64,000 nt of DNA. It comes from a virus. The position numbers and the translations under genes are program-made. Below are positions 1-64,000 of the stretch, piece after piece. Positions within the stretch are counted from its first letter, which is position 1, and each line of letters opens with the position of its first letter. The DNA is taken from the IMG/VR virus record IMGVR_UViG_3300027708_000032, positions 32,001 to 96,000 of that record, one strand, 5' to 3'. A model generated the notes under the pieces. The model made no database searches. It was not told the origin of the DNA and was given only the letters and a program-made list of their open reading frames with translations.

Positions 1-2
1 AA

Positions 3-125
3 GATAGAAGATATGACTCTCTAACTTGGTTAGTAGAAGAAGGTTATCCTCAAGAATTAATAGATGAACTAGGAGAACATTTCTACTGTAGGTATTGGGA
101 ACAACCAGATAAAGATGTCAAGTAA
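3..125 (+). CDS. hypothetical protein, 5'-truncated by window edge
   Basis: Open frame DRRYDSLTWLVEEGYPQELIDELGEHFYCRYWEQPDKDVK ending TAA 123-125. Confidence 0.6.
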   Translation, partial: DRRYDSLTWLVEEGYPQELIDELGEHFYCRYWEQPDKDVK

Positions 126-128
126 ACT

Positions 129-232
129 GTAACAAAAACTTGACAAATCTGTTACTAATTTAAGGAAATTGGTCACAAATTTAGTAGATATTTGCGACAA
201 AACTGCATGTAGTTTTAGTAAAAATTCATGCA
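129..232. repeat. three tandem ~27-nt imperfect inverted repeats
   Basis: GTAACA-N15-TGTTAC (129-155); GTCACAAAT-N9-ATTTGCGAC (172-198); TGCATG-N17-CATGCA (204-232). Confidence 0.6.
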
Positions 233-242
233 AAATCTTATT

Positions 243-315
243 AGTCAGGTAGCTCCAACTCTTAGAGCCTTTGCTTGTAGCAGAGAGTGTGTGGGTGAAA
301 ATCCCACCCTGACTG
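243..315 (+). tRNA. degenerate tRNA-like element, anticodon TGT (Thr-like; possibly pseudo-tRNA)
   Basis: Cloverleaf: acceptor AGTCAGG/CCTGACT, D stem GCTC/GAGC, anticodon stem CTTTG/CAGAG with loop CTTGTAG, T stem GTGGG/CCCAC. Non-canonical T loop TGAAAAT, no D-loop GG, no encoded CCA. Confidence 0.7.
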
Positions 316-359
316 ATTTTTTATATCTTTAACATCAGCTTAAACCTGACATATAACCT

Positions 360-503
360 ATGAAACATCTATTAATATTTCTTAGAATTACAGAAGACAA
401 TGACTTTTACCACTTAGATGAGGGACTTACAAGAGTACCTTATTTTATAGCTGGAATATTTTTCATACTACTAATACTACGTCTAGTTGAAAATAAGAAA
501 TAA
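360..503 (+). CDS. small membrane protein (47 aa)
   Basis: MKHLLIFLRITEDNDFYHLDEGLTRVPYFIAGIFFILLILRLVENKK; C-terminal hydrophobic helix; preceded by TATCTTTA (-7-like) at 324-331. Confidence 0.5.
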   Translation: MKHLLIFLRITEDNDFYHLDEGLTRVPYFIAGIFFILLILRLVENKK

Positions 504-605
504 AATAATATGTTGGTACATGGTGTTTATACATAGAATAGTCTATGTTAAGGATTCTGCTATACATCAATATATAAAACAAGAATATTGTAACCATTGT
601 AATTT

Positions 606-809
606 ATGAAAGCTACAGTAAAATTTAATAATGGCAACCTAGCCGTACTATGTTCTTATTGTCATAAGATAATTAAGACAGGAGCAGACTTAACTAATGA
701 TGAGCTATTCTTAGTTCTATCAGAAGATGAAAACATGCTACCAGCACAATATTGTGAAACTTGTAAACCAAACGAAAATGGAACAGAAACAGACAACACC
801 CCCAGTTGA
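606..809 (+). CDS. hypothetical protein, putative zinc-binding (CSYC...CETC)
   Basis: ORF track; two CxxC pairs. Confidence 0.65.
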   Translation: MKATVKFNNGNLAVLCSYCHKIIKTGADLTNDELFLVLSEDENMLPAQYCETCKPNENGTETDNTPS

Positions 810-927
810 TAAAAGAGATGAAGCTTTTCATGCTCTTAGAGAAATTATACTAGATGCCCCTACAGATGCAGAGTATAAAATTAAACTATTAAATGCATTA
901 GGCATATACATAAAAACACTTACATAA
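778..927 (+). CDS. hypothetical protein
   Basis: Likely start ATG 778 (MEQKQTTPP); TAATG coupling to next gene. Confidence 0.55.
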   Translation: MEQKQTTPPVDKRDEAFHALREIILDAPTDAEYKIKLLNALGIYIKTLT

Positions 928-1178
928 TGGAAACAATAACTAAAATTACAGATGCAGAAGAAATATTCTGCTTTTTTAAATTAGGTAAAGAAGGTTCATT
1001 TATGACCTCTCTTATAAATGTCATCTTTAAAGGAGATGTACATAATCAAGCCAAGATTGCTAAAGGATATCCCGAACTTGTAGAAGTTATTCAGAGATAT
1101 GGTAGTGAAAGAGGCTATTGGAAAGACTTAGTAAACAGATGGAACAAAGAATATCCATTATTAAAACTTTATGAATAA
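927..1178 (+). CDS. hypothetical protein
   Basis: ORF track; coupled to neighbours by TAATG overlaps. Confidence 0.75.
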   Translation: METITKITDAEEIFCFFKLGKEGSFMTSLINVIFKGDVHNQAKIAKGYPELVEVIQRYGSERGYWKDLVNRWNKEYPLLKLYE

Positions 1179-1561
1179 TGAGCCATCCCTTACACCACGC
1201 TATCTCTAGTAAAAAGAAACATGGAGGTAGTATAGAAGATTATATAAAATTACATAACTGGTTTGATGAAACTAAAGCACACTTTCCAGACATGCGTCAT
1301 AGAGCCCTCAGACACCACTCTGAGGGTATTTTTTGGCTAGAACAACAGTTTGGTACATATATAACCAACTCTGATGGTAAAATGGTACCAGTAAGAGCTA
1401 TAGGAGAACAACACGTTATGGAAGATGTGGGATTTATTCCCACTATAGCAGACTACCTAAAAGAAATGAACCAGGCTGGTTGGATGTATAAGCCTGGAGA
1501 AGGTAGAAAAGTATTAAAAGAAATTAGAGAAGAAAAATTAGATTACACAGTAAACATTTAA
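1178..1561 (+). CDS. DUF6915-like His-rich protein
   Basis: HPLHHAISS..GG..EDY..LHNWFDETK..DMRHRALRHHSEGIF..IGEQHVMED.GFIPT..DYL pattern. Confidence 0.75.
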   Translation: MSHPLHHAISSKKKHGGSIEDYIKLHNWFDETKAHFPDMRHRALRHHSEGIFWLEQQFGTYITNSDGKMVPVRAIGEQHVMEDVGFIPTIADYLKEMNQAGWMYKPGEGRKVLKEIREEKLDYTVNI

Positions 1562-1563
1562 AC

Positions 1564-1815
1564 ATGGAAAAAGAATTTATAACAATAACTTATTATTTTA
1601 TAATAATACTATTTTATTATCTTATTGGTCTTCTTGTATCCATATTTAATATATGGTATTATAGATACTCAAAATGGAAAACCCAACCTAAAACATCAGA
1701 TGCTATTGCAGCCTTGTTAGGAGTTTGGGTGTGGCCTTTACAATTAATTTTATTTGTTTTAATAACAAAATATATTTGGAGAAAAAAGAAACCTCAACAT
1801 TTAAAAACTAAATAA
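1564..1815 (+). CDS. hypothetical membrane protein (2 TM)
   Basis: Two hydrophobic segments and a basic C-terminus. Confidence 0.65.
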   Translation: MEKEFITITYYFIIILFYYLIGLLVSIFNIWYYRYSKWKTQPKTSDAIAALLGVWVWPLQLILFVLITKYIWRKKKPQHLKTK

Positions 1816-1816
1816 C

Positions 1817-2521
1817 ATGAAAAAATCAATCTTAGCTTGGCTAAAAGAAAAAACTGATGAAGGTGGAGAAATTAAAATGAAATGGGAAGGTGGTGGAGAT
1901 AGTGGCTGGTGTTATTTTGAGATAGATGGTGAAACTATAGACAATGAGTATGCAGACTGTTTGTTACAAAGAATAGACAACACTCTTAACTATGGTTCAT
2001 GGGCAGGAGAGTTTAATGCTAGCGGTGAAGCTATATATGATCCAAAGAAGAATGCTTTTGAGGGTACAGACTTCTACGGAGAAGATACTAGTGAAGTGTT
2101 AGATGTAGACTTTACTGTTAGAGTTCCTAAAAAATTATGGTTTGATACATTACATGTAGAAGTAGAAGCTAACTATGATGATGAGCCACAAATGTCTGTA
2201 AGATTACTTGTAAAAAATGGCTTTCTAACTGATGAACATACAGAATTTTGTAGTAACTTAGAGACAGATTTAGGAAAAGATTTTACTGATCTTTTTGCTA
2301 ATTATAAGTCTAGTGAAGGTTATGAATTTAGCAGTTGTACAGACAGCTGGATATTAGAAAGAGCTGATGCTGTAGAGTCTGGTGATGATTTACTTTTCTA
2401 CATAAAACAAGTGGACATACAAGTAATGACCAATGAAGAAAGAGGTATAGTATTAGAACTAGATGAAGAAACAGTAACCGCTATTGACGAACAATTAAAC
2501 GAAGAAGAACATGCAGAGTAG
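1817..2521 (+). CDS. acidic hypothetical protein, DUF6878-like N-terminus
   Basis: WEGGGDSG motif, GSWAGEF; adjacent to the DUF6915-like gene. Confidence 0.6.
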   Translation: MKKSILAWLKEKTDEGGEIKMKWEGGGDSGWCYFEIDGETIDNEYADCLLQRIDNTLNYGSWAGEFNASGEAIYDPKKNAFEGTDFYGEDTSEVLDVDFTVRVPKKLWFDTLHVEVEANYDDEPQMSVRLLVKNGFLTDEHTEFCSNLETDLGKDFTDLFANYKSSEGYEFSSCTDSWILERADAVESGDDLLFYIKQVDIQVMTNEERGIVLELDEETVTAIDEQLNEEEHAE

Positions 2522-3269
2522 TTATGCAAATTATAAATATGTAGTTAACGGTAGAGATGGATACCATCTTACAGCAGCACTAAGACTTTGGAAGACCAAG
2601 TATCAAGATGATATTAGAGACTTCTTTAAAGATGTTATTACACACGACCAGTTACAAGACTTTGGATTGTTTGTAGAAGAATGCTGGAACAGAATAGAAC
2701 CTGTCACAGTAGAAGAAGCTCTTCAACAAGAAAATACAGAAGACAGAAGAGTGTTCTTTGATGCTATTGGTATAGAAAAACTATTTAAGAGTCTTGATCC
2801 TAAACTTCTAGACAAACAAGTGATAGATAAGAATAGAACAAGATGGGATGATGAGCTTAATGAGTATACATATACGTTTGAAGATGTGTATGAACTATAT
2901 GAACTAGATGCTAAAAAGATGTTTAAAACAGACAGATGGGGTAATGAACCTAGAGAACATATTTATGCAGTTAGATGTTGGTGTACTACTACTAATAGAG
3001 AATATTGGTTGTATGTACCAAGAGAAGCAGCATTAGGTAGTACATGGTGGGCAGGTGATCAAGATAATGAAGCTAGAGCAGATGCTATCAGAGCTATAGC
3101 TTGGACTGTTAGAATAGATGTACCAGAAGAGAACGTAGAAAAGATATATAGACAAGGTGATATAATTGTAGCTAAAATGAAAGATAAAGCTAAAGCTACA
3201 GTATCTACTTTTAATCCATATCATCTTTCTAAAGAACAATATTTATCACTAATGTATTCAGAAACTTAA
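2511..3269 (+). CDS. DUF6745-like protein with C-terminal RQGD motif
   Basis: ENTEDRRV..IGIEK, VRCWCTTTNREYWLYVP, AIRAIAWT, IYRQGDII. Confidence 0.7.
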   Translation: MQSSYANYKYVVNGRDGYHLTAALRLWKTKYQDDIRDFFKDVITHDQLQDFGLFVEECWNRIEPVTVEEALQQENTEDRRVFFDAIGIEKLFKSLDPKLLDKQVIDKNRTRWDDELNEYTYTFEDVYELYELDAKKMFKTDRWGNEPREHIYAVRCWCTTTNREYWLYVPREAALGSTWWAGDQDNEARADAIRAIAWTVRIDVPEENVEKIYRQGDIIVAKMKDKAKATVSTFNPYHLSKEQYLSLMYSET

Positions 3270-3281
3270 AAAATAAAAATT

Positions 3282-3617
3282 ATGCCTAGAGGTAGAAAAC
3301 CAAAAATTAAAACAGAAGAAGCAGTAGTTAAAAAAGAAATTAACCAAGCTGCAGTAGATCTTAAAGTTCTTGAAATAGCAAGAATAAAAGAGATAGAAGC
3401 ATTATATACAGATTTAGCTAAGATTAAACATCAATTAAATTCAGCAGTATCTAGAATAGGTAATATTGATAGTTGTGAAAACTTAGCAGAAGCTGCATTT
3501 AAAGCAGGTTTAGCTTATAATCCAATAGATCAAGCTAATGATAAACTTGAGGAAATGCTAGAAAACTTATATGAAACTTATGACTTAGAACATTGGTCTG
3601 ATGTTAATGAAAACTAA
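3282..3617 (+). CDS. hypothetical coiled-coil protein with basic N-terminus (PRGRKPK)
   Basis: ORF track; A-rich translation initiation region. Confidence 0.75.
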   Translation: MPRGRKPKIKTEEAVVKKEINQAAVDLKVLEIARIKEIEALYTDLAKIKHQLNSAVSRIGNIDSCENLAEAAFKAGLAYNPIDQANDKLEEMLENLYETYDLEHWSDVNEN

Positions 3618-3622
3618 AAGTT

Positions 3623-3718
3623 ATGCAAATTTTAGCAGGTGTAATAATATTAGTTCTTTATTCAGTTTGTGTATATGGACTAATAGATATTTTTAAACAA
3701 ATAAAAAAAATAAAATAA
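3623..3718 (+). CDS. small membrane peptide (31 aa)
   Basis: MQILAGVIILVLYSVCVYGLIDIFKQIKKIK fills the gap between neighbouring genes. Confidence 0.45.
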   Translation: MQILAGVIILVLYSVCVYGLIDIFKQIKKIK

Positions 3719-3719
3719 C

Positions 3720-3965
3720 ATGCAAAAAGCAAAACGTATTGTGTTAGGTGAGGGAGAAATCATCGGACACAAGCATATTCTAGAGTCTAAGAAAGACATG
3801 CAGTATTCTCAAACTACAGACAGCATAACTTTTATGCTGAAAGACATGGGTATTCTTACACATGATGAACATGATAAGATGGTGTTTCCTAAAGGTAAAT
3901 ACAGATCATACAATCAGGTGGAGTTTAACCCATTTGATAACACAGTACAACGTGTATTTGACTAA
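3720..3965 (+). CDS. small His-containing partner of DUF6745-like proteins
   Basis: LGEGEIIGHKH..LTHDEH...FPKGKY...QVEFNP....RVFD pattern. Confidence 0.75.
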   Translation: MQKAKRIVLGEGEIIGHKHILESKKDMQYSQTTDSITFMLKDMGILTHDEHDKMVFPKGKYRSYNQVEFNPFDNTVQRVFD

Positions 3966-4090
3966 TGAAAAAGTATAATAGGTTAGTTATTATAATTTAC
4001 ATTATAATAAGTTTAATAACTGCATATTCAGTTATAGCCTTTCTACTTTTTATAAATTGGTTATTACACTTAAGACACTTTATAAAATGA
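3965..4090 (+). CDS. small membrane protein (41 aa)
   Basis: MKKYNRLVIIIYIIISLITAYSVIAFLLFINWLLHLRHFIK; TAATG overlap upstream and ATGA overlap with the helicase start. Confidence 0.5.
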   Translation: MKKYNRLVIIIYIIISLITAYSVIAFLLFINWLLHLRHFIK

Positions 4091-5193
4091 GTAAAAGAGA
4101 TGACATCCAGAAAGAAGCTCTGGAAATAACACAGAAGCATAAACGCTGTGGTTTGGGAGTAAGTATGGGTGTTGGTAAAACTCTTATTGGACTTAAGTAT
4201 ATTAATAGGTTACAGGGACAAAATATGGGGATGCTTAGGGTGCTAGTTGTAGCACCCAAGCTCTCTATATTTAAATCTTGGACAGATGATGCTGAAAAGT
4301 TCAATATAGACATTACTAATATAGAGTTTACCACTTATCTCTCTTTATATAAACAAAACCCACACGCTTATGATGTAGTTGTATTAGACGAGTGTCATAG
4401 TTTACTATCTAGTTCTCTTGTATTTCTTGAGAACTACAGAGGTAGAATACTAGGACTAACGGGTACGCCACCACGACATAATAATTCAGAGAAAGGAATT
4501 TTAGTAGCTAAGTATTGTCCTATAGTTTATAAGTATATTACAGATGATGCTGTAGATGATGACATATTAAATGATTATAGAATCATCGTACACAGGATGC
4601 CGTTATCTCATGCTAATACATTACATGTAAAGCTTAAAGATAAAGACTTCTGGACATCAGAATCTAAGAACTATGCTTATTGGACACAAAGGATAATGCA
4701 GGCTAATACTAAAAAGCAAGAGCAGATAGCATCTATCATGCGTATGAAAGCTATTATGGGCTTTAAGACTAAAGAAGATTACACCAAGAAACTGTTAGAA
4801 GATATAGAAGACAAATGCATAGTGTTTTGTAATACACAAGACCAAGCAGACTACATGTGTAGTCACTCCTATCATTCTAATAATCCAGAGTCTGAAGAGA
4901 ACTTAGATATGTTCAAGCATGGTAAGATAGATAAACTATCTTGTGTACTACAGCTCAACGAAGGTGTAAATATACCAGAGCTTAGAGCAGGTATAATTAT
5001 GCATGCATATGGTAATGAGCGTAAAAGCTCTCAGCGTATTGGTAGACTACTTAGACTTAACCCTACAGAAACAGCTATAGTGCATATACTTTGTTATAGA
5101 GACACTGTAGATGATAGATGGGTGACAGAAGCTCTTAAAGACTTTGATCAGAAGAAAATTAAATATTTTGATATAGATGATACTATCAGGTAA
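4087..5193 (+). CDS. superfamily 2 (DExH) helicase
   Basis: Walker A MGVGKT, DECH, LTGT, EGVNIP, QRIGRLLR; likely start ATG 4087. Confidence 0.92.
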   Translation: MSKRDDIQKEALEITQKHKRCGLGVSMGVGKTLIGLKYINRLQGQNMGMLRVLVVAPKLSIFKSWTDDAEKFNIDITNIEFTTYLSLYKQNPHAYDVVVLDECHSLLSSSLVFLENYRGRILGLTGTPPRHNNSEKGILVAKYCPIVYKYITDDAVDDDILNDYRIIVHRMPLSHANTLHVKLKDKDFWTSESKNYAYWTQRIMQANTKKQEQIASIMRMKAIMGFKTKEDYTKKLLEDIEDKCIVFCNTQDQADYMCSHSYHSNNPESEENLDMFKHGKIDKLSCVLQLNEGVNIPELRAGIIMHAYGNERKSSQRIGRLLRLNPTETAIVHILCYRDTVDDRWVTEALKDFDQKKIKYFDIDDTIR

Positions 5194-5566
5194 ATATAGA
5201 AAGGAAAGAGGTTTATTAAAACCTTTGACAATAGGTAGTATGAAACAGTACGAACAGTTTGTTTCTCATTTAGAAGATGGAGCTATTGTAGAGTTTTTCT
5301 ACGAAGTACAACATGATGATGGTACGCTACCACAGTTAGCTAAGCTTCACGCTATGATTAAACAACTAGCCACACATATTGGTGAGACAGCAGAGAACAT
5401 GAAGCTGCTGATAAAAGACAGAGCTGGACTTTGTATAGCAAGAGAAGTGTCTGGTAGAGAATACTTCTTGGCTAAAAGCTTTGGAGAATGTTCTAGAGAA
5501 GAACTATCTCTGGCTATACAAGCAGCTATTGAAATTGGTGAGCAGATTAACTTTCCCTTGGGATGA
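5177..5566 (+). CDS. NinB/Orf-like hypothetical protein
   Basis: QLAKLHAMI..LA.HIG...MK..K..S...S.EE pattern resembles the NinB family. Confidence 0.5.
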   Translation: MILSGKYRKERGLLKPLTIGSMKQYEQFVSHLEDGAIVEFFYEVQHDDGTLPQLAKLHAMIKQLATHIGETAENMKLLIKDRAGLCIAREVSGREYFLAKSFGECSREELSLAIQAAIEIGEQINFPLG

Positions 5567-5837
5567 TTGTATCCGATATATCTCCTTCATAAGTGAAACC
5601 TTGCTCTTCTGCTTTAGTTTCTATCTCTTTAAGAAGAATAGATAGGGTAGTAAGATGTTCCATCCATGGTTCTGTAAGCTCTTCATTTTTTTCGTTAAGC
5701 TTTTTATACAGTTCCATATCTTCAGGTGTAAGATCCATTGTCATGTACAACAACATCTTCTGCAATTTCTGAAGAAAACCTGTACCAATCTTGATGTCTA
5801 TTACAGCATCATGTTTAATCATCTTTACTTTTTCCAT
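5547..5837 (-). CDS. hypothetical protein, lone antisense gene with its own promoter
   Basis: Start ATG 5837 (MEKVKMIK); consensus Bacteroidota promoter immediately upstream. Confidence 0.75.
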   Translation of the reverse strand: MEKVKMIKHDAVIDIKIGTGFLQKLQKMLLYMTMDLTPEDMELYKKLNEKNEELTEPWMEHLTTLSILLKEIETKAEEQGFTYEGDISDTIIPRES

Positions 5838-5854
5838 GTGGTATATTTTTGTAA

Positions 5855-5886
5855 CAAATTTAACTGTAAAATTGTGACAGACCAAA
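5855..5886 (-). promoter_or_regulatory. Bacteroidota primary-sigma promoter
   Basis: TTTG (5886-5883) - N20 - TAAATTTG (5862-5855) matches TTTG-N19-21-TAnnTTTG. Confidence 0.7.
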
Positions 5887-6596
5887 TAAATTTAGAAGAC
5901 GTAAAACTAAAGCTAGTAGAACGTTTACAACCATCAGGTTGGGCTAGTAAGCTTAAGGGTTTTGTTCAAAGCTCTGACTTTGATAAAATCCTAGAAACAT
6001 TATATAAACTAAGAGAAGACGGTAAACGTTTTACTCCTCCTCTTAAACAAGTGTTTAGAGCATTTGAAGAGTGTCCACATGATAAACTAAAAGTTATCAT
6101 GATAGGACAAGACCCCTATCCACATTTTGGTGTAGCTGATGGTTTAGCTTTCTCTTGTAGTAATACAGGTAAGGCACAACCAAGTCTTGCTAAAATGCTT
6201 GAGAACATAGATAATACAGTGTATACTTCTGAGTTCCCTCCACGGGAGCATGATGTAGATCTTACACGTTGGGCAAACCAGGGTGTGTTATTATTAAACA
6301 CAGCTCTAACATGTCAAGTGGACAAAGTAGGATCTCACTATGCTGTATGGCATGAGTTTATTATGTACACCTTAGATATATTAAACTTTACAGACACAGG
6401 ACTAATCTTTGTCCTAATGGGAAAACAAGCACAAGAACTAGAGGGTATGATTGGAGAACATCATCATATCATTAAGACCACACATCCAGCGTATGCTAGT
6501 TATACTAAGCAACCATGGGACAGTGGTAACATGTTCAATGAAGTAAACAAAATTATTAACGGACAGAACGGTCCATCATTTAAAATTACCTGGTAA
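5874..6596 (+). CDS. ung: uracil-DNA glycosylase (family 1)
   Basis: GQDPY, GLAFS, PSL, WANQGVLLLNTALT, HPA; likely GTG start 5874. Confidence 0.95.
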   Translation: MTDQINLEDVKLKLVERLQPSGWASKLKGFVQSSDFDKILETLYKLREDGKRFTPPLKQVFRAFEECPHDKLKVIMIGQDPYPHFGVADGLAFSCSNTGKAQPSLAKMLENIDNTVYTSEFPPREHDVDLTRWANQGVLLLNTALTCQVDKVGSHYAVWHEFIMYTLDILNFTDTGLIFVLMGKQAQELEGMIGEHHHIIKTTHPAYASYTKQPWDSGNMFNEVNKIINGQNGPSFKITW

Positions 6597-6943
6597 TGGC
6601 TATCAACAAAGTAGATTTAACGGTCTCTCAGATTATTAATGACCTAAACACAGGTTTAACATGGTTCAAGAAAGATGATCTTGGCTATGGTTCTATAGAA
6701 ACTAAGTATGGTGCTAATGCTCCACAGATTATGGCTATTAGAAAGCACCCATCTCTTAAAGATGCTGAGACTACTATTACAATCTTTAACATTATAGACG
6801 ACACTAAGAATGAAAATAGCTCCTCCACAGAATCCTCAGCTACAAGGACAAGTAGTGATATGGAACAACCAAAATTGGATTTGGTATGTGAGCCTACAAA
6901 GGTGGGTTCAAATGAAGCAGCAGACATCTTCGCAAACCTCTAA
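6596..6943 (+). CDS. hypothetical protein
   Basis: ORF track; TAATG coupling to ung. Confidence 0.75.
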   Translation: MAINKVDLTVSQIINDLNTGLTWFKKDDLGYGSIETKYGANAPQIMAIRKHPSLKDAETTITIFNIIDDTKNENSSSTESSATRTSSDMEQPKLDLVCEPTKVGSNEAADIFANL

Positions 6944-6947
6944 TAAT

Positions 6948-8516
6948 ATGGCAAGTAAAACAACAAGACCTAGTCCTTCACAAAGTGCTACATTATATCC
7001 TCCAGGTACAAAAATGACAGGTAATAATGGTGGACAATGGGTAGTAACACAAAATAGTAATGGTGTTAAAAGATGGGTATCTGCAGCTGGTGTAAAACCA
7101 CCAATACCAACTAGACCATTAGGATCAGGTTTTAATTATAAATTCCAAATTGGAGATAAAGTAAAAGTAGTAGAATCTGGATCAGGATGTGGTCCAGAAG
7201 ATTTTGATAAAGAAGTAGTTATTATAAGAAAAGGAAACTATGGTGGATATCCAGGATATGAAGTGGCACCACCTATAGGAAACAGTAAACCAATCAGCAA
7301 TGCTCATAGCTTTTATGATGGTATGATAGCAGAACACACATTTGAACTAGTAGAAGAACCAATTACAAAACCCCAACAACCAAAACCCATTACAATGGCT
7401 ACAGCAACCAAAACCATTACGAGAAAAACGACACAAGAGGTTCGTAGTATTGAAACTTCCTTGATCAATAAGGAAGAAGTATTTAAGATGCTAGCGTTAG
7501 CAGAAGCTACAGGATTACCACTATTGTTAGTAGGTGAGCCAGGTGTAGCAAAGACAAAAACTATTATAGACTATGCTAAGGCATGGTTGAACAAGGACGG
7601 TAAGATGACAGAACAAGATTTCATGAACAAGATTTATGTTCTAGAGACTGACGAGGGTACTAAAGCATCAGAGATCAAGGGTATGCCAGATCTTGAAAGG
7701 TTATTTACAGATAACAAGTATGATCTTAACACTCCTATTGCAGATGCAGAGATAGTAGTTATCAACGAGGTGGACAAAGCTAGTTCAGCTATTAGAAATG
7801 CAATGCTAGGTGTTATGAACGAGAAGTTCTTGTTTAACGGTAAGCATAAGATTCCATGTAAATGGAAGCTGTTTGTAGCCACTTGTAATGAAATCCCTAA
7901 AGAAGAGGCTAACAGTCCTTTCTGGGATAGATTTATGCTAAAGATGACGGTTAACCGTGTATCTGCAGGTGAGATGGCTAAGTATTATGAGAAGGGTGCA
8001 CGTAACTACAAAGAGAACTTTAAGATTGGTATTCCTAACAAGGCAGAGATTGCTGGTGTAGAAATTCCAACTAAAAAGCTTGAGAAGTATTTAGAAGTGG
8101 GTTATGCTAAGAGTTCAGATCGTACTCTTACGTTTGTACCTAATCTAACTAGAGCTGTAAGCTATATATGGGATATCTCTGTAGATAAGTCCTTAGTAAA
8201 GACTGCTCAGATTATGATTGACCAGACAGCAGGTTCTGAACTACAGAATAAGCTTATGTCAGCAGAAGTTAAGGCAGTGATGTCTAAGGTGGAGATGTTA
8301 CATTCTCATAGTAATAATGAAGCTCTTGAGCTAGCAGTGGCTGAGATAGAAAGCTTGATTAATGCTTATGCTACAAGAGGTGTAATGGATATGGGACAAG
8401 TGGAAGAGATAGAACTATCTATGCAGTATATTTTACAGAACCATCCAGCTCGTAAAGACTATCAAACGTCTGAAGAGTTTGATGCTATGTTAGAGGATGC
8501 ACCATCTTTTCAATAG
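6948..8516 (+). CDS. MoxR/RavA-like AAA+ ATPase with N-terminal accessory domains
   Basis: Walker A GEPGVAKT, Walker B variant INEVDK, RNAML..MNEK, ATCNE, DRF. Starts at 6948 (MASK) or 7395 (MATAT). Confidence 0.88.
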   Translation: MASKTTRPSPSQSATLYPPGTKMTGNNGGQWVVTQNSNGVKRWVSAAGVKPPIPTRPLGSGFNYKFQIGDKVKVVESGSGCGPEDFDKEVVIIRKGNYGGYPGYEVAPPIGNSKPISNAHSFYDGMIAEHTFELVEEPITKPQQPKPITMATATKTITRKTTQEVRSIETSLINKEEVFKMLALAEATGLPLLLVGEPGVAKTKTIIDYAKAWLNKDGKMTEQDFMNKIYVLETDEGTKASEIKGMPDLERLFTDNKYDLNTPIADAEIVVINEVDKASSAIRNAMLGVMNEKFLFNGKHKIPCKWKLFVATCNEIPKEEANSPFWDRFMLKMTVNRVSAGEMAKYYEKGARNYKENFKIGIPNKAEIAGVEIPTKKLEKYLEVGYAKSSDRTLTFVPNLTRAVSYIWDISVDKSLVKTAQIMIDQTAGSELQNKLMSAEVKAVMSKVEMLHSHSNNEALELAVAEIESLINAYATRGVMDMGQVEEIELSMQYILQNHPARKDYQTSEEFDAMLEDAPSFQ

Positions 8517-8532
8517 GAGGTTTTCTTAAGCC

Positions 8533-8574
8533 AATGAACCCAGGGAGTGTAAATGCACTCTCTGGTGTTTCATT
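8533..8574 (+). other. long stem-loop between the AAA+ and VWA genes
   Basis: CCAGGGAGTGT-AAAT-GCACTCTCTGG (8540-8565) extended by AATGAA/TTCATT; no clear U-tract. Confidence 0.6.
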
Positions 8575-8597
8575 AGAAGATCTCGTAAGACAGGCTA

Positions 8598-10136
8598 ATG
8601 AAAAAATTAAACAAAACCAAAATGGCTCAAAAATATAGGAATGTATATACAATTCTTGAAAAAGTAAAGAAGGGTGAGATAGACACCTATTATAAAAAAG
8701 ATGATGGTGGTTTGTTTGGTAAGATAAACTTCTATAAGAAACCTGATTTAGTTAAACCACACATGCATTGGTTAGATGAGCATAAGATAGATGCTATCAT
8801 GGATGCTTATGTAACAGACGGTAAACTAGTTTCAGAGGAGTTTAGTAAGTTTGCAAAAACTGCAGACTATACTAAAAAGATTCCAGATGGTAAGAAACCA
8901 GATGCATCAACTTTTCATCAAAAGTTTTTAGATAACTACAGAAAGTTTCCTAAGCATATGATAAAGGACATTTTCAAGATGTACAACAACCCAATGGAAA
9001 AGTTGGAGTTTGAAGAGCGTACAGACAAGAACAACACTAAGTTTAAGTTCTTAGAGAATGCCAATAATCCAGTTGCTAAGATTATGTCTCAGGGTTCTAA
9101 TCTAAAGTCTGCAATCTTTGCTCGTAATATTCTAGCAAACTACATTATGAGAATGACTATGCTAGACTATGTAGATCCAGATGCATCTGAAAGTATTAAG
9201 AAAGGGCTCAACGGAGCTTCTGACTTTGATACTAAAGATGCTGCTGAAGCTGTAGATGATATGTGTAATAGTACACAAGCTAAGAAAGCTATGGAAGATG
9301 CTATTAATAAAGCTACAGAGCTTTGTAAGAACATGGATGACGCTATGGATGAAGATATACAAGAACAAATGTTTGACAACGCCACAGAACATGGAGAAAA
9401 CTGTTCTGCAGGTGATATTAGTCCAAACTATATCAAACAAGTTACTTCTAGACTAGAAAACATAAAGCTTTCTATGGGATCTGTTAAAGAGAAACTTAAA
9501 AAACTATTGGATAAGTCTGCTAGTTATTTCAGTTCTAGACAACAAGTTACATACGATGACTTGTTTAACTCAGATAACATAGCAGGGCTAGAAGACTATG
9601 AACTACTACATCCAAAGCTTAGAAAGATCTTTGCAGAAGATCTACAAGTGAAAGAAACCAAGTCTATAGGTAAGATAGATGTCTATATAGATATCTCTGG
9701 TTCTATGGACAGTGGTTGTGGTATTGAAAATAGTCAAGGAAATAGTATTACTAGACTAGACTTTTGTAAATCTATGGTAGTTAAACTATCTCAGATGGAC
9801 ATGCTTAATGATGTATATGTATTTAACAACAGGGTAAAGAAGTACAAGAAAGATCCTGTTAGTATTTCTATGCTAGACATAAGCGGTGGTACAACCATCG
9901 ATGCTGCTGTCAAAAGTATAGAAAGAAATGGTGTTAATGCTATTGTTCTCACTGACGCAGAAGATCATTGTAATACATATTCTGAAAAAGCATTCTTCAT
10001 TGGCCTACAAGGAGCTAATTTTAACTACTTCCAAGAAGATGTTATTAAACAGTATTCTGAAAAAGATCAAGTTATTGTATTTGACGGACATACCATTAAG
10101 TATGTAAATGAGAATGGATACGTTGTAAAAGATTAG
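8598..10136 (+). CDS. VWA-domain protein (ViaA-like partner of the MoxR ATPase)
   Basis: MIDAS DISGS, GGT, LTD; directly downstream of the AAA+ gene; start may be 8622. Confidence 0.88.
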   Translation: MKKLNKTKMAQKYRNVYTILEKVKKGEIDTYYKKDDGGLFGKINFYKKPDLVKPHMHWLDEHKIDAIMDAYVTDGKLVSEEFSKFAKTADYTKKIPDGKKPDASTFHQKFLDNYRKFPKHMIKDIFKMYNNPMEKLEFEERTDKNNTKFKFLENANNPVAKIMSQGSNLKSAIFARNILANYIMRMTMLDYVDPDASESIKKGLNGASDFDTKDAAEAVDDMCNSTQAKKAMEDAINKATELCKNMDDAMDEDIQEQMFDNATEHGENCSAGDISPNYIKQVTSRLENIKLSMGSVKEKLKKLLDKSASYFSSRQQVTYDDLFNSDNIAGLEDYELLHPKLRKIFAEDLQVKETKSIGKIDVYIDISGSMDSGCGIENSQGNSITRLDFCKSMVVKLSQMDMLNDVYVFNNRVKKYKKDPVSISMLDISGGTTIDAAVKSIERNGVNAIVLTDAEDHCNTYSEKAFFIGLQGANFNYFQEDVIKQYSEKDQVIVFDGHTIKYVNENGYVVKD

Positions 10137-10161
10137 GGTTTACGGGGAACGGAAACATAAA

Positions 10162-10212
10162 GCCCCTGTAGAAATACAGGGGCCTCTTTCCTATATAAGG
10201 ACTATATAGGAA
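10162..10212. terminator. hairpin pair between convergent blocks
   Basis: GCCCCTGTA-GAAA-TACAGGGGC followed by TTCCTATATA-AGGAC-TATATAGGAA. Confidence 0.75.
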
Positions 10213-10223
10213 TATATAGAGGG

Positions 10224-10346
10224 TTAGCGTCCTTGTCCTACGTATTTCTTAGGTCTAGGGTTATGCTTATTAAAGCTCTTCTTAGCAGATCCTGACTTAC
10301 GTCTACCAAATGTAACCTTTCTAAGATCTCCTGCTGATTTTGCCAT
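10224..10346 (-). CDS. small basic phage peptide (40 aa) ending YVGQGR
   Basis: MAKSAGDLRKVTFGRRKSGSAKKSFNKHNPRPKKYVGQGR; resembles the widespread KKYxGQG(R/K) peptides of aquatic phages; not in the ORF track. Confidence 0.75.
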   Translation of the reverse strand: MAKSAGDLRKVTFGRRKSGSAKKSFNKHNPRPKKYVGQGR

Positions 10347-10351
10347 TATTA

Positions 10352-11023
10352 TTATTTTAAGTCAAACAGAATTATTTCAGATTCTGCTGTAGGTATTATT
10401 TCTATTTTGTTTTCTTCTGTAAAACTTAGTCCATCTCCTTCTATTAACTTATAACCATTAATAGTTAGCTCACCTGATATAACGTATAGATAATAGCTCC
10501 GTGCATTATCTATTTCAAACGTATACTCTTCTGTAAAAATACCAGCTAGAAATCTAGCATCTTGTTTTATTGGTAGTTTCTCAGTGATGTTACAGAACTT
10601 GTTTAGTTTATCTTCTCTAGTAAACTGATGCCACTCATGTATTGGTTCAGTGTCTAATACATTAGGTCTTACCCACAGCTGTAAATACCTATTAGGTGTA
10701 TCTGATGCATTACCTTCTGTATGTTTTATACCACTACCAGCACTCATTCTTTGTACAGCACCAGCAGGTATATCTAAAACAGCACCATGACTATCTGTAT
10801 GTCTACATACACCCTCTACAACATACCCAAAGATTTCCATGTTCTTGTGTTCATGTATTGGAACATGACCACCTGGTTGCACCCTGTCATCATTAATAGT
10901 TTGCAGATCACTAAAGTGAATATACTTTCTATCAAAGTATCCAGGAAAGCTAAATGTTCTAAAAGAACTAATCCAGCTAGCTCTTGGGTTTCCTCTAGTA
11001 TGTGCAGGTCTATGCTTTATCAT
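10352..11023 (-). CDS. pirin family bicupin protein (YhhW-like)
   Basis: FSDL..INDD.V.P, HEHKNMEI, HTDSHG, QRMSAGSGIKHTE, YLQLW. Confidence 0.93.
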   Translation of the reverse strand: MIKHRPAHTRGNPRASWISSFRTFSFPGYFDRKYIHFSDLQTINDDRVQPGGHVPIHEHKNMEIFGYVVEGVCRHTDSHGAVLDIPAGAVQRMSAGSGIKHTEGNASDTPNRYLQLWVRPNVLDTEPIHEWHQFTREDKLNKFCNITEKLPIKQDARFLAGIFTEEYTFEIDNARSYYLYVISGELTINGYKLIEGDGLSFTEENKIEIIPTAESEIILFDLK

Positions 11024-11547
11024 GCCTCATTTACAGATATATCACCACCAATAGAAATAATTATTTTTCTAACATTGTCAGGTTGTAGATTATAAGCTGG
11101 TCTTCTAGCTTGTGAAAGTCTAGACTTTAAAATTCTTTTAATACACACTTTATTATCTTGGTTACCACCAAGTACATGATATGTTGTAGCATCTTCTGCT
11201 ACATATATCCCAACGTGTCCACCACCTTTTCTTGTGAATGTAACAACATCACCAAGCATAGGAGCTGACACCTTTACACCGAAATTATTCCAGTTGAGAG
11301 CACCAAGTGGGTTTAAAACCACAGGTCTTTCAGCTCTTTTCATAACTACAGCTATGTATAACCCACACCATGGAATTTCATCAGCTGTATATATACCACT
11401 AAGTCCTAACTCTTTAGCCCATCCAAGTATAACAGGGTTATGTTTAGAACCTACCACTTCTTGTGTACCATAAAGCTCAATAGCTTTTAGAAGATGCCGT
11501 GGAGCATCTTCTAAAGCTAGCCATTGATATGTTTGGGGTAGTTTCAT
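11020..11547 (-). CDS. TIGR02594-family NlpC/P60-CHAP-like peptidoglycan hydrolase (endolysin)
   Basis: DEIPWCG, GGGHVG, LGGNQ. Confidence 0.88.
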   Translation of the reverse strand: MKLPQTYQWLALEDAPRHLLKAIELYGTQEVVGSKHNPVILGWAKELGLSGIYTADEIPWCGLYIAVVMKRAERPVVLNPLGALNWNNFGVKVSAPMLGDVVTFTRKGGGHVGIYVAEDATTYHVLGGNQDNKVCIKRILKSRLSQARRPAYNLQPDNVRKIIISIGGDISVNEA

Positions 11548-11948
11548 TTCTTATTTAATTTTTTAATTTCTTTTAAGATCTTACTATGATCTTCTATAGC
11601 TTTTCTATCAAGCTTTAAATCTTCTTCAAGTTTCATAAGAAGAACTAATACAGCTTGTAATAACTCTTTAGAATCTTCATCAACCTCAAGATCTTTTTTC
11701 ATATGTTCTCTATCTTTCTCAGCTTGTCTATTACCTGACATAAGAATCATAGGTGTAGCATAAGCTGCTTGTGCTGATAGAAACAAGTTCATTAATATAA
11801 AAGGATATGGATCAAAATCTACAACATTGTCTAAATTAATCAGCATCCATACTATAAGTATCACTGATTGTAAAATTATAAATGTCCAGCTTCCTACAAA
11901 GCTAGCTATGTTGTCAGCTAGATTTATTCCAAATTCTTTTAGTTTCAT
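11544..11948 (-). CDS. DUF1003 membrane protein
   Basis: FVGSWTFI, FDPYPFILMNLFLS.QAAY..P.ILM..NRQ..KDR. Confidence 0.9.
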   Translation of the reverse strand: MKLKEFGINLADNIASFVGSWTFIILQSVILIVWMLINLDNVVDFDPYPFILMNLFLSAQAAYATPMILMSGNRQAEKDREHMKKDLEVDEDSKELLQAVLVLLMKLEEDLKLDRKAIEDHSKILKEIKKLNKK

Positions 11949-13648
11949 TGTACAATAAATTTAACCACTGTACGTTTGTTATTTATAATATAATAGAGAG
12001 CATACACACCACGCTCAAGATTTAAACTAAAGTCTTTGCTGAGTACACCATCCACACTTTTAATTCTTTCACTATACACTGTTCTACCAGTCATATCAAT
12101 AATGTTTACATTAGCATATGCTGTCTTAGTGATGGTACTTTGTACATTAAGTGTAAAGTTTCCATTATTAGGAATAGGATAGAGAGCAACTAAGTCTTTT
12201 TGTAAATCTTCTACACCTATTCTTGTTCCAAATGCACAATTAATATGTGTAAGTGTTTTAGATATTGGTGTACTAAGTGTACCACATAATGTAGTGGCTT
12301 TAGCTGTTAAAGGACCACCTGTGTAACCAGTGTTAAACTGAAGTGTTACAACAGAACTATCTGCATTAGCATATGTAAATGTTGTATTAGCTGGTTTAGT
12401 CCATCTAAAAGCTACCCCCGGAGGAATTGATACATTTGGAACAGCAGAGATTACAGAATATGTAGCACTGTTACCAATACATCCATTCCAAAATCCTGTA
12501 GATGAAGACATATCTAAAGGTTTAGATGGTGCCACTGCTAAACTCTTAGCTGCACTAACTATATTACAAGCACTTTGACATTTAACTGTAATAGCTCCTG
12601 TACTAAAAGTAGAACCAAATCTTATAGTGACAGAAGAACTATCTGTGTTAGCAGCTGTAATTGTGCTACCTACAGGAACTGTCCATCTAAATACACTATT
12701 AGCCACTTGAGAAGAAGTTGGAATAGCTGCACTTGTTGTATATGTAAATGTACTATTAGGACAAGGTGCTACAGAACCAACTATACTAACTGGAGCAGGA
12801 GGTAATGCTCTTGTAAAAGCTGATGACACTGTAGGAATACTTCCTGCATTATTACTTAATGTAAGATATACAGAACCTGCAGCTTTAATTGCAGCTGTAA
12901 TACTATTAGTACCTTGACCACTTGTTGCACTGATTATATAATTACCAGTACCTGATATACTCCAAGCATAATTAACACCACTTTCTACAGGAACAGAGAA
13001 TGTTCTTAAAGTGTCACATAGTCCAGAAACTGGAGTTTGTGTAATCACTTGTGTAGTTGGCACTGTAGCAGTTGGAGGAGGAGCTACATATTTAGTAGAA
13101 CTAAATGTTGTAGTGTATACATAATCCTGAGCTTCATTACCATTATTATTACCAGCCACTGCAGAAACATAAAACTTTACTTTACTTGGAGCTACACTTG
13201 GTGCATTCCATGTAAGTCCTGTGTATGTGTAGTTATTAGCCACTGTAGTAACAGCAGCATTAGCATGGCTTAATTCATATGTTGCACCACCAGCTGTTCC
13301 TTTAATAGAACTGTTAGCGTTAGTGCTAGTCCATGTACCAACAACAGTGTTAGTGGTTGTGTCTACAGCTTTAATAGCATATCCCCACACCTTTCTATCA
13401 GCTGTTCCATGAGCTATCTTAATACTAAAAGGGTAAGCTACACCTGCAGTGAATGTAGTAGGTAGGCCAGTGAGAGTGATGTTACCACCACCAGAGTTAA
13501 GACTATAGTCACCATGACAATTAGTACAGTTTCTTGTAGATCCTGTAGATGTTGGAGCCATAGTGTAACCTGTAGGACAGTTTGGATTGCTTAGTACAAA
13601 AGAAAAAGCAATAATAACAAAACTTAATAAGTACAATACTTTTTTCAT
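11945..13648 (-). CDS. T9SS type A sorting-domain protein (signal peptide, choice-of-anchor V/Reeler-like domain with CxxCH, PKD-like repeats)
   Basis: MKKVLYLLSF signal; CTNCH; FYVSAVAGNNNG...D.VY; repeated Y/FxW Ig-like units; C-terminal LYPIPNNGNF..IIDMTGRTV..GVY..KFIVQ. Confidence 0.88.
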   Translation of the reverse strand: MKKVLYLLSFVIIAFSFVLSNPNCPTGYTMAPTSTGSTRNCTNCHGDYSLNSGGGNITLTGLPTTFTAGVAYPFSIKIAHGTADRKVWGYAIKAVDTTTNTVVGTWTSTNANSSIKGTAGGATYELSHANAAVTTVANNYTYTGLTWNAPSVAPSKVKFYVSAVAGNNNGNEAQDYVYTTTFSSTKYVAPPPTATVPTTQVITQTPVSGLCDTLRTFSVPVESGVNYAWSISGTGNYIISATSGQGTNSITAAIKAAGSVYLTLSNNAGSIPTVSSAFTRALPPAPVSIVGSVAPCPNSTFTYTTSAAIPTSSQVANSVFRWTVPVGSTITAANTDSSSVTIRFGSTFSTGAITVKCQSACNIVSAAKSLAVAPSKPLDMSSSTGFWNGCIGNSATYSVISAVPNVSIPPGVAFRWTKPANTTFTYANADSSVVTLQFNTGYTGGPLTAKATTLCGTLSTPISKTLTHINCAFGTRIGVEDLQKDLVALYPIPNNGNFTLNVQSTITKTAYANVNIIDMTGRTVYSERIKSVDGVLSKDFSLNLERGVYALYYIINNKRTVVKFIVQ

Positions 13649-13649
13649 A

Positions 13650-14108
13650 TTACATTTTTTTTATGTAGAGATCTCTATAATGTAGCATTTCCCCTGTAAG
13701 AATAAATGCTCCTCCAATTAGAACAATATCCCAAAGAGTATTCTTCACTTGGTTCTTTCTATATTTTTTAGAAAGAATATTAAAGTTATTTTCTAAAGGA
13801 GCATATGCACCTTTATACATATTAACTTGTTCTGTAAGGTTCTTAACTTGATCTTTTAAGTTAGTTTCTGAAGATTTGTATAAGTCTATAGCATTCATCT
13901 GATCAAACACTTGTCTTTTTAACAATGCTGATTCAGTGGATGTAACAGATAACAAAGCTTTAGCAGAGTCACCAATTAAAAGATCTGTTTGAATACTTTT
14001 AATGACAGGATAAGGGATGCAAACATCCCTCACCGTGTCAGTATTCTTTTGAGCATTACAAATAAATGCTAAAACTAATAGTAAGATTGTAGTTGTTGAT
14101 TTTTTCAT
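13650..14108 (-). CDS. exported coiled-coil protein with C-terminal TM, spanin-like
   Basis: Signal peptide, long coiled coil, C-terminal hydrophobic helix; lysis context. Confidence 0.55.
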   Translation of the reverse strand: MKKSTTTILLLVLAFICNAQKNTDTVRDVCIPYPVIKSIQTDLLIGDSAKALLSVTSTESALLKRQVFDQMNAIDLYKSSETNLKDQVKNLTEQVNMYKGAYAPLENNFNILSKKYRKNQVKNTLWDIVLIGGAFILTGEMLHYRDLYIKKM

Positions 14109-14113
14109 ATAAA

Positions 14114-14635
14114 TTATTGTTTAAGATTACCTGATAAACTAAAGGTATTACTCCCTTGACATATAACTGTAATAACACCATATTGTGTTTGTGAACGTCT
14201 GTAATTAAATACACTGTGAATAGTCACACCACTAGCAGCTGCAAAAGTAATAGTTCCACCAGCTTGTAACACCTTACAAGTCCAACCATCAGGTAAACCT
14301 GCAGGAAGAGTAATTGTAGAGACACCACCAGTAGTCATACTAACTAGTTTATTAAAATCACCAGTTACTACAGTGTAGATGCTACCTGTTTGTGTATTTC
14401 CAGCAGGGTAAGCTGTAGCTCCACCAACTAAAGCAGCAAGCTGAGTCATAGCTGTAGCTGTCATATAACCATTTGCAGATGTTGTAGCAGCTTGCATAAA
14501 CAAAGTGTCTTTTACAGCACCACCAGTTCTAACTACTCCTAAGGGAGATTTAACAACTGTTGTGTCATAAACCATAGTTTGTGCAGAAGCACCAAAAGAG
14601 AAAAGAATACCAAGAATAAATAATAGTTTTTTCAT
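14114..14635 (-). CDS. signal-peptide protein carrying a tail-fibre-like beta domain
   Basis: MKKLLFILGILFSFGASA-Q signal; C-terminal NTQTG.YT...D..K.V...TITLP...C.V.Q......GVT...QY...SGNL. Confidence 0.65.
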   Translation of the reverse strand: MKKLLFILGILFSFGASAQTMVYDTTVVKSPLGVVRTGGAVKDTLFMQAATTSANGYMTATAMTQLAALVGGATAYPAGNTQTGSIYTVVTGDFNKLVSMTTGGVSTITLPAGLPDGWTCKVLQAGGTITFAAASGVTIHSVFNYRRSQTQYGVITVICQGSNTFSLSGNLKQ

Positions 14636-14659
14636 GTGTTTATTTTTTTTTTAGATTAA

Positions 14660-14821
14660 TTAAACTGTTTTAGCATCTTGTGCTGAAGCTCCCAAGAAGA
14701 ATAAACCAATAGCTTGACATACTTGTCCTACTATTTGTAACACTCCTGTTTGAGAATTTACTAAGTAGCTACCCACTGCAGCTAAAATACCACCGATTGT
14801 TGTTTTCCAATTTGCTTTCAT
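14660..14821 (-). CDS. small 2-TM holin-like protein (53 aa)
   Basis: MKANWKTTIGGILAAVG...IGLFFLGASAQDAKTV (NWKTT..G / G..AxD pattern); not in the ORF track. Confidence 0.75.
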   Translation of the reverse strand: MKANWKTTIGGILAAVGSYLVNSQTGVLQIVGQVCQAIGLFFLGASAQDAKTV

Positions 14822-14825
14822 AATT

Positions 14826-17240
14826 TTAATTTTTAAATTTTAAACGTGATTTAATAATAGAAGAAATATATGTAACTGTAAAGTTAAAGTCATGTGTACA
14901 ACCATTAGCATCTTTAGCTGATATAGTATGATCACCAGAAGTTACACCAGTGAAAGATGTACCTGATTGATAAGCTCCACCATCTAGACTATACGTCTTA
15001 GCTCCTGTACCACCTGTTACACTAACTGTCACAGTAGTAGTCCCACCTTGAACAGTGATAGGAGTGAAAGATACTGTTCCTGTTACATCTGTAGGCTGTG
15101 ACAAAGTAACAGATATATTAGCGGTGGAACCAACAGCATCACTTATATTGTAAGACGTACTTCCTGCTGCTTGTATAAATGTTCCAGTTCCATTATACGG
15201 AGGAACACCACCTGTAGCACCAACTGTAACATTTGTTGTACCATTAAAACATGTAATTGTTCCTGTTGTTACAGTGGCTGTTAATGATGTTACACTAGTT
15301 GATGGTTTGTACAAACCAATAAATGGTGTAATACCAACAATACTATTACCCTCAAAGTCTGTAGTAAAACCTGATATAGCCACGCCATTATTACGAGCAT
15401 AGCTTGTGTCATTTAAATGTAAGTCCCAGTTCTCTGGATATATACTATTAAGAGTATCTTTAAATAAAAGACCACTAGTCATAGCTCTTTCTTTAGTACC
15501 TCTATAATTAAGTGTACCACCAACAGCAGATGCATATCTAGCCCCACCTAAATAATAATAAATATTAGCAGAACGCTTGTATCTATTTCTATCATATAAT
15601 GCTTGTATACCCGTAGTCCAATAAAATATATTATTTCTATTGTCAATCATTGTATCTATGTTAGATCCCCATAGTGTAGCATCCCCTGAATACTGCATAG
15701 TAAATCTAGTTCCACCATAGTTTTGATAAGCAGGATTACTAGGATTACTCCATGTTGTATTAGATACAGGAAGATAAAAACCTGACATACCAGAACATGT
15801 ATAGTTTGATTCTGATCTTGTAGATGGATCACTAAGTGTAAGACTAAGACCATTAATAGCAGTGACTGTTACTGTTTTATATACTATACTAGCAAGATCA
15901 TCATCATCTGTAAACCAAACTGAACCAACGAATATACCTGTGGCATTACTCACTGTAATAACATTAGAACCTGCTGTAGTACTAACTGTGGGTCTTAATG
16001 GATAGCCTGGAGGATTAAATGTATTAGCTATATCTCTACAGAACCACCAAGGTTGTGTTGTACCAGGTCTAAAACCTTGTCCATCTCCATATACATCTTT
16101 ACCAAAACCTAAACCATTCAGTCTATCATTATTATTAGATATAATTACATTATTCCAATGTGATAAATGATGATTATTTCCTTGGAAAGCATCACCTACA
16201 CTACCATGAATATAAGCAAACTGACCACAGTTTATTATTTTATTAAAAGCAAATGTATCATACTGTGAACCTGAGTTACTATCATTTCTATCAAGGTTAC
16301 CAATCTCATATGCTCCACCACAATCTATAATAGTATTATAACAAACTTTAGAGTTGTATAGATTAAATATATCCATAGCTACACCACCTAAACCTTGACA
16401 AGATCCTATTCTACCACTCTTACCCCAAGCTCCTTTAATATAGTTATAACTAATCTCTGTTCTAATAGCTGCAATACCCTCTATAGCACCAGCCATAATA
16501 TCATGTGTACCAGCTGTATCTGCAGAACTCTTGAAGTTAGTGAACCTGTTATTTGTTATCTTAGAATCAACAGTAGCCATTCCTTGTATACCATACATAG
16601 TATTGTTAAACACACAGTTTCTCACTGTAAATCTAGTGACCATGTATTTTCTTCTACTAGTATCTCCATAACTATTTTTAAGACCACCACTTGTACCTTG
16701 TGTCCATTCTCCTAATATCCAACCACCAGAATAACCTGGATTAGCTTTATCAGTTTCAGGTACTCTATAATCATTAGATTGTATACCATCTATGATGATA
16801 TCATGTACGCCTGCAAAATATACTATACCTCTACCTTCTCTTGATATCCATGTACTTACAGGATATGTAGCACTTGGATATAACCAGTTTGGCAAACTTC
16901 CTGTACCATAATTAGTAATTACTATAGGTTGACTAGGTGTACCTGACGGAGCTGTAAAATATGTACCACCATCATTAGCCCATTGCATACTAGAAAACCC
17001 ATTAACAAACCCATTGGCAAATACATCACCTCTTTTAAATGCTATAGTATCACCAGGTAAAAAAGTACTAACTCCACTAGTTACACATCTTTGTAGTTTT
17101 TGTAAAGTCTGCCATGGTGTAGCTTGGTTCTGAGCTTGTGTAGATGTATAGTTGTCATTACCAGTAGAAGAACTGAAATAAAACTTTCTACCAAATACTA
17201 TGGTAGGCAATAAAAATAAAATCAGTAAGAGTTTTTTCAT
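14826..17240 (-). CDS. secreted right-handed beta-helix (pectin lyase-like) protein with C-terminal SprB-like repeats
   Basis: Signal peptide; FYFSSSTGND..PWQTL..PGDTI.FKRGD start of beta-helix; Asn-ladder repeats; TCFNG..GGVPPY and GGTG..YSLDG...FTG...G......DANGC. Confidence 0.8.
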   Translation of the reverse strand: MKKLLLILFLLPTIVFGRKFYFSSSTGNDNYTSTQAQNQATPWQTLQKLQRCVTSGVSTFLPGDTIAFKRGDVFANGFVNGFSSMQWANDGGTYFTAPSGTPSQPIVITNYGTGSLPNWLYPSATYPVSTWISREGRGIVYFAGVHDIIIDGIQSNDYRVPETDKANPGYSGGWILGEWTQGTSGGLKNSYGDTSRRKYMVTRFTVRNCVFNNTMYGIQGMATVDSKITNNRFTNFKSSADTAGTHDIMAGAIEGIAAIRTEISYNYIKGAWGKSGRIGSCQGLGGVAMDIFNLYNSKVCYNTIIDCGGAYEIGNLDRNDSNSGSQYDTFAFNKIINCGQFAYIHGSVGDAFQGNNHHLSHWNNVIISNNNDRLNGLGFGKDVYGDGQGFRPGTTQPWWFCRDIANTFNPPGYPLRPTVSTTAGSNVITVSNATGIFVGSVWFTDDDDLASIVYKTVTVTAINGLSLTLSDPSTRSESNYTCSGMSGFYLPVSNTTWSNPSNPAYQNYGGTRFTMQYSGDATLWGSNIDTMIDNRNNIFYWTTGIQALYDRNRYKRSANIYYYLGGARYASAVGGTLNYRGTKERAMTSGLLFKDTLNSIYPENWDLHLNDTSYARNNGVAISGFTTDFEGNSIVGITPFIGLYKPSTSVTSLTATVTTGTITCFNGTTNVTVGATGGVPPYNGTGTFIQAAGSTSYNISDAVGSTANISVTLSQPTDVTGTVSFTPITVQGGTTTVTVSVTGGTGAKTYSLDGGAYQSGTSFTGVTSGDHTISAKDANGCTHDFNFTVTYISSIIKSRLKFKN

Positions 17241-17243
17241 AGT

Positions 17244-17594
17244 TTAATAGTTATAACGTTGTTTAAAAAATGTATCAAGATCTGATGGGGTAGATGTTCT
17301 AGACTTAGTTATCTTATCACTGTACACTTTCTGAATAACCACTCTAGATGTTCCTACATCTGTAAGTCTGTTTTCTATATCTTCAATTCTAGCATCATAC
17401 TGAGCTGTAAGACTATCTATCTCTATCTGTTTTTTAATAAGTTCTAAGTTATTAGCCTCAAGATCTTCTATTTTCTTTTGTAGTTCTTTAGTGTCTTGTG
17501 GTAATACTACTTTAGGAGTGAGGACATTTACAAGAATAATAACTCCTATTACTATTCCAAGTCCAATTAATGCATACTTTGCGTACTTGTTCAT
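17244..17594 (-). CDS. N-anchored coiled-coil membrane protein (i-spanin-like)
   Basis: N-terminal TM followed by coiled coil; lysis context. Confidence 0.55.
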   Translation of the reverse strand: MNKYAKYALIGLGIVIGVIILVNVLTPKVVLPQDTKELQKKIEDLEANNLELIKKQIEIDSLTAQYDARIEDIENRLTDVGTSRVVIQKVYSDKITKSRTSTPSDLDTFFKQRYNY

Positions 17595-17606
17595 ATATGT
17601 TTGTTT

Positions 17607-18023
17607 TTAATTGTATACTTTTATTTCTATAGTAAATGAAGTATTAGCAACAACATCTATTCTAGATCCTTGATAGTTTGTAGTTAAAAAATAAATTTGA
17701 TCTGTATCAATATAGCCATATTGAATATGTAATGGATACGCAGTTCCATACGAAATAATTGATGTATTTAATACAGAAGTTTTATTAGGAGTAAATAACC
17801 CCTCTCCAAAACATTTAATTAATGGACCAGAACCCTCATAAGTCCAAACAATATTTCCAAGTGTATTTTCTATTACTGTTACTATAGGATCACTTGTACC
17901 ATTTGGTTTTACTAAAGCTGTATACACTTTATAAGAAGGGTTATTTACAGTATGAGCAACAGCTCTTATTCTTCTGTCATTGTAGTTAAGTCTACCAAAT
18001 ATGTCTGTATAGTTAGGATTCAT
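17607..18023 (-). CDS. Bacteroidota-phage structural-type domain protein
   Basis: YKVYTAL...GT..P...V.ENTLG.I.W.Y...FT.NKT...IEIKVY pattern. Confidence 0.6.
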   Translation of the reverse strand: MNPNYTDIFGRLNYNDRRIRAVAHTVNNPSYKVYTALVKPNGTSDPIVTVIENTLGNIVWTYEGSGPLIKCFGEGLFTPNKTSVLNTSIISYGTAYPLHIQYGYIDTDQIYFLTTNYQGSRIDVVANTSFTIEIKVYN

Positions 18024-18339
18024 GCTCTATATATTTTTTAATGTCAAAGATTTCTTCATGCTTAAAATACTTATCATAAGATGACTGCCTTACTGTTTCA
18101 ACATTACCTACTAACTTCTTATTAAACGTAGCCTGCTCTAACATTTTTACATCTTTCTCAAGACTTTCAATCTTAGTCTTGTCTATATTAGACTGAGCTA
18201 ATAAAGCTTTAACATCTGATCTTAGCTCCGAGACATCTCTCCAGATTAACATTGCTAAGATACTAAGTAAAGATGGAAATAAATATACTTTTACAGTATT
18301 TCCAATGTTATGTTTTTGGGAGTTTTGCACAGGTGTCAT
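18013..18339 (-). CDS. membrane protein (TM + coiled coil), holin/antiholin-like
   Basis: LFPSLLSILAMLIW TM followed by coiled coil; first gene of the minus-strand block. Confidence 0.6.
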   Translation of the reverse strand: MTPVQNSQKHNIGNTVKVYLFPSLLSILAMLIWRDVSELRSDVKALLAQSNIDKTKIESLEKDVKMLEQATFNKKLVGNVETVRQSSYDKYFKHEEIFDIKKYIEHES

Positions 18340-18462
18340 TTTTAGACAGATGTTTTTAATTAGTTTTCATATATTTGTTACCCTTTGTGATGAAGTTCAC
18401 AATATAATATACGATTTTTTTACTTCATAAAATATAAACCACCCCTTAAACTTAAAATAGTT
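18340..18462. promoter_or_regulatory. divergent promoter region
   Basis: TATATTTG (-7 box) at 18370-18377 on +; CGTATATTATATTG on - strand ahead of the lysis block. Confidence 0.5.
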
Positions 18463-18924
18463 ATGCCTAGAGACATAAAAGAAGAAAAAGAGTTTACTAA
18501 ACACTTTGTAAAGAGGTTTTATAGAAAGTTTAATTACTATCCTACAGTAATTATAAACAAAGAAAGAGCTAGTGATGATTATAACTTACTCAGTCTGAGT
18601 CAGTTAGAAGAATGCTTTACACCCTTTCTGCCTACATTACGTAATAAGATTATACCATTAAACAGTAGAGAAAGAATAAGAGAAATAACAGAGCTAAGAC
18701 ATGTATTTTGTTTCTTAGCTAGAAGCATGAACTTTAAAGTGACCACTATAGGTAGATATCTAGGTGGTAGAGACCATACCACTGTAGTACACAGTGTAAT
18801 GGTTTTCAAGAACTTATATGAAACAGATGAAGCATTTAGAGAGAAATTTAAACGTATTACTAACCACATAAAACAAAAGTATGAGTCATCAATTATGGAG
18901 CACGTTGATCAAGCATGGAATTAG
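18463..18924 (+). CDS. stand-alone DnaA C-terminal (domain IV) HTH protein
   Basis: R.REI...R....FLAR......TIGRYLGGRDHTTVVHS; no AAA+ domain. Confidence 0.88.
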   Translation: MPRDIKEEKEFTKHFVKRFYRKFNYYPTVIINKERASDDYNLLSLSQLEECFTPFLPTLRNKIIPLNSRERIREITELRHVFCFLARSMNFKVTTIGRYLGGRDHTTVVHSVMVFKNLYETDEAFREKFKRITNHIKQKYESSIMEHVDQAWN

Positions 18925-19468
18925 TCCAAACCAAATGTATTTTTTAGACTGCTGTAGATCCAGCATTAAACCAAGTAGTATCATCAATCAGGATGCTGAG
19001 AAAATGATATGTGTAGCTAAATGTCTTATTAATGAACAAGGTGAGCTTACTAACCTTGGAGCCACTGTATTAAATGAGTTTGAAGCTTATTTAGTTAAAC
19101 GTAAGAAAGCTATAACAAGAGAAGTTTTAGGTCCAGATTTTAAAGCTAAAGTAGAAGAGTACATAAAATTATGGCCTGCTATGACGCTTCCTTCTGGAAA
19201 AGCAGCTAGACAAGGTAAAAATGATATAGAAAAAAAGTTTGTAGTTTTCTTTAAAGACTATCCAGAGTATGATTGGAATCTAGTATTGGATGCCACTCAA
19301 ATTTATGTACAAGAGTTTGAAAAGAAAGATTATAGATTTATGGTAAACAGTTTATATTTTATTAGTAAAACTAATAATATGACTAAAGATTCTACATCTG
19401 ACTTAGCCAGTAGATGTCAGGTTATATTAGACAACCCTGCAGAATTAAACAAAATTGAACAAAGATGA
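18881..19468 (+). CDS. putative replisome organiser/helicase loader
   Basis: Lies between the DnaA_C and DnaB genes; WP..LPSGK.AR...K.F....Y....V..AT..YV pattern. Confidence 0.5.
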   Translation: MSHQLWSTLIKHGISPNQMYFLDCCRSSIKPSSIINQDAEKMICVAKCLINEQGELTNLGATVLNEFEAYLVKRKKAITREVLGPDFKAKVEEYIKLWPAMTLPSGKAARQGKNDIEKKFVVFFKDYPEYDWNLVLDATQIYVQEFEKKDYRFMVNSLYFISKTNNMTKDSTSDLASRCQVILDNPAELNKIEQR

Positions 19469-19477
19469 TAAAATAAT

Positions 19478-19509
19478 TTTGGTGTTTTAAAAAAAACTAT
19501 ATACATTTA
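19478..19509 (+). promoter_or_regulatory. Bacteroidota-type promoter upstream of dnaB
   Basis: TTTG-N20-TACATTTA (one mismatch to consensus). Confidence 0.55.
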
Positions 19510-19536
19510 CAGTACAAAAAGCAAAATCACAATAAC

Positions 19537-20577
19537 ATGTCACAAGCAGAGAGACACTACGGTGCAAAGAAGTATTCTGAAATACTCAACGAAGGTCTTC
19601 AATATATAAAAGATAGAAAGTCTGGTAAGATAAAATCTTTTAAAACCCCATGGAATAGTTTAAACAACGCAGGTGTTGGTGGTCTTGAGTGGGGAGCTAT
19701 GCTAACAATAGCAGCACGTCCAGGTGCAGGTAAGACAATGTTAGTTTCTCATATTATAAGAGAGAGTAAAATTTTAAATCCCACACAAGATTTTAATATT
19801 TTAGAATTTCAGTTTGAGATGGCTCCAAAACAAACTGCATCTAGAGATTTTGCTGCTCTTACAGCTTTAGACTATGATATAGTGTTAAGTACTAGACAAG
19901 CAGTAGATGACTATTCTGTAGAGATGATGGAAAAATATGTAAAAGAAACTGAAAGGCTTGAGGGACAAGGTGTACATAGACTACAGATTAATAATCCTCT
20001 TACACATAAAGACATGGAAAAGGCTATTCATCATTATTATAATGCAATGGGTGGTAAACCTATGATTGTTACTATAGATCATAGCTGGCTTATGAAAAAA
20101 GACGTAGGAGATAAAGAGAAGATTAACACTCTTTATAACACTGTAGAAATGCTTATGCAGGTTAAAAATAAGCTACCTATTATTGTACTTATGATATCTC
20201 AGCTTAACAGAGATATAGAAGATCCAGGAAGAAAAACACCAGGTAGTATTCAAAACTACCCAACTAGTAGTGACATATTTGGTGGTGATGCTCTTATGCA
20301 GGGTTCAGATATGGTGCTAGTTCTTACTAGACCATTTAGATCAGAGATCAGATGTTATGGTCCTAAACAATTTCAAACTACTAAAGAAGATATATTCGGT
20401 CATATTCTAAAATCTAGAAATGGTTCTGATGATGATAATATCATTTACATGAAAGGAGACTTTAAGAAACAGAGTATGATTGAAAGTCCTCCTCCTATAG
20501 CTAGTAACCCCTCAGGTACCTTTGTAGCAAGGAGTAGAAGTAGATTACAGTCCACAGATGCTGATATAAACATTTAA
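19537..20577 (+). CDS. dnaB: DnaB-like replicative helicase
   Basis: AARPGAGKT, FEM, IDH, SQLNR, KSRNG. Confidence 0.92.
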   Translation: MSQAERHYGAKKYSEILNEGLQYIKDRKSGKIKSFKTPWNSLNNAGVGGLEWGAMLTIAARPGAGKTMLVSHIIRESKILNPTQDFNILEFQFEMAPKQTASRDFAALTALDYDIVLSTRQAVDDYSVEMMEKYVKETERLEGQGVHRLQINNPLTHKDMEKAIHHYYNAMGGKPMIVTIDHSWLMKKDVGDKEKINTLYNTVEMLMQVKNKLPIIVLMISQLNRDIEDPGRKTPGSIQNYPTSSDIFGGDALMQGSDMVLVLTRPFRSEIRCYGPKQFQTTKEDIFGHILKSRNGSDDDNIIYMKGDFKKQSMIESPPPIASNPSGTFVARSRSRLQSTDADINI

Positions 20578-20616
20578 CATTTTCACCCAATACATTCACA
20601 ATTTAAAACAAACAAC

Positions 20617-21198
20617 ATGTTTCAGACAAACTTGCAACAAGCAAAAGTAGATGCTACTAATGCACAATGGAAAAAGGATAAGCTAGAAGCTATCCGTAGT
20701 TTTCACCAAGAACTTATTAGTGATCTTGGTATTGAAAGATCAGATTTTAACATGAAGATGCCATTCTATGATCAGAAAGCTAGAATGGTTGTAGGCATTT
20801 TTGCCTCAGAATTTAAGAAGGACAAAGGTTTCTTCTTTGAACTAGTAACAAGACAGCTAGACCCTGCAGACGAAGAACGCAAAGTTTACAGAGTGGCTCC
20901 TAGTGGTAGTTATGAAGAAGAGTATGAACTGAATGAAAAAGGTTCTTATCTTGTTCCTGTTGAAGAACTAAGAGTGGTTAATCCAGACTCTGTAGCTATT
21001 AGTAAATCATCAGCTGTTACAGCTAGTGATAACTTTCTAAAAGGAACACAGCCTTTAGTAGAAAGATACAAAGCTCCAGCTCCTATGGAAGATGCTGCTT
21101 ATAGTGAGATGACCATCAGAGACTACTATGCTATTCATAGTGGTAAACCAGTAAGTGCTAAGAACTGGTTGAACGAACTTATAAAAAACAACAAGTAA
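20617..21198 (+). CDS. hypothetical protein
   Basis: ORF track; C-terminal MTIRDYYA motif. Confidence 0.8.
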   Translation: MFQTNLQQAKVDATNAQWKKDKLEAIRSFHQELISDLGIERSDFNMKMPFYDQKARMVVGIFASEFKKDKGFFFELVTRQLDPADEERKVYRVAPSGSYEEEYELNEKGSYLVPVEELRVVNPDSVAISKSSAVTASDNFLKGTQPLVERYKAPAPMEDAAYSEMTIRDYYAIHSGKPVSAKNWLNELIKNNK

Positions 21199-21199
21199 T

Positions 21200-21883
21200 A
21201 TGGCACACGGTATTTTAATTATTGCAGAGTCAGGTGCTGGTAAATCTACCAGCATCGAGACTCTCGATCCTACAGAAACATTTATTATTAATGTAGCTAA
21301 CAAAGCTCTACCTTTTAAAGGCTGGCGTAAGAAGTACAGTATCTGGAGTAAGGAAAATCCTTCTGGAAATATGTATGACAAAGCTGGTCCTGAGAATATA
21401 GAAGCTTGTCTTAAATACATTAGTGAGAAACGTCCAGAAATTAAGACAGTAGTAGTAGATGACTTTCAGTACATGTCAAGCTTTGAGTTCTTTGATAAAG
21501 CTGATGAGAAAGGGTACGAGAAGTTCACTAAGATTGGTGCACACTTAGCTCGTATAGCTAGAATGCCCAAGGATCTAAGAGAAGACTTACAGATTTATTT
21601 TCTTACGCATGCTGAAGAGTCTACAGACTTAGAAGGTAAACGTAAGTTTAAGGCTAAGACCATAGGTAAGATGGTGGATGAAAAGCTTACCCTAGAAGGT
21701 TTGTTCTCTATTGTTCTATTTGGTAAGACCAAGAAAAACAAAGAGGGAGAAATCAGATATGTATTTGAAACTCAGACTAACGGTGAGAATACATGTAAGA
21801 GTCCTAGAGGTATGTTTGATACATTAGAAATACCAAACGACCTTAAACTTGTACGAGACTCTATTATAGCTTACGAGAATTAA
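21200..21883 (+). CDS. Sak4/AAA_24-like P-loop ATPase
   Basis: ESGAGKS, VVDDFQY, THAE, KTIGKM, KSP.GMF. Confidence 0.85.
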   Translation: MAHGILIIAESGAGKSTSIETLDPTETFIINVANKALPFKGWRKKYSIWSKENPSGNMYDKAGPENIEACLKYISEKRPEIKTVVVDDFQYMSSFEFFDKADEKGYEKFTKIGAHLARIARMPKDLREDLQIYFLTHAEESTDLEGKRKFKAKTIGKMVDEKLTLEGLFSIVLFGKTKKNKEGEIRYVFETQTNGENTCKSPRGMFDTLEIPNDLKLVRDSIIAYEN

Positions 21884-21912
21884 CTTTTATTATAAATTAA
21901 AATCACAAAAAA

Positions 21913-22536
21913 ATGTTTAGTACCAAAGGACAAGAAGTAAAACAAGGTAGCTCCGTTTCTAAATCTTTAGAACCAGGAGTGGCATTAGCACACATTTATA
22001 GTGCTAACGTAAGAACAGCATCTACAGGAAAGAAATGTTTAGAATTGGTTCTTGAAGGACCAGCTCTAGAAAACTTTGAAGGTTGGGCTGTGGATAAAAA
22101 TAACCAAGAAGGAACTAAGTTTAGAGGCCAGTCTGCTAAAGTTAGTGCAACCATCTACACTGCAGATTATGATAGCAGTGACATTAACAAGAATGACATT
22201 CTAAGAAAGATCATCACTATTGCTGATGAAGCTGGTCTTAGAACTGAAGTGGATGCTCTATCTGGAGATGGTAGTATCACTACCATTGAACAGTGGGTGG
22301 AAGCTGCAGCTAATGTTCTTAAAAACCAATCTTTATATTTCTTCTTAGTAGGTACTGAGAAAGAATATAACGGTAAAACTATTTTGATATTGTCTCTTCC
22401 AAAGTATAAGTTTTGTGCGGCTGATCCAAGCAAGCTTAACAAGTTTGACAAGAACAATAAGTATCACTATATAGCACTAACTAACAAACCTGTATCAGGT
22501 TTTGAACCAGCTAGTGATGACTTCGGAGGTCTTTAA
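21913..22536 (+). CDS. putative single-stranded DNA-binding protein
   Basis: Follows the Sak4-like gene; acidic/aromatic tail ASDDFGGL. Confidence 0.55.
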   Translation: MFSTKGQEVKQGSSVSKSLEPGVALAHIYSANVRTASTGKKCLELVLEGPALENFEGWAVDKNNQEGTKFRGQSAKVSATIYTADYDSSDINKNDILRKIITIADEAGLRTEVDALSGDGSITTIEQWVEAAANVLKNQSLYFFLVGTEKEYNGKTILILSLPKYKFCAADPSKLNKFDKNNKYHYIALTNKPVSGFEPASDDFGGL

Positions 22537-22567
22537 TTTATATAAAGGTTTAGTTTTTCTGATTGAC

Positions 22568-22599
22568 AAGGGGAATGTTTCTACATTCCCCTTATTTTT
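22568..22599 (+). terminator. rho-independent terminator
   Basis: AAGGGGAATGT-TTCT-ACATTCCCCTT + ATTTTT. Confidence 0.8.
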
Positions 22600-22616
22600 G
22601 TAATAAACTTTAATGT

Positions 22617-23687
22617 ATGTTCAAAACTAAAGATCTTATACATAATATAAAAGATGTTCCTGGAACATGGATATTTGAGCATTTCTGTAAGCTTAAACAT
22701 AAACTTACAGGTGAAGATGTTAAGATTAAAAGTATGTTCAATCCTAATGAACGCACACCTAGTATGTGTATTTATGTAAACAAAGATGGAACGTATTTAT
22801 TTAAAGATTTTTCTACAGGTAAAGGTGGTGATGGTGTTACGCTTGTAAAAGAAATAACAGGACTAGCTTTTAGTAAAGCCTGTGAGCTCATCATAGAAAA
22901 CTATAATGATTTTGTACTACACAATAATGGAGGACAAGATATACAAAAGTTTCAGAGGGCATCTAAGTACAAGGTGACAAGTACTAAGCCTAGATCATGG
23001 ACAACACAGGACCAGTATTACTGGACACAGTTTAACATTGGATCTAAGTTACTAAACGCACACCACGTTAAACCTTTAGAAAGTTATTGTATGACCAAAG
23101 AAGAAGATGAACTTTGTATAAAGGGACTCTATCTCTATGGTTATTTTAAAGAGGACGGTACGCTATATAAGATATACCAACCGAAGACACTAGATAAGAA
23201 GTTTATTAAAGTGTCAGATTATATACAAGGATATGAGCAGATACACAGAACTGATAATCTGCTAATCACGTCTAGTCTTAAAGATGTTATGTCTATTAAA
23301 TCTTTAAAGCTTGATATAGATGTTATAGCTCCTGATAGTGAGAACACCATGCTTAAACCAGATGTCATGGAACAACTACATGAAAGATATAAAAACATTG
23401 TAGTGTTGTTTGATAATGATGATGCAGGTGTTGCAGCTATGAAGAAATATAAAGAAACATATCCCTATGTTGAAGTGGCCGTTCTACCTATGAGTAAGGA
23501 TGTATCAGATAGTATAAAAGATTTTGGAGCTAAAGAAGTTAGAAACAGATTAGTTCCTATCTTAGATAGAAAATTAAAATATGACAAAGAAGAAGAGAGT
23601 AACAGCTCCCAAGACAAGAAACGCAGGGACCATGACAGATGCTGCTTTCTGGAGTTTCATAAGAAGTGCACTACGACAGAAGTCTAG
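22617..23687 (+). CDS. DNA primase (TOPRIM), crAss-type
   Basis: Degenerate Zn-finger region S.F...ERTPSM..FKDFSTGKGGD; ITSSLKDV; FDNDDAG. Confidence 0.88.
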   Translation: MFKTKDLIHNIKDVPGTWIFEHFCKLKHKLTGEDVKIKSMFNPNERTPSMCIYVNKDGTYLFKDFSTGKGGDGVTLVKEITGLAFSKACELIIENYNDFVLHNNGGQDIQKFQRASKYKVTSTKPRSWTTQDQYYWTQFNIGSKLLNAHHVKPLESYCMTKEEDELCIKGLYLYGYFKEDGTLYKIYQPKTLDKKFIKVSDYIQGYEQIHRTDNLLITSSLKDVMSIKSLKLDIDVIAPDSENTMLKPDVMEQLHERYKNIVVLFDNDDAGVAAMKKYKETYPYVEVAVLPMSKDVSDSIKDFGAKEVRNRLVPILDRKLKYDKEEESNSSQDKKRRDHDRCCFLEFHKKCTTTEV

Positions 23688-23964
23688 ATGGTGGAAACCT
23701 ATAGCTCAAGCTAAAGCAAAAGCTAAGAGATCTTATAAAGGTCCACTTAAGAGACAGAAGTTTGAGTATCAGTGTGCAGAGTGTTTAAACTGGTTTCCTG
23801 ATAAGGAGATCAATGTAGACCATGTTGTACCTGCTGGTACTTTAAGGTGTGCTGATGATCTTCCAGGTTTTGTAGAAAGATTATTTTGTGAAGTGGACAA
23901 TCTACAGGTGCTCTGTTCTACCTGCCACAATAAAAAAACACAACATGAAAAGTCCAAAAAGTAA
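23581..23964 (+). CDS. HNH endonuclease
   Basis: CAEC, VDHVVP, NLQVLCSTCHNKKT. Confidence 0.88.
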   Translation: MTKKKRVTAPKTRNAGTMTDAAFWSFIRSALRQKSRWWKPIAQAKAKAKRSYKGPLKRQKFEYQCAECLNWFPDKEINVDHVVPAGTLRCADDLPGFVERLFCEVDNLQVLCSTCHNKKTQHEKSKK

Positions 23965-24139
23965 ACAGGACCTTATAGAAAAAGTAGTGGAACAGATTAA
24001 AGAAGATGTCCACTGTGGTTATTATGAATCTTTAGAAGGACTGCTTGAAATTCTATCTGTAGATAATTTGATAGAATATTTACCAGAAGAAGACTGGAAA
24101 CAATTTAAACACTTAACAGATGACACCACAACTACATGA
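23945..24139 (+). CDS. hypothetical protein
   Basis: Likely start ATG 23945 (MKSPK). Confidence 0.65.
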   Translation: MKSPKSKQDLIEKVVEQIKEDVHCGYYESLEGLLEILSVDNLIEYLPEEDWKQFKHLTDDTTTT

Positions 24140-24326
24140 TACCATGATTGGTAAAAAACTTATAGAAGGTACAATACCAGATATAGCACATCAGCTTAAA
24201 AGAATAGCTGATATTTTAGAAAGTAAACAGCAAGACCAAGTGACATCAGCTTTTAAAGCTTATGTAAACAGTGGTGCATCAGATTCAGAAATTGTAAAAC
24301 AACTTAGAGAAATATGGCAGAAGTAA
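24120..24326 (+). CDS. hypothetical protein
   Basis: ORF track. Confidence 0.65.
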   Translation: MTPQLHDTMIGKKLIEGTIPDIAHQLKRIADILESKQQDQVTSAFKAYVNSGASDSEIVKQLREIWQK

Positions 24327-24466
24327 CAAACGGAAAGGATCTAAATGATCCTATCAACATTCAACATCTTATAGAATTTTTAGAGTATGAAGAGGCTCTA
24401 ACTAAAGACAAAGAAACAGCAACAAGAATTAGAATACTTTTAAAACTATTAGGTGTATGGAACTAG
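24314..24466 (+). CDS. hypothetical protein (50 aa)
   Basis: MAEVTNGKDLNDPINIQHLIEFLEYEEALTKDKETATRIRILLKLLGVWN fills the gap and overlaps both neighbours. Confidence 0.6.
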   Translation: MAEVTNGKDLNDPINIQHLIEFLEYEEALTKDKETATRIRILLKLLGVWN

Positions 24467-25485
24467 AAGATTTAATGAATGATTCTATAGAAAATTTAGA
24501 GAAAGAGTTTTACAGTAAGAGGTTTGAGTTTTCATATAGTAGCCTTAACAAGCTTATGTGGAACCCAGCAGTATTTCACCAGCTATATGTACTGGGATTA
24601 AAAGAAGAGAAGACAGATGCTCATCTTGTAAATGGTAAGATTATTCATGGATTATTGTTAGAACCTGAAAAGTTTTTAGATAATTTTATTGTTAGTCCTA
24701 GTAACTTACCAACAGGTAACACACGCACTGTCATAGACAGAGTGTATAGTCATCATGTAGAGCTTGCTAAGAATGGAGATGAGAGAGAAAATCTTGTAGA
24801 ATTTGCTAAAGCTATACTAGATATTCTTAAAGATATGAACCTTCATCAAAGTTTAAAAACAGATGAACAAAGATTAGATAAAATATTTACACCAGAGGCT
24901 GTAAACTATTGGCATTTTCTTAGAGCTAAAGGAGATAAGAATCTTATAGATGAAGAAACATATAACTATTGTGGTAGTGCTGTAGAAATTATTAGGAGTA
25001 ATAAAGATGTATGCAAGCTTATTGGTTGTGATGTAAATGAGTTTGAAAACAAGGAAGTTCTTAATGAGATAAAACTAAGTTGTAATGTGAACATGAAACC
25101 ATTTGGTCTTAAGGGTATTGTTGATAATTTAGTTATAGACCATGACCAAAAAATTGTGTATATTAATGATGTAAAGACTACTAGCAAAGACTTAAAAGAT
25201 TTTCCTGAAACTGTAGAGTTTTATTCTTATTGGATGCAAGCAGCTGTATATGCAAGCTTAGTTGTTTCTAACTATGCACATCTGATAGATGCAGGTTATA
25301 ATGTTAAGTTTAACTTTGTAGTGATAGATAAAATGTATAATGTTTATCCTTTTCCAGTTAGCCAAAGCACACTAATGACTTGGTTATCTAGATTGGAACA
25401 TGTTTTAGATAAAGCAGCATGGCATTATACTAATAATAATTTTAATCTACCATACGAATTTGCTCAGGGTCTTGTATCATTATAA
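24457..25485 (+). CDS. PD-(D/E)XK exonuclease (RecB/exonuclease VIII-like)
   Basis: FSYSSL, G.IIH..LLEP, KGIVD, DVKTT, Y.MQAAVY. Confidence 0.88.
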   Translation: MELEDLMNDSIENLEKEFYSKRFEFSYSSLNKLMWNPAVFHQLYVLGLKEEKTDAHLVNGKIIHGLLLEPEKFLDNFIVSPSNLPTGNTRTVIDRVYSHHVELAKNGDERENLVEFAKAILDILKDMNLHQSLKTDEQRLDKIFTPEAVNYWHFLRAKGDKNLIDEETYNYCGSAVEIIRSNKDVCKLIGCDVNEFENKEVLNEIKLSCNVNMKPFGLKGIVDNLVIDHDQKIVYINDVKTTSKDLKDFPETVEFYSYWMQAAVYASLVVSNYAHLIDAGYNVKFNFVVIDKMYNVYPFPVSQSTLMTWLSRLEHVLDKAAWHYTNNNFNLPYEFAQGLVSL

Positions 25486-25504
25486 CCCTTAAACCTTTAT
25501 AGAA

Positions 25505-26065
25505 ATGATAGACAAACTGTACAATAAATACTTTCAGAAATCAAAGTCATTTCTATATCCTACATTAGGTATAAAACGTAATAGCTACGCTTCTCCTCTG
25601 AACACCTACCTGTCTTTAGAAGGGCAGGTGGGTGCTCATGAGTGCAAGCTAATATGTTTATTCAAAAAAGATGCCTCAGATAGATACAAAGAGTTTGAAC
25701 AGAACATGCTTATCAGTAGTCCACTCTATCTAGAAAAGATAGAAACAGATGATGCTAACCTGTACGTGTTCAGTCTTGAGATATATGAGTCTGACTTTTT
25801 TAATGTTATACTTGGAAAGTATTCCAAACTATCTAATGTATTGAAGAAAGCCATAAGAGAACACTTTGGAGAAAGATCTAAAGAATATTCTTACATAGAA
25901 ACCTTTCTATATCCTGATAAGTTTTATCCAGTGTATGCTAAACTGTTAGATATAGATATAAATATCTTAGAAAAAACAAAAGAACTCTGTGATGCTGCAG
26001 ATTTAGAGCAAGAAACTTTAAAATTACCTAAAGAAAATTTGGAAGTTATGACAAAAACTTTATAA
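25505..26065 (+). CDS. hypothetical protein
   Basis: ORF track; S..FL.P.LG and GKYSK motifs. Confidence 0.8.
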   Translation: MIDKLYNKYFQKSKSFLYPTLGIKRNSYASPLNTYLSLEGQVGAHECKLICLFKKDASDRYKEFEQNMLISSPLYLEKIETDDANLYVFSLEIYESDFFNVILGKYSKLSNVLKKAIREHFGERSKEYSYIETFLYPDKFYPVYAKLLDIDINILEKTKELCDAADLEQETLKLPKENLEVMTKTL

Positions 26066-26070
26066 ATTTG
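26038..26070 (+). promoter_or_regulatory. Bacteroidota primary-sigma promoter
   Basis: TTTG (26038-26041) - N21 - TAAATTTG (26063-26070). Confidence 0.65.
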
Positions 26071-26087
26071 AAAAATAAAACCAACGT

Positions 26088-26507
26088 ATGAATAAAACAA
26101 TGATGTTAATTACCTCTACCTGGGGTAGTAATGCTCAGAAAACATTTAAGCTTATCCCTGTTACAGATGATTGTCCTTATAATGAAGGTATCTATGATGC
26201 AGATAGTAAAGTGTTAGCTCTTATTTCTAAAGAAAAGAAAGAGAGTATGCACATGTTACCTAAGCTTAATGAATGGGGTGATCTTACACCAATGAAAATT
26301 GGAAAGAGACCTAACGGAAAAGATTATGCTGAAGAGCGTAAAACATTAGAAACATTCTATGAGTATTATGTAGAGAATGTAGAAGAAGTTAAATACTTAC
26401 TAACTAGTCTCGCTATAAATTCAGATAGTTTTGATTACTCTGTGTACTTAGATGGTGCTCCAAAGAGCAAGATAGAAGCTGCACCAAGTTTAATTCAGAC
26501 TATCTAG
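26088..26507 (+). CDS. hypothetical protein
   Basis: ORF track. Confidence 0.8.
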   Translation: MNKTMMLITSTWGSNAQKTFKLIPVTDDCPYNEGIYDADSKVLALISKEKKESMHMLPKLNEWGDLTPMKIGKRPNGKDYAEERKTLETFYEYYVENVEEVKYLLTSLAINSDSFDYSVYLDGAPKSKIEAAPSLIQTI

Positions 26508-26527
26508 TCCTATTTTAAAACCAACAC

Positions 26528-26558
26528 AAGGGAGTGTATTTCTACACTTCCTTTTTTT
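26528..26558 (+). terminator. rho-independent terminator
   Basis: AAGGGAGTGTA-TTTC-TACACTTCCTT + T run. Confidence 0.8.
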
Positions 26559-26596
26559 ATCTCAAAGGGGGAACAGCTTAACTGAACATATACAAA

Positions 26597-28534
26597 ATGG
26601 CACAAGAAAGAGTACATTGGATCATGGATTATGAAACCATCTGCAACTGTTTCATAGGTGTATTCCAACATTACAAAGATCCTACAGTAAGAAAGCTGTT
26701 CGTTGTTTGCGAACAGAGAAATGACCTACCTGAGTTTATAAAGTTTCTAAAATCTAATATTAAGAACAACGAGTGGCATATATCCTTTAATGGACTAAAC
26801 TTTGACGCTCAGATTACTAATAAGATATTAGATGAACAAAAGAAACTTCTAGCTATGGACACTGCATCTGTAGTTAGGTTTATATATCATTATGCACAGA
26901 GTGTAATAGAAAAGTCTAGTAGAGGTACATTCTTAGACTATCCTCCCTTTAAAATGAAGATTAAACAGATAGATCTGTTTAAGCTAAACCACTGGGATAA
27001 TAAAGCTAAGATGTCTAGTCTAAAGTGGATACAATATTCCATGGACTGGCAGAACGTAGAGGAGATGCCTCACAGACATGACCAACCCGTGACAGATGAT
27101 CACACTTTGAACTCTGTTATAGAGTATTGTATTAATGATGTACTATCTACTAAAGAGGTGTTATATCATTCTAAAGAACAGATTAATCTTAGACAGACTC
27201 TTAGTACAGAGTATGGTATAGATTTATATTCTGCTTCAGAGCCACGTATATCCAAAGAACTCTTTCTGCATTTCTTACAGCAACGTCTAGGCTGGGATAA
27301 AGCTGAGATCAAAACTCTGCGTACACCTAGAGACTATATAGTGTTAGCTGATTGTATCCTACCCTATATATCTTTTGAAACTCCTGAGTTTAAAAGTGTA
27401 CTAGATTATTTCCGTACCAAGGTGATTACATCTACCAAGGATGGTTTTAAGCATAGTGTTAATCTTAAAGGAGTGAAGGTTGATTATGGGCTAGGTGGTA
27501 TACATGGTGCAGCACCTGCAGGAGTTTATGAAGCTAAACCAGGATGGACAATAATGACGTCTGACGTTGTTAGTTACTATCCTAATCTAGCTATTAAAAA
27601 TAAATTTCATCCTGAACATCTACCTAAAGACCAGTTCTGTAATTTGTATGAGTGGATCTTTGAAGAGAGAAAGAAGATACCTAAGACAGATCCTAAGAAC
27701 TATGTGTACAAGATTATTCTAAACTCTACCTACGGCTTAACAGGTGACGAGAATAGCTTTCTATATGATCCTAAAATGACTATGCAGATTACTATAAACG
27801 GTCAGCTACTATTATCAAAACTTGCAGAAATGTTAAGTTTGGCTATTCCAGAATGCCAGCCTCTTATGTTTAATACAGATGGTTTGGAAATGATGATACC
27901 CAATGATAAGATAGCCACCTATCATAGTATATGTAGTGTATGGGAACTTATGACACAGCTTTCTCTTGAGCATGATGAGTATGGTAAGATGGTTATTAGA
28001 GATGTAAACAACTACATGGCTGTTAGTAAAGAAGCTAAGGTTAAATGTAAAGGTGCTTTTGAGTGGGAAGATCTGTCTAAGAAAAAGGTAGCAACGTTCC
28101 ACAAAAATAAAAGCTTCTTGATTATACCAAAAGCTATCTATGCATTCTTTGTGCACGGAACCAAGCCAGAAGATTTCTTAGATCAGAATCAGAATATATA
28201 TGACTACTGTGGTGCTGTTAAAGCTAAAGCTGGTTGGCATTTTGAACAGAGATATGTAAAAGATGGCATAGTAGTTAATGATAAACTACAGAAGATTGTT
28301 AGATATTATATATCTAATGAAGGTGGTAAGATGGTTAAACGTCATCAAGATGGTCGTGAGATCCAGGTAGAATCTGGTGAGTGGTTACAAACCACAATGA
28401 ATAAGTTAGATCCTTCTATAGCATATGATAAATATGATATAGACAAGAAGTATTACTTAGAAGAGATCTATAAACAAATAGAGGGTATACAGGTTGTAAG
28501 TCAGAAGAGTATGACGCAGCTTTCCCTATTTTAA
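26597..28534 (+). CDS. polB: family B DNA polymerase
   Basis: Exonuclease motifs DYET, NGLNFD, YCINDV; polymerase motifs DVVSYYPN, KIILNSTYG, NTDG. Confidence 0.95.
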   Translation: MAQERVHWIMDYETICNCFIGVFQHYKDPTVRKLFVVCEQRNDLPEFIKFLKSNIKNNEWHISFNGLNFDAQITNKILDEQKKLLAMDTASVVRFIYHYAQSVIEKSSRGTFLDYPPFKMKIKQIDLFKLNHWDNKAKMSSLKWIQYSMDWQNVEEMPHRHDQPVTDDHTLNSVIEYCINDVLSTKEVLYHSKEQINLRQTLSTEYGIDLYSASEPRISKELFLHFLQQRLGWDKAEIKTLRTPRDYIVLADCILPYISFETPEFKSVLDYFRTKVITSTKDGFKHSVNLKGVKVDYGLGGIHGAAPAGVYEAKPGWTIMTSDVVSYYPNLAIKNKFHPEHLPKDQFCNLYEWIFEERKKIPKTDPKNYVYKIILNSTYGLTGDENSFLYDPKMTMQITINGQLLLSKLAEMLSLAIPECQPLMFNTDGLEMMIPNDKIATYHSICSVWELMTQLSLEHDEYGKMVIRDVNNYMAVSKEAKVKCKGAFEWEDLSKKKVATFHKNKSFLIIPKAIYAFFVHGTKPEDFLDQNQNIYDYCGAVKAKAGWHFEQRYVKDGIVVNDKLQKIVRYYISNEGGKMVKRHQDGREIQVESGEWLQTTMNKLDPSIAYDKYDIDKKYYLEEIYKQIEGIQVVSQKSMTQLSLF

Positions 28535-28563
28535 CAATTAAAAAAGTGTAAAATAAACCAATT

Positions 28564-29433
28564 ATGCCAAGTAAAGTACCGTTCTACGCAGAACAAGAAG
28601 TAAGATTAGCTGCTCTTCCCAATCATGGGGGAAGATATGCCGTGGTAAGCCATGGTGATGTTATAGACAATGCAAAGAACCAGATATTAGGTGCTGGTTT
28701 CACCATTAAGAAAGAAGAATATAGAATGAGTAATGATGGAAATATTGCTCAGGGTGTTTATCATTTAGACTATGCAAATGATCCCGACATGGGAATGATG
28801 TTTGCGTGGAGTAATAGTTACAATAAAACCATGAGATTTAAGTGTGCTGTTGGTGCATATGTATTCATATGTGGTAACGGTGTAGTTAGAGGAGACATGG
28901 GCAGCTATTCTAGAAAGCATTCTGGTACAGCATTACAAGATGTTATATCTGAGATTAATCATCAGATAGCTCATGCTAAAGAACACTATGATATACTACT
29001 TGGTGATAAGCAGATGCTTAAGAATGTTACTCTCACTCCTAGACTTAAGGGTAAGATATTAGGTGAGCTGTTTGCGTATGATGAGATACTTACGCTCACT
29101 CAAGTGGGTATAGTAAAACGTGAAATGGATAAACCATCTCATACGTATAACGCAGATGTTCATTCAGCATGGACTATGTACAACCATATCACTCTTGCTC
29201 TAAAAGAATCTCATCCTAGTACTTTCATGAAAGATCATCAGAGAGTACATGGATACTTTGTAGATGCTTTTGGTCAGCTACATACACCTCCTCAAATAGA
29301 TGGAGGTGTAGATCCTGAAGAAGAAGATGAAATCTACACTGTAGAACCAGTTAGTCCAGCAGGAGGAGCTGACTTTGACATAGACAAAGCAGATGCTATG
29401 AGCCAGTCGTTGTATGGTGTAAACTTTTTATAA
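28564..29433 (+). CDS. DUF932-like protein
   Basis: Y.VVSH, NSYNKT......G..VFICGNG, SAW.MYN..T. Confidence 0.7.
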   Translation: MPSKVPFYAEQEVRLAALPNHGGRYAVVSHGDVIDNAKNQILGAGFTIKKEEYRMSNDGNIAQGVYHLDYANDPDMGMMFAWSNSYNKTMRFKCAVGAYVFICGNGVVRGDMGSYSRKHSGTALQDVISEINHQIAHAKEHYDILLGDKQMLKNVTLTPRLKGKILGELFAYDEILTLTQVGIVKREMDKPSHTYNADVHSAWTMYNHITLALKESHPSTFMKDHQRVHGYFVDAFGQLHTPPQIDGGVDPEEEDEIYTVEPVSPAGGADFDIDKADAMSQSLYGVNFL

Positions 29434-29445
29434 CCCAAGAAAGCA

Positions 29446-29480
29446 GGAGGTGGCTACATATTGTAGTCATCTCCATTTTT
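29446..29480 (+). terminator. rho-independent terminator
   Basis: GGAGGTGGCTACA-TAT-TGTAGTCATCTCC + ATTTTT. Confidence 0.75.
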
Positions 29481-29567
29481 ATGTTATGTACCAAAGAAAA
29501 AATACATTAAGAGGTTGGCTACACCATATATGGTTAGCTATTTTATCACTCACTAAAAAAACTCCTT

Positions 29568-30221
29568 ATGATAATAGGCGTTAGCGGCTACTCTGGTTCT
29601 GGCAAAGATACAGTCGGAACTATTATACAGTATTTAAAATGTTCTAATCCACAGTCATCTATAGAACAGATGTGTGCTGACTATTCAGAATATGAATACT
29701 GGTTAGACGAACAATCTGGATGGGAGATTAGAAAGTTTGCAGGTAAGCTTAAAGACATAGCCTCTCATCTAACAGGTATAGACATAGAAGATTTTGAAGA
29801 CCAAGAGTTTAAGAAAACTAACTTAGGTCCTGAGTGGTGGACCATATGTGACGAAGGTCATCAGCCAATGACTGTAAGAGACTTCTTACAGAAACTTGGT
29901 ACAGATGCATTACGTATAGGCCTACATGATAATGTGTGGGTGAACGCTCTTATGTCTGATTATGTAAATGATGATCAAACTGGTGAGCTACCCAACTGGA
30001 TTATTACAGATGTTAGATTTCCTAATGAAGCTCAAGCTATCAAAGACAAGGGTGGAATTATGATCCGTATAGACAGACCAGGAGTATCACCTATTAATGA
30101 TCATCCTAGTGAGACAGGCTTAGATGGTTGGAAGTTTGATTATAGAATAGCCAACGTATCTGATATATACACTCTTAAAGAAACTATAAGAGGAATTTTA
30201 AAGCATGCTAAAATAATATAA
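29568..30221 (+). CDS. deoxynucleoside monophosphate kinase (T4 gp1-like)
   Basis: GYSGSGKDT, FAGKLK, R.FLQ.LGTD, ITDVRFPNE, HPSE. Confidence 0.92.
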   Translation: MIIGVSGYSGSGKDTVGTIIQYLKCSNPQSSIEQMCADYSEYEYWLDEQSGWEIRKFAGKLKDIASHLTGIDIEDFEDQEFKKTNLGPEWWTICDEGHQPMTVRDFLQKLGTDALRIGLHDNVWVNALMSDYVNDDQTGELPNWIITDVRFPNEAQAIKDKGGIMIRIDRPGVSPINDHPSETGLDGWKFDYRIANVSDIYTLKETIRGILKHAKII

Positions 30222-30403
30222 TGAAAAATAAATTCTCAGTAGAGTTTTTTCCTAAACAGTATACTGTAATAGGACTAGTTTATGATGAAGGAGAAGCAGA
30301 AAATTTAAATACGGGAAAAGTTTTTCCCGTTTACAAAATAAGTCTAGGACTATTAATAGTACTATTTGAATTTGTATTTAGTTTTGAAAAAGGAGAGAAA
30401 TAA
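30221..30403 (+). CDS. hypothetical protein
   Basis: ORF track; TAATG coupling. Confidence 0.6.
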   Translation: MKNKFSVEFFPKQYTVIGLVYDEGEAENLNTGKVFPVYKISLGLLIVLFEFVFSFEKGEK

Positions 30404-30416
30404 TCTCTCCTTTTTT
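30387..30416. terminator. bidirectional terminator
   Basis: AAAAAGGAGAGA-AATAA-TCTCTCCTTTTT between convergent genes. Confidence 0.8.
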
Positions 30417-30417
30417 A

Positions 30418-33400
30418 TTAGTATTTTATGTCAAAAGACTTTCTAAAGTCATCATTAATAAAAGCATAGTTACTCTGTAGTTCTTTGGTGATAGGTAAAA
30501 TCTTATTAAGATATTTTAACGGATGGTTCTTCTTCATCTGCTCTTCATCATCTCTTAAGAAACCTACACCTTGTCCTATAGTATTACCAATTAAGTCTTC
30601 AGTATCTGTTAGAAGACCTATAAGAGGAACTGGACTCTTTATCATAGATGTAAACTCTCCAGGACTATAATAAAAAGCAAACTCATTCTTATATTTTCTA
30701 AGAGCTTTAGCTATCCATTTTCTAGCTCCTGATTTATCTTCATCATCATCTCCACCACCTGCAGCCCAGAATACTAAGCTAGCAAACCCTAACCACATAA
30801 TAAGTTCTCTCATCATAGATCTTAGATTACCAACATACATATCTATGAACTCAGCTTCTGTCATAAACTCAGAGTCATCATTAATTTTTCCTTCTTCTTT
30901 AAGTCTGACAATAAACTCTCTGTAACGTTCTTTAGCTTTATCTATAGTATTTGTTCCAAAACCTGTAGTAAGTTCTCCGATAAGAGGAAGAATGTTTTTA
31001 TTAGCCAAATGCTTAAAGAACAATCTAGCTTTACCGTACTGCCATGATTCCATGTCCATATCATATGTCATGTCTCCAAAACGTTCTGCCATCATCTGAG
31101 GCATCCATGAACGAAACTGCATCATGATACTACCAGCTAGACTCATTCTTACTTGGTTAATATCTTGACGACTAGCATTACCTATAATTTGCTTTATAGT
31201 CTTTTGTACAGCTCCTCTAAATGCTGTAGTGTTTTCTATGTTATCAGTCATGCCAGGAATAACAAGCTTTCCATTTTCTATTTTAGCTGTAGCTTTTAAA
31301 GACTTATTATCCATTAAGTCTTGTACTTCAGCTTCCATCTTAGCTCTTAAAGTTTTTTGTTCAGATATAGGTAGATTATAAAAGTTGTCATAGTTGTTCT
31401 TAGATTTTACATAGTTACGGATGTTTACAACTTTACCATCTTCTCCTATCATATATGTTCTAAGCATTGTAGCAGATACTGGAAGAGTTGCCCACTTATC
31501 ACCTGTTCTCTGTATAAACATTAAATGGTCACTAGTAGCATGTTTCATTACACCTTCTACAGATAACTCTCTTAACTTTTTATTAGTTTCGTCTTCTACA
31601 CTAAGTCCAAACTGATATATGGCAGCTAATGTTACTTCATCTTTAGATGTATAATCTTTTACACCCTGCACCCACTCACCTTCTGTAAACACTAAACGTT
31701 TACTACCTATAAAGAAAGCATTGGCTGTACCACCTACAAACGTAGCTGTACCACTCAATACGTTTAGACCAAGGGTTTTCATAGCCATATACCTTAAAGC
31801 TTTTCTAACTCCTTTTACAGCAGAGTATTCTTCACCATTAATTTGTATAGCTTTATCTATATTAGATGATGTTTCTCTACCGTATAAATAGTAGTTAATA
31901 TGGTTTTCTAAAACCTCAGCATTAGTTTCATTTTTATTTATTTTTTTCTCTTTATTTATTTTACCAAACTGGTTTTCAGCATAGCTTTGTTTATCATTTT
32001 CTATTTCTAAAAGCATTTCTGATATGTCTTCTATATCAGACATAGCTTGGTAGTTTTCTATATGTACGCCCCATTGTCCAAATACTTTAAAGAGATCCTG
32101 AGATTTTCTCTTAACATCTTCTATTTCTTTAGTATAGTATACTGGTATTTCTTTTCTAAGATCACCTGTAAGTTCATCTATATTACTAAAGCCCTGATCT
32201 GATTTTACTTTTAAGTCATCTAATATTTTACCAGGATTAAACTCAGTGCCAGTAAGAATACTAGGTATAAATCTTGCAGAAAATCCATCTATCATACCAA
32301 GGTCAGCAGCACGTCTTGTAAGCTTCTGAAAATACTCATAAGCATCTTTAACAGGTTTGTTTACATATTCTCCTTTAGAATTTTTCTGATAGATAAACTT
32401 ATACTTATCACTATGCCATTTAGCAGCAGGTTTAATAAATGTATTATACTTATTTATATAAGCAAAGTCATGTTTGCTACTGTGTTTTTCTTCCCATGCT
32501 AATAAAGCTTTATCACGTTTTATTTTTATCTTTTCGTCTGTTCCTGGATAACGTTCTTCTAAAAGTTTAATCTGCTCTAAACGTGCAGCAGTGTATGCAG
32601 CTTGATCAAAATCAGTGTTAGCTTTAAACCATCCAAAGTCATTATTTTTAAGAGCAATATCTCTTTGTTTAAAGAAGTCTTTAGAGTATATGTTTAACAA
32701 ATTACCATTCCATTTTCCTTCATCATCAAACTCTAGTAAATACTGAAACATATCTGTGCCAGACTTACCATTAATAGATGCCCATTCTGTGTATGCTTTT
32801 TCTATATCTTTAAGTTCATCAAGATTAGTTAGTACATTTCGATCACGTATACCCTGAGCTTTTCTAAGAGTCTTATAAAAAGTTTGCATAGCAGCAGTAT
32901 CAAGTGTAGATGTAGATCTAAAGTTACGCTTGAACCAATCCATAGATTTTTCAGCATTAAGTAATGTATTTATACCTTCTGATCTAGCATAAGCATCAGC
33001 TAATTCATTTCTTCTTTTTACTAATTTACCTAGCACGTAAGTAGAATTACCTATCATATCTTGGAACTGATCCTTAAGACCTTTTAGATATTCTGTAACA
33101 GTGGGTTCTTTGGAAGCAGTTATTTGTTTGTTTATTTCTATAAGCTGTTCTTGAAGATAGTTTTGAGACTGAGCATAAACTCTCATGGTTTTTATAGCCT
33201 CTCCTATATCATAAATAGTAAACTCATTAGCATCTAACTTCTTTTTGTACTTAGTTAGTTCAAACAAACCATTATCTACAAAAGAGTTTATATCTTTTCT
33301 AACCTGAAGATCTCTTATGGTTCTAGCAAGATCATTTAGTTCTTGAGACTTAAGATTCTTTTCAGAAGCTTTTACTTTCTTACTTGATAGTATATCATAT

Positions 33401-35229
33401 ATAGCATTAAGCTTAGTAATCAAACTATCTAGATTTTCATCACCTGTACTTTCATATAACATAACTACAGGAAGAAGATAATTCTTGGTATCTGGTGTCT
33501 TAGCAGGGTCAGCATTTCCTATCTCTATACCTGTAAGATTTTTTAACATTAACCCACCCACTTCTCTACTGTAAAGATATTCTGTCTTAATAGGAATGGC
33601 TCTAAGCTTATTAAACTTACTAAACCCATAATGCTTACTTAGTATTTTTTTATACTGTTCCATTTGGATTCTGTAAGCAGGAGCTTTAAACCACTTAAGT
33701 TCATCTTGATCTTTACCAATCTCTTGAGACTTCCAGTCATAGATATCTACAGAACCATCAGGTAGTATAACAACAAGATCTATTGTACCAGCAACATTCT
33801 TTTCAGGATCGTATATCTTAACCTCTGCTAAAAATCTAGTTTTAGGATCTGAGTATTGTTTAAGTAGATCAGTGAAGTATGTTTCTAACTTCTGATATAC
33901 ATCAGTAGTGGTAGATATATTTTTTTTAGTTACAGCTGTAGCTCTACGAATACCCTTTTCATCAAAGTATCTTCTAATGATATCTTCCATGTCCTTGTGT
34001 ATCTTAGTACCTTCATCAGCTTTAAGACTATCAATCATCTTCTGACGCTCTGATCTATTATCTGTAGGGAATCTTTCTTTATACCATGCATCTACATACA
34101 CAGAGTTAACACTTCTACCTTTTCCTTCTTTGTCTACAACAGGTTTACCATCTACATTATATATATGTTTCTTCTCCCCCGTGGCAGGATCTATATTATC
34201 GTCCAGTTTAATTTTATCTTGGTCAGCTATAAGTTTGTTTGTAGAATACTCAGGAGAGTTAACATTGTTAGCTTGGAGAAACTCTTCATCAGATAGTTGT
34301 TTCTGTGTATCTAGCTGAGATGTGTCATTTGTGGTAATACTTTCTGCAGCAGTTTGGAAAGGATTAGTGGTAGCTACGTTAAATACTTTCTTTATAAAGT
34401 CCCACACTTTATTCCACCATTTCTTAACTGTGTTTATTTTATCACTAACTTCCTCACCTGTCTCGTTCTTTATTATATGAGCCATGATGAGTTTACCTAT
34501 AGCCTCTTTCTTAAGCTTATCAAAGTTTATAGTACCATCTGCGTTACGGTACATCTTAATATCTTTATACTCATCAACTGTCTGCTTGTATATCTTGTAT
34601 CCAGTTATCTGGTTGTACATCTCTTTGTATAAAGCATTCTCTGTACCAAGCATCTCTACAAAAAAGTGAGCAGCCTCTTCAGAGAGTGTAGTAATATCAG
34701 CTCTGCCTTCTACCACTTGTATAATCTTATTAAGCATATCAGCCTTAGCTACAGCATCTAGTACATTACCAGCTCTGTCTCTAATCTGAGATAGTGTTTG
34801 TATGTTCACACCAACAGATGCTAAGAAGTTTTTTATCTTACCATCTATTTGTTCGTTAGATTCTTTAGGAGATTGTTGTTCTTTCTGAAAAAACTCTCCA
34901 CGCTGTTCTTCACTATACTCACCTCTAGCTTGTTCTGCGTCCTGAAGGTTACGAGCTTCATCTATAAGTTTATTCTGTTCATCTTGTTTATACTTTGTAA
35001 AGTATGTATCTACAAGTTTATCAGAAGGATCTATAAAGAAGGATCCTTTTTCTCCTTCTTTAATAACAAGATCTTTAAACTCTGCATTAACTTCTGCAAT
35101 AGCTTTAGAAGCTTTGTTAGGATTAGCAAAGTAGCCAGCTGTATCTTGTACAGTGGCTCCTCTATCAGTAAGTTTATTTCCTACTTTATCTATTATATCT
35201 TTCTTAATATCTAATGAACATTTACTCAT
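30418..35229 (-). CDS. large virion/ejection protein with degenerate zincin-like and PD-(D/E)XK nuclease domains
   Basis: EEAAH...EAIG; G..IH, AE, AGTIDL, YDWKS, Q...Y; adjacent to the vRNAP gene. Confidence 0.8.
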   Translation of the reverse strand: MSKCSLDIKKDIIDKVGNKLTDRGATVQDTAGYFANPNKASKAIAEVNAEFKDLVIKEGEKGSFFIDPSDKLVDTYFTKYKQDEQNKLIDEARNLQDAEQARGEYSEEQRGEFFQKEQQSPKESNEQIDGKIKNFLASVGVNIQTLSQIRDRAGNVLDAVAKADMLNKIIQVVEGRADITTLSEEAAHFFVEMLGTENALYKEMYNQITGYKIYKQTVDEYKDIKMYRNADGTINFDKLKKEAIGKLIMAHIIKNETGEEVSDKINTVKKWWNKVWDFIKKVFNVATTNPFQTAAESITTNDTSQLDTQKQLSDEEFLQANNVNSPEYSTNKLIADQDKIKLDDNIDPATGEKKHIYNVDGKPVVDKEGKGRSVNSVYVDAWYKERFPTDNRSERQKMIDSLKADEGTKIHKDMEDIIRRYFDEKGIRRATAVTKKNISTTTDVYQKLETYFTDLLKQYSDPKTRFLAEVKIYDPEKNVAGTIDLVVILPDGSVDIYDWKSQEIGKDQDELKWFKAPAYRIQMEQYKKILSKHYGFSKFNKLRAIPIKTEYLYSREVGGLMLKNLTGIEIGNADPAKTPDTKNYLLPVVMLYESTGDENLDSLITKLNAIYDILSSKKVKASEKNLKSQELNDLARTIRDLQVRKDINSFVDNGLFELTKYKKKLDANEFTIYDIGEAIKTMRVYAQSQNYLQEQLIEINKQITASKEPTVTEYLKGLKDQFQDMIGNSTYVLGKLVKRRNELADAYARSEGINTLLNAEKSMDWFKRNFRSTSTLDTAAMQTFYKTLRKAQGIRDRNVLTNLDELKDIEKAYTEWASINGKSGTDMFQYLLEFDDEGKWNGNLLNIYSKDFFKQRDIALKNNDFGWFKANTDFDQAAYTAARLEQIKLLEERYPGTDEKIKIKRDKALLAWEEKHSSKHDFAYINKYNTFIKPAAKWHSDKYKFIYQKNSKGEYVNKPVKDAYEYFQKLTRRAADLGMIDGFSARFIPSILTGTEFNPGKILDDLKVKSDQGFSNIDELTGDLRKEIPVYYTKEIEDVKRKSQDLFKVFGQWGVHIENYQAMSDIEDISEMLLEIENDKQSYAENQFGKINKEKKINKNETNAEVLENHINYYLYGRETSSNIDKAIQINGEEYSAVKGVRKALRYMAMKTLGLNVLSGTATFVGGTANAFFIGSKRLVFTEGEWVQGVKDYTSKDEVTLAAIYQFGLSVEDETNKKLRELSVEGVMKHATSDHLMFIQRTGDKWATLPVSATMLRTYMIGEDGKVVNIRNYVKSKNNYDNFYNLPISEQKTLRAKMEAEVQDLMDNKSLKATAKIENGKLVIPGMTDNIENTTAFRGAVQKTIKQIIGNASRQDINQVRMSLAGSIMMQFRSWMPQMMAERFGDMTYDMDMESWQYGKARLFFKHLANKNILPLIGELTTGFGTNTIDKAKERYREFIVRLKEEGKINDDSEFMTEAEFIDMYVGNLRSMMRELIMWLGFASLVFWAAGGGDDDEDKSGARKWIAKALRKYKNEFAFYYSPGEFTSMIKSPVPLIGLLTDTEDLIGNTIGQGVGFLRDDEEQMKKNHPLKYLNKILPITKELQSNYAFINDDFRKSFDIKY

Positions 35230-35231
35230 TA

Positions 35232-38200
35232 TTAACAGCTGTTTTGATTGTTATTATCAATAGATGGAAAACCTTCTGGTTGTACATTTGTATTTCCAGG
35301 AACCCAGATACCTGTTTCATCTTGTCTTATATATCCTTTACTTGTAAGATACTTAGCTAATGCAACTTCTCCTATATTATAACTTTTTGTGTTTTCTATA
35401 TGTGCTGCTGTATCCATTATGAACTTAGCACCAGCTGCAATAGCTTTGTCTATATTTTTATAAGCAAACTGTAACACTCCATTTTCTACAGGATTAACTC
35501 TACCACCACGAGATCCATTACTACTTACATATATTAAATCTGAAGAGTTATAAACACCAGTGTTAGCTAAACCATATTGATCATAAAGTTTCTTGTAGTT
35601 ATCTGTGCTACTCTTAACAGAACCTTCACCTATATACTGAGTGGCTTGTCTTGTTTTAAACTGTTCTTTAGGAAGATATTTCTTAGCTGTTTCATTTATA
35701 ACCTCAGGCATTCTGTTAGTTATATCTTGTTTCTGAGCTTCTGTAGCTTGTTTAATATTTGATGCTGCTGTAGTTTCTAACTTATATGCACTAATATCAT
35801 ACATGTGTACCATCTCACCTCTCATTAAGTTCTTACCTGCATACTTAGCATCTTTCTTAAAGTTCTCCCATGTACCATATCCTTCTTTCTTAGCAAACTC
35901 ATCTTTAGTGTAAGAGATACCATCACCCACTATATTATTTTCTTTCATCTGTACTAAGCCAAGATACTTTATAGAAAACGTGTTACCTTTTTCTGTTCTA
36001 TACACACCATCTCCTTTATAAAAAGTTTTATGGTATGTGTTACTACGCACTGTGGCAGATGCTGTACCTTTTAATACCCAGTCTTCTATTACATTAAGTT
36101 TAATAGATCCCTTTGCAGGGTCTGCTGATACATTCTGTTCTGCCATCTCATCTGCAAAAGACTTACCTTTTTCTGTTTTTACTTTATTAGCAAATACTTT
36201 AGATTGTACAGTGTTTAAAACATCATTCTTTTTTAATATAGATTCTGCAAACTCATCAGGACTAACCTCTATCATATACATTCCATTTCCTAGTTTATTA
36301 ATAGGTACATAACTATAGTATCCTTTTTCATTAGGTTCTCCCACACGTTCATAAAGAGTGTAACTATTTATCTTATCCCACATCTTTTTCTTAGCATACT
36401 CTTCACGTAGTTCTTTATCATTAGAAACTTCTTTAGAAAGTTGTTTAACCGTTACAAACTCTCCTTTATTACGAAAACTTTCTACATTTGGAAATTCAGG
36501 ATCATGTATTAGTTTATTTTCATCATACTCTTCTTCAGACCTATCTAAATCTTTTAATCCTACTACATCTACAAACTTAGCATTTTTATAATTATTCTGA
36601 TGGAACTGTCTCCACACTGTATCGGGATCCATAGAGTTAGAATCATCTGTCATAAAACTATCTATAATATCATGCACTCTTTCTGAATACAAAGATATAG
36701 GCATTATCTTACTGAATGATATAGGACTCTGTTGCACACCAGACTGGGCCATTAAAAATATACTAAGATTATTTACAAAGCTCTGAAGATATTTATCTTG
36801 TTTCTTATCTGCTATTTCTTTAAGCTGTTCTAAAGACTCCCCCATAGAGTTCATCTCAAACGAAGTCAGTCTTGTGTTAAACAGTTTGATATTGTCTGTA
36901 TCTTTAGTGTCTGAATTTATTACAGCAAATAAGTTTTGAAGAGCTTTATTATCTGGATATAGTTTTTGGAACTCTTTTAATTGTCTACCTATAGAGTTAG
37001 ATCCTGTAAATAAATTTTTATAGTAACTATAAACACTTATATACTTACCAGAAGGAGCCTTAAACTTAACAGTGTGTAAAACGTAGTTAAGAACAAAGTT
37101 TTGATAACGGTTTAATAAATCTATCTTATCATCTTTACTCATGAACTCATCATTCAACACTACATCAAACATTTTATCCATTACAGCTTTACTCTTAGGG
37201 TGAGCTGTTATAAAAAAGTCTTTAAACATTTTAGGAACATCATCTTTAATATCTTTCATTTTTCCTAAGAATGTATTCTCCATAACTCTCTCTAAAGAGT
37301 CTGCTGTAACAAACCCATCTTTTTCAGCTTGTCTATATGCAGCTTCTTGTAAACGGTTCTCGTTTATATTTTTAGTTCTGCTAGTATCATAAGAGATAGC
37401 CTTAATAAAGTTACCTAAGAGTCTACCCTGGTCTTCATACTTTTGATAGTCTTGTAAAAGCTGCAGCTGTTTAATAGCTTCTTCTTTAGTTAGATTGTAT
37501 GTACCATCTTGATTGGTAGGTTTAATCATATTTACAAGTTCATTAGTCTTGTACATATCTACAGGATCTAATGTTCTTAAAGCATTATCTATAGCTTCTA
37601 TAATTTTTCTTTTTTTCCATGCATACTGAGATGTTAGAGCACTTTGGAAAGTATCATTTCCTTTAAATGTATTTTTAATAAACTTATCCAGTTCAGGAAA
37701 AGCTTTCATTAAGAACTGTTCCATAGCAAGATATCTAACAGTAGACTTAGATAGTTCAGCACCATTAACCTTATTTATTAAAGAGTTGTTCTTAGATAGT
37801 TCTTTAAAATAAGTTTCAATAATAGGCTGAGTGTGTAGGTATGCTATATCATCCACAGTTACACCAAGCTTCTGTAAGTAGAACCATACGTTTGCTGTAT
37901 TTAGTGTAAGGTTAAGATCAAATATAAATGGATCCTTAGCAGCATCCACTGCAGCAGTCATAGCTTCAGATAAAAGTTCAGAAATCCACTTGTGTCCTTT
38001 GTCCTCTATAAGGTTAAGCATATACTTACCTTCTGCAGTGTTAGAGTCAAACTTAATGTTTATGGCTACAGGATTACCATTTTTGTAGTACACTCCGTTT
38101 AGTTCTACATCACCGTACTGAGAAAGACTATGAGATGTAATCTGTAAAGCTATCACACCTACAAGCTTCTTACCCGTTATATAACGCTCTCTAACTTCAG

Positions 38201-41200
38201 TCATGTTTTTCCACTCTGACATAGCTGTCATATCTAGATCAGCAGGTGGAAGATTCTTAAGCTCACGTATTTTAGTAGCAATAGCTTTAAGAGTGGCAGC
38301 AGCATTTGGTACAACCATCTGACGGTAGTTATCAGGGTGACTAAGAATATTACCCATAAGTTCTATCAATCTATTCTGACGAGCCTTCTTGCTATTTTGT
38401 TCTTCTATAGGAAGTTCTTTAAACTCTTCTAAACTAGGTAATCCTCCTACACGAGCAAGCTCTTTTGTATACTCTAGTCTTTGTTCTTTAAGAGATTTTA
38501 AAAACTCATCTCTTGTTTTTTCCAGGTTATCTTCTTTCCAGTTTTCCCATTTACCAAGGGCATCATTAGCTCTATCAGCTAAAGAATTTAACTGTTCATC
38601 TGTCCAAGCATTTATCTGACCATATACATCTAACATAGCCTCATGATACTGGATCATCTGCATAAGTGTAGGAGCATATTTAGCATCAGAGTTAGCTTGA
38701 AGAAGACGTTCAGCCACTGCTTTATTTTCTGCTACAGATAATATACCCTCATCTTTTAAATCATAGAAGGGTTGTTTAATAGACAGAGGAAGAGTTTTAA
38801 ATAATTTAAGACCTTCAGCTTTATATCTACTTATGGTATCATCATTACTCTTGGTCTCATTAGCTATCTTAAATATTTCATTTTTAGCATTTTCATACTG
38901 ATCATCATATTGCTGTCTAGCGTTATTAAACTTTTTAAATATATCATCCTTGTTACTACCGTACTTTTCTTGAAGACTAGTTCTTTCACCTGAATATCTT
39001 TCAAGAGTTTTAACATAACTCTTAGTATCAGAGTCAACACTCTCATTAATAAAACGAGTGTATCTGTCTTCCACCTCAGCATCAGATGTGCTATACTCAA
39101 TGTATGTAGGCTTACCTGATTTCTTATCTATATAATAGTTAGCTAAGAATAAGTTTAGCTTATCTATATCAAAATCCGAACCAGCCTTAGCCACAATCTC
39201 AGAAGGAACAACAATCATGTCTCCCCATTGTGAGTCTAAGAAACCAGCTATTCTAATACTATCTATAGAGTTAAGAGCCTGTGTAGGAATACGGAAACCA
39301 ATAGCTTGAAGTAATCTTGGATCTAGTTCTGATAATTTAATTTCCTCACCTTCTTTGAATACATCTTTAAAAAAGTTAGGAACCAAAACTTCCATGTAAG
39401 GTTTCTCTTTCGTGTAGAAGTTAAGATCTGCAGAAACCATCTTAGCTGTTTTACGTTGAGCTTTTGTAAGTTCAGATCCTTTAACTGGAGCTACATACTT
39501 ACTATTCTCTTTGTACGTAAACATTCTATCACTAGTCTCAAACATTGTAGCAGGAACCTGAACAGCTGCTTTACCATGCATAGTCTGAGCAAGTATTCTA
39601 CTATCTACAATAGAGTTTAGAATGTTATCAAGCTTCTCACGTACAGGACTAGCATCAAATCTATACTGTACTCTTTGAACACCTGTATTAGCATCTGTCA
39701 TAACCTTGAGCATATCCAATACATTATCTGGAAGATCTCTACGTTCCATCTCGGACTTAAGAGTATCCATCATTCCGTTAAGATCATCTGTAATATACTC
39801 TTCACCCACCTGACGTAATCCTAAGTCTTTAAGAACACCTCTAAACTCAGTGGCTGTAAGACTATCTATTAATCTATTATACTCTTCTGCAAATGCTCTA
39901 AGTTCTGTATTATCTTTTGAAATATTACTAAGATTGATCTTTCTCATCTGACTACCAAAGATAGTGCTGTCTTTACTATACGCAGCCATCTCTACCTGGA
40001 AGCCATAATACTTAGTATACATCTCTTGTATAGGAGGAGCTTCTTGATTAAATGCACCGTTCTCATCATACAAAGGTTGTATAGTTCTTGTACCTTCTTC
40101 TTTAGTCTTTGATTTAGTAACAACACCCACTTTCTGTCCAGAAACAAAACCTACAATATCAACCTGATCTGTCTGAGCTTGTAAATACTTACCAAGCATA
40201 TTACGTTTATCAACCACTCTAGACCATACAAGAGGAACAACTGAATGCTTAAGCATACTTGTATGAGTTAAACCTTTAGTATTTTGATATCCAAACCCTT
40301 GAGGTTTTAACACTTGTAGTATAGCTTTAGGTTTTGGATTAGCCATTACAGCTTTAGCATTATCAATCTCATCTTGAGTGTATGTCTTAGCAAACCCTGG
40401 AACATCATACATAGGATGTTTAGGATTAGATCTATCTACTATTTCATTAGCATTTTCCCATTGAAGAAGAGAATCTTGTTCAGATAATAACTTACCACTT
40501 AAGAAGTGCATGTCTCTAAAGAAGTCAGGCATAATATAAGCACCACCATCAGCTTCACTAGCATTAATATATCCGTCTATCGTTGTACCTTTTCCACCTA
40601 CTATTTCACTTACAGTACCGTCATCATTAAACTCTGCACCTATAAGTTTCTCTATAAGTTTTTTATCTTTCTTAGTAATCTCTTTATTAGCACTTTCATA
40701 TGTAGCTTTCATACTAGCATATATCCCTTCTGCTATATTGTTTAAGTACACAGACACAGACTCAGGATCTTCATGAGTGACAAACCTAAATGTATTAGTA
40801 CGTTCTTTACCATCAAAACGTGACATATTACTATCCATCCAACCTAGATACTGAGAGTTCTCAGTGATAGCTTGCTTCTGAGAGTTAATACCTGATGAAC
40901 GTTTAGCAAGTTCTTTACCATACAATGCAGGGTGTCCAAACAAAAGTTTGTGCTGTTCAAACACTGCCATCTGTCTATTAGTTGTTATAAATGTAATCAG
41001 CTTCTTAAAATCACGAGCAGGTATAGCACCATCTTTATACGGAAACTTTTCACCTAAACCATCAAGCTGTTCTTTAGAAAACATATTAGTCTTGTAAATG
41101 TTTGCAACCCTATCATACTTAACTAATCCTAAATCCTGTAACCATTTAATATTTTCTTCAACTTTAGCATTAGCATAGTTTACTATTAGAGTTGTCACTA

Positions 41201-44200
41201 TATCACTATCTGCAAACTGTTCTTCTGATATTTTACCAGCCATGTAATCTGCAAATAACTTTTTAACTGTCTCATTGCTATCCACTTTAATGATCTCTCT
41301 GAAGTTACCAAGTTTAACAACATTATCAGAATAGTTCTTTATTTTATACTTAGTATTACCACTTTCAAATAGTGCTGTTCTAAGTTCATCTTTTAATCCT
41401 TCTTTGTATAGATCTACAATCTCTGGTGTCTCTGCAACAGAACCAAGCTTAACATCACCAAGCTTTATAAAGTGTCCAAAGTTTAAACCAAACTCACTAG
41501 ACTTATCTGAGTTGATGATTGTAAAATATGTACCATCTAAAATATGATATATCTCTTGTACCACTTTATCAGGGAACTCAAGTCTATCAGTACTTGTTCC
41601 TACGGACTCTGACTCACTAGAAATACCTAATATATATCGGTATTCAAACTTAGCATCTTTTAATTTCTTACCCGTACTATCAAACAAAGGACCATCCTTC
41701 TTAAGAAGATGTGAACCTACTACATATGGATTAAGTTTAACTTCTCCTGTTTTTAAATCTACCTGACCCAGGTGAGGATTAGATGCTATAAAGTCTGTAA
41801 GATTATCTACTGCTTTAAATGAGTTAGCTATATAACTCACTGCAGATGGTTGTGTAATACTATATTGTTGTTTACCTTCTGCGTTACGTGTAGATAGAAT
41901 AGTTTCATCTCCTGTAAACTTCTGCTCTACGGCAATCAGATTATTTATACGACCATTTACAATTTGTTTACCAAACAAGTCGTCAAAGGTTCTTATAGTA
42001 CCATCATCAAACTTAGCTTTAATAGCTGAGAAGTCTTTAGATATTTGACTAGCTCCTGCTTCTAATACCACTTCTTCATCTGTAGCACTAAATTCAAAAC
42101 CTAACTTTCTAAGACTATCTACCATTTGTAATGGACTAGTAACACTCATTATTTTAGCATACTGCTCTGATAAAGTATTAAATACTATCTCTGCATTAGC
42201 ATTGATGTAGATCATAGGACCCTTTTTAAAGTCCTCTTCTGAACTACCATAAAATTCTTTAGCGTTATATTTTATATTATTCTGCCAGTCTTCTCTAATA
42301 CGTCTAGCATTTGTAGAGTCAAGAGTATTATCAGAATATATAACACCGTTTTCTCCAACAATAAGTTTATGTGGGCTGTTTCTATTATTACTAAATGAAC
42401 TTTCAAAAGCTACTAACAATGCTACTTCATCTTTGTTAAGAGAAGTAATATCTCTTTTAGTACCATTTAAATCTTCATAGGCTAGTCTTCTTTTAAGACG
42501 AGCTATCCACTCATACCCCACTTTATATCTTCCGTTCTTTTTAAACCTGTTGTCTAACTTTTCAAACATCTGATCCAGTGCAGATACTTCTTCAAGTCTT
42601 TTGGTTTTAGGATTGTATTTAGTAACAGCCACTGTACTATGTAATTCATTATGTAAGAGGTTAAGCTTACGAGCATAGTCTTCTAGTATAGGTAGGCCAA
42701 GTTCATTACGTCTGTTAGTTGTAATACCATTATCACTATATTCATCAGAAGGTAAAGACGCAATAAGAAGTTTAACTTCTGCTTTGGTCATATCTCTAGG
42801 ATCAATAAACATAGCTTCTACAATACCCAATCTATCATTGCGTTCTATTTCCTCAGCAGCCATTGTTTCTTTAACCTCATCATCTATTTTGTTCTTTACA
42901 TCTTTAAACTCTAAACCAAACTGACTTATATATTTTTTAAATAGGTCTCTTACTTCTGTATTTATAGAGTTAACTGCTAGTAGCTGATTTAACATATCAG
43001 GAATAGATATCAACTGATTATTAATAGCTTCTTGATTAAAACCTAATTGGGATAGATGATTAGAAATAAAGTCTTTATTTTCATCAAACCTATCCATTAC
43101 ATTATTAGCAACACCAGCATATAACTGATTAAATAATAAAGGCTTGCTACCATCAAACAAAGCTTTAATATTATTTTCTCCTGCATATAAATCTATAAAG
43201 AACTGAGCAGCCATACCTTCCATTAACTTCTGTGTAAACTCTGCATTTGTACCTGTAAGAGTGGAACGGAATGCAGGCATCTGTGGCTGTACATTTTCTA
43301 CCTCTTTAGCATTAGCAAACTCACCTGCTGCTATCTTACGGAACATTTCATTTATAGCACTATTCTCAGGTTGTGCAGTTGTTATACCAAATGCTTCTTG
43401 TATATACTTCCAGATACTTTTAAAGAAGTTCAATATCTTACGAAACAATGTATTTCTTACTGGAGAGTTTTCTTTAACCACACCTTTATCACTTCTTATG
43501 TAAGGAATAAACTCTTCAGCCAACATTTCTTTTACATCGTATGCTGTAGCTTTAGAATGATCTTTAGTTTCTCCTGTAAAGATGTTTGTAAACTTACCTG
43601 GTCTATTTCTAAACTCTTCTATTAATTTCTCTTGGTCTTTAGCAGTAAGATAACTATTCCATACAGCTTCAAATGCTTCATGGAAACCTGTACCAGCTCC
43701 AGCATTCTGATAAATCTGTATTACACCTTTTATAAATTTACCCATAGCTCTACCATCAATAAGATCATTTGCTATTTCTAAATGAATCTGAGGAAGTATT
43801 CTAGCTAATGTTTTTTTAAACTCTTCTATGTTTTCTTTTTCTTTAACTAGTTGTTCTAAATATAGACGATGATGTCCATTATCAGAAGATGTAGTTTTAT
43901 TACGTGAGTTTAATAATTGTAATGCTGCTTGAGCTGCTGCAGTTATACTTGCAGGATCAGAAGCTTGTACTACTGGTTCTGTTTGTGTAGGCTTACCTTC
44001 TAAAGCAGCTAGTTTAAATACTTTATTTTCAAAATCTTTTCTATCAAAAGTCTCACTGAATTTTTCACCATCAGGATAAGTTACTTCAACTTCTACAGTA
44101 TCAGCTGTAGTACTTAAAACTTTAACTTTAGTTCCTTCATAAGATTCTTTTGAAGCAGCTTTATAATCAATAATAGGAGTTGCAGTTTCTCCTTTTGGAT

Positions 44201-47200
44201 GATCTACTGTAAGCTCTTTATTTTCTATTACATACTCAACTCCAATAACTTTAGTATCTATAGAAACAGGAGCTGTTTGTGTAGCAGTAGGAGTTTTATA
44301 TTTTTCAGATATAGCAGCTTGTAATATCGGTACACTATATAAACCACCAGGAACACTTCTAACATTTTTTGAAGGATCAACTGATGTAAGATTAAACTCT
44401 CCATTTCCAAAGTCACTAACTTTAGCTTGGATTATACTACCGTCCTCAGCAAATGCTGATACAATATCTCCATTCTTTAAGTTCTTAAGAGCCTCTAGTT
44501 CAGATTCTTTTGTAAGAGCAGTAGCTACAGGTTGTGCAGCTGTAGTTTGTTGAGCTGCTGCTTGTGGAGCTGCAGCACCTTCTGTACTTATAAGTGTATA
44601 TCTTTTTTTAAGTGCAGCAATTTCTTCATCAACTAGTTGTTTAATATCTGGTTTACTTATTTCACTATATCTTTCAATGTATCCTTTTAGAGGACCTGCA
44701 TAAAAATCATTTAGAAACTCTTCATCTTGAACAACTATTTTATTATATAGGTCATCATCATACTTTGCACCATTTGTACGTTCTACTTTAGTGACTACAA
44801 ACTTCTCACCGTTCCACTCAGCAAACACATTAAGCATACCTTGTTTGTCACCAGGTACACGACTAAACACAACAGTCTTTCCTTTTACTAATGGAACCTT
44901 TACTGGACTATCAAACACTTGGTTTGTTGTAGATGTTGTTTGAGTGGTAGTTACAGGAGCAGCCACAACAGCAGCAGGAGTAACACCCATTAACTTATCT
45001 AATGCTTCTTTAGCAGATTGTTCAGTGTTATAATGAATAGTGTTTCCTTTCCAGCTAAATGAATAACTTGGAAGTCCTGACTCAGGATCTATATCTTTTG
45101 CTATAGCAGGTCTTGTTGCAGCGAGAGTATTTGTTTGTGTAGTAGCAGGAGCTGGTTTCTGTCCAGCAGCTTCTTCTTTGGGACCTTGGAATTTTAAATA
45201 TACATTCTTAAGCTGTGGATCATTTATGTTTTCTACAGCACTGTATGGTACTATGTTAGTGTATACAACAGGAGTGTGACCTTTTACTTTATCTGTAAGA
45301 AGATATTCTAAGTAGTTATTAAACTTCTTATCTTCTACAATTTTACCATCTACCACTTTAGCTGTAGAGAACTTATCATTCTTACGCTTACCACTAAGCA
45401 TAGTGTTATTTACATTGTGGTACAGTCCGTTTAATATTTCATCTTTAGCTGCAGTGATAGCATCTAAGTTTAACTGACCATCCACTTCAAACATATATTC
45501 TTTACCACGTATAAAGAACAATCCTCCACTTATATAAAACTGATTCTTGCTTGCTGTCTCACCAGCGTCAAGCTGACTAAAGTGTACAAGCCCAGCTATA
45601 TAAGACATAGCTAAGTCATACTGGTTTGCTTCTTGATTAGTAAGCTGAGTGGTAAGTCTTACAAGTTGTTCAGATGTAATTTTTCCATCTGAAAATAGTT
45701 CATTAAGTTTTTCTTTACGCTCGTCTGACAAAGGATTTCTTCTTCCGTACATGGGAAGCATGGCTAACAAAACATTAAACAAGTTTTCTTTTTCTTGTTC
45801 TTCCATTTGTCTGTTATACACTTGAAATTCTGTATCAGACTTAGAACCGTTTTCTGCTTGTTTAGTTTTAATTATAACAAGTCTACCTGGTTTAATTCTT
45901 CTATTACCACTATTCTTATTTGTTACTACTTCTAACACTATCTTAGATCCATCAGGATGACGTAGATCAGAAAAGTTAGGATTGTTTTCTATTAGTCTTC
46001 CTTGTAATGAAAGCTCCTGTGGTTTGTTAGTAGCTACATCTAATGGTTCTCTTTTTTGTTTACCCTTAGACTTCTCCGTTACTTTAAGATGTACAGCTTC
46101 TTTGTTCTTAGTCTTGTTAAGAATATCTGCTCTGAATCCTCTGAACCTTTTAACTTCATTAAGTATTTCATCATCAGACATTCCTTTAGTAGTAAATGGT
46201 GATGATGCATCTTTAAGATAGTTAAGAACTTGTTCATCACTGCCTTCCATAATAGTTACATTATTAGGCATAGATGTATATACAATAGTATCCTTAGTAG
46301 GGTTGTCTAGTATCTTACCATCTACACCTACATACTGAAACTTATCACCAACCTTTTTTACAAGAACAAGTTTAATATCATCCTTAACAGCTACAGTTTT
46401 TCCAAACTCATCATAAGACTCTATAGTAATACCAAACTCATCGTTAGCTTTAGATACAGGCATGAAATAATATGTACCATCTAGTGCAACTGTTTCAGAA
46501 AATCTAAAGAACCTAGCAGCCTGAGGATTAGTAGGTGTAGGATCACTATCATTCCAGTAGTGTCTGTCTGCAGTTTTAAATAATCCACCTTCATTTAATA
46601 AAGGTTTATCTACATCACTAATAAATATCTTATCGTTCTCATCATCTGTTACCACTTCTTCATCACTCATGATATCACCAAACTCTGAAAACTCTTGAGC
46701 TGCTTGTTTGGTAATAGCAGTAACTCCCTTATTTGTTTGTGTAACAAGATTAATAGCAGCAGCTTTTTGAAACCCTTCTGTAATAGCTGCTTGTAAATCT
46801 TTTAAGAATTGTAAACGAGAGTTTAAATCTTTAAGTTCTATTATCTGTTCTTTAGCTAATGTCAGTCTATCAAGTTTGTCTTGAAGTTCTGCCATACGAT
46901 TTAAGATATCAGACATGTCTTCTTTAGCAAACTTATATTCTGTAAGAGCAGCTAAAGCTTGCATTACTTCTTTAGACATCACTTGATTAATGATAGCTTC
47001 CCCAGGTTCTATGAGAGACTTAAGATTTTTCTTTATACCTCCTATGAGTGTATTTATCAGATCTATCTTTTCATAGTCAGGATTATCTTTCTGTTCTTCT
47101 TGATTTCTTAGAGCAACAAGGTTTTTAGATAGTCTACCTAAAGACTTATCACTCATATTGTCTGTTCTAAAAATGGTGTTAATAAGATCATCATACTTTA

Positions 47201-50200
47201 CAAAACGAGAAAGAAGTTTCTCCATCATCTTGATAGAGTCATAAACTATATTTAGTTTTTGTGTAAGAGCTTCTTGTTCTATTTCTACACCAAGAATAAC
47301 ATCATCTAATTTTTCTTCAGGTACTCTTGTACGTAATTGATTACCTTCTGCTTCATTTACAGCTTCTTGTTGTTCACCGTATATAGTTCCACTCTCATCT
47401 CTTAAGAATGGTTCTTTATTAGTTTCTAATTCAGCAAGACCTTCTGTATATACTTTCTTAGCTTCTTTTAAAGCTTCAAGTTCTTTTGTTACATCTGCTT
47501 TCTCTTGTTCAAGTTTAGCAGCTAGTTCTTTAGCAGCTTCTATCTTTCCAGGAAACTGAGCTATGATTTGGTTGTATTCTGTTCTTGCAGCATTAGCAAG
47601 CTTAGAACGTTTGGTTCTAAGGTCTGCAATATTTTCTTCAGCTATCTGAAGGATAACTTGCATGTCTTCTACACTCTGTCTAAGATCAGCTATTTGCTTA
47701 TCTATTTCTTCAGATCTCTTCTGACGTAAACCAACTTTGTTTTCTTGCTCCTGGATTAAAAACTTAAGAGCATCCAACTGCTGTTGATAAACTAAAGCCA
47801 CTCTTTGTTTACGAGCTAGCTCTTGAGCTTCAGCAACTGTAGGAAGAACATTTAATTCTAATGCAGCTTTACCACTAGCATCTTTCTGAGCATACTTTTT
47901 ATAATATGCCATGTTAAAATCTACACTGGTTTCTTTATTTGTAACAGGATTGGTGTATTTAAGTTTCAACACCCACTTGTCATTTTCTTTTACAAGATCT
48001 AGTCTAGCAGAAATAGTAATACTATTATTAGTATAATCTCTCTTAGCATGAACACCTGTTATGTTATGAAGTGTACCTGTAGTTTTACTAACATTTATTC
48101 TTAATATCTTATCTCTGTTTTCAAAATATATTTTTTGATCAGGTGTTAGTTTAGTAAAGTTTGTAATTTTACCAGCAAGTTCTGCAAACTCTTCCATCTG
48201 ATATGTTACAGATTCTGGATCATTGTTTACAGTGATGGTCACTGTATTACCTTCAACATCTATTTTATTAATTTTAATAATATCCTGATCATACGTAGTG
48301 TATATCTTTTTATCCTTACCCACTCTTTTTGTAGGAGTGGACTCTGTAATAAACTTATTACCTTCTATTAGTTCTACATCACTTTCTACACCATTCTTAT
48401 CTTTCACTTTAATAGTAACTCTTGTAGCATTTGGATTCTCAGCTTGTACTGTAGTAGCAACAGCTGCTGCTTCTCCTGTAAGACCTTTATCAGCTTCTGT
48501 TTTAGCTTTACGAGCTTCATCTATTGTATCAAACACTTCTATAAGAGATCCATCTGGATTATATAAAGCATGTACATCGTGTATACTAAGAATAAATGTT
48601 TTACCATCACCGATAGTTTTCTTAACATGTTCAGCACCAGCCATGCCAAGAAGTTCCATGTATGCTTTACTAGCTCCCATAGTCATTCTTTCATGAAGCT
48701 TCATAAAGTTCTCAGGATTGCTAAGCATGTTTATAGCTTCTACGTGAGAGTTATGCTTTTCATGTAGTTTTATATAATCTATAAAGTCTAAGAAATGATC
48801 TTCTGTATCTTGTTTATCTACAGATAACTCTCTACCGTTTTGTTTATTCTTAGATGCTAAGTATCCTGCAAAAGCTCTGTAAGATTTATCTACAACAGCT
48901 TCATTAAGAAGCTCACCTTTAGATGCTTTCCAGTCATTGATATGTTTAAGCTGTTCTTCTTTTATAGCAAGACTATCTTCAAGTTTTTGTCTGTCTTCTT
49001 TAGTAAGACCTTCTAACTTTAATTGTTCTTTGTTAAGTTTAATCTCTGCCGTTAGTACACCAACCTCAGCAGTCATGTTCGTTTCTGATCCCATGATATG
49101 GAATGCATCTGCAAGAGAAGCTCCTAAGTTTTTGTTAGATGAAACTTTACGGAATATGTTTGTAATACGATCAAGAGCATCTGTAGCTTTAAATTCATTA
49201 CTAGCCAAATGTTCTATCATATCATCTAGAACTTTCTTTTTTATTAGCTCATTCATGAAAGCTTTGGTTCCAGGTTTAAATCTGTTAGGGTTAAATTTAT
49301 TACCATAACGTTCCTGAAGTTTATTCCATGTCTTAGTATAAGAGTCTATAGCTCCTACCACTTTATCTGTGTAGTCTTCTACAGTCTTTTTATTTTCACT
49401 TGTATACTCTGCACCAACAAAAGCTTTTTCAAACTCTTCTTTGGTCATATGTTTACCATAAGAAGTAAGAGTATCTTTTAATCCTTCATAAGTATTATTA
49501 CGTATAGATGCAGCTATCATTTTATCAAGCATAGCTGTACGTATATTTTCATACACAAACTTATCTTGATTTTTAGCAGCAGCTTCTAAAGCAGTGGATC
49601 CTTCCTTTTGGAAGTTAAGATTTTTTACAGCTTCTTGGAATGCTGCAGATGGATCTTTAGCAAATGCATTAAACTCTGCATAGTGTTTACCAGCTGCTCC
49701 TTTTTGTGTTTCTTTATTTTTAAAGTATTCTGTCTTTTGTTCTGCAGTCATGCCAGAAGTTTTCTGCATGTCTGTTATCTTTTCACTACCATACTTTAAA
49801 GCTCTACCACCTAATGCAGTGGGACCATGTAATATAAGTCCTGTAAGAGCACCAGACATAAATGTCTTAACGCCCTGCATGTTAAGCTGTGATGCTACTG
49901 CTCTTTTAAAACTATCTCCTTCTGGTTGATAGTCAGGGTTAATAGATACGTTGTATGCATTACGATAGTAGTCTTGGAAGTATACATTAGAACCTTCTTG
50001 TAAAAGTTCTTGTATACCTTCAGTTATTTCCATCTTAGCCATACTTTTAAGAAGAGAAATACCAGCTACTTCAAATGCTTTTGCTTTTCCAAAATCAGCC
50101 GCTACTTTTTTAAATGCTCCTACACCACCTAATATTCCTGTTTCATAATAATGAGGAACAAGTTTATCAGTACCATTTAACCTACCTACCACTTTAATCC

Positions 50201-51506
50201 TATTTTCTACAGCTTCATCTAAACCATATTTAGATAAAATCTGATTCATCACTTTACTGTTCTTAAAGATGTTATCAAACTGAATACGGTTTGATATACC
50301 AAGAATAGCAGTGTTGAAATTAAAGTTTCTATCAGCAGCCTCCATGGCCATCTTGTTCATATTTTCTATAGCATCTGCATCAGGTCTTTTACCATTAAGA
50401 TCTACATAGTCTTGGTATAGTTTAGAATACAAATCTGAATATGTACCAGCAGCTTCCATACGAGCTTCTGTAAATGCAAAGTTAGCCTCACTAAGAGTTC
50501 TCTTTACGCCACCTACACCCACTTTAGTTAAATCCCATGCAAGCTCAGCTCCACCTATCCCTGCTACTTTAGCAGCTCTATATGTCTCAGCTAAGTCTAC
50601 ACCTATATCAATAACAGGAAGTCTTTTACCTACACTTAGCATAAAGTCTTTAACCATGTTATCTTCTTTCCAAATATCACCAAGTTTTTTAAGAGCTTTA
50701 AAGTTTTTAGCAGCATCAAAAAACTCTTTAGTTTTTTCTCCAACTCTTCCTAAACGTGTAATATTTGCAGCTGTTTCTATATCTGATGCTGTTTCTAAAG
50801 CAGCTGCAGCAGGAGCACCAATACCAGTAGCAGTTAATCCAGCCTCTATAGCTTTAGTAATAAGTTGTTCAGATAACATACCACCCATAGCACCTACAGT
50901 AAAACCAGATTGCTGTAAAAAGTTTCCCCATGTTTGACGGTTCCAAAATGTATTCTCCCCTTCTTTTGTAGCATAGATGGGGTTTTCATTCATGATGTCA
51001 TTCATAGACTTGTCTAGCTCTAACATAGACGTAGCATCACCATGAAGTTTATCCCAGTCCCATGTTACTAAAGCATCAAACATTCTACCAAAACCTTTCC
51101 AGTTATCTACAAAACCATTAGCTGCCAGTTTTCTCATTCCAGTAAAACCATTAGACATAACTTCTCCCCATGATTGGTTCAGTCCATATCTTTCTTCATT
51201 AGAACCATCTAGTTCAATACCAAGTTTTTGAAAGTCAGGAGAAGATCTATATCTTTCTACATTCATAGCTTGAGCATCAAAACCTATAGGACGCATCTGC
51301 TGTTCTAAAGAAGGAGCCTGTGTATTTATTTTAGTAAGAAAGTCACCCAATGGGTTAGAGTCACCACCTCCAAATCTGTTTAGATCATACTTATACGTAG
51401 GAGTTGTATAGTTAAGAGGTGTTATAGATGAAAGACTTTGTGGAATTTCTTTAACCGCAGGATTACCAATTATATCTTGACTAACTTGGCTGTTATATTC
51501 AGGCAT
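35232..51506 (-). CDS. giant crAss-like virion RNA polymerase polyprotein (5424 aa)
   Basis: GFRIPTQ...GDMIVVP...AGSDFDIDK (DFDID at 39162-39176), DGGAY, LKP..KHS, SGQKVG; N-terminal hydrophobic helices; zincin-like HEAFE. Confidence 0.92.
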   Translation of the reverse strand: MPEYNSQVSQDIIGNPAVKEIPQSLSSITPLNYTTPTYKYDLNRFGGGDSNPLGDFLTKINTQAPSLEQQMRPIGFDAQAMNVERYRSSPDFQKLGIELDGSNEERYGLNQSWGEVMSNGFTGMRKLAANGFVDNWKGFGRMFDALVTWDWDKLHGDATSMLELDKSMNDIMNENPIYATKEGENTFWNRQTWGNFLQQSGFTVGAMGGMLSEQLITKAIEAGLTATGIGAPAAAALETASDIETAANITRLGRVGEKTKEFFDAAKNFKALKKLGDIWKEDNMVKDFMLSVGKRLPVIDIGVDLAETYRAAKVAGIGGAELAWDLTKVGVGGVKRTLSEANFAFTEARMEAAGTYSDLYSKLYQDYVDLNGKRPDADAIENMNKMAMEAADRNFNFNTAILGISNRIQFDNIFKNSKVMNQILSKYGLDEAVENRIKVVGRLNGTDKLVPHYYETGILGGVGAFKKVAADFGKAKAFEVAGISLLKSMAKMEITEGIQELLQEGSNVYFQDYYRNAYNVSINPDYQPEGDSFKRAVASQLNMQGVKTFMSGALTGLILHGPTALGGRALKYGSEKITDMQKTSGMTAEQKTEYFKNKETQKGAAGKHYAEFNAFAKDPSAAFQEAVKNLNFQKEGSTALEAAAKNQDKFVYENIRTAMLDKMIAASIRNNTYEGLKDTLTSYGKHMTKEEFEKAFVGAEYTSENKKTVEDYTDKVVGAIDSYTKTWNKLQERYGNKFNPNRFKPGTKAFMNELIKKKVLDDMIEHLASNEFKATDALDRITNIFRKVSSNKNLGASLADAFHIMGSETNMTAEVGVLTAEIKLNKEQLKLEGLTKEDRQKLEDSLAIKEEQLKHINDWKASKGELLNEAVVDKSYRAFAGYLASKNKQNGRELSVDKQDTEDHFLDFIDYIKLHEKHNSHVEAINMLSNPENFMKLHERMTMGASKAYMELLGMAGAEHVKKTIGDGKTFILSIHDVHALYNPDGSLIEVFDTIDEARKAKTEADKGLTGEAAAVATTVQAENPNATRVTIKVKDKNGVESDVELIEGNKFITESTPTKRVGKDKKIYTTYDQDIIKINKIDVEGNTVTITVNNDPESVTYQMEEFAELAGKITNFTKLTPDQKIYFENRDKILRINVSKTTGTLHNITGVHAKRDYTNNSITISARLDLVKENDKWVLKLKYTNPVTNKETSVDFNMAYYKKYAQKDASGKAALELNVLPTVAEAQELARKQRVALVYQQQLDALKFLIQEQENKVGLRQKRSEEIDKQIADLRQSVEDMQVILQIAEENIADLRTKRSKLANAARTEYNQIIAQFPGKIEAAKELAAKLEQEKADVTKELEALKEAKKVYTEGLAELETNKEPFLRDESGTIYGEQQEAVNEAEGNQLRTRVPEEKLDDVILGVEIEQEALTQKLNIVYDSIKMMEKLLSRFVKYDDLINTIFRTDNMSDKSLGRLSKNLVALRNQEEQKDNPDYEKIDLINTLIGGIKKNLKSLIEPGEAIINQVMSKEVMQALAALTEYKFAKEDMSDILNRMAELQDKLDRLTLAKEQIIELKDLNSRLQFLKDLQAAITEGFQKAAAINLVTQTNKGVTAITKQAAQEFSEFGDIMSDEEVVTDDENDKIFISDVDKPLLNEGGLFKTADRHYWNDSDPTPTNPQAARFFRFSETVALDGTYYFMPVSKANDEFGITIESYDEFGKTVAVKDDIKLVLVKKVGDKFQYVGVDGKILDNPTKDTIVYTSMPNNVTIMEGSDEQVLNYLKDASSPFTTKGMSDDEILNEVKRFRGFRADILNKTKNKEAVHLKVTEKSKGKQKREPLDVATNKPQELSLQGRLIENNPNFSDLRHPDGSKIVLEVVTNKNSGNRRIKPGRLVIIKTKQAENGSKSDTEFQVYNRQMEEQEKENLFNVLLAMLPMYGRRNPLSDERKEKLNELFSDGKITSEQLVRLTTQLTNQEANQYDLAMSYIAGLVHFSQLDAGETASKNQFYISGGLFFIRGKEYMFEVDGQLNLDAITAAKDEILNGLYHNVNNTMLSGKRKNDKFSTAKVVDGKIVEDKKFNNYLEYLLTDKVKGHTPVVYTNIVPYSAVENINDPQLKNVYLKFQGPKEEAAGQKPAPATTQTNTLAATRPAIAKDIDPESGLPSYSFSWKGNTIHYNTEQSAKEALDKLMGVTPAAVVAAPVTTTQTTSTTNQVFDSPVKVPLVKGKTVVFSRVPGDKQGMLNVFAEWNGEKFVVTKVERTNGAKYDDDLYNKIVVQDEEFLNDFYAGPLKGYIERYSEISKPDIKQLVDEEIAALKKRYTLISTEGAAAPQAAAQQTTAAQPVATALTKESELEALKNLKNGDIVSAFAEDGSIIQAKVSDFGNGEFNLTSVDPSKNVRSVPGGLYSVPILQAAISEKYKTPTATQTAPVSIDTKVIGVEYVIENKELTVDHPKGETATPIIDYKAASKESYEGTKVKVLSTTADTVEVEVTYPDGEKFSETFDRKDFENKVFKLAALEGKPTQTEPVVQASDPASITAAAQAALQLLNSRNKTTSSDNGHHRLYLEQLVKEKENIEEFKKTLARILPQIHLEIANDLIDGRAMGKFIKGVIQIYQNAGAGTGFHEAFEAVWNSYLTAKDQEKLIEEFRNRPGKFTNIFTGETKDHSKATAYDVKEMLAEEFIPYIRSDKGVVKENSPVRNTLFRKILNFFKSIWKYIQEAFGITTAQPENSAINEMFRKIAAGEFANAKEVENVQPQMPAFRSTLTGTNAEFTQKLMEGMAAQFFIDLYAGENNIKALFDGSKPLLFNQLYAGVANNVMDRFDENKDFISNHLSQLGFNQEAINNQLISIPDMLNQLLAVNSINTEVRDLFKKYISQFGLEFKDVKNKIDDEVKETMAAEEIERNDRLGIVEAMFIDPRDMTKAEVKLLIASLPSDEYSDNGITTNRRNELGLPILEDYARKLNLLHNELHSTVAVTKYNPKTKRLEEVSALDQMFEKLDNRFKKNGRYKVGYEWIARLKRRLAYEDLNGTKRDITSLNKDEVALLVAFESSFSNNRNSPHKLIVGENGVIYSDNTLDSTNARRIREDWQNNIKYNAKEFYGSSEEDFKKGPMIYINANAEIVFNTLSEQYAKIMSVTSPLQMVDSLRKLGFEFSATDEEVVLEAGASQISKDFSAIKAKFDDGTIRTFDDLFGKQIVNGRINNLIAVEQKFTGDETILSTRNAEGKQQYSITQPSAVSYIANSFKAVDNLTDFIASNPHLGQVDLKTGEVKLNPYVVGSHLLKKDGPLFDSTGKKLKDAKFEYRYILGISSESESVGTSTDRLEFPDKVVQEIYHILDGTYFTIINSDKSSEFGLNFGHFIKLGDVKLGSVAETPEIVDLYKEGLKDELRTALFESGNTKYKIKNYSDNVVKLGNFREIIKVDSNETVKKLFADYMAGKISEEQFADSDIVTTLIVNYANAKVEENIKWLQDLGLVKYDRVANIYKTNMFSKEQLDGLGEKFPYKDGAIPARDFKKLITFITTNRQMAVFEQHKLLFGHPALYGKELAKRSSGINSQKQAITENSQYLGWMDSNMSRFDGKERTNTFRFVTHEDPESVSVYLNNIAEGIYASMKATYESANKEITKKDKKLIEKLIGAEFNDDGTVSEIVGGKGTTIDGYINASEADGGAYIMPDFFRDMHFLSGKLLSEQDSLLQWENANEIVDRSNPKHPMYDVPGFAKTYTQDEIDNAKAVMANPKPKAILQVLKPQGFGYQNTKGLTHTSMLKHSVVPLVWSRVVDKRNMLGKYLQAQTDQVDIVGFVSGQKVGVVTKSKTKEEGTRTIQPLYDENGAFNQEAPPIQEMYTKYYGFQVEMAAYSKDSTIFGSQMRKINLSNISKDNTELRAFAEEYNRLIDSLTATEFRGVLKDLGLRQVGEEYITDDLNGMMDTLKSEMERRDLPDNVLDMLKVMTDANTGVQRVQYRFDASPVREKLDNILNSIVDSRILAQTMHGKAAVQVPATMFETSDRMFTYKENSKYVAPVKGSELTKAQRKTAKMVSADLNFYTKEKPYMEVLVPNFFKDVFKEGEEIKLSELDPRLLQAIGFRIPTQALNSIDSIRIAGFLDSQWGDMIVVPSEIVAKAGSDFDIDKLNLFLANYYIDKKSGKPTYIEYSTSDAEVEDRYTRFINESVDSDTKSYVKTLERYSGERTSLQEKYGSNKDDIFKKFNNARQQYDDQYENAKNEIFKIANETKSNDDTISRYKAEGLKLFKTLPLSIKQPFYDLKDEGILSVAENKAVAERLLQANSDAKYAPTLMQMIQYHEAMLDVYGQINAWTDEQLNSLADRANDALGKWENWKEDNLEKTRDEFLKSLKEQRLEYTKELARVGGLPSLEEFKELPIEEQNSKKARQNRLIELMGNILSHPDNYRQMVVPNAAATLKAIATKIRELKNLPPADLDMTAMSEWKNMTEVRERYITGKKLVGVIALQITSHSLSQYGDVELNGVYYKNGNPVAINIKFDSNTAEGKYMLNLIEDKGHKWISELLSEAMTAAVDAAKDPFIFDLNLTLNTANVWFYLQKLGVTVDDIAYLHTQPIIETYFKELSKNNSLINKVNGAELSKSTVRYLAMEQFLMKAFPELDKFIKNTFKGNDTFQSALTSQYAWKKRKIIEAIDNALRTLDPVDMYKTNELVNMIKPTNQDGTYNLTKEEAIKQLQLLQDYQKYEDQGRLLGNFIKAISYDTSRTKNINENRLQEAAYRQAEKDGFVTADSLERVMENTFLGKMKDIKDDVPKMFKDFFITAHPKSKAVMDKMFDVVLNDEFMSKDDKIDLLNRYQNFVLNYVLHTVKFKAPSGKYISVYSYYKNLFTGSNSIGRQLKEFQKLYPDNKALQNLFAVINSDTKDTDNIKLFNTRLTSFEMNSMGESLEQLKEIADKKQDKYLQSFVNNLSIFLMAQSGVQQSPISFSKIMPISLYSERVHDIIDSFMTDDSNSMDPDTVWRQFHQNNYKNAKFVDVVGLKDLDRSEEEYDENKLIHDPEFPNVESFRNKGEFVTVKQLSKEVSNDKELREEYAKKKMWDKINSYTLYERVGEPNEKGYYSYVPINKLGNGMYMIEVSPDEFAESILKKNDVLNTVQSKVFANKVKTEKGKSFADEMAEQNVSADPAKGSIKLNVIEDWVLKGTASATVRSNTYHKTFYKGDGVYRTEKGNTFSIKYLGLVQMKENNIVGDGISYTKDEFAKKEGYGTWENFKKDAKYAGKNLMRGEMVHMYDISAYKLETTAASNIKQATEAQKQDITNRMPEVINETAKKYLPKEQFKTRQATQYIGEGSVKSSTDNYKKLYDQYGLANTGVYNSSDLIYVSSNGSRGGRVNPVENGVLQFAYKNIDKAIAAGAKFIMDTAAHIENTKSYNIGEVALAKYLTSKGYIRQDETGIWVPGNTNVQPEGFPSIDNNNQNSC

Positions 51507-51539
51507 ATCTTATTTATTACTATGTAAATATAAATTATT

Positions 51540-54500
51540 TTATTGTATCTGTTGGTACTGTTTCCAAAGATCAGTATACGCATCTCTCAATGATGGTTTT
51601 GGTTTAGTAACATTACTAATTGTTGTAGAGTTTTTTCCAAAAACAGCTATAGCACTTTGCTTTAAACCTTGTACAAAAACTTCTAAATCTGTTGTAGGTG
51701 GAAGTACCCTATATGTAGTATAGTCTTCAGAGATAGAAGGGTTTAAAGGATCTACCATTTTTGTTGTATACCCTCCAGGTGCTTTAGGATCTGGTGTAAC
51801 AACTTCTACAGCAGACTTATAATATATTTTTCCTGTACCGTCTTTGTACATATCATATTTAATACCAAGTTGTTCTTCAATAGGATCACTTTTTACATGT
51901 TGTTGTGGTCCCTGACTTAATAACATATCATAGTAACTAACGTTAGCAGCTGTAGGAAAACCTTTCACTGTTTCATTAGGTCTAAGCTGAAGTACTATTC
52001 CTTCTCCACTATTAGCATATGCTGTAAACTGAGACGCATATTTCTTTTGTTCATCTGCTGTAAACAACTTTTGTATATCATCTAAAGAATATTTAAGTTT
52101 TACTTCTTTAGCTGCAGGATTATATTGACCAATCGTATAAAGAGTAACACCTGTTAAACCTGCACCAGGTGATTGAGAAAGTCTAGCTACTAATTTGTTT
52201 GCAAAGTCTTTAGCCTCATCATTGTCTGAGAAATTTACAATAGGACTATCGTTAACCATTTCATATTTTAATCCTGGTCCTAATATATCTGCAGCTACAA
52301 TATCACCCATGTCCTGTTTTTCTTGTTTAGTATCAGAACCGTATGTAATAGCTTTACCCATGTTTCCTGTATTGAAAACATTTGTAAAGTTTGTTTCTAT
52401 CATAGAACCAGCTTTCTTTAAAGCTGTATCCATTTTAGTTTTTATATCTTTAGACTCTCCGTATTTGTTTACTAATGCTGTAAAGTCATATGCATTATTA
52501 GCATCTTCGTAGAAATACTTTTTTTCTTGAGCAGGAGCATTACTAACAGCCATACTAGTAGTTCCCATAGTGTACGGTGAGTATGCTGAAATCCCACTAC
52601 TTCCCGTAGGTGTATAGTAAGACTTAAGATCAAGCGTACCATTTAAATACTTAGCAGCAAGTTGTTGTGGTATGCCATATTCACTAGTAATATGTTGAGT
52701 GTTCAACATAGTAAATGTACCATCAGCATTTTTCACTCTAACTTCTTCATAACCAGGTTGAGCCATCTCTGCATTCAGAGCTCTATCAAACTCTTTTTCT
52801 TTAGCATATAGATCATTTAATTTACTCTGATTACTTTTTAATGTTAAATAAACCTGAGCTTCACGCATAGCTTCTGCTCTAAGATCTGGATTAGTACGAT
52901 TAGCATTAGCTAATTTAAGTTTATCTTCCATGTCTTTTTCTATCTCAGAAGATAGTGTAGACATTAATGTAATAGGTCCTGTAATCTGATTTTCGTTCTG
53001 AATTTTACCAGCATCTTTTAATCTTTTTACAACAGACATGAATGCAGTTTTATAAGCAGGGTCTTTAAAATTTTGACTAGCTAATGCTGATTTTATTATA
53101 GCAGCTTCCGTAGGTTGTATATAACTTCCTACAATGGCTGCACCTTCTGTTTGGAATAATTCAAACTGACCTGTTATAGCTTGATTCTTTTGATCAAATA
53201 TAAACTGTTTAGTAACCCCAACTTTATCTGTAGTTGTTGCTATAGATGCTTTAGCAACATCTACTGTAGGAACATTATAGTTTACATTAACAGCATCTTT
53301 TTCTTTTAGATCATTAATACTATTATTATTAATATCACTATAAGCTCCTCCTGTACCAGTACCATCACTATCTGATCCATCTCCACTTTTTCCTTTAGCA
53401 GCAATCTCCATCTGTTTTACAATAATATCATTCTGATTTTTCTCATGAGCTAGTATAGCTTGTTGTTCTAACTCTTTACCTTTCCAATACCCTTGATCAA
53501 ATTCTACTTTAGTAGACTGATTAGATGCTAGTATTCTTGCAGTGTTACTTATTTCTGTTCTTCTATATAAGTTTGTAAAGAAGTTAGAAGGATCTCTAGA
53601 TATACCCTTCTGAGCTTCTATGTATGTGTTAGAGTTAGGATTTTTCCAGTCTTCTATTTCTTTTAGATTGTCTTTCTGATTATCCTTTAACATCATTATA
53701 TCAGACTGCAACTTTGCAATAGTTTCTATATTAGCTGGATCATTCTTAGCCCACAAATCATCTAGTTGTTTTTTTAACTTAGTGGCTCTTTCTCCTATGT
53801 TTACATTATACTTTTCAAGAGATGCTATCCAACTACCCTGATGATATTCTAATATATGTTTCTTAGCTTCTTCTTCAGACATCTTTATACCCTTAGCCTC
53901 ATAATCTTTTTGAATATTCTGAATAGCTTCCATAGCGTGATACTGTCCTGTCAGCTGATCTTGACCTTGGTATTTAGCACCTCTAAGCTGTTGTGCTAAT
54001 TCTTCAAATGTCATCACTGTACCTGGACCGTTAACATAAGTTTCTATTCTACCATTACGTGTAACAGTGTTTGTTATTTTATAATCATTATCCTTTATAA
54101 ACTCCATAGCCTCTTTAGTAAGATTATAAAAAGGTGTCGACTTAATAATAGCTTGATCATAAACACTCATGTCTCCTTTCTTAGCTCCTTTAACTTTCTG
54201 CATTGCATTCTGCATAAGAGCTATCGGTATAGTACTAAACTGATCTCTTATCTTTTCATCTTTAGAGTTCTGCATAGCATACTGTGATTGCATTTCTGCT
54301 GTCTGCTGTCTTGTCCAGTTATAATCACTAACAACATCTTTATCATCCCAGAAAGGAGAGAATACGTTTATAGCACTATTAACATTTTGCTGAAGAGATA
54401 AGTCACTACCTGCTATTTTCTTAATCTGTTCCTGAGCATTTTTAACATAAGCATCCCTAGATTCTTTATTAGCATCTTTAGTAAGGGGTGCATTTAAAAC

Positions 54501-54650
54501 ACTACTATACGCAGCAATGGATTTTGACATACCCTGTTCAAAGTTCTGGTTCTTTTTGTCAAGAACATATTTCAGAAAACTAAAGTCTGGGGTATACAGG
54601 ATTGGCACAGTGGCCGTATTGTATGTATTATATTGAATATCTGCTGGCAT
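51540..54650 (-). CDS. large virion/ejection protein (1036 aa)
   Basis: Helical; immediately upstream of the vRNAP gene. Confidence 0.75.
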   Translation of the reverse strand: MPADIQYNTYNTATVPILYTPDFSFLKYVLDKKNQNFEQGMSKSIAAYSSVLNAPLTKDANKESRDAYVKNAQEQIKKIAGSDLSLQQNVNSAINVFSPFWDDKDVVSDYNWTRQQTAEMQSQYAMQNSKDEKIRDQFSTIPIALMQNAMQKVKGAKKGDMSVYDQAIIKSTPFYNLTKEAMEFIKDNDYKITNTVTRNGRIETYVNGPGTVMTFEELAQQLRGAKYQGQDQLTGQYHAMEAIQNIQKDYEAKGIKMSEEEAKKHILEYHQGSWIASLEKYNVNIGERATKLKKQLDDLWAKNDPANIETIAKLQSDIMMLKDNQKDNLKEIEDWKNPNSNTYIEAQKGISRDPSNFFTNLYRRTEISNTARILASNQSTKVEFDQGYWKGKELEQQAILAHEKNQNDIIVKQMEIAAKGKSGDGSDSDGTGTGGAYSDINNNSINDLKEKDAVNVNYNVPTVDVAKASIATTTDKVGVTKQFIFDQKNQAITGQFELFQTEGAAIVGSYIQPTEAAIIKSALASQNFKDPAYKTAFMSVVKRLKDAGKIQNENQITGPITLMSTLSSEIEKDMEDKLKLANANRTNPDLRAEAMREAQVYLTLKSNQSKLNDLYAKEKEFDRALNAEMAQPGYEEVRVKNADGTFTMLNTQHITSEYGIPQQLAAKYLNGTLDLKSYYTPTGSSGISAYSPYTMGTTSMAVSNAPAQEKKYFYEDANNAYDFTALVNKYGESKDIKTKMDTALKKAGSMIETNFTNVFNTGNMGKAITYGSDTKQEKQDMGDIVAADILGPGLKYEMVNDSPIVNFSDNDEAKDFANKLVARLSQSPGAGLTGVTLYTIGQYNPAAKEVKLKYSLDDIQKLFTADEQKKYASQFTAYANSGEGIVLQLRPNETVKGFPTAANVSYYDMLLSQGPQQHVKSDPIEEQLGIKYDMYKDGTGKIYYKSAVEVVTPDPKAPGGYTTKMVDPLNPSISEDYTTYRVLPPTTDLEVFVQGLKQSAIAVFGKNSTTISNVTKPKPSLRDAYTDLWKQYQQIQ

Positions 54651-54661
54651 TATATTAATAA

Positions 54662-54706
54662 TTTAAACAAAAATTTTGAAAGTTTAAAACTAAACTTGTT
54701 AGGTTT
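54662..54706. promoter_or_regulatory. AAGTTT/AAACTT palindrome cluster upstream of the ejection-protein genes
   Basis: AAGTTTA-AAAC-TAAACTT (54680-54697) overlapping TTTAAAC...GTTTAAA. Confidence 0.45.
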
Positions 54707-57700
54707 ACTTTAAGTAAGGATTGTTCATAACATATCCACCATACTTTTGTACTGTAGGTGTAGGTGTTTTAGTTACTTGTTTATTCTTTTTACGATCTTG
54801 ATCATACTCATAATCTGTAGTGTATCCTCCACCATTACCATTTATTATACCTAAAGCAATTTTAGGATCAGTACCATCTGCTACATACTTTTTATATAGA
54901 GCATATCTTCTATCAGCTTCTGTTTGAGAATAAGCATCAGGATTTTTTAAGTTATTAAAATATGCAGCACGAGCTTCATCAGAATTAAATCTTAAGTCTT
55001 GATCCCATGGATTGTAGTAGAAGTATGGACTAGTGGCATTAACACCAGCTAACATTGCAGCATTAGTATCAGCTTGGTTTTTGGCTGCAGCTATTCTATC
55101 ATATCCTTGTCCTAAAGCTTTAAGATACTTAGATTCATTACCCTGATCTTCTTGTCTAGATGATAAAGCATTCTGAGCATTATACATAGCAAACTGATTA
55201 GCCATAGCAGCATCTTGAGCAAGTTTCTGATTATACCCTGTTACGTTATAATCATTAACACCTTTAATATCTTGAGCAGCACCTTCTCCAGTTCTACCTG
55301 CAGCTAGTGATGAGTTAGCCATATATGCTTGAGGAGCACCGTATTGTTGTAAATCACCATTAACCATATTAAACTGAGCTTGTCTTGTAGCTACATCAAA
55401 TCTAGGATCTCTAGCTACAAATGGAGAAAACTCAGCATTAACATTCATCCTTGGAGCTATGAATCTTTTTATAAGAGCAGCGTTCAAATTAGCAGCACCA
55501 ATATTACGTACATCTTGTCTCATTCTTCCATAAGGAACATCTGAACCAACAGGTGTAAATTCATTAGGTTTAGTTTCAGTGGTAGAACCTGTAGGTTGTT
55601 TACAAGCAGCTTGAGCTTCTGCATCAGTAGCATAGTATGTCTGACCTGGAACTTTAGAAGCGTCATCTACTGCTGACACTACACCATTAACACATTGATA
55701 TACAGGAGGAAGAGGTGTAGGAGTTGGACCAGCAGGTGTACCTGGAGTTACTTGAACTACAGGAGGAGAAGGAGGAGTTTTAAATTTTTCTAGTTTAGGA
55801 AAACGATAGTCATATAAAGCATCATTAAACTGATTAAACAACTCATCATCTGTAAACTGACTTTTTGTTTTTCTTAATTTTTTAGCAAGCCTTAATCCTT
55901 TATTTGTTAAAGGTACTTCGTTAAGATAATTTACAAGCTCTGCTTTAATATCATTATTTCCACCAGCTTGTTCTATTATCCATTTTTGAAGTTTATCAAT
56001 ATTTTCAGGTCCGTTATATCCAAACTGTTTATAATAATCTGAAATTTCTTTTACGTCTTTAAAGTTTTTAACATTAGGAGTAGAGCCAACAGTATTAGCT
56101 GGAACATTTTGAGAAGATGCAGAAGTTCCTTGAGCTGGTGTAGTAGTTTGAGCTGGTGCAGCTTGTGTATTATCTGTTTCATCTTCCCATTTTATCTTAC
56201 CAGCAGCATCAACAGTCCCCATAGTTTTTCTACCATCTGCATATATGTATTGTGATCTACCATTTTTAAAATGGGTCATTTTTGTTCCATTACCATATAT
56301 AACTATAGGTGTACCATCAGACGTTTTTTTAATATCTACAATGGTTTCTGCAGCATCAACCATTTTAGAAGTTCCATTTGAGTATTGTATTTTTACTCTA
56401 CCATTAGGAAATATAGTATCAATTTGACCATCAGGATATTTTATAATAGTGGCCGCACCTTGTTTACTAATAACAGCATTAGCATATTTATTATAATATA
56501 TAGGATCTGCAGAAGTTCCACCAAGTGCAAATGTTTGAACAGGAGCATAACCACCATAGGCCATCATACCAAGATCTTCAGGAACATACCCACCTTGAGC
56601 ATAATACCCTATACCACCACCATATCTCTGCATAGGAGGCATTTGTTCCATACCTTCTTGCATAGGAGGTTCTTGTTGACCTTCCATCATTTCTTCTTGT
56701 GGACCTTGTTGCTGAGGTTCTTGTCCTTCAGGATATTCTTGTACACCATTAGGTTCTTCACCACCTGGCTGAGGCATCTGTTGTTCACCTTGTTGTTGCT
56801 GCATCATTTGCTGCTGTTGTTGTAAATACTCACCAGCAATCTGTTGACCTAACTGAGTGTCTACAACCTTTTCTGCAATCTCAGGAATACCTTGAGGGAA
56901 ACCTTTCTTAGATTCTTGTATAAGAGCAAGGTATCCAAGTTTAGCTTCATAGTTTTCTATCATTCTTTCAGCTGTTCTCTTTTGTACAACATCTGATTGA
57001 GGATTTTCTAACACACCTCTATACTTATTTACATCATACTTCTTAGCAATCTCAGCTGGAGTGTATCCTCCTTTCTTAGCTGTCATACCAAAGAACCTTA
57101 GAATTTGTTCATCTTTAATCATCATCTTCTTAGTGTCAGAAAATATAAAACTTCCTTCTGGTACTTTAAGTGGTGTGCCTCCATTAGTATGACGCTCACC
57201 ACCAATCTGCATATGTTCATTCTGACCATCTCCATTAATATCACCGTATACAGTTTCACCTCTTTCAGCTTCTATATTAGCTTCTTCTCTTGGAACTGGT
57301 CCAATAGTTTTAGAAGATTTATCATATGGGTTCTTATTCATAGGAGCATATACATCTCTATGACCAAGATTTAAAGCATAAGCAGATTGACCACCATATG
57401 CCATTTTTTGGTTAGGTCCTGATACAATACGTATTTTCATAGTTTTATTATTATTTTGTCCACCAAATTTTCTAGTTTGTATATGTAAATGAGGACCACC
57501 CCATACAGGTTGACCTGCAGGTCTTTGTCTTTCATCTAACACTTTATATCCTCTTCGTTCTGCTTCTTGTATAAAATCTGCAATTTCTTTATCACTTTTA
57601 TTACGTGTTCTAACATCCATAGCATTTCCTGTATAATGCTTACTACCAACATTATGCTGACCTTGATTAGTAGATGTTATATCAAAATTAAACTGATTAG

Positions 57701-59141
57701 CAAAATCAGTAGCTCCAGATAAGAAATCAGAAGTAGCTACAGGATTATCAAGTTTAAAATATTTATCTTGAGCCTTTTTAAGATAACCTCCCCAAGTTAT
57801 AGCATTTCCATAATCTGCTCTTGGAACCATATTAAGAACTTTAGTATCACCTGTTAAATACTTTTCAGCATATTCAGGATAGTACCAAGCACCAAATATA
57901 AGTGAACCATACTTAGGAAGCATTTCTTCTACAAGTTTTCTAGCAACTTCTCTTTCAAAGTTTGGATCAGTGTTATATTTATTTTCAAACTCTCCTATTG
58001 ACATCTGACCTTTAAAATTCTTTTCATAAATACCTTGTCTAGTTCCAGATGTTATCCCCCATCTTCCCATAGCAGAAGCTCTTTGACCATTAGGACCAAC
58101 AAGATTTGTTTGGTTACCTATAGCAGATTTTTCATTAGATGCTAAAACATCTAACACTTTATCTACATTCATTTGTGGGGCATCTAAGAAAGTAATTTCA
58201 TCAGGAGTGATTACAGTATTTTTATTATACTTTCTATCTGCTGGAGCAAACTTATGATTAACTGAAGAACTAGATGTTGGTGCTGCTGATGTTGAAGGAG
58301 CACCAGCTGATGTAGGCATACTTGTAGGCATAGGAGAATACTCTGCAGCGGGGATCATTTCTGAACTCATCTGCATAGGTTGAGCATGAGGCATTAGACT
58401 ATCATACTGTCCACCACCTGCCATGTATCTTCCTATGGGTGCAGAGAAAGGATTGGTAGCCATACCCTCACTTTTAAAACCTGTGTTACGTGGATCAAAT
58501 AAACCAGAGTCCATAACATGCGTAAAGTTTCCTAGTCTAGTTTGTCTAACAGGAAGAGAGTATTCATTTAAGTCTAACATTCTTCTTTTACGCTCACCTT
58601 GTTTTCCTGTAGTATTCTGTTCTATCTGAGATGATATTAATCTACCAGTATTCATTAAAGGATTAAGAACAGCCTCATTAAAAAAATATGCTTTATTTAA
58701 AAGGTTATTTTTTGGTCCTTCTGGTACACACTGTTTAATTTTTTCACTCCATCTATATCCTTCAGCACAAGTATGACCAGAAGTATCTGGTTTAACTCTA
58801 GACTGATCCATTGGATTAGATGGTGTTCCTTCATTACCTGTAGTTTTCCAAGGGTTGAGAGACATCCCCATAGATTGTTTTCTATTTCTTTCTCCAACAG
58901 CTGCAGAAAGACTAGAAAAAGAAGGATCATTAATTATTGGATCCATTATTTCTTTATTATCCCAATAGTCATTATCTGTTAAATCTCCAGACTTAACTGC
59001 ACTATGTGTAATAGGATCCCAATATCCATCTACACACTGACCACTTTCTTCATCCCATACTTGACCTTCTGGACAAGAATCAGTTGTCATTCCTAATTTA
59101 GCCTTTGGTAACTTTCTCTTTCCTGTAATACGTATTTTCAT
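54705..59141 (-). CDS. modular virion protein: lysozyme-like and peptidase M15-like domains, EAERGE domain, GG motifs
   Basis: NEKS..SAMGRWGI; H..GSKHYTGNAMDV..HLHI; EAERGE..H.NGG..P..SFIFSD; Q-rich linker. Confidence 0.8.
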   Translation of the reverse strand: MKIRITGKRKLPKAKLGMTTDSCPEGQVWDEESGQCVDGYWDPITHSAVKSGDLTDNDYWDNKEIMDPIINDPSFSSLSAAVGERNRKQSMGMSLNPWKTTGNEGTPSNPMDQSRVKPDTSGHTCAEGYRWSEKIKQCVPEGPKNNLLNKAYFFNEAVLNPLMNTGRLISSQIEQNTTGKQGERKRRMLDLNEYSLPVRQTRLGNFTHVMDSGLFDPRNTGFKSEGMATNPFSAPIGRYMAGGGQYDSLMPHAQPMQMSSEMIPAAEYSPMPTSMPTSAGAPSTSAAPTSSSSVNHKFAPADRKYNKNTVITPDEITFLDAPQMNVDKVLDVLASNEKSAIGNQTNLVGPNGQRASAMGRWGITSGTRQGIYEKNFKGQMSIGEFENKYNTDPNFEREVARKLVEEMLPKYGSLIFGAWYYPEYAEKYLTGDTKVLNMVPRADYGNAITWGGYLKKAQDKYFKLDNPVATSDFLSGATDFANQFNFDITSTNQGQHNVGSKHYTGNAMDVRTRNKSDKEIADFIQEAERRGYKVLDERQRPAGQPVWGGPHLHIQTRKFGGQNNNKTMKIRIVSGPNQKMAYGGQSAYALNLGHRDVYAPMNKNPYDKSSKTIGPVPREEANIEAERGETVYGDINGDGQNEHMQIGGERHTNGGTPLKVPEGSFIFSDTKKMMIKDEQILRFFGMTAKKGGYTPAEIAKKYDVNKYRGVLENPQSDVVQKRTAERMIENYEAKLGYLALIQESKKGFPQGIPEIAEKVVDTQLGQQIAGEYLQQQQQMMQQQQGEQQMPQPGGEEPNGVQEYPEGQEPQQQGPQEEMMEGQQEPPMQEGMEQMPPMQRYGGGIGYYAQGGYVPEDLGMMAYGGYAPVQTFALGGTSADPIYYNKYANAVISKQGAATIIKYPDGQIDTIFPNGRVKIQYSNGTSKMVDAAETIVDIKKTSDGTPIVIYGNGTKMTHFKNGRSQYIYADGRKTMGTVDAAGKIKWEDETDNTQAAPAQTTTPAQGTSASSQNVPANTVGSTPNVKNFKDVKEISDYYKQFGYNGPENIDKLQKWIIEQAGGNNDIKAELVNYLNEVPLTNKGLRLAKKLRKTKSQFTDDELFNQFNDALYDYRFPKLEKFKTPPSPPVVQVTPGTPAGPTPTPLPPVYQCVNGVVSAVDDASKVPGQTYYATDAEAQAACKQPTGSTTETKPNEFTPVGSDVPYGRMRQDVRNIGAANLNAALIKRFIAPRMNVNAEFSPFVARDPRFDVATRQAQFNMVNGDLQQYGAPQAYMANSSLAAGRTGEGAAQDIKGVNDYNVTGYNQKLAQDAAMANQFAMYNAQNALSSRQEDQGNESKYLKALGQGYDRIAAAKNQADTNAAMLAGVNATSPYFYYNPWDQDLRFNSDEARAAYFNNLKNPDAYSQTEADRRYALYKKYVADGTDPKIALGIINGNGGGYTTDYEYDQDRKKNKQVTKTPTPTVQKYGGYVMNNPYLK

Positions 59142-59153
59142 ATTAGTATCTTA

Positions 59154-60131
59154 TTAGTCGTTTACTATTTCATATGTATATCCACCTGCTTGTAATTTCT
59201 GTAACATAGCTGGGTCAGCATCGTACACTCCTCCTATTACAACACCACCTTGAGCCATGCCGCCACCATACATCATAGCACCATATGCAGATTGACCGTA
59301 TGAAGGTACGAAAGCTCCACCATTATTAAAATATTGACCTGCAGTAGACGTACCACTATAACCATCTTCATAAGTTCCAGGGTTAGGGTTCTGTCCACTT
59401 ACACCACCATAAGCATATATTTCCATTGCTCCTTTTCCTGTTGTTTGTAGCATTACTTTTCTTTCTCTTTCTTTTTGTCTTTCTGGATCATCTATACCTT
59501 TAAAATTTGGATCTACAGGTGGTGTATAATAAGGATTGGTAAAAGGAATATTTTGTACATTGCCTTCAGTGTCATAATACTTATTCATAAAAGTAGCAAT
59601 ATTACCTGCTTCTTGACTAGGAACACCTTTTTTTACTAAGTTACGTGTAAATTTATCATAAGTATCTCCATTATTTATTCTTGGAATACCGTATGTATTT
59701 TTATACTCAGGAATATACTGTTTAAAATGTTCCATGTTGTAAGGAGCAGTTTGATAAATTTCAGGTGTAGGTGTAGCTGGGACATTAAAAAAACTTCCAT
59801 TTTCAAAACCTCCACCAGTAGCATACATACCACCACAGTTATAACATGGTTGTCCTCCCATACGTTGCATAGGAGCAGCTTGTTGTTGTGGAGCCATTTG
59901 TTGTTGGCTCTGAGCACCTTGTTGTACTTCAGCTACAATCTGTTGTAAAGCTTGTTTCTGAGCTGTAGGATCTAGCTGCTGTAATTGTTGTATAATCTGT
60001 TTAGGATCTTGTCCTTTCATTTGAGCATACATCTGTATGATCTGCATTAGCTGTTGTTGCTGTTGATCAGCTGTTCCACCTGCTGCCATTTGTACTTGAG
60101 CATCTGCTGGGTAATCGTAAAAACTGTACAT
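59154..60131 (-). CDS. Gln-rich, GG-motif virion-associated protein
   Basis: ORF track; nine xxGG motifs, poly-Q helix. Confidence 0.75.
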   Translation of the reverse strand: MYSFYDYPADAQVQMAAGGTADQQQQQLMQIIQMYAQMKGQDPKQIIQQLQQLDPTAQKQALQQIVAEVQQGAQSQQQMAPQQQAAPMQRMGGQPCYNCGGMYATGGGFENGSFFNVPATPTPEIYQTAPYNMEHFKQYIPEYKNTYGIPRINNGDTYDKFTRNLVKKGVPSQEAGNIATFMNKYYDTEGNVQNIPFTNPYYTPPVDPNFKGIDDPERQKERERKVMLQTTGKGAMEIYAYGGVSGQNPNPGTYEDGYSGTSTAGQYFNNGGAFVPSYGQSAYGAMMYGGGMAQGGVVIGGVYDADPAMLQKLQAGGYTYEIVND

Positions 60132-60136
60132 GATAA

Positions 60137-63100
60137 TTATATTTTAATATTATTTAAAGCATTTTGTAAACCTTCTATTGATATAGATCCACCATTCTGA
60201 AATTTATACCCACCATATCTCATACGTTGTCCACCATATCTATGAGATGGAACACCTGATGTATCTAAAGCTAGTCTTATTTCTTCTGGTGTTAGTGGAG
60301 CATTTATACTACTGTCTATATTTACTGGAGCTGCATAACCACTAGTATCTGCATATTGGTTCATAGAAGTATCTATAGTAGGATTGCTATAAAAGTTAGT
60401 ATCAGAAGGAGTTACATTATTAGTTGGACTATTACTAAATGGTTTAGTAGGTGGTGCTGAGTTTGACATAAGTTTATTCAGACCATACATACCTAAACCT
60501 ATACCTCCAAGTACGCCTGCTCCTTTAAGAACTGGTTTAACTACCTGACCAAATCCATTTCCTTTTTTTGGAGGTGTAGCTGGGGCTGCTTGTCCTGTAT
60601 TTTTTTCTGTAGTAGATGGTGGAGGAGTAGGATCAGACTGTGCTCTAGCTTTATTAAGATTTTCTTCTAATGTTGAAACTGGTTTTGGAGTACTAGTTTG
60701 TGCAGGTGTTGTAGTTTGTTGAACAGGTTCTGTTTTAGCAGGAGTAGTAGTTTCTTTAGGAAGTGTAGCACTATACTTTTCTTGTACTTTAGGAATATCA
60801 GCTTCAGAAGCATGAGTAAGAGTCCTCTGACCTTCTTCCATCATCATAATTTCTGTAGGGTTATCTTTATTTACAAAATATGTATTATTATTATGTACAA
60901 TCTCAGCTTGATTTTCAAAAGGATAGGTACGTTCAACTCGTGGACTTACCTCAGCTTCTGGAGTTACGTTAGAAGGTTTAGGTTTATTTTCTAAATTATT
61001 AAATAATACTTCATCTCCAGAACCTCCAAACATTTCATCAAAAGCACCATATGCTTTATTAATAAGTTTCTTAGTTCCTCTAATAGGATTAAACCCAGCT
61101 TGAGTGACACCAGGTGTAGGTTCAGCACTAAGTCCTTTAAAAGGACTACCTATTCCTAGCATTCCAATATCTCCTACAAAGTTTAAAGCTCCTAATGCAT
61201 TTTCTCCAAAACTATTATCTTTAGAGTAATAAGCATTCTCTCCTTTTCTTGGATTATTAGGTCCTACAGAATTAACAAACGTAGCAAGTCTAGATGATGC
61301 TGGAATAATACCAATACCAGGTGTCATGTTAACAAATGTATTAGCTCCTATTACACCTGCATTAATATCACCAGATGGTGTAAGACTAGCAAATGTTTGA
61401 GCAAGCTCAGTGTTTTTCATAGCCTCTTGTCTTCTTATTTCTGCAGCTTGTCTCTGTCTCCATGGTTCATCACCATATGATCTTCCCACTGTAGCTTGTT
61501 GTTGGTTAGGTTGAAGTTGTTTATATCTTGCTTTAGCAGCTATTTCATGAACATCATTCAACATTCTAGCTCTTCTCATATTTTCTGCAGCTTGTACAGT
61601 AGGTCCTACTTGTGTTTGAGTAGGAGGGTTCCACCCATTAGGTATACATGTCCCCAATATAGGATGTCTATCAAAGCCTGGACCACAACCATCTGTAGTT
61701 TGTCCACCTGGACCATATTGATCTATAGAACCACCATATTTGTTCATAGGATTACTAAACATGTTAGTAAGTGTTTGACCATATCCAACTGGTTTTTGAT
61801 TATTTAAAAATAACTGTCCTGATCTGTTATTAAAGAAAGTTCTAAAGTTTTCAACATCTTTTGGATTAGTAGGTTCATAACCTAATTTACGCATTAGTCC
61901 TCTCATCTCATCTCCAAACTCTCTACTGTTAGAACTTCTAAACCACTCATCTATAGGATGCTGATCAGATGGATTTTTTTCCATACCTCTAACCATCTTT
62001 CCTGATTGTTGTCTAAGCTGTTGATCCTGTAACATTTTTCTATACTGGTCAGGACTAATTCCATAACTACCTGCTTCATCAATACCTTCTGCCATAGCTT
62101 GAGCCATTTCTTCTTCAGTTAATGCTAAAGTAGAAACTTTTTTTCCTAATCTATTTCTTAAAGCATTAATACCTATACCTGCTCCTGTAAGATTATATGC
62201 TGCATCAAGACCTCTTGCAATATGTCCTAGTCCTTTATCAAATCTTTTAGCATTAGGTGTTAAAGGTTGTCCTTGAAAACCTCTATTTGGATTTATTCCT
62301 ACTATGGTGTTCTGATCATTCAACTGAGTGTTTGGATTATTCTGTACAAACTGTTGTTTCCTTTGTTGATTAAGTCTTTGCTCATCTAGTGTTTGCATTC
62401 TAGCTGGTCCAACAGAAGCTTGGTTTTGAACACTTTGTCTAAATCTTAAATCATTTAGCATTTCAGCATTTCTCTGAGGAACACCTGCAGATGTAGATGA
62501 GCTAACATTAGGAGACTGTGTAGCAAACACTGTAGAGCCTGCTGTATATCCTGGAGGACAATCTATTGTATTACCAAACATGTCTTTACATAGAGCACCT
62601 CCGTTAACATACTTTCTTAAGTTCATAGCCGATGTTGTAATTCTACCACCCATTTCATTAAATTTTGGATTAAAATAATCTAGTTTTTTTGTATATGCAT
62701 TCCCACCATATTTTTTATTATTAGCCTGTACATATTCTACAGAAGCTATTGAAGAAGTTGGTTTACTATCAAATAAGTTATCCATAGGTTTAGTATTTCC
62801 TTCAATATACTCTTCATTTAATATGTTATTAAAATCTTCTTCAGTTAAACCAGCTAGTAATGTACTAGCTTCTGACTTATCTCCTTTCTCTTGACTACCT
62901 CTATATGCTCTTGAACCTACAAACCTATCATTTATTAATTTCCAAGTTTCATAATCATATATATAAGGAAATGTATGTTGTTTACCATCTGGTGTTGAAT
63001 ATGTAACACTATACTTTGATGGTGTTTCTTTATATTTAACTTCTTGTTTAGCTTCTTGAAACTCTGGAATATACTGGAAAGTACTAGTATCAATAAGATT

Positions 63101-64000
63101 TCCTTTCTCATCATAATGTTTACCATCTATAGAATAATTTGTAATAGCAACTGGATTAATTGTTTGATTTCCACTTATTACAGAAGCTGAGTTATCAACA
63201 AAGTCATTAGCTGCTTTTGAATCAAATCCTTGTTTAACTAAATTTTCTTTATACTGCTCCGTAGTATATCTTTGAGAAGGAGTATTATTATATTTAGTAA
63301 CTCGTTTAGCAACTTTTGGTTTATCCTTATAAGATTTATCAGTATTTGCTAATCCAGCATTTTGATTAAAGTCAGTAACTGTTTTCTGATTAGCACTATT
63401 AAGATTAGCTTCTTGTATATTAAGTCTTGAATCAACTGCAGCATTAGTACTATCAGATGCAAGTTGTAGTCTTCTATTGTATTCATCTTCATCTGAAGTA
63501 ACAAAAGGAGCAGGTCTTAGTACACATTTTTTTGATAGAGTATCCCAATACATATTTGTTGGACATGGTCCTTGTCCACCATCATCCATTCTTTTTATAC
63601 CACCATACCTACCCATATCTAACGCCTGTGTACCATCATTCTTTACATACTTATTTAACATGTCTGCTATAACTTTTGGGTTATTTCCAAACTGCTTCAT
63701 CCATGTTTGTATAAGATATGGTGTATAGTTTTCTTTAGTATGGTCATTTATATATTTCTTATCACTATACTTATTTATATATGGCATAATATTTTTCTCA
63801 TCCCACACTTGTTTAGGATTAATACCCTCACTCATTCTAAACATATTTATTACACCAGATGGTTCTGGATTATTTTGTGTTCTCACTCTATCAGGATTTC
63901 CTGGGTCATATCCAGAAACACTTCTCCACCATGATAAAGGTTTACCTTTTTCATCAATATTTTTAACACGTTGCATACCCATCATCCAGTTACGCATAGA
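60137..64000 (-). CDS. large GG-motif virion-associated protein, probably 5'-truncated by window edge
   Basis: Frame stays open to the window end; ten xxGG motifs, small Cys hairpins, TM-like GAGVLGGIGLGMYGL. Confidence 0.75.
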   Translation of the reverse strand, partial: SMRNWMMGMQRVKNIDEKGKPLSWWRSVSGYDPGNPDRVRTQNNPEPSGVINMFRMSEGINPKQVWDEKNIMPYINKYSDKKYINDHTKENYTPYLIQTWMKQFGNNPKVIADMLNKYVKNDGTQALDMGRYGGIKRMDDGGQGPCPTNMYWDTLSKKCVLRPAPFVTSDEDEYNRRLQLASDSTNAAVDSRLNIQEANLNSANQKTVTDFNQNAGLANTDKSYKDKPKVAKRVTKYNNTPSQRYTTEQYKENLVKQGFDSKAANDFVDNSASVISGNQTINPVAITNYSIDGKHYDEKGNLIDTSTFQYIPEFQEAKQEVKYKETPSKYSVTYSTPDGKQHTFPYIYDYETWKLINDRFVGSRAYRGSQEKGDKSEASTLLAGLTEEDFNNILNEEYIEGNTKPMDNLFDSKPTSSIASVEYVQANNKKYGGNAYTKKLDYFNPKFNEMGGRITTSAMNLRKYVNGGALCKDMFGNTIDCPPGYTAGSTVFATQSPNVSSSTSAGVPQRNAEMLNDLRFRQSVQNQASVGPARMQTLDEQRLNQQRKQQFVQNNPNTQLNDQNTIVGINPNRGFQGQPLTPNAKRFDKGLGHIARGLDAAYNLTGAGIGINALRNRLGKKVSTLALTEEEMAQAMAEGIDEAGSYGISPDQYRKMLQDQQLRQQSGKMVRGMEKNPSDQHPIDEWFRSSNSREFGDEMRGLMRKLGYEPTNPKDVENFRTFFNNRSGQLFLNNQKPVGYGQTLTNMFSNPMNKYGGSIDQYGPGGQTTDGCGPGFDRHPILGTCIPNGWNPPTQTQVGPTVQAAENMRRARMLNDVHEIAAKARYKQLQPNQQQATVGRSYGDEPWRQRQAAEIRRQEAMKNTELAQTFASLTPSGDINAGVIGANTFVNMTPGIGIIPASSRLATFVNSVGPNNPRKGENAYYSKDNSFGENALGALNFVGDIGMLGIGSPFKGLSAEPTPGVTQAGFNPIRGTKKLINKAYGAFDEMFGGSGDEVLFNNLENKPKPSNVTPEAEVSPRVERTYPFENQAEIVHNNNTYFVNKDNPTEIMMMEEGQRTLTHASEADIPKVQEKYSATLPKETTTPAKTEPVQQTTTPAQTSTPKPVSTLEENLNKARAQSDPTPPPSTTEKNTGQAAPATPPKKGNGFGQVVKPVLKGAGVLGGIGLGMYGLNKLMSNSAPPTKPFSNSPTNNVTPSDTNFYSNPTIDTSMNQYADTSGYAAPVNIDSSINAPLTPEEIRLALDTSGVPSHRYGGQRMRYGGYKFQNGGSISIEGLQNALNNIKI

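What the first reader, a model, noticed from the sequence alone, without database searches (positions are those of the whole stretch)
10352..17594. Phage 'secretome' cassette built into the lysis operon
Seen: four MKK-type Sec signal-peptide genes (beta-helix/SprB 804 aa, tail-domain 173 aa, coiled-coil 152 aa, T9SS cargo 567 aa) are interleaved with a holin, DUF1003, endolysin and pirin. Cargo-DUF1003-endolysin-pirin are chained by three consecutive ATGA overlaps (11945/11948, 11544/11547, 11020/11023), and most other gaps are only a few nt, indicating an integrated operon. Established: tailed-phage virion proteins assemble in the cytoplasm and lack signal peptides. Inference: a system that remodels the infected cell surface or matrix through host Sec/T9SS, for receptor masking, adhesion of infected cells to particles or new hosts, or capsule clearing before lysis.
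Basis: partly seen in the sequence, partly recalled or inferred. Interest (0 to 1): 0.85.

Follow-up and report, generated by a model that had tools for sequence, protein, structure and literature searches.

The report
Phage lysis operon carrying exported host-style proteins
A crAss-like freshwater phage packs its cell-bursting genes into one operon with several proteins that carry the host's own export signals, including a sugar-cutting enzyme, a miniature tail-fibre and a surface-display protein, so the phage probably reworks the cell envelope as it lyses; similar cases are already in print.

Summary
Window 10223-18339 (minus strand) is a tight 12-ORF operon in a complete 128-kb crAss-like phage. 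Independent samples reproduce it, so it is not a chimera.

Four genes have conserved Bacteroidota Sec signal peptides, two with an invariant or nearly invariant Q-rule cleavage site. Their identities:
- **804 aa:** a right-handed beta-helix glycan-active enzyme (Z 24), derived from a Chitinophagaceae T9SS surface-protein family. It has no detectable T9SS tag here.
- **173 aa:** an exported tail-fibre-knob protein, modelled as a trimer.
- **152 aa:** an exported, C-terminally anchored coiled-coil protein, more likely part of the lysis apparatus.
- **567 aa:** signal peptide + choice-of-anchor V (invariant CxxCH) + PKD_6 repeats + a type-A T9SS domain. It is the only demonstrable T9SS cargo.

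The 175-aa TIGR02594 protein is the only cell-wall hydrolase detected in the 123 proteins scanned. The "holin" is only a candidate.

The beta-helix gene lies 1.1-2.7 kb upstream of non-orthologous lysins in 4 of 14 other phage loci. The cassette's upstream region shares a 12-nt motif with virion-side units.

Phage T9SS cargo and Q-rule proteins are published (Bellas 2020, de Jonge 2019, Matrishin 2023). This scan has also met phage T9SS cargo on other DNA at least three times. I rate it a new variant of a known kind, with moderate interest.

The parts
18340..18462 (-). Divergent intergenic region upstream of the cassette, with the 12-nt motif GTATATTATATT at window 18401-18412 (61 nt before the first ATG). 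Candidate promoter or regulatory site.
   Evidence: 5 exact copies in the genome against 0.19 +/- 0.42 in 300 dinucleotide shuffles (max 2). 4 of the 5 are intergenic, on the minus strand, 16-118 nt upstream of minus-strand genes. The motif is conserved at the same place in L002.
18013..18339 (-). 108-aa protein with an N-terminal TM segment plus coiled coil. Membrane-anchored, function unknown, possibly lysis-related.
   Evidence: 88% identical in L002; no family hit
17607..18023 (-). 138-aa ORF with no family. A dispensable indel.
   Evidence: Absent from L002. In run X3 it is replaced by 20 nt (joint 17598/18004).
17244..17594 (-). 116-aa protein with an N-terminal TM anchor plus periplasmic coiled coil. 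i-spanin-like topology.
   Evidence: phrog_739 Rz-like spanin, E 7.7e-4 only; TM at residues 4-26
14826..17240 (-). 804-aa exported right-handed beta-helix carbohydrate-active enzyme, with two C-terminal Ig-like (SprB-repeat-like) domains and no detectable T9SS CTD.
   Evidence: AF2 pLDDT 83.2. VIA Z 24.3 to alginate lyase 6kfn (rmsd 2.6, 269 aligned), 23.6 to Pel9A, 21.8 to RbmB, about 20 to Sf6/CBA120 tailspikes. Foldseek matches to GH136/PL6 enzymes and tailspikes. Signal peptide in 109 of 120 homologues. CTD tests negative.
14660..14821 (-). 53-aa small membrane protein (1-2 TM segments). Holin candidate.
   Evidence: 100% identical in L002 and 67-90% in L006/L007/L019, next to or near the beta-helix gene. 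The nearest named atlas clusters are holin families, at 0.84-0.85 only. No hit in 50,697 phage records.
14114..14635 (-). 173-aa exported 'mini-fibre': Q-rule signal peptide, short neck, and a C-terminal fibre/spike knob domain. Modelled as a homotrimer.
   Evidence: phrog_21510 E 2e-12 and virion/tail C-terminal families. Matches minor tail proteins of 120 phage records. Invariant A18 Q19 T20. Fold matches the Pa223 capsid spike (E 6.4e-8) plus 408 viral models. Trimer ipSAE 0.90 against best control 0.00.
13650..14108 (-). 152-aa exported (Q-rule SPI site) coiled-coil protein with a C-terminal hydrophobic anchor. Candidate envelope-spanning lysis component.
   Evidence: 46 homologues, about 106-152 aa apart from two long multi-stretch hits of 521 and 600 aa. 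Q20 at least 90% conserved, Cys17 not conserved, L43, D47 and S48 invariant. Nearest atlas clusters are all viral. Topology parallels the lipobox + C-terminal-TM ORFs that precede lysins in L011/L012/L014/L015.
11945..13648 (-). 567-aa T9SS type-A cargo: signal peptide + choice-of-anchor V domain (invariant CxxCH) + 3 PKD_6 repeats + Por_Secre_tail CTD.
   Evidence: PF18962 29.7 bits (cut-off 27); TIGR04183 30 bits (cut-off 23); NF041895 64.5 bits (cut-off 42); PKD_6 E 5.8e-15; CxxCH in 34 of 34
11544..11948 (-). 134-aa DUF1003 membrane protein. Accessory, variable.
   Evidence: PF06210 E 5.5e-30. Absent from L002. Only 5 records in the phage collection.
11020..11547 (-). 175-aa TIGR02594 (CHAP/NlpC-P60-like) cell-wall hydrolase, the probable endolysin. 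No signal peptide.
   Evidence: TIGR02594 97 bits (cut-off 70.55). phrog_1259 tail-lysozyme C-terminal part, E 5e-26. 52% identical to a Flavobacterium psychrophilum phage protein, with 554 phage records matched. The only peptidoglycan-hydrolase hit in the 123 proteins scanned.
10352..11023 (-). 223-aa pirin (bicupin, YhhW-like). Cytoplasmic, rare in phages.
   Evidence: Pirin E 2.9e-23 and Pirin_C_2 E 7.7e-17. Only 10 'phage' records match, and several are bacterial assemblies by their titles. 96% identical in L002.
10223..10345 (-). 40-aa highly basic ORF, the last gene of the unit.
   Evidence: 92% identical in L002
10162..10183 (.). GC-rich hairpin (9 bp stem, 6 GC pairs) between the convergent units. 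Probable bidirectional terminator.

Best explanation
Window 10223-18339 is one transcription unit of a crAss-like phage of a freshwater Bacteroidota host, probably Chitinophagaceae-like. It joins the phage's lysis machinery to a set of host-style exported proteins.

Lysis side: a cytoplasmic TIGR02594 cell-wall hydrolase; a 53-aa membrane protein as holin candidate; and three membrane-anchored coiled-coil proteins (108 aa, 116 aa and the exported 152 aa) as candidate envelope-spanning or outer-membrane-disrupting parts.

Accessory side:
- An 804-aa beta-helix glycan lyase/hydrolase-type enzyme is sent by Sec into the periplasm. It descends from a host family of T9SS surface proteins but has lost the T9SS tag in this phage clade.
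- A 173-aa trimeric mini tail-fibre is exported through signal peptidase I with the Bacteroidota Q-rule.
- A 567-aa choice-of-anchor-V/PKD protein goes on through the host T9SS to the cell surface.
- A DUF1003 membrane protein, a pirin and a 40-aa basic peptide ride along.

Proposed action (inferred, not shown): the unit is expressed together with virion-side genes. The exported proteins fold in the periplasm or are displayed on the surface before the holin fires. They cut, occupy or decorate envelope and matrix glycans. Receptors on the dying cell and its debris are then destroyed or masked, and the matrix is loosened for release.

Shown: gene content, signals, folds, linkage and recurrence. 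Inferred: timing, localisation, substrate and benefit.
For: It is a phage and not a chimera. The contig is 128,065 bp and CheckV rates it 100% complete. It has Crass_capsid, crAss_MUZ and CrAss_Ring_1/2. The same cassette and flanks occur in L002 and in runs X2 and X3.

The operon is tight, with three ATGA overlaps and a terminator hairpin at its end.

The export signals are conserved and follow the Q-rule described for Bacteroidota (PMC5837995, search listing and start of abstract).

The T9SS CTD scores above two curated cut-offs. A genome of the candidate host lineage has SprA at 2370 bits.

The beta-helix fold reaches Z 24.3. All 10 bacterial paralogues scanned carry SprB repeats plus Por_Secre_tail, and one array lies beside Bac_transf, Epimerase_2 and Acyl_transf_3 polysaccharide genes.

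The mini-fibre has a virion-knob fold. Its trimer model scores 0.90 against a best control of 0.00; in the tool's calibration the mark was reached by 20 of 30 proteins solved as pairs and 1 of 23 solved as single chains, the runs agree in at least 73% of contacts, and pLDDT is at least 83.

No other peptidoglycan hydrolase was found in the 112 other proteins scanned.

Linkage to lysis recurs with non-orthologous lysins: GH19 in L011, Phage_lysozyme in L012 and L015, and Peptidase_M15_4 in L014 lie 1.1-2.7 kb downstream of the beta-helix gene on the same strand, in 4 of 14 beta-helix loci scanned.

Sub-modules recur. The 53-aa gene accompanies the beta-helix gene in L002, L006, L007 and L019, and a mini-fibre homologue sits directly upstream of it in L023.

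A shared 12-nt upstream motif links the cassette with virion-side units.

Contigs from two RNA libraries (X5, X16) lie on parts of the cassette. This is only a weak hint, because DNA can be present in such libraries.
Against: No signal-peptide predictor was available; the calls rest on my heuristic plus conservation.

Only 1 of the 4 exported proteins has a T9SS signal, so 'surface remodelling through T9SS' rests on one gene of unknown activity.

The 804-aa enzyme may stay in the periplasm. Its substrate and catalytic residues are unknown, and a shared beta-helix fold does not show function.

The mini-fibre shares no detectable sequence with the phage's own virion proteins, so a 'decoy of the phage's own receptor-binding protein' has no sequence support.

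The whole cassette is conserved only in the near relative L002. 10 of the 14 other beta-helix loci show no lysin within the range scanned. L006 and L007 hold the big signal-peptide clusters, but their nearest lysin is 7 kb away (L007) or not seen (L006).

DUF1003 and the 138-aa ORF come and go between strains, so not every member is needed.

Timing is inferred from a motif, not from expression data. The host is unknown.
Confidence: 0.55

Rival explanations
1. All or most of the exported proteins are parts of the lysis apparatus itself. Bacteroidota phages would then lack lambda-type spanins and breach the outer membrane and surface layers with an exported set: the 152-aa C-anchored coiled coil with the 116-aa N-anchored coiled coil as a spanin equivalent, the beta-helix enzyme cutting a surface or periplasmic glycan layer that would otherwise hold the cell together, and the mini-fibre and CTD protein as helpers.
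For: The 152-aa protein has the overall layout of the lipobox + C-terminal-TM ORFs that sit directly before lysins in L011, L012, L014 and L015. No lipoprotein o-spanin is seen in the cassette. The 116-aa protein gives a weak Rz-like hit. The beta-helix gene lies next to lysis genes in 4 of 14 other loci. Homologues of the 152-aa family cluster with viral proteins only.
Against: The 152-aa family uses a signal-peptidase-I Q-rule site and its Cys17 is not conserved, so it is not a lipoprotein. The beta-helix and 567-aa families come from bacterial surface-protein families and move between unrelated phages without the rest of the cassette. 10 of the 14 beta-helix loci show no nearby lysin. A PKD/choice-of-anchor-V surface protein has no obvious lytic role.
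Confidence: 0.2
2. The exported proteins are host-derived cargo ('morons' or auxiliary genes) that benefit the infected or persistently infected cell rather than the lytic step. Examples would be extra polysaccharide degradation for nutrients, adhesion, or competition between strains during the carrier state known for crAss-like phages. Their position beside the lysin would be an accident of insertion at a permissive site.
For: Bellas et al. 2020 propose just this for variable T9SS cargo genes in 'Cryophage' (PMC7468147, passages read). Pirin and DUF1003 are host-type genes that are rare in phages. Gene content differs between close strains. Related phages carry varied exported enzymes: chondroitinase-B-type lyase, papain-like protease, Endonuclease_NS, YkuD and OmpA-family proteins.
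Against: Translational coupling (ATGA) of the cargo gene, DUF1003, the lysin and pirin argues for co-expression with lysis. An enzyme made minutes before the cell bursts cannot feed that cell. Adjacency to non-orthologous lysins recurs. The carrier-state statement is recalled and comes from no call.
Confidence: 0.2
3. Assembly chimera or host contamination: a piece of bacterial DNA joined into a phage contig.
For: The 804- and 567-aa proteins have bacterial relatives. DUF1003 and pirin are typical bacterial genes.
Against: GC content is uniform across the region, 0.33-0.35. The same junctions on both sides occur in an independent IMG/VR contig and in contigs of runs from other studies. Homologues of the 804-, 567- and 173-aa proteins lie on many contigs of 65-205 kb.
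Confidence: 0.02
4. The four proteins are virion components whose hydrophobic N-termini are not export signals.
For: The 173-aa C-terminal domain and the beta-helix fold are typical of tail fibres and tailspikes.
Against: The N-termini have the MKK + hydrophobic core + small-x-small layout, with an invariant or nearly invariant Gln at +1, a Bacteroidota export hallmark. The genes lie apart from the virion module. Bacterial paralogues of the 804-aa protein are T9SS cargo.
Confidence: 0.03

Closest known systems
Phage-encoded T9SS type-A cargo genes of 'Cryophage' (Bellas et al. 2020, Nat Commun, PMC7468147; passages read)
   Same: A phage of a Bacteroidota host encodes proteins with type-A T9SS sorting domains, including glycan-active enzymes. 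The authors propose hijacking of the host T9SS, with possible roles in competition or superinfection. The genes vary between strains.
   Different: Here only one gene has the tag. It sits in a translationally coupled operon with the lysin. The phage is crAss-like. The glycan-active enzyme has lost its tag. A secreted mini tail-fibre is part of the set. Cryophage's cargo was described as flexible islands; no link to lysis appears in the passages I read.
T9SS sorting-domain proteins in crAss-BACON phage lineages (de Jonge et al. 2019, Viruses, PMC6949934; passages read)
   Same: crAss-like or related gut phages carry ORFs with T9SS sorting domains.
   Different: Those lie near the head genes and BACON repeats. 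No function or lysis link was proposed, and the habitat is the gut rather than a lake.
Q-rule signal-peptide proteins of Porphyromonas gingivalis phages (Matrishin et al. 2023, Microbiome, PMC10367356; passages read)
   Same: Phage genes of unknown function carry signal peptides that expose an N-terminal Gln. This was read as adaptation to the host's general secretion pathway, with potential to modify the outer membrane.
   Different: Those are temperate phages (prophages). No T9SS tag, fold assignment or linkage to the lysin was reported in the passages I read.
Phage superinfection-exclusion and envelope proteins with export signals (T4 Spackle and Imm, T5 Llp, lambda Bor/Lom); recalled, from no call
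   Same: These are phage-encoded proteins sent to the periplasm or outer membrane that change how the infected cell meets other phages. T5 Llp masks the receptor and so protects progeny from debris.
   Different: No sequence or fold relation was tested. Those are single small proteins, not a glycanase + fibre + T9SS cargo set.
Phage tailspike and free depolymerases, and bacterial beta-helix polysaccharide lyases (6kfn, Pel9A 1ru4, RbmB 9ozd; Sf6, HK620 and CBA120 tailspikes)
   Same: Right-handed beta-helix fold, with Z 20-24 over about 270-350 residues.
   Different: Sequence identity is 8-19%. The window's protein has a Sec signal and Ig-like C-terminal repeats and is not in the virion module. 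The catalytic class (lyase, hydrolase or epimerase) is undetermined.
Unimolecular spanin (T1 gp11 type; Kongari et al. 2018, PMC6139136, search listing and start of abstract only; details recalled)
   Same: The 152-aa protein is exported at its N-terminus and has a C-terminal hydrophobic anchor, so it could bridge the periplasm. Related phages have true lipobox + C-terminal-TM ORFs before their lysins.
   Different: The 152-aa family has no conserved lipobox cysteine. It has coiled-coil rather than beta-strand character.

Membership tests
T9SS type-A cargo (567-aa protein) | N-terminal Sec signal peptide | tested here: met
   The heuristic is positive. 50 of 63 homologues are positive, and the misses are mostly truncated or mis-started. 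No SignalP was available.
T9SS type-A cargo (567-aa protein) | C-terminal sorting domain matching TIGR04183 / PF18962 above the curated cut-off | tested here: met
   PF18962 29.7 bits (cut-off 27) at residues 489-566; TIGR04183 30 bits (cut-off 23)
T9SS type-A cargo (567-aa protein) | Host possesses a T9SS translocon | tested here: inconclusive
   The host is unknown. A Ferruginibacter-type genome that carries chromosomal paralogues of the 804-aa family has SprA at 2370 bits (cut-off 200).
T9SS type-A cargo (567-aa protein) | Secretion dependent on T9SS, with CTD removal and surface attachment | not testable with these tools
   Needs expression in wild type against T9SS mutants.
T9SS cargo (804-aa protein) | C-terminal sorting domain, type A (PF18962) or type B (PF13585 / TIGR04131) | tested here: not met
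   The last 165 residues give no Pfam or NCBIfam hit even at E<=5. hhalign of the C-terminal 90 residues of this clade against type-A CTDs gives probability 0.2%. Bacterial paralogues have the domain in 10 of 10 cases. 9 of the 120 listed homologues carry precomputed PF18962. A different phage subgroup gives E 1.5e-4, probability 52%.
Right-handed beta-helix carbohydrate-active enzymes / phage depolymerases (804-aa protein) | Parallel beta-helix fold | tested here: met
   AF2 pLDDT 83.2, pTM 0.76. Z 24.3, rmsd 2.6, 269 aligned to 6kfn; 267 chains with Z>=8.
Right-handed beta-helix carbohydrate-active enzymes / phage depolymerases (804-aa protein) | Catalytic residues and activity on a polysaccharide | not tested
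   Invariant D, E, K, R, N and H columns exist but were not mapped to a catalytic site.
TIGR02594 / CHAP-like phage cell-wall hydrolase (175-aa protein) | HMM match above the curated cut-off | tested here: met
   97 bits (cut-off 70.55). CHAP is only 22.7 bits (cut-off 26). phrog_1259 E 5e-26.
TIGR02594 / CHAP-like phage cell-wall hydrolase (175-aa protein) | Muralytic activity; role as the endolysin | not testable with these tools
   It is the only peptidoglycan-hydrolase-type hit among the 11 + 112 proteins scanned. The 5424-aa protein and ORFs under 60 aa were not scanned.
Holin (53-aa protein) | Small membrane protein with at least one TM segment and a charged C-terminus | tested here: met
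   Hydrophobic segments at about 8-21 and 27-45; the C-terminus is ...SAQDAKTV.
Holin (53-aa protein) | Homology to a described holin family, or adjacency to the endolysin | tested here: inconclusive
   No Pfam, PHROG or NCBIfam holin hit. Atlas leads are at 0.84-0.85 only. It lies 3.1 kb from the lysin.
Two-component spanin | i-spanin: N-terminal TM plus periplasmic coiled coil | tested here: inconclusive
   The 116-aa protein has the layout, but phrog_739 scores only E 7.7e-4.
Two-component spanin | o-spanin: small outer-membrane lipoprotein with a lipobox | tested here: not met
   No ORF of the cassette has a canonical lipobox. Embedded or overlapping small ORFs under 50 aa were not searched systematically.
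Unimolecular spanin (152-aa protein) | N-terminal lipoprotein signal | tested here: not met
   Cys17 is not conserved. The cleavage site is an SPI Q-rule site, with Q20 at least 90% conserved.
Unimolecular spanin (152-aa protein) | C-terminal transmembrane anchor | tested here: met
   A conserved C-terminal hydrophobic stretch across 28 aligned homologues.
Phage fibre/spike knob domain (173-aa protein) | Sequence and fold match to the C-terminal domains of virion proteins; trimeric | tested here: met
   PHROG hits down to E 2e-12; 120 phage records; 9ny6 E 6.4e-8; 408 viral models with E<=1e-3. The trimer model scores 0.90 against a best control of 0.00; this may reflect likeness to solved fibre trimers.
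crAss-like phages (the genome) | crAss-type major capsid, muzzle and tail-ring proteins | tested here: met
   Crass_capsid E 5.8e-31, crAss_MUZ E 2.1e-30, CrAss_Ring_1 E 5.7e-12, CrAss_Ring_2 E 4.2e-18

The most novel reading that the evidence does not exclude
The beta-helix enzyme, the exported trimeric mini-fibre and the T9SS-displayed choice-of-anchor-V/PKD protein form a phage-encoded receptor-destroying and receptor-masking system that is switched on with lysis. It would be the phage counterpart of influenza neuraminidase. The fibre would find the receptor glycan on the producing cell and its debris. The enzyme would remove it from the periplasmic side or after release. The surface protein would cover what is left. 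Progeny would then not be wasted on dead cells, and rivals would be shut out. The recurrence of the beta-helix gene beside non-orthologous lysins, and of large signal-peptide clusters in unrelated lake phages, would make this a general late function of Bacteroidota phages. It would be a fourth class of lysis-module gene, besides holin, lysin and spanin.
Probability: 0.2. Interest if true: 0.8.

Novelty: new variant of a known kind. Interest (0 to 1): 0.5.

Why it matters
Phages of Bacteroidota, including the crAss-like group, are abundant and poorly understood, and their lysis systems are almost uncharacterised. This cassette makes three things testable.

- It shows a phage using two host export routes (Sec with the Bacteroidota Q-rule, and T9SS) in the same transcription unit as its lysin. 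That points to envelope work done from outside the cytoplasm just before or at lysis.
- It contains a virion-type fibre knob turned into an exported, probably trimeric protein. That is a ready-made probe for the phage's or host's surface glycan and a candidate receptor mask.
- It links a large family with no Pfam match (167 database hits) to Chitinophagaceae T9SS surface proteins that sit next to polysaccharide-synthesis genes. That gives a lead to both host and substrate.

If the receptor-destroying reading is right, it would explain how such phages avoid loss on debris. It would also supply new enzymes against Bacteroidota capsules and biofilms.

Tried and rejected
**Annotated relatives.** blastn of the cassette and tblastn of the 804-, 567- and 53-aa proteins found nothing in the 50,697 phage records, so no annotated relative could be used.

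**Decoy of the phage's own receptor-binding protein.** BLASTP of the cassette proteins and an HMM of the 173-aa family against the phage's own 129 ORFs gave nothing below E 0.09, so I dropped the idea for lack of support.

**Ely174.** This characterised Flavobacterium phage endolysin (PMC12628812, passages read) is aligned by its authors with T7 lysozyme. I could not tie it to the TIGR02594 family, so it is not used as evidence.

**Hypervariable patch in the 804-aa protein.** A sliding-identity scan against 8 close homologues shows divergence spread along the helix, with no single hotspot. Two contig joints inside the gene (15760/16698 in X2 and 16109/16701 in X3) have short sides of 21 and 31 letters and were not interpreted.

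**Promoters and terminators.** The sigma-70 promoter scan is not above shuffles (48 found against 41 +/- 6.8) and is uninformative for this host. Terminator-like sites number 10 against 2.7 +/- 1.7 expected; only the 10162-10183 hairpin is used.

**RNA evidence.** Contigs of X5 and X16 cover only parts of the cassette (18 and 9 of 30 bins). They cannot show strand, level or transcript boundaries, so the uncovered parts are not interpreted.

**Generality of the clusters.** Signal-peptide clusters of 7 genes occur only in L006 and L007. The other 13 loci analysed have 0-3. Before that count I left out L005 (same contig as L002) and L017, L018 and L022 (same length and match as L016). At E<=1e-3, Pfam found no Por_Secre_tail in the 23 signal-peptide proteins of those 13 loci.

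**Literature.** Searches found no paper describing exported proteins built into a crAss-like lysis operon. Supplementary files were not read and may hold relevant gene tables, notably Supplementary Data 4 of PMC10367356.

**Protein-atlas look-ups.** These gave only unnamed viral clusters.

Full report
**What is there.** The window is bases 32001-96000 of a 128,065-bp IMG/VR viral contig that CheckV rates as complete. Pfam finds a crAss-type major capsid protein, muzzle protein and tail-ring proteins 1 and 2 elsewhere in the genome, so this is a crAss-like phage.

Between two plus-strand blocks of replication genes lies a minus-strand island, window 10223-18339. One block holds a MoxR-type ATPase and a 512-aa protein. 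The other holds a DnaA-type HTH protein, a DnaB-type helicase and a primase. The island's 12 ORFs are separated by -11, 12, 3, 4, 24, 5, 1, -4, -4, -4 and 6 nt. The island ends at a GC-rich hairpin at 10162-10183 that faces both convergent units.

It is not a chimera:
- GC content is flat across the region.
- An independent IMG/VR contig (L002) has the same genes with the same phage flanks on both sides, at 82-100% protein identity.
- Contigs of an independent run (X2) tile 9836-18621 without a difference.
- A strain about 96% identical (X3) covers 11450-16520 in one contig and joins 16561-17598 to 18004-18800.

**The four signal-peptide genes.** No signal-peptide predictor was at hand, so I used a simple n-region/h-region rule. 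It flags 5 of 11 cassette ORFs and 7 of 118 others (Fisher p = 0.001). With the 116-aa signal-anchor and one probable mis-start removed by hand, the count is 4 of 11 against 6 of 118 (p = 0.005). None of the flagged ORFs lies in the virion module. The other flagged ORFs cluster in an early region upstream of the window.

Conservation is the stronger argument:
- 109 of 120 homologues of the 804-aa protein and 50 of 63 of the 567-aa protein pass the same rule. The misses are mostly truncated or mis-started.
- In the 804-aa family the predicted cut falls just before a conserved RKFYFSS.
- In all 28 aligned members of the 173-aa family, A18, Q19 and T20 are invariant.
- In the 152-aa family Q20 is kept in at least 90% of 28 members.

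A glutamine at +1 is the 'Q-rule' of Bacteroidota signal peptidase I substrates (PMC5837995, listing and start of abstract). These are therefore real, host-adapted export signals.

**What the exported proteins are.**

*804 aa.* It has no Pfam, PHROG or NCBIfam family apart from a weak PHROG hit on the C-terminal repeats. An AlphaFold model built on 38 homologues (pLDDT 83.2) is a right-handed beta-helix followed by two Ig-like domains. The helix aligns with:
- alginate lyase 6kfn (Z 24.3, rmsd 2.6, 269 residues);
- pectate lyase Pel9A (Z 23.6);
- the Vibrio matrix lyase RbmB (Z 21.8);
- the Sf6 and CBA120 tailspikes (Z about 20).

Foldseek also lists GH136 glycosidases, PL6 lyases, phage depolymerases and, for the Ig-like part, repeats of the Aureispira GhpA protein.

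In bacterial genomes the family is found only in Chitinophagaceae, Ferruginibacter, Chitinophagales or unclassified Bacteroidota assemblies, plus one MAG labelled Streptomyces (15 loci). There it forms tandem arrays of 1236-1629-aa paralogues. All 10 that I scanned carry SprB repeats and a Por_Secre_tail domain. One array lies beside an initiating sugar transferase, a UDP-GlcNAc 2-epimerase and an acyltransferase.

The phage gene is thus a shortened copy of a host T9SS surface-protein family. In this phage clade the sorting domain is gone:
- The last 165 residues give no HMM hit even at E<=5.
- Profile comparison with type-A CTDs gives probability 0.2%.
- A different phage subgroup keeps a CTD-like tail (E 1.5e-4, probability 52%).

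*173 aa.* Residues 71-172 match the C-terminal domains of virion and minor tail proteins: PHROG hits down to E 2e-12 and 120 phage records, mostly Gordonia and roseobacter phages. The model (pLDDT above 90 in this domain) matches the Pa223 capsid spike, CBA120 TSP4, T4 gp9/gp10 and 408 predicted viral structures.

A homotrimer of the mature part scores 0.90 against a best control of 0.00. In the tool's calibration the mark was reached by 20 of 30 proteins solved as pairs and 1 of 23 solved as single chains. The runs agree in at least 73% of contacts and pLDDT is at least 83. Similar fibre trimers are solved, so this shows likeness rather than proof. It is a tail-fibre tip fitted with an export signal.

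*152 aa.* Its 46 homologues are about 106-152 aa long, apart from two long multi-stretch hits of 521 and 600 aa. They share:
- the Q-rule site;
- a conserved Cys-x-Pro a few residues into the mature chain;
- an invariant L43, D47 and S48 within a DLxxGDSAK-like motif;
- a coiled coil;
- a C-terminal hydrophobic anchor.

*567 aa.* It consists of a signal peptide, a choice-of-anchor V domain (64.5 bits, cut-off 42), three PKD_6 repeats and a type-A T9SS domain above both curated cut-offs. The choice-of-anchor V domain has a CxxCH motif invariant in 34 of 34 homologues and is the best conserved part.

**The lysis side.** The 175-aa protein is a TIGR02594 family member (97 bits, cut-off 70.55). 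It has weak CHAP/NlpC-P60 similarity and a strong match to the C-terminal part of a 'baseplate hub and tail lysozyme' PHROG. It is 52% identical to a small protein of Flavobacterium psychrophilum phages. No other peptidoglycan-hydrolase domain appears in the 112 other proteins scanned; the 5424-aa protein and ORFs under 60 aa were not scanned. It is therefore the probable endolysin.

The 'holin' is not established. The 53-aa membrane protein is the best candidate. It is 100% conserved in L002 and 67-90% in three distant phages, but its only link to holin families is a feature-similarity lead at 0.84-0.85.

The 116-aa protein has an i-spanin layout and a weak Rz-like hit, E 7.7e-4. No lipoprotein o-spanin is seen.

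In four other phages the ORF directly before the lysin has a canonical lipobox, a C-terminal TM and a basic tail, and three of these ORFs are detectably related (E 2e-15 and 5e-9; the L014 ORF gives only weak matches, E 0.15 or worse). That is the unimolecular-spanin layout. The 152-aa protein has the same overall topology without the lipobox. I therefore regard it as more likely a lysis or envelope-spanning part than 'secretome'.

**Is the link to lysis more than an accident?** The complete cassette is shared only with the near relative L002. Even there DUF1003 and the 138-aa ORF are missing, and a 329-aa ORF lies between lysin and pirin. The 138-aa ORF is also absent from strain X3.

The single genes travel widely. 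19 viral loci carry the beta-helix family, and three viral loci, one of them the near relative L002, carry the 567-aa family. Two patterns recur.

- In 4 of the 14 beta-helix loci scanned, a lysin of a different family lies 1.1-2.7 kb downstream on the same strand: GH19, Phage_lysozyme twice and Peptidase_M15_4. In L007 a GH108 lysin lies 7 kb upstream. The other loci show none in range.
- Some phages carry much larger runs of signal-peptide genes around the beta-helix gene, 7 each in L006 and L007. These include CHU_C type-B T9SS domains, a chondroitinase-B-type lyase (E 1.5e-59), a YkuD transpeptidase, OmpA/PD40 proteins, an outer-membrane barrel and a papain-like lipoprotein. In the distant L023 a 192-aa homologue of the mini-fibre, again with an ...SAQ site, sits directly upstream of the beta-helix gene.

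**Timing.** The 123-nt region upstream of the cassette holds GTATATTATATT. The genome has 5 exact copies against 0.19 +/- 0.42 in 300 dinucleotide shuffles. Four of the five lie in the 6% of the genome that is intergenic, all on the minus strand, 16-118 nt upstream of minus-strand genes. A one-mismatch copy lies 24 nt upstream of a fibre-like gene. The motif is kept at the same place in L002. This suggests that the cassette shares regulation with virion-side units, but it is not expression data. Contigs from two RNA libraries lie on parts of the cassette. That is only a weak hint, because DNA can be present in such libraries.

**Mechanism.** My best reading, at confidence 0.55, is an operon expressed with the late genes.
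- The lysin waits in the cytoplasm for a holin.
- Meanwhile the host Sec machinery exports the beta-helix enzyme, the trimeric mini-fibre and the 152-aa anchor protein.
- The host T9SS carries the choice-of-anchor-V/PKD protein to the surface. A T9SS is present in the candidate host lineage, with SprA at 2370 bits.
- Export lets proteins of extracellular type fold, through disulfides and pyroglutamate, before the cell opens.

Their likely targets are envelope or matrix glycans, judged from the fold of the enzyme, the polysaccharide-gene neighbourhood of its bacterial relatives and the fibre-knob domain. The likely benefits are destruction or masking of receptors on the producing cell and its debris, exclusion of other phages, and loosening of capsule or matrix at release. 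These last steps are inference.

The rivals are:
- the exported proteins are the lysis apparatus itself (0.2);
- they are host-benefit cargo placed there by chance (0.2);
- they are virion proteins (0.03);
- the region is a chimera (0.02).

**Comparison with what is known.** Phage-encoded T9SS cargo was reported for 'Cryophage', where it was called a unique occurrence, with the same hijacking idea (PMC7468147, passages). T9SS sorting-domain ORFs were noted in crAss-BACON lineages (PMC6949934, passages). Q-rule signal peptides on phage proteins were noted in P. gingivalis phages (PMC10367356, passages). This scan has also recorded phage T9SS cargo on other DNA at least three times, once beside lysis genes.

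New here are:
- the translational coupling of cargo, lysin and pirin in a crAss-like phage;
- the exported trimeric fibre knob;
- the tracing of the beta-helix family to Chitinophagaceae T9SS proteins, with loss of the tag in this clade;
- the recurrence next to non-orthologous lysins;
- the shared upstream motif.

I file it as a new variant of a known kind, interest 0.5. Four literature searches found no description of such a cassette in a crAss-like lysis operon. Supplementary tables were not read.

Noticed in passing
window 35232-51506 (-): A single 5424-aa ORF, flanked by ORFs of 1603, 1036, 1478 and 1540 aa, in the virion-side block of this crAss-like phage. It was too long for the family scan and was not examined.
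   Followed up: no
window 10223-10345 (-): A 40-aa, very basic ORF directly after pirin and before the terminator hairpin. It is 92% identical in L002 and has no family.
   Followed up: partly
window 13049-13591 (-), residues 20-200 of the 567-aa protein: The choice-of-anchor V (Reeler-like) domain has a CxxCH motif, the classical haem-c attachment pattern, invariant in 34 of 34 homologues. It is the most conserved part of the protein. A haem- or metal-binding surface protein made by a phage would be unusual.
   Followed up: partly
genome 20001-26087 (upstream of the window; loci L040/L041): A second cluster of plus-strand genes with signal peptides or lipoboxes. It includes a 154-aa protein with a ...YAQ site that resembles small outer-membrane barrel proteins in L003 and L006, a DUF4846 lipoprotein (E 1e-50), and several small TM proteins.
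   Followed up: partly
genome 285-1223 (-) (locus L040): A 312-aa protein matching LCIB_C_CA, the limiting-CO2-inducible beta-carbonic-anhydrase-like family (E 9.3e-40), beside the capsid genes of the phage.
   Followed up: no
L011:419-4459, L012:4474-9822, L014:5992-9777: Giant signal-peptide proteins (1346, 1782 and 1261 aa) directly upstream of the beta-helix gene in three other phages. They have no significant Pfam family (one sub-threshold DUF6572 hit in L011) and end in ...YQIDITYRAQ or ...WKINLTYKAQ. Whether these are outer-membrane proteins was not tested.
   Followed up: no
L010:14601-15242 (-) and L010:15758-17328: A phage locus with an exported Endonuclease_NS (E 4.3e-36) and two L,D-transpeptidase-like proteins (PG_binding_1 + Tlde1/YkuD, and YkuD_2 at E 1.9e-42) near the beta-helix gene.
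   Followed up: no
L002:10718-11707: In the near relative, a 329-aa ORF with no Pfam match sits between lysin and pirin, while DUF1003 is absent. Its N-terminus resembles that of the LCIB-like ORF at genome 285-1223; this was judged by eye and not tested.
   Followed up: no
window 6810-10136 (+): A MoxR-type AAA ATPase (bpMoxR E 1.1e-24) is followed by a 512-aa protein that converges on the cassette terminator. It looks like a MoxR/vWA-type pair inside the replication block.
   Followed up: no
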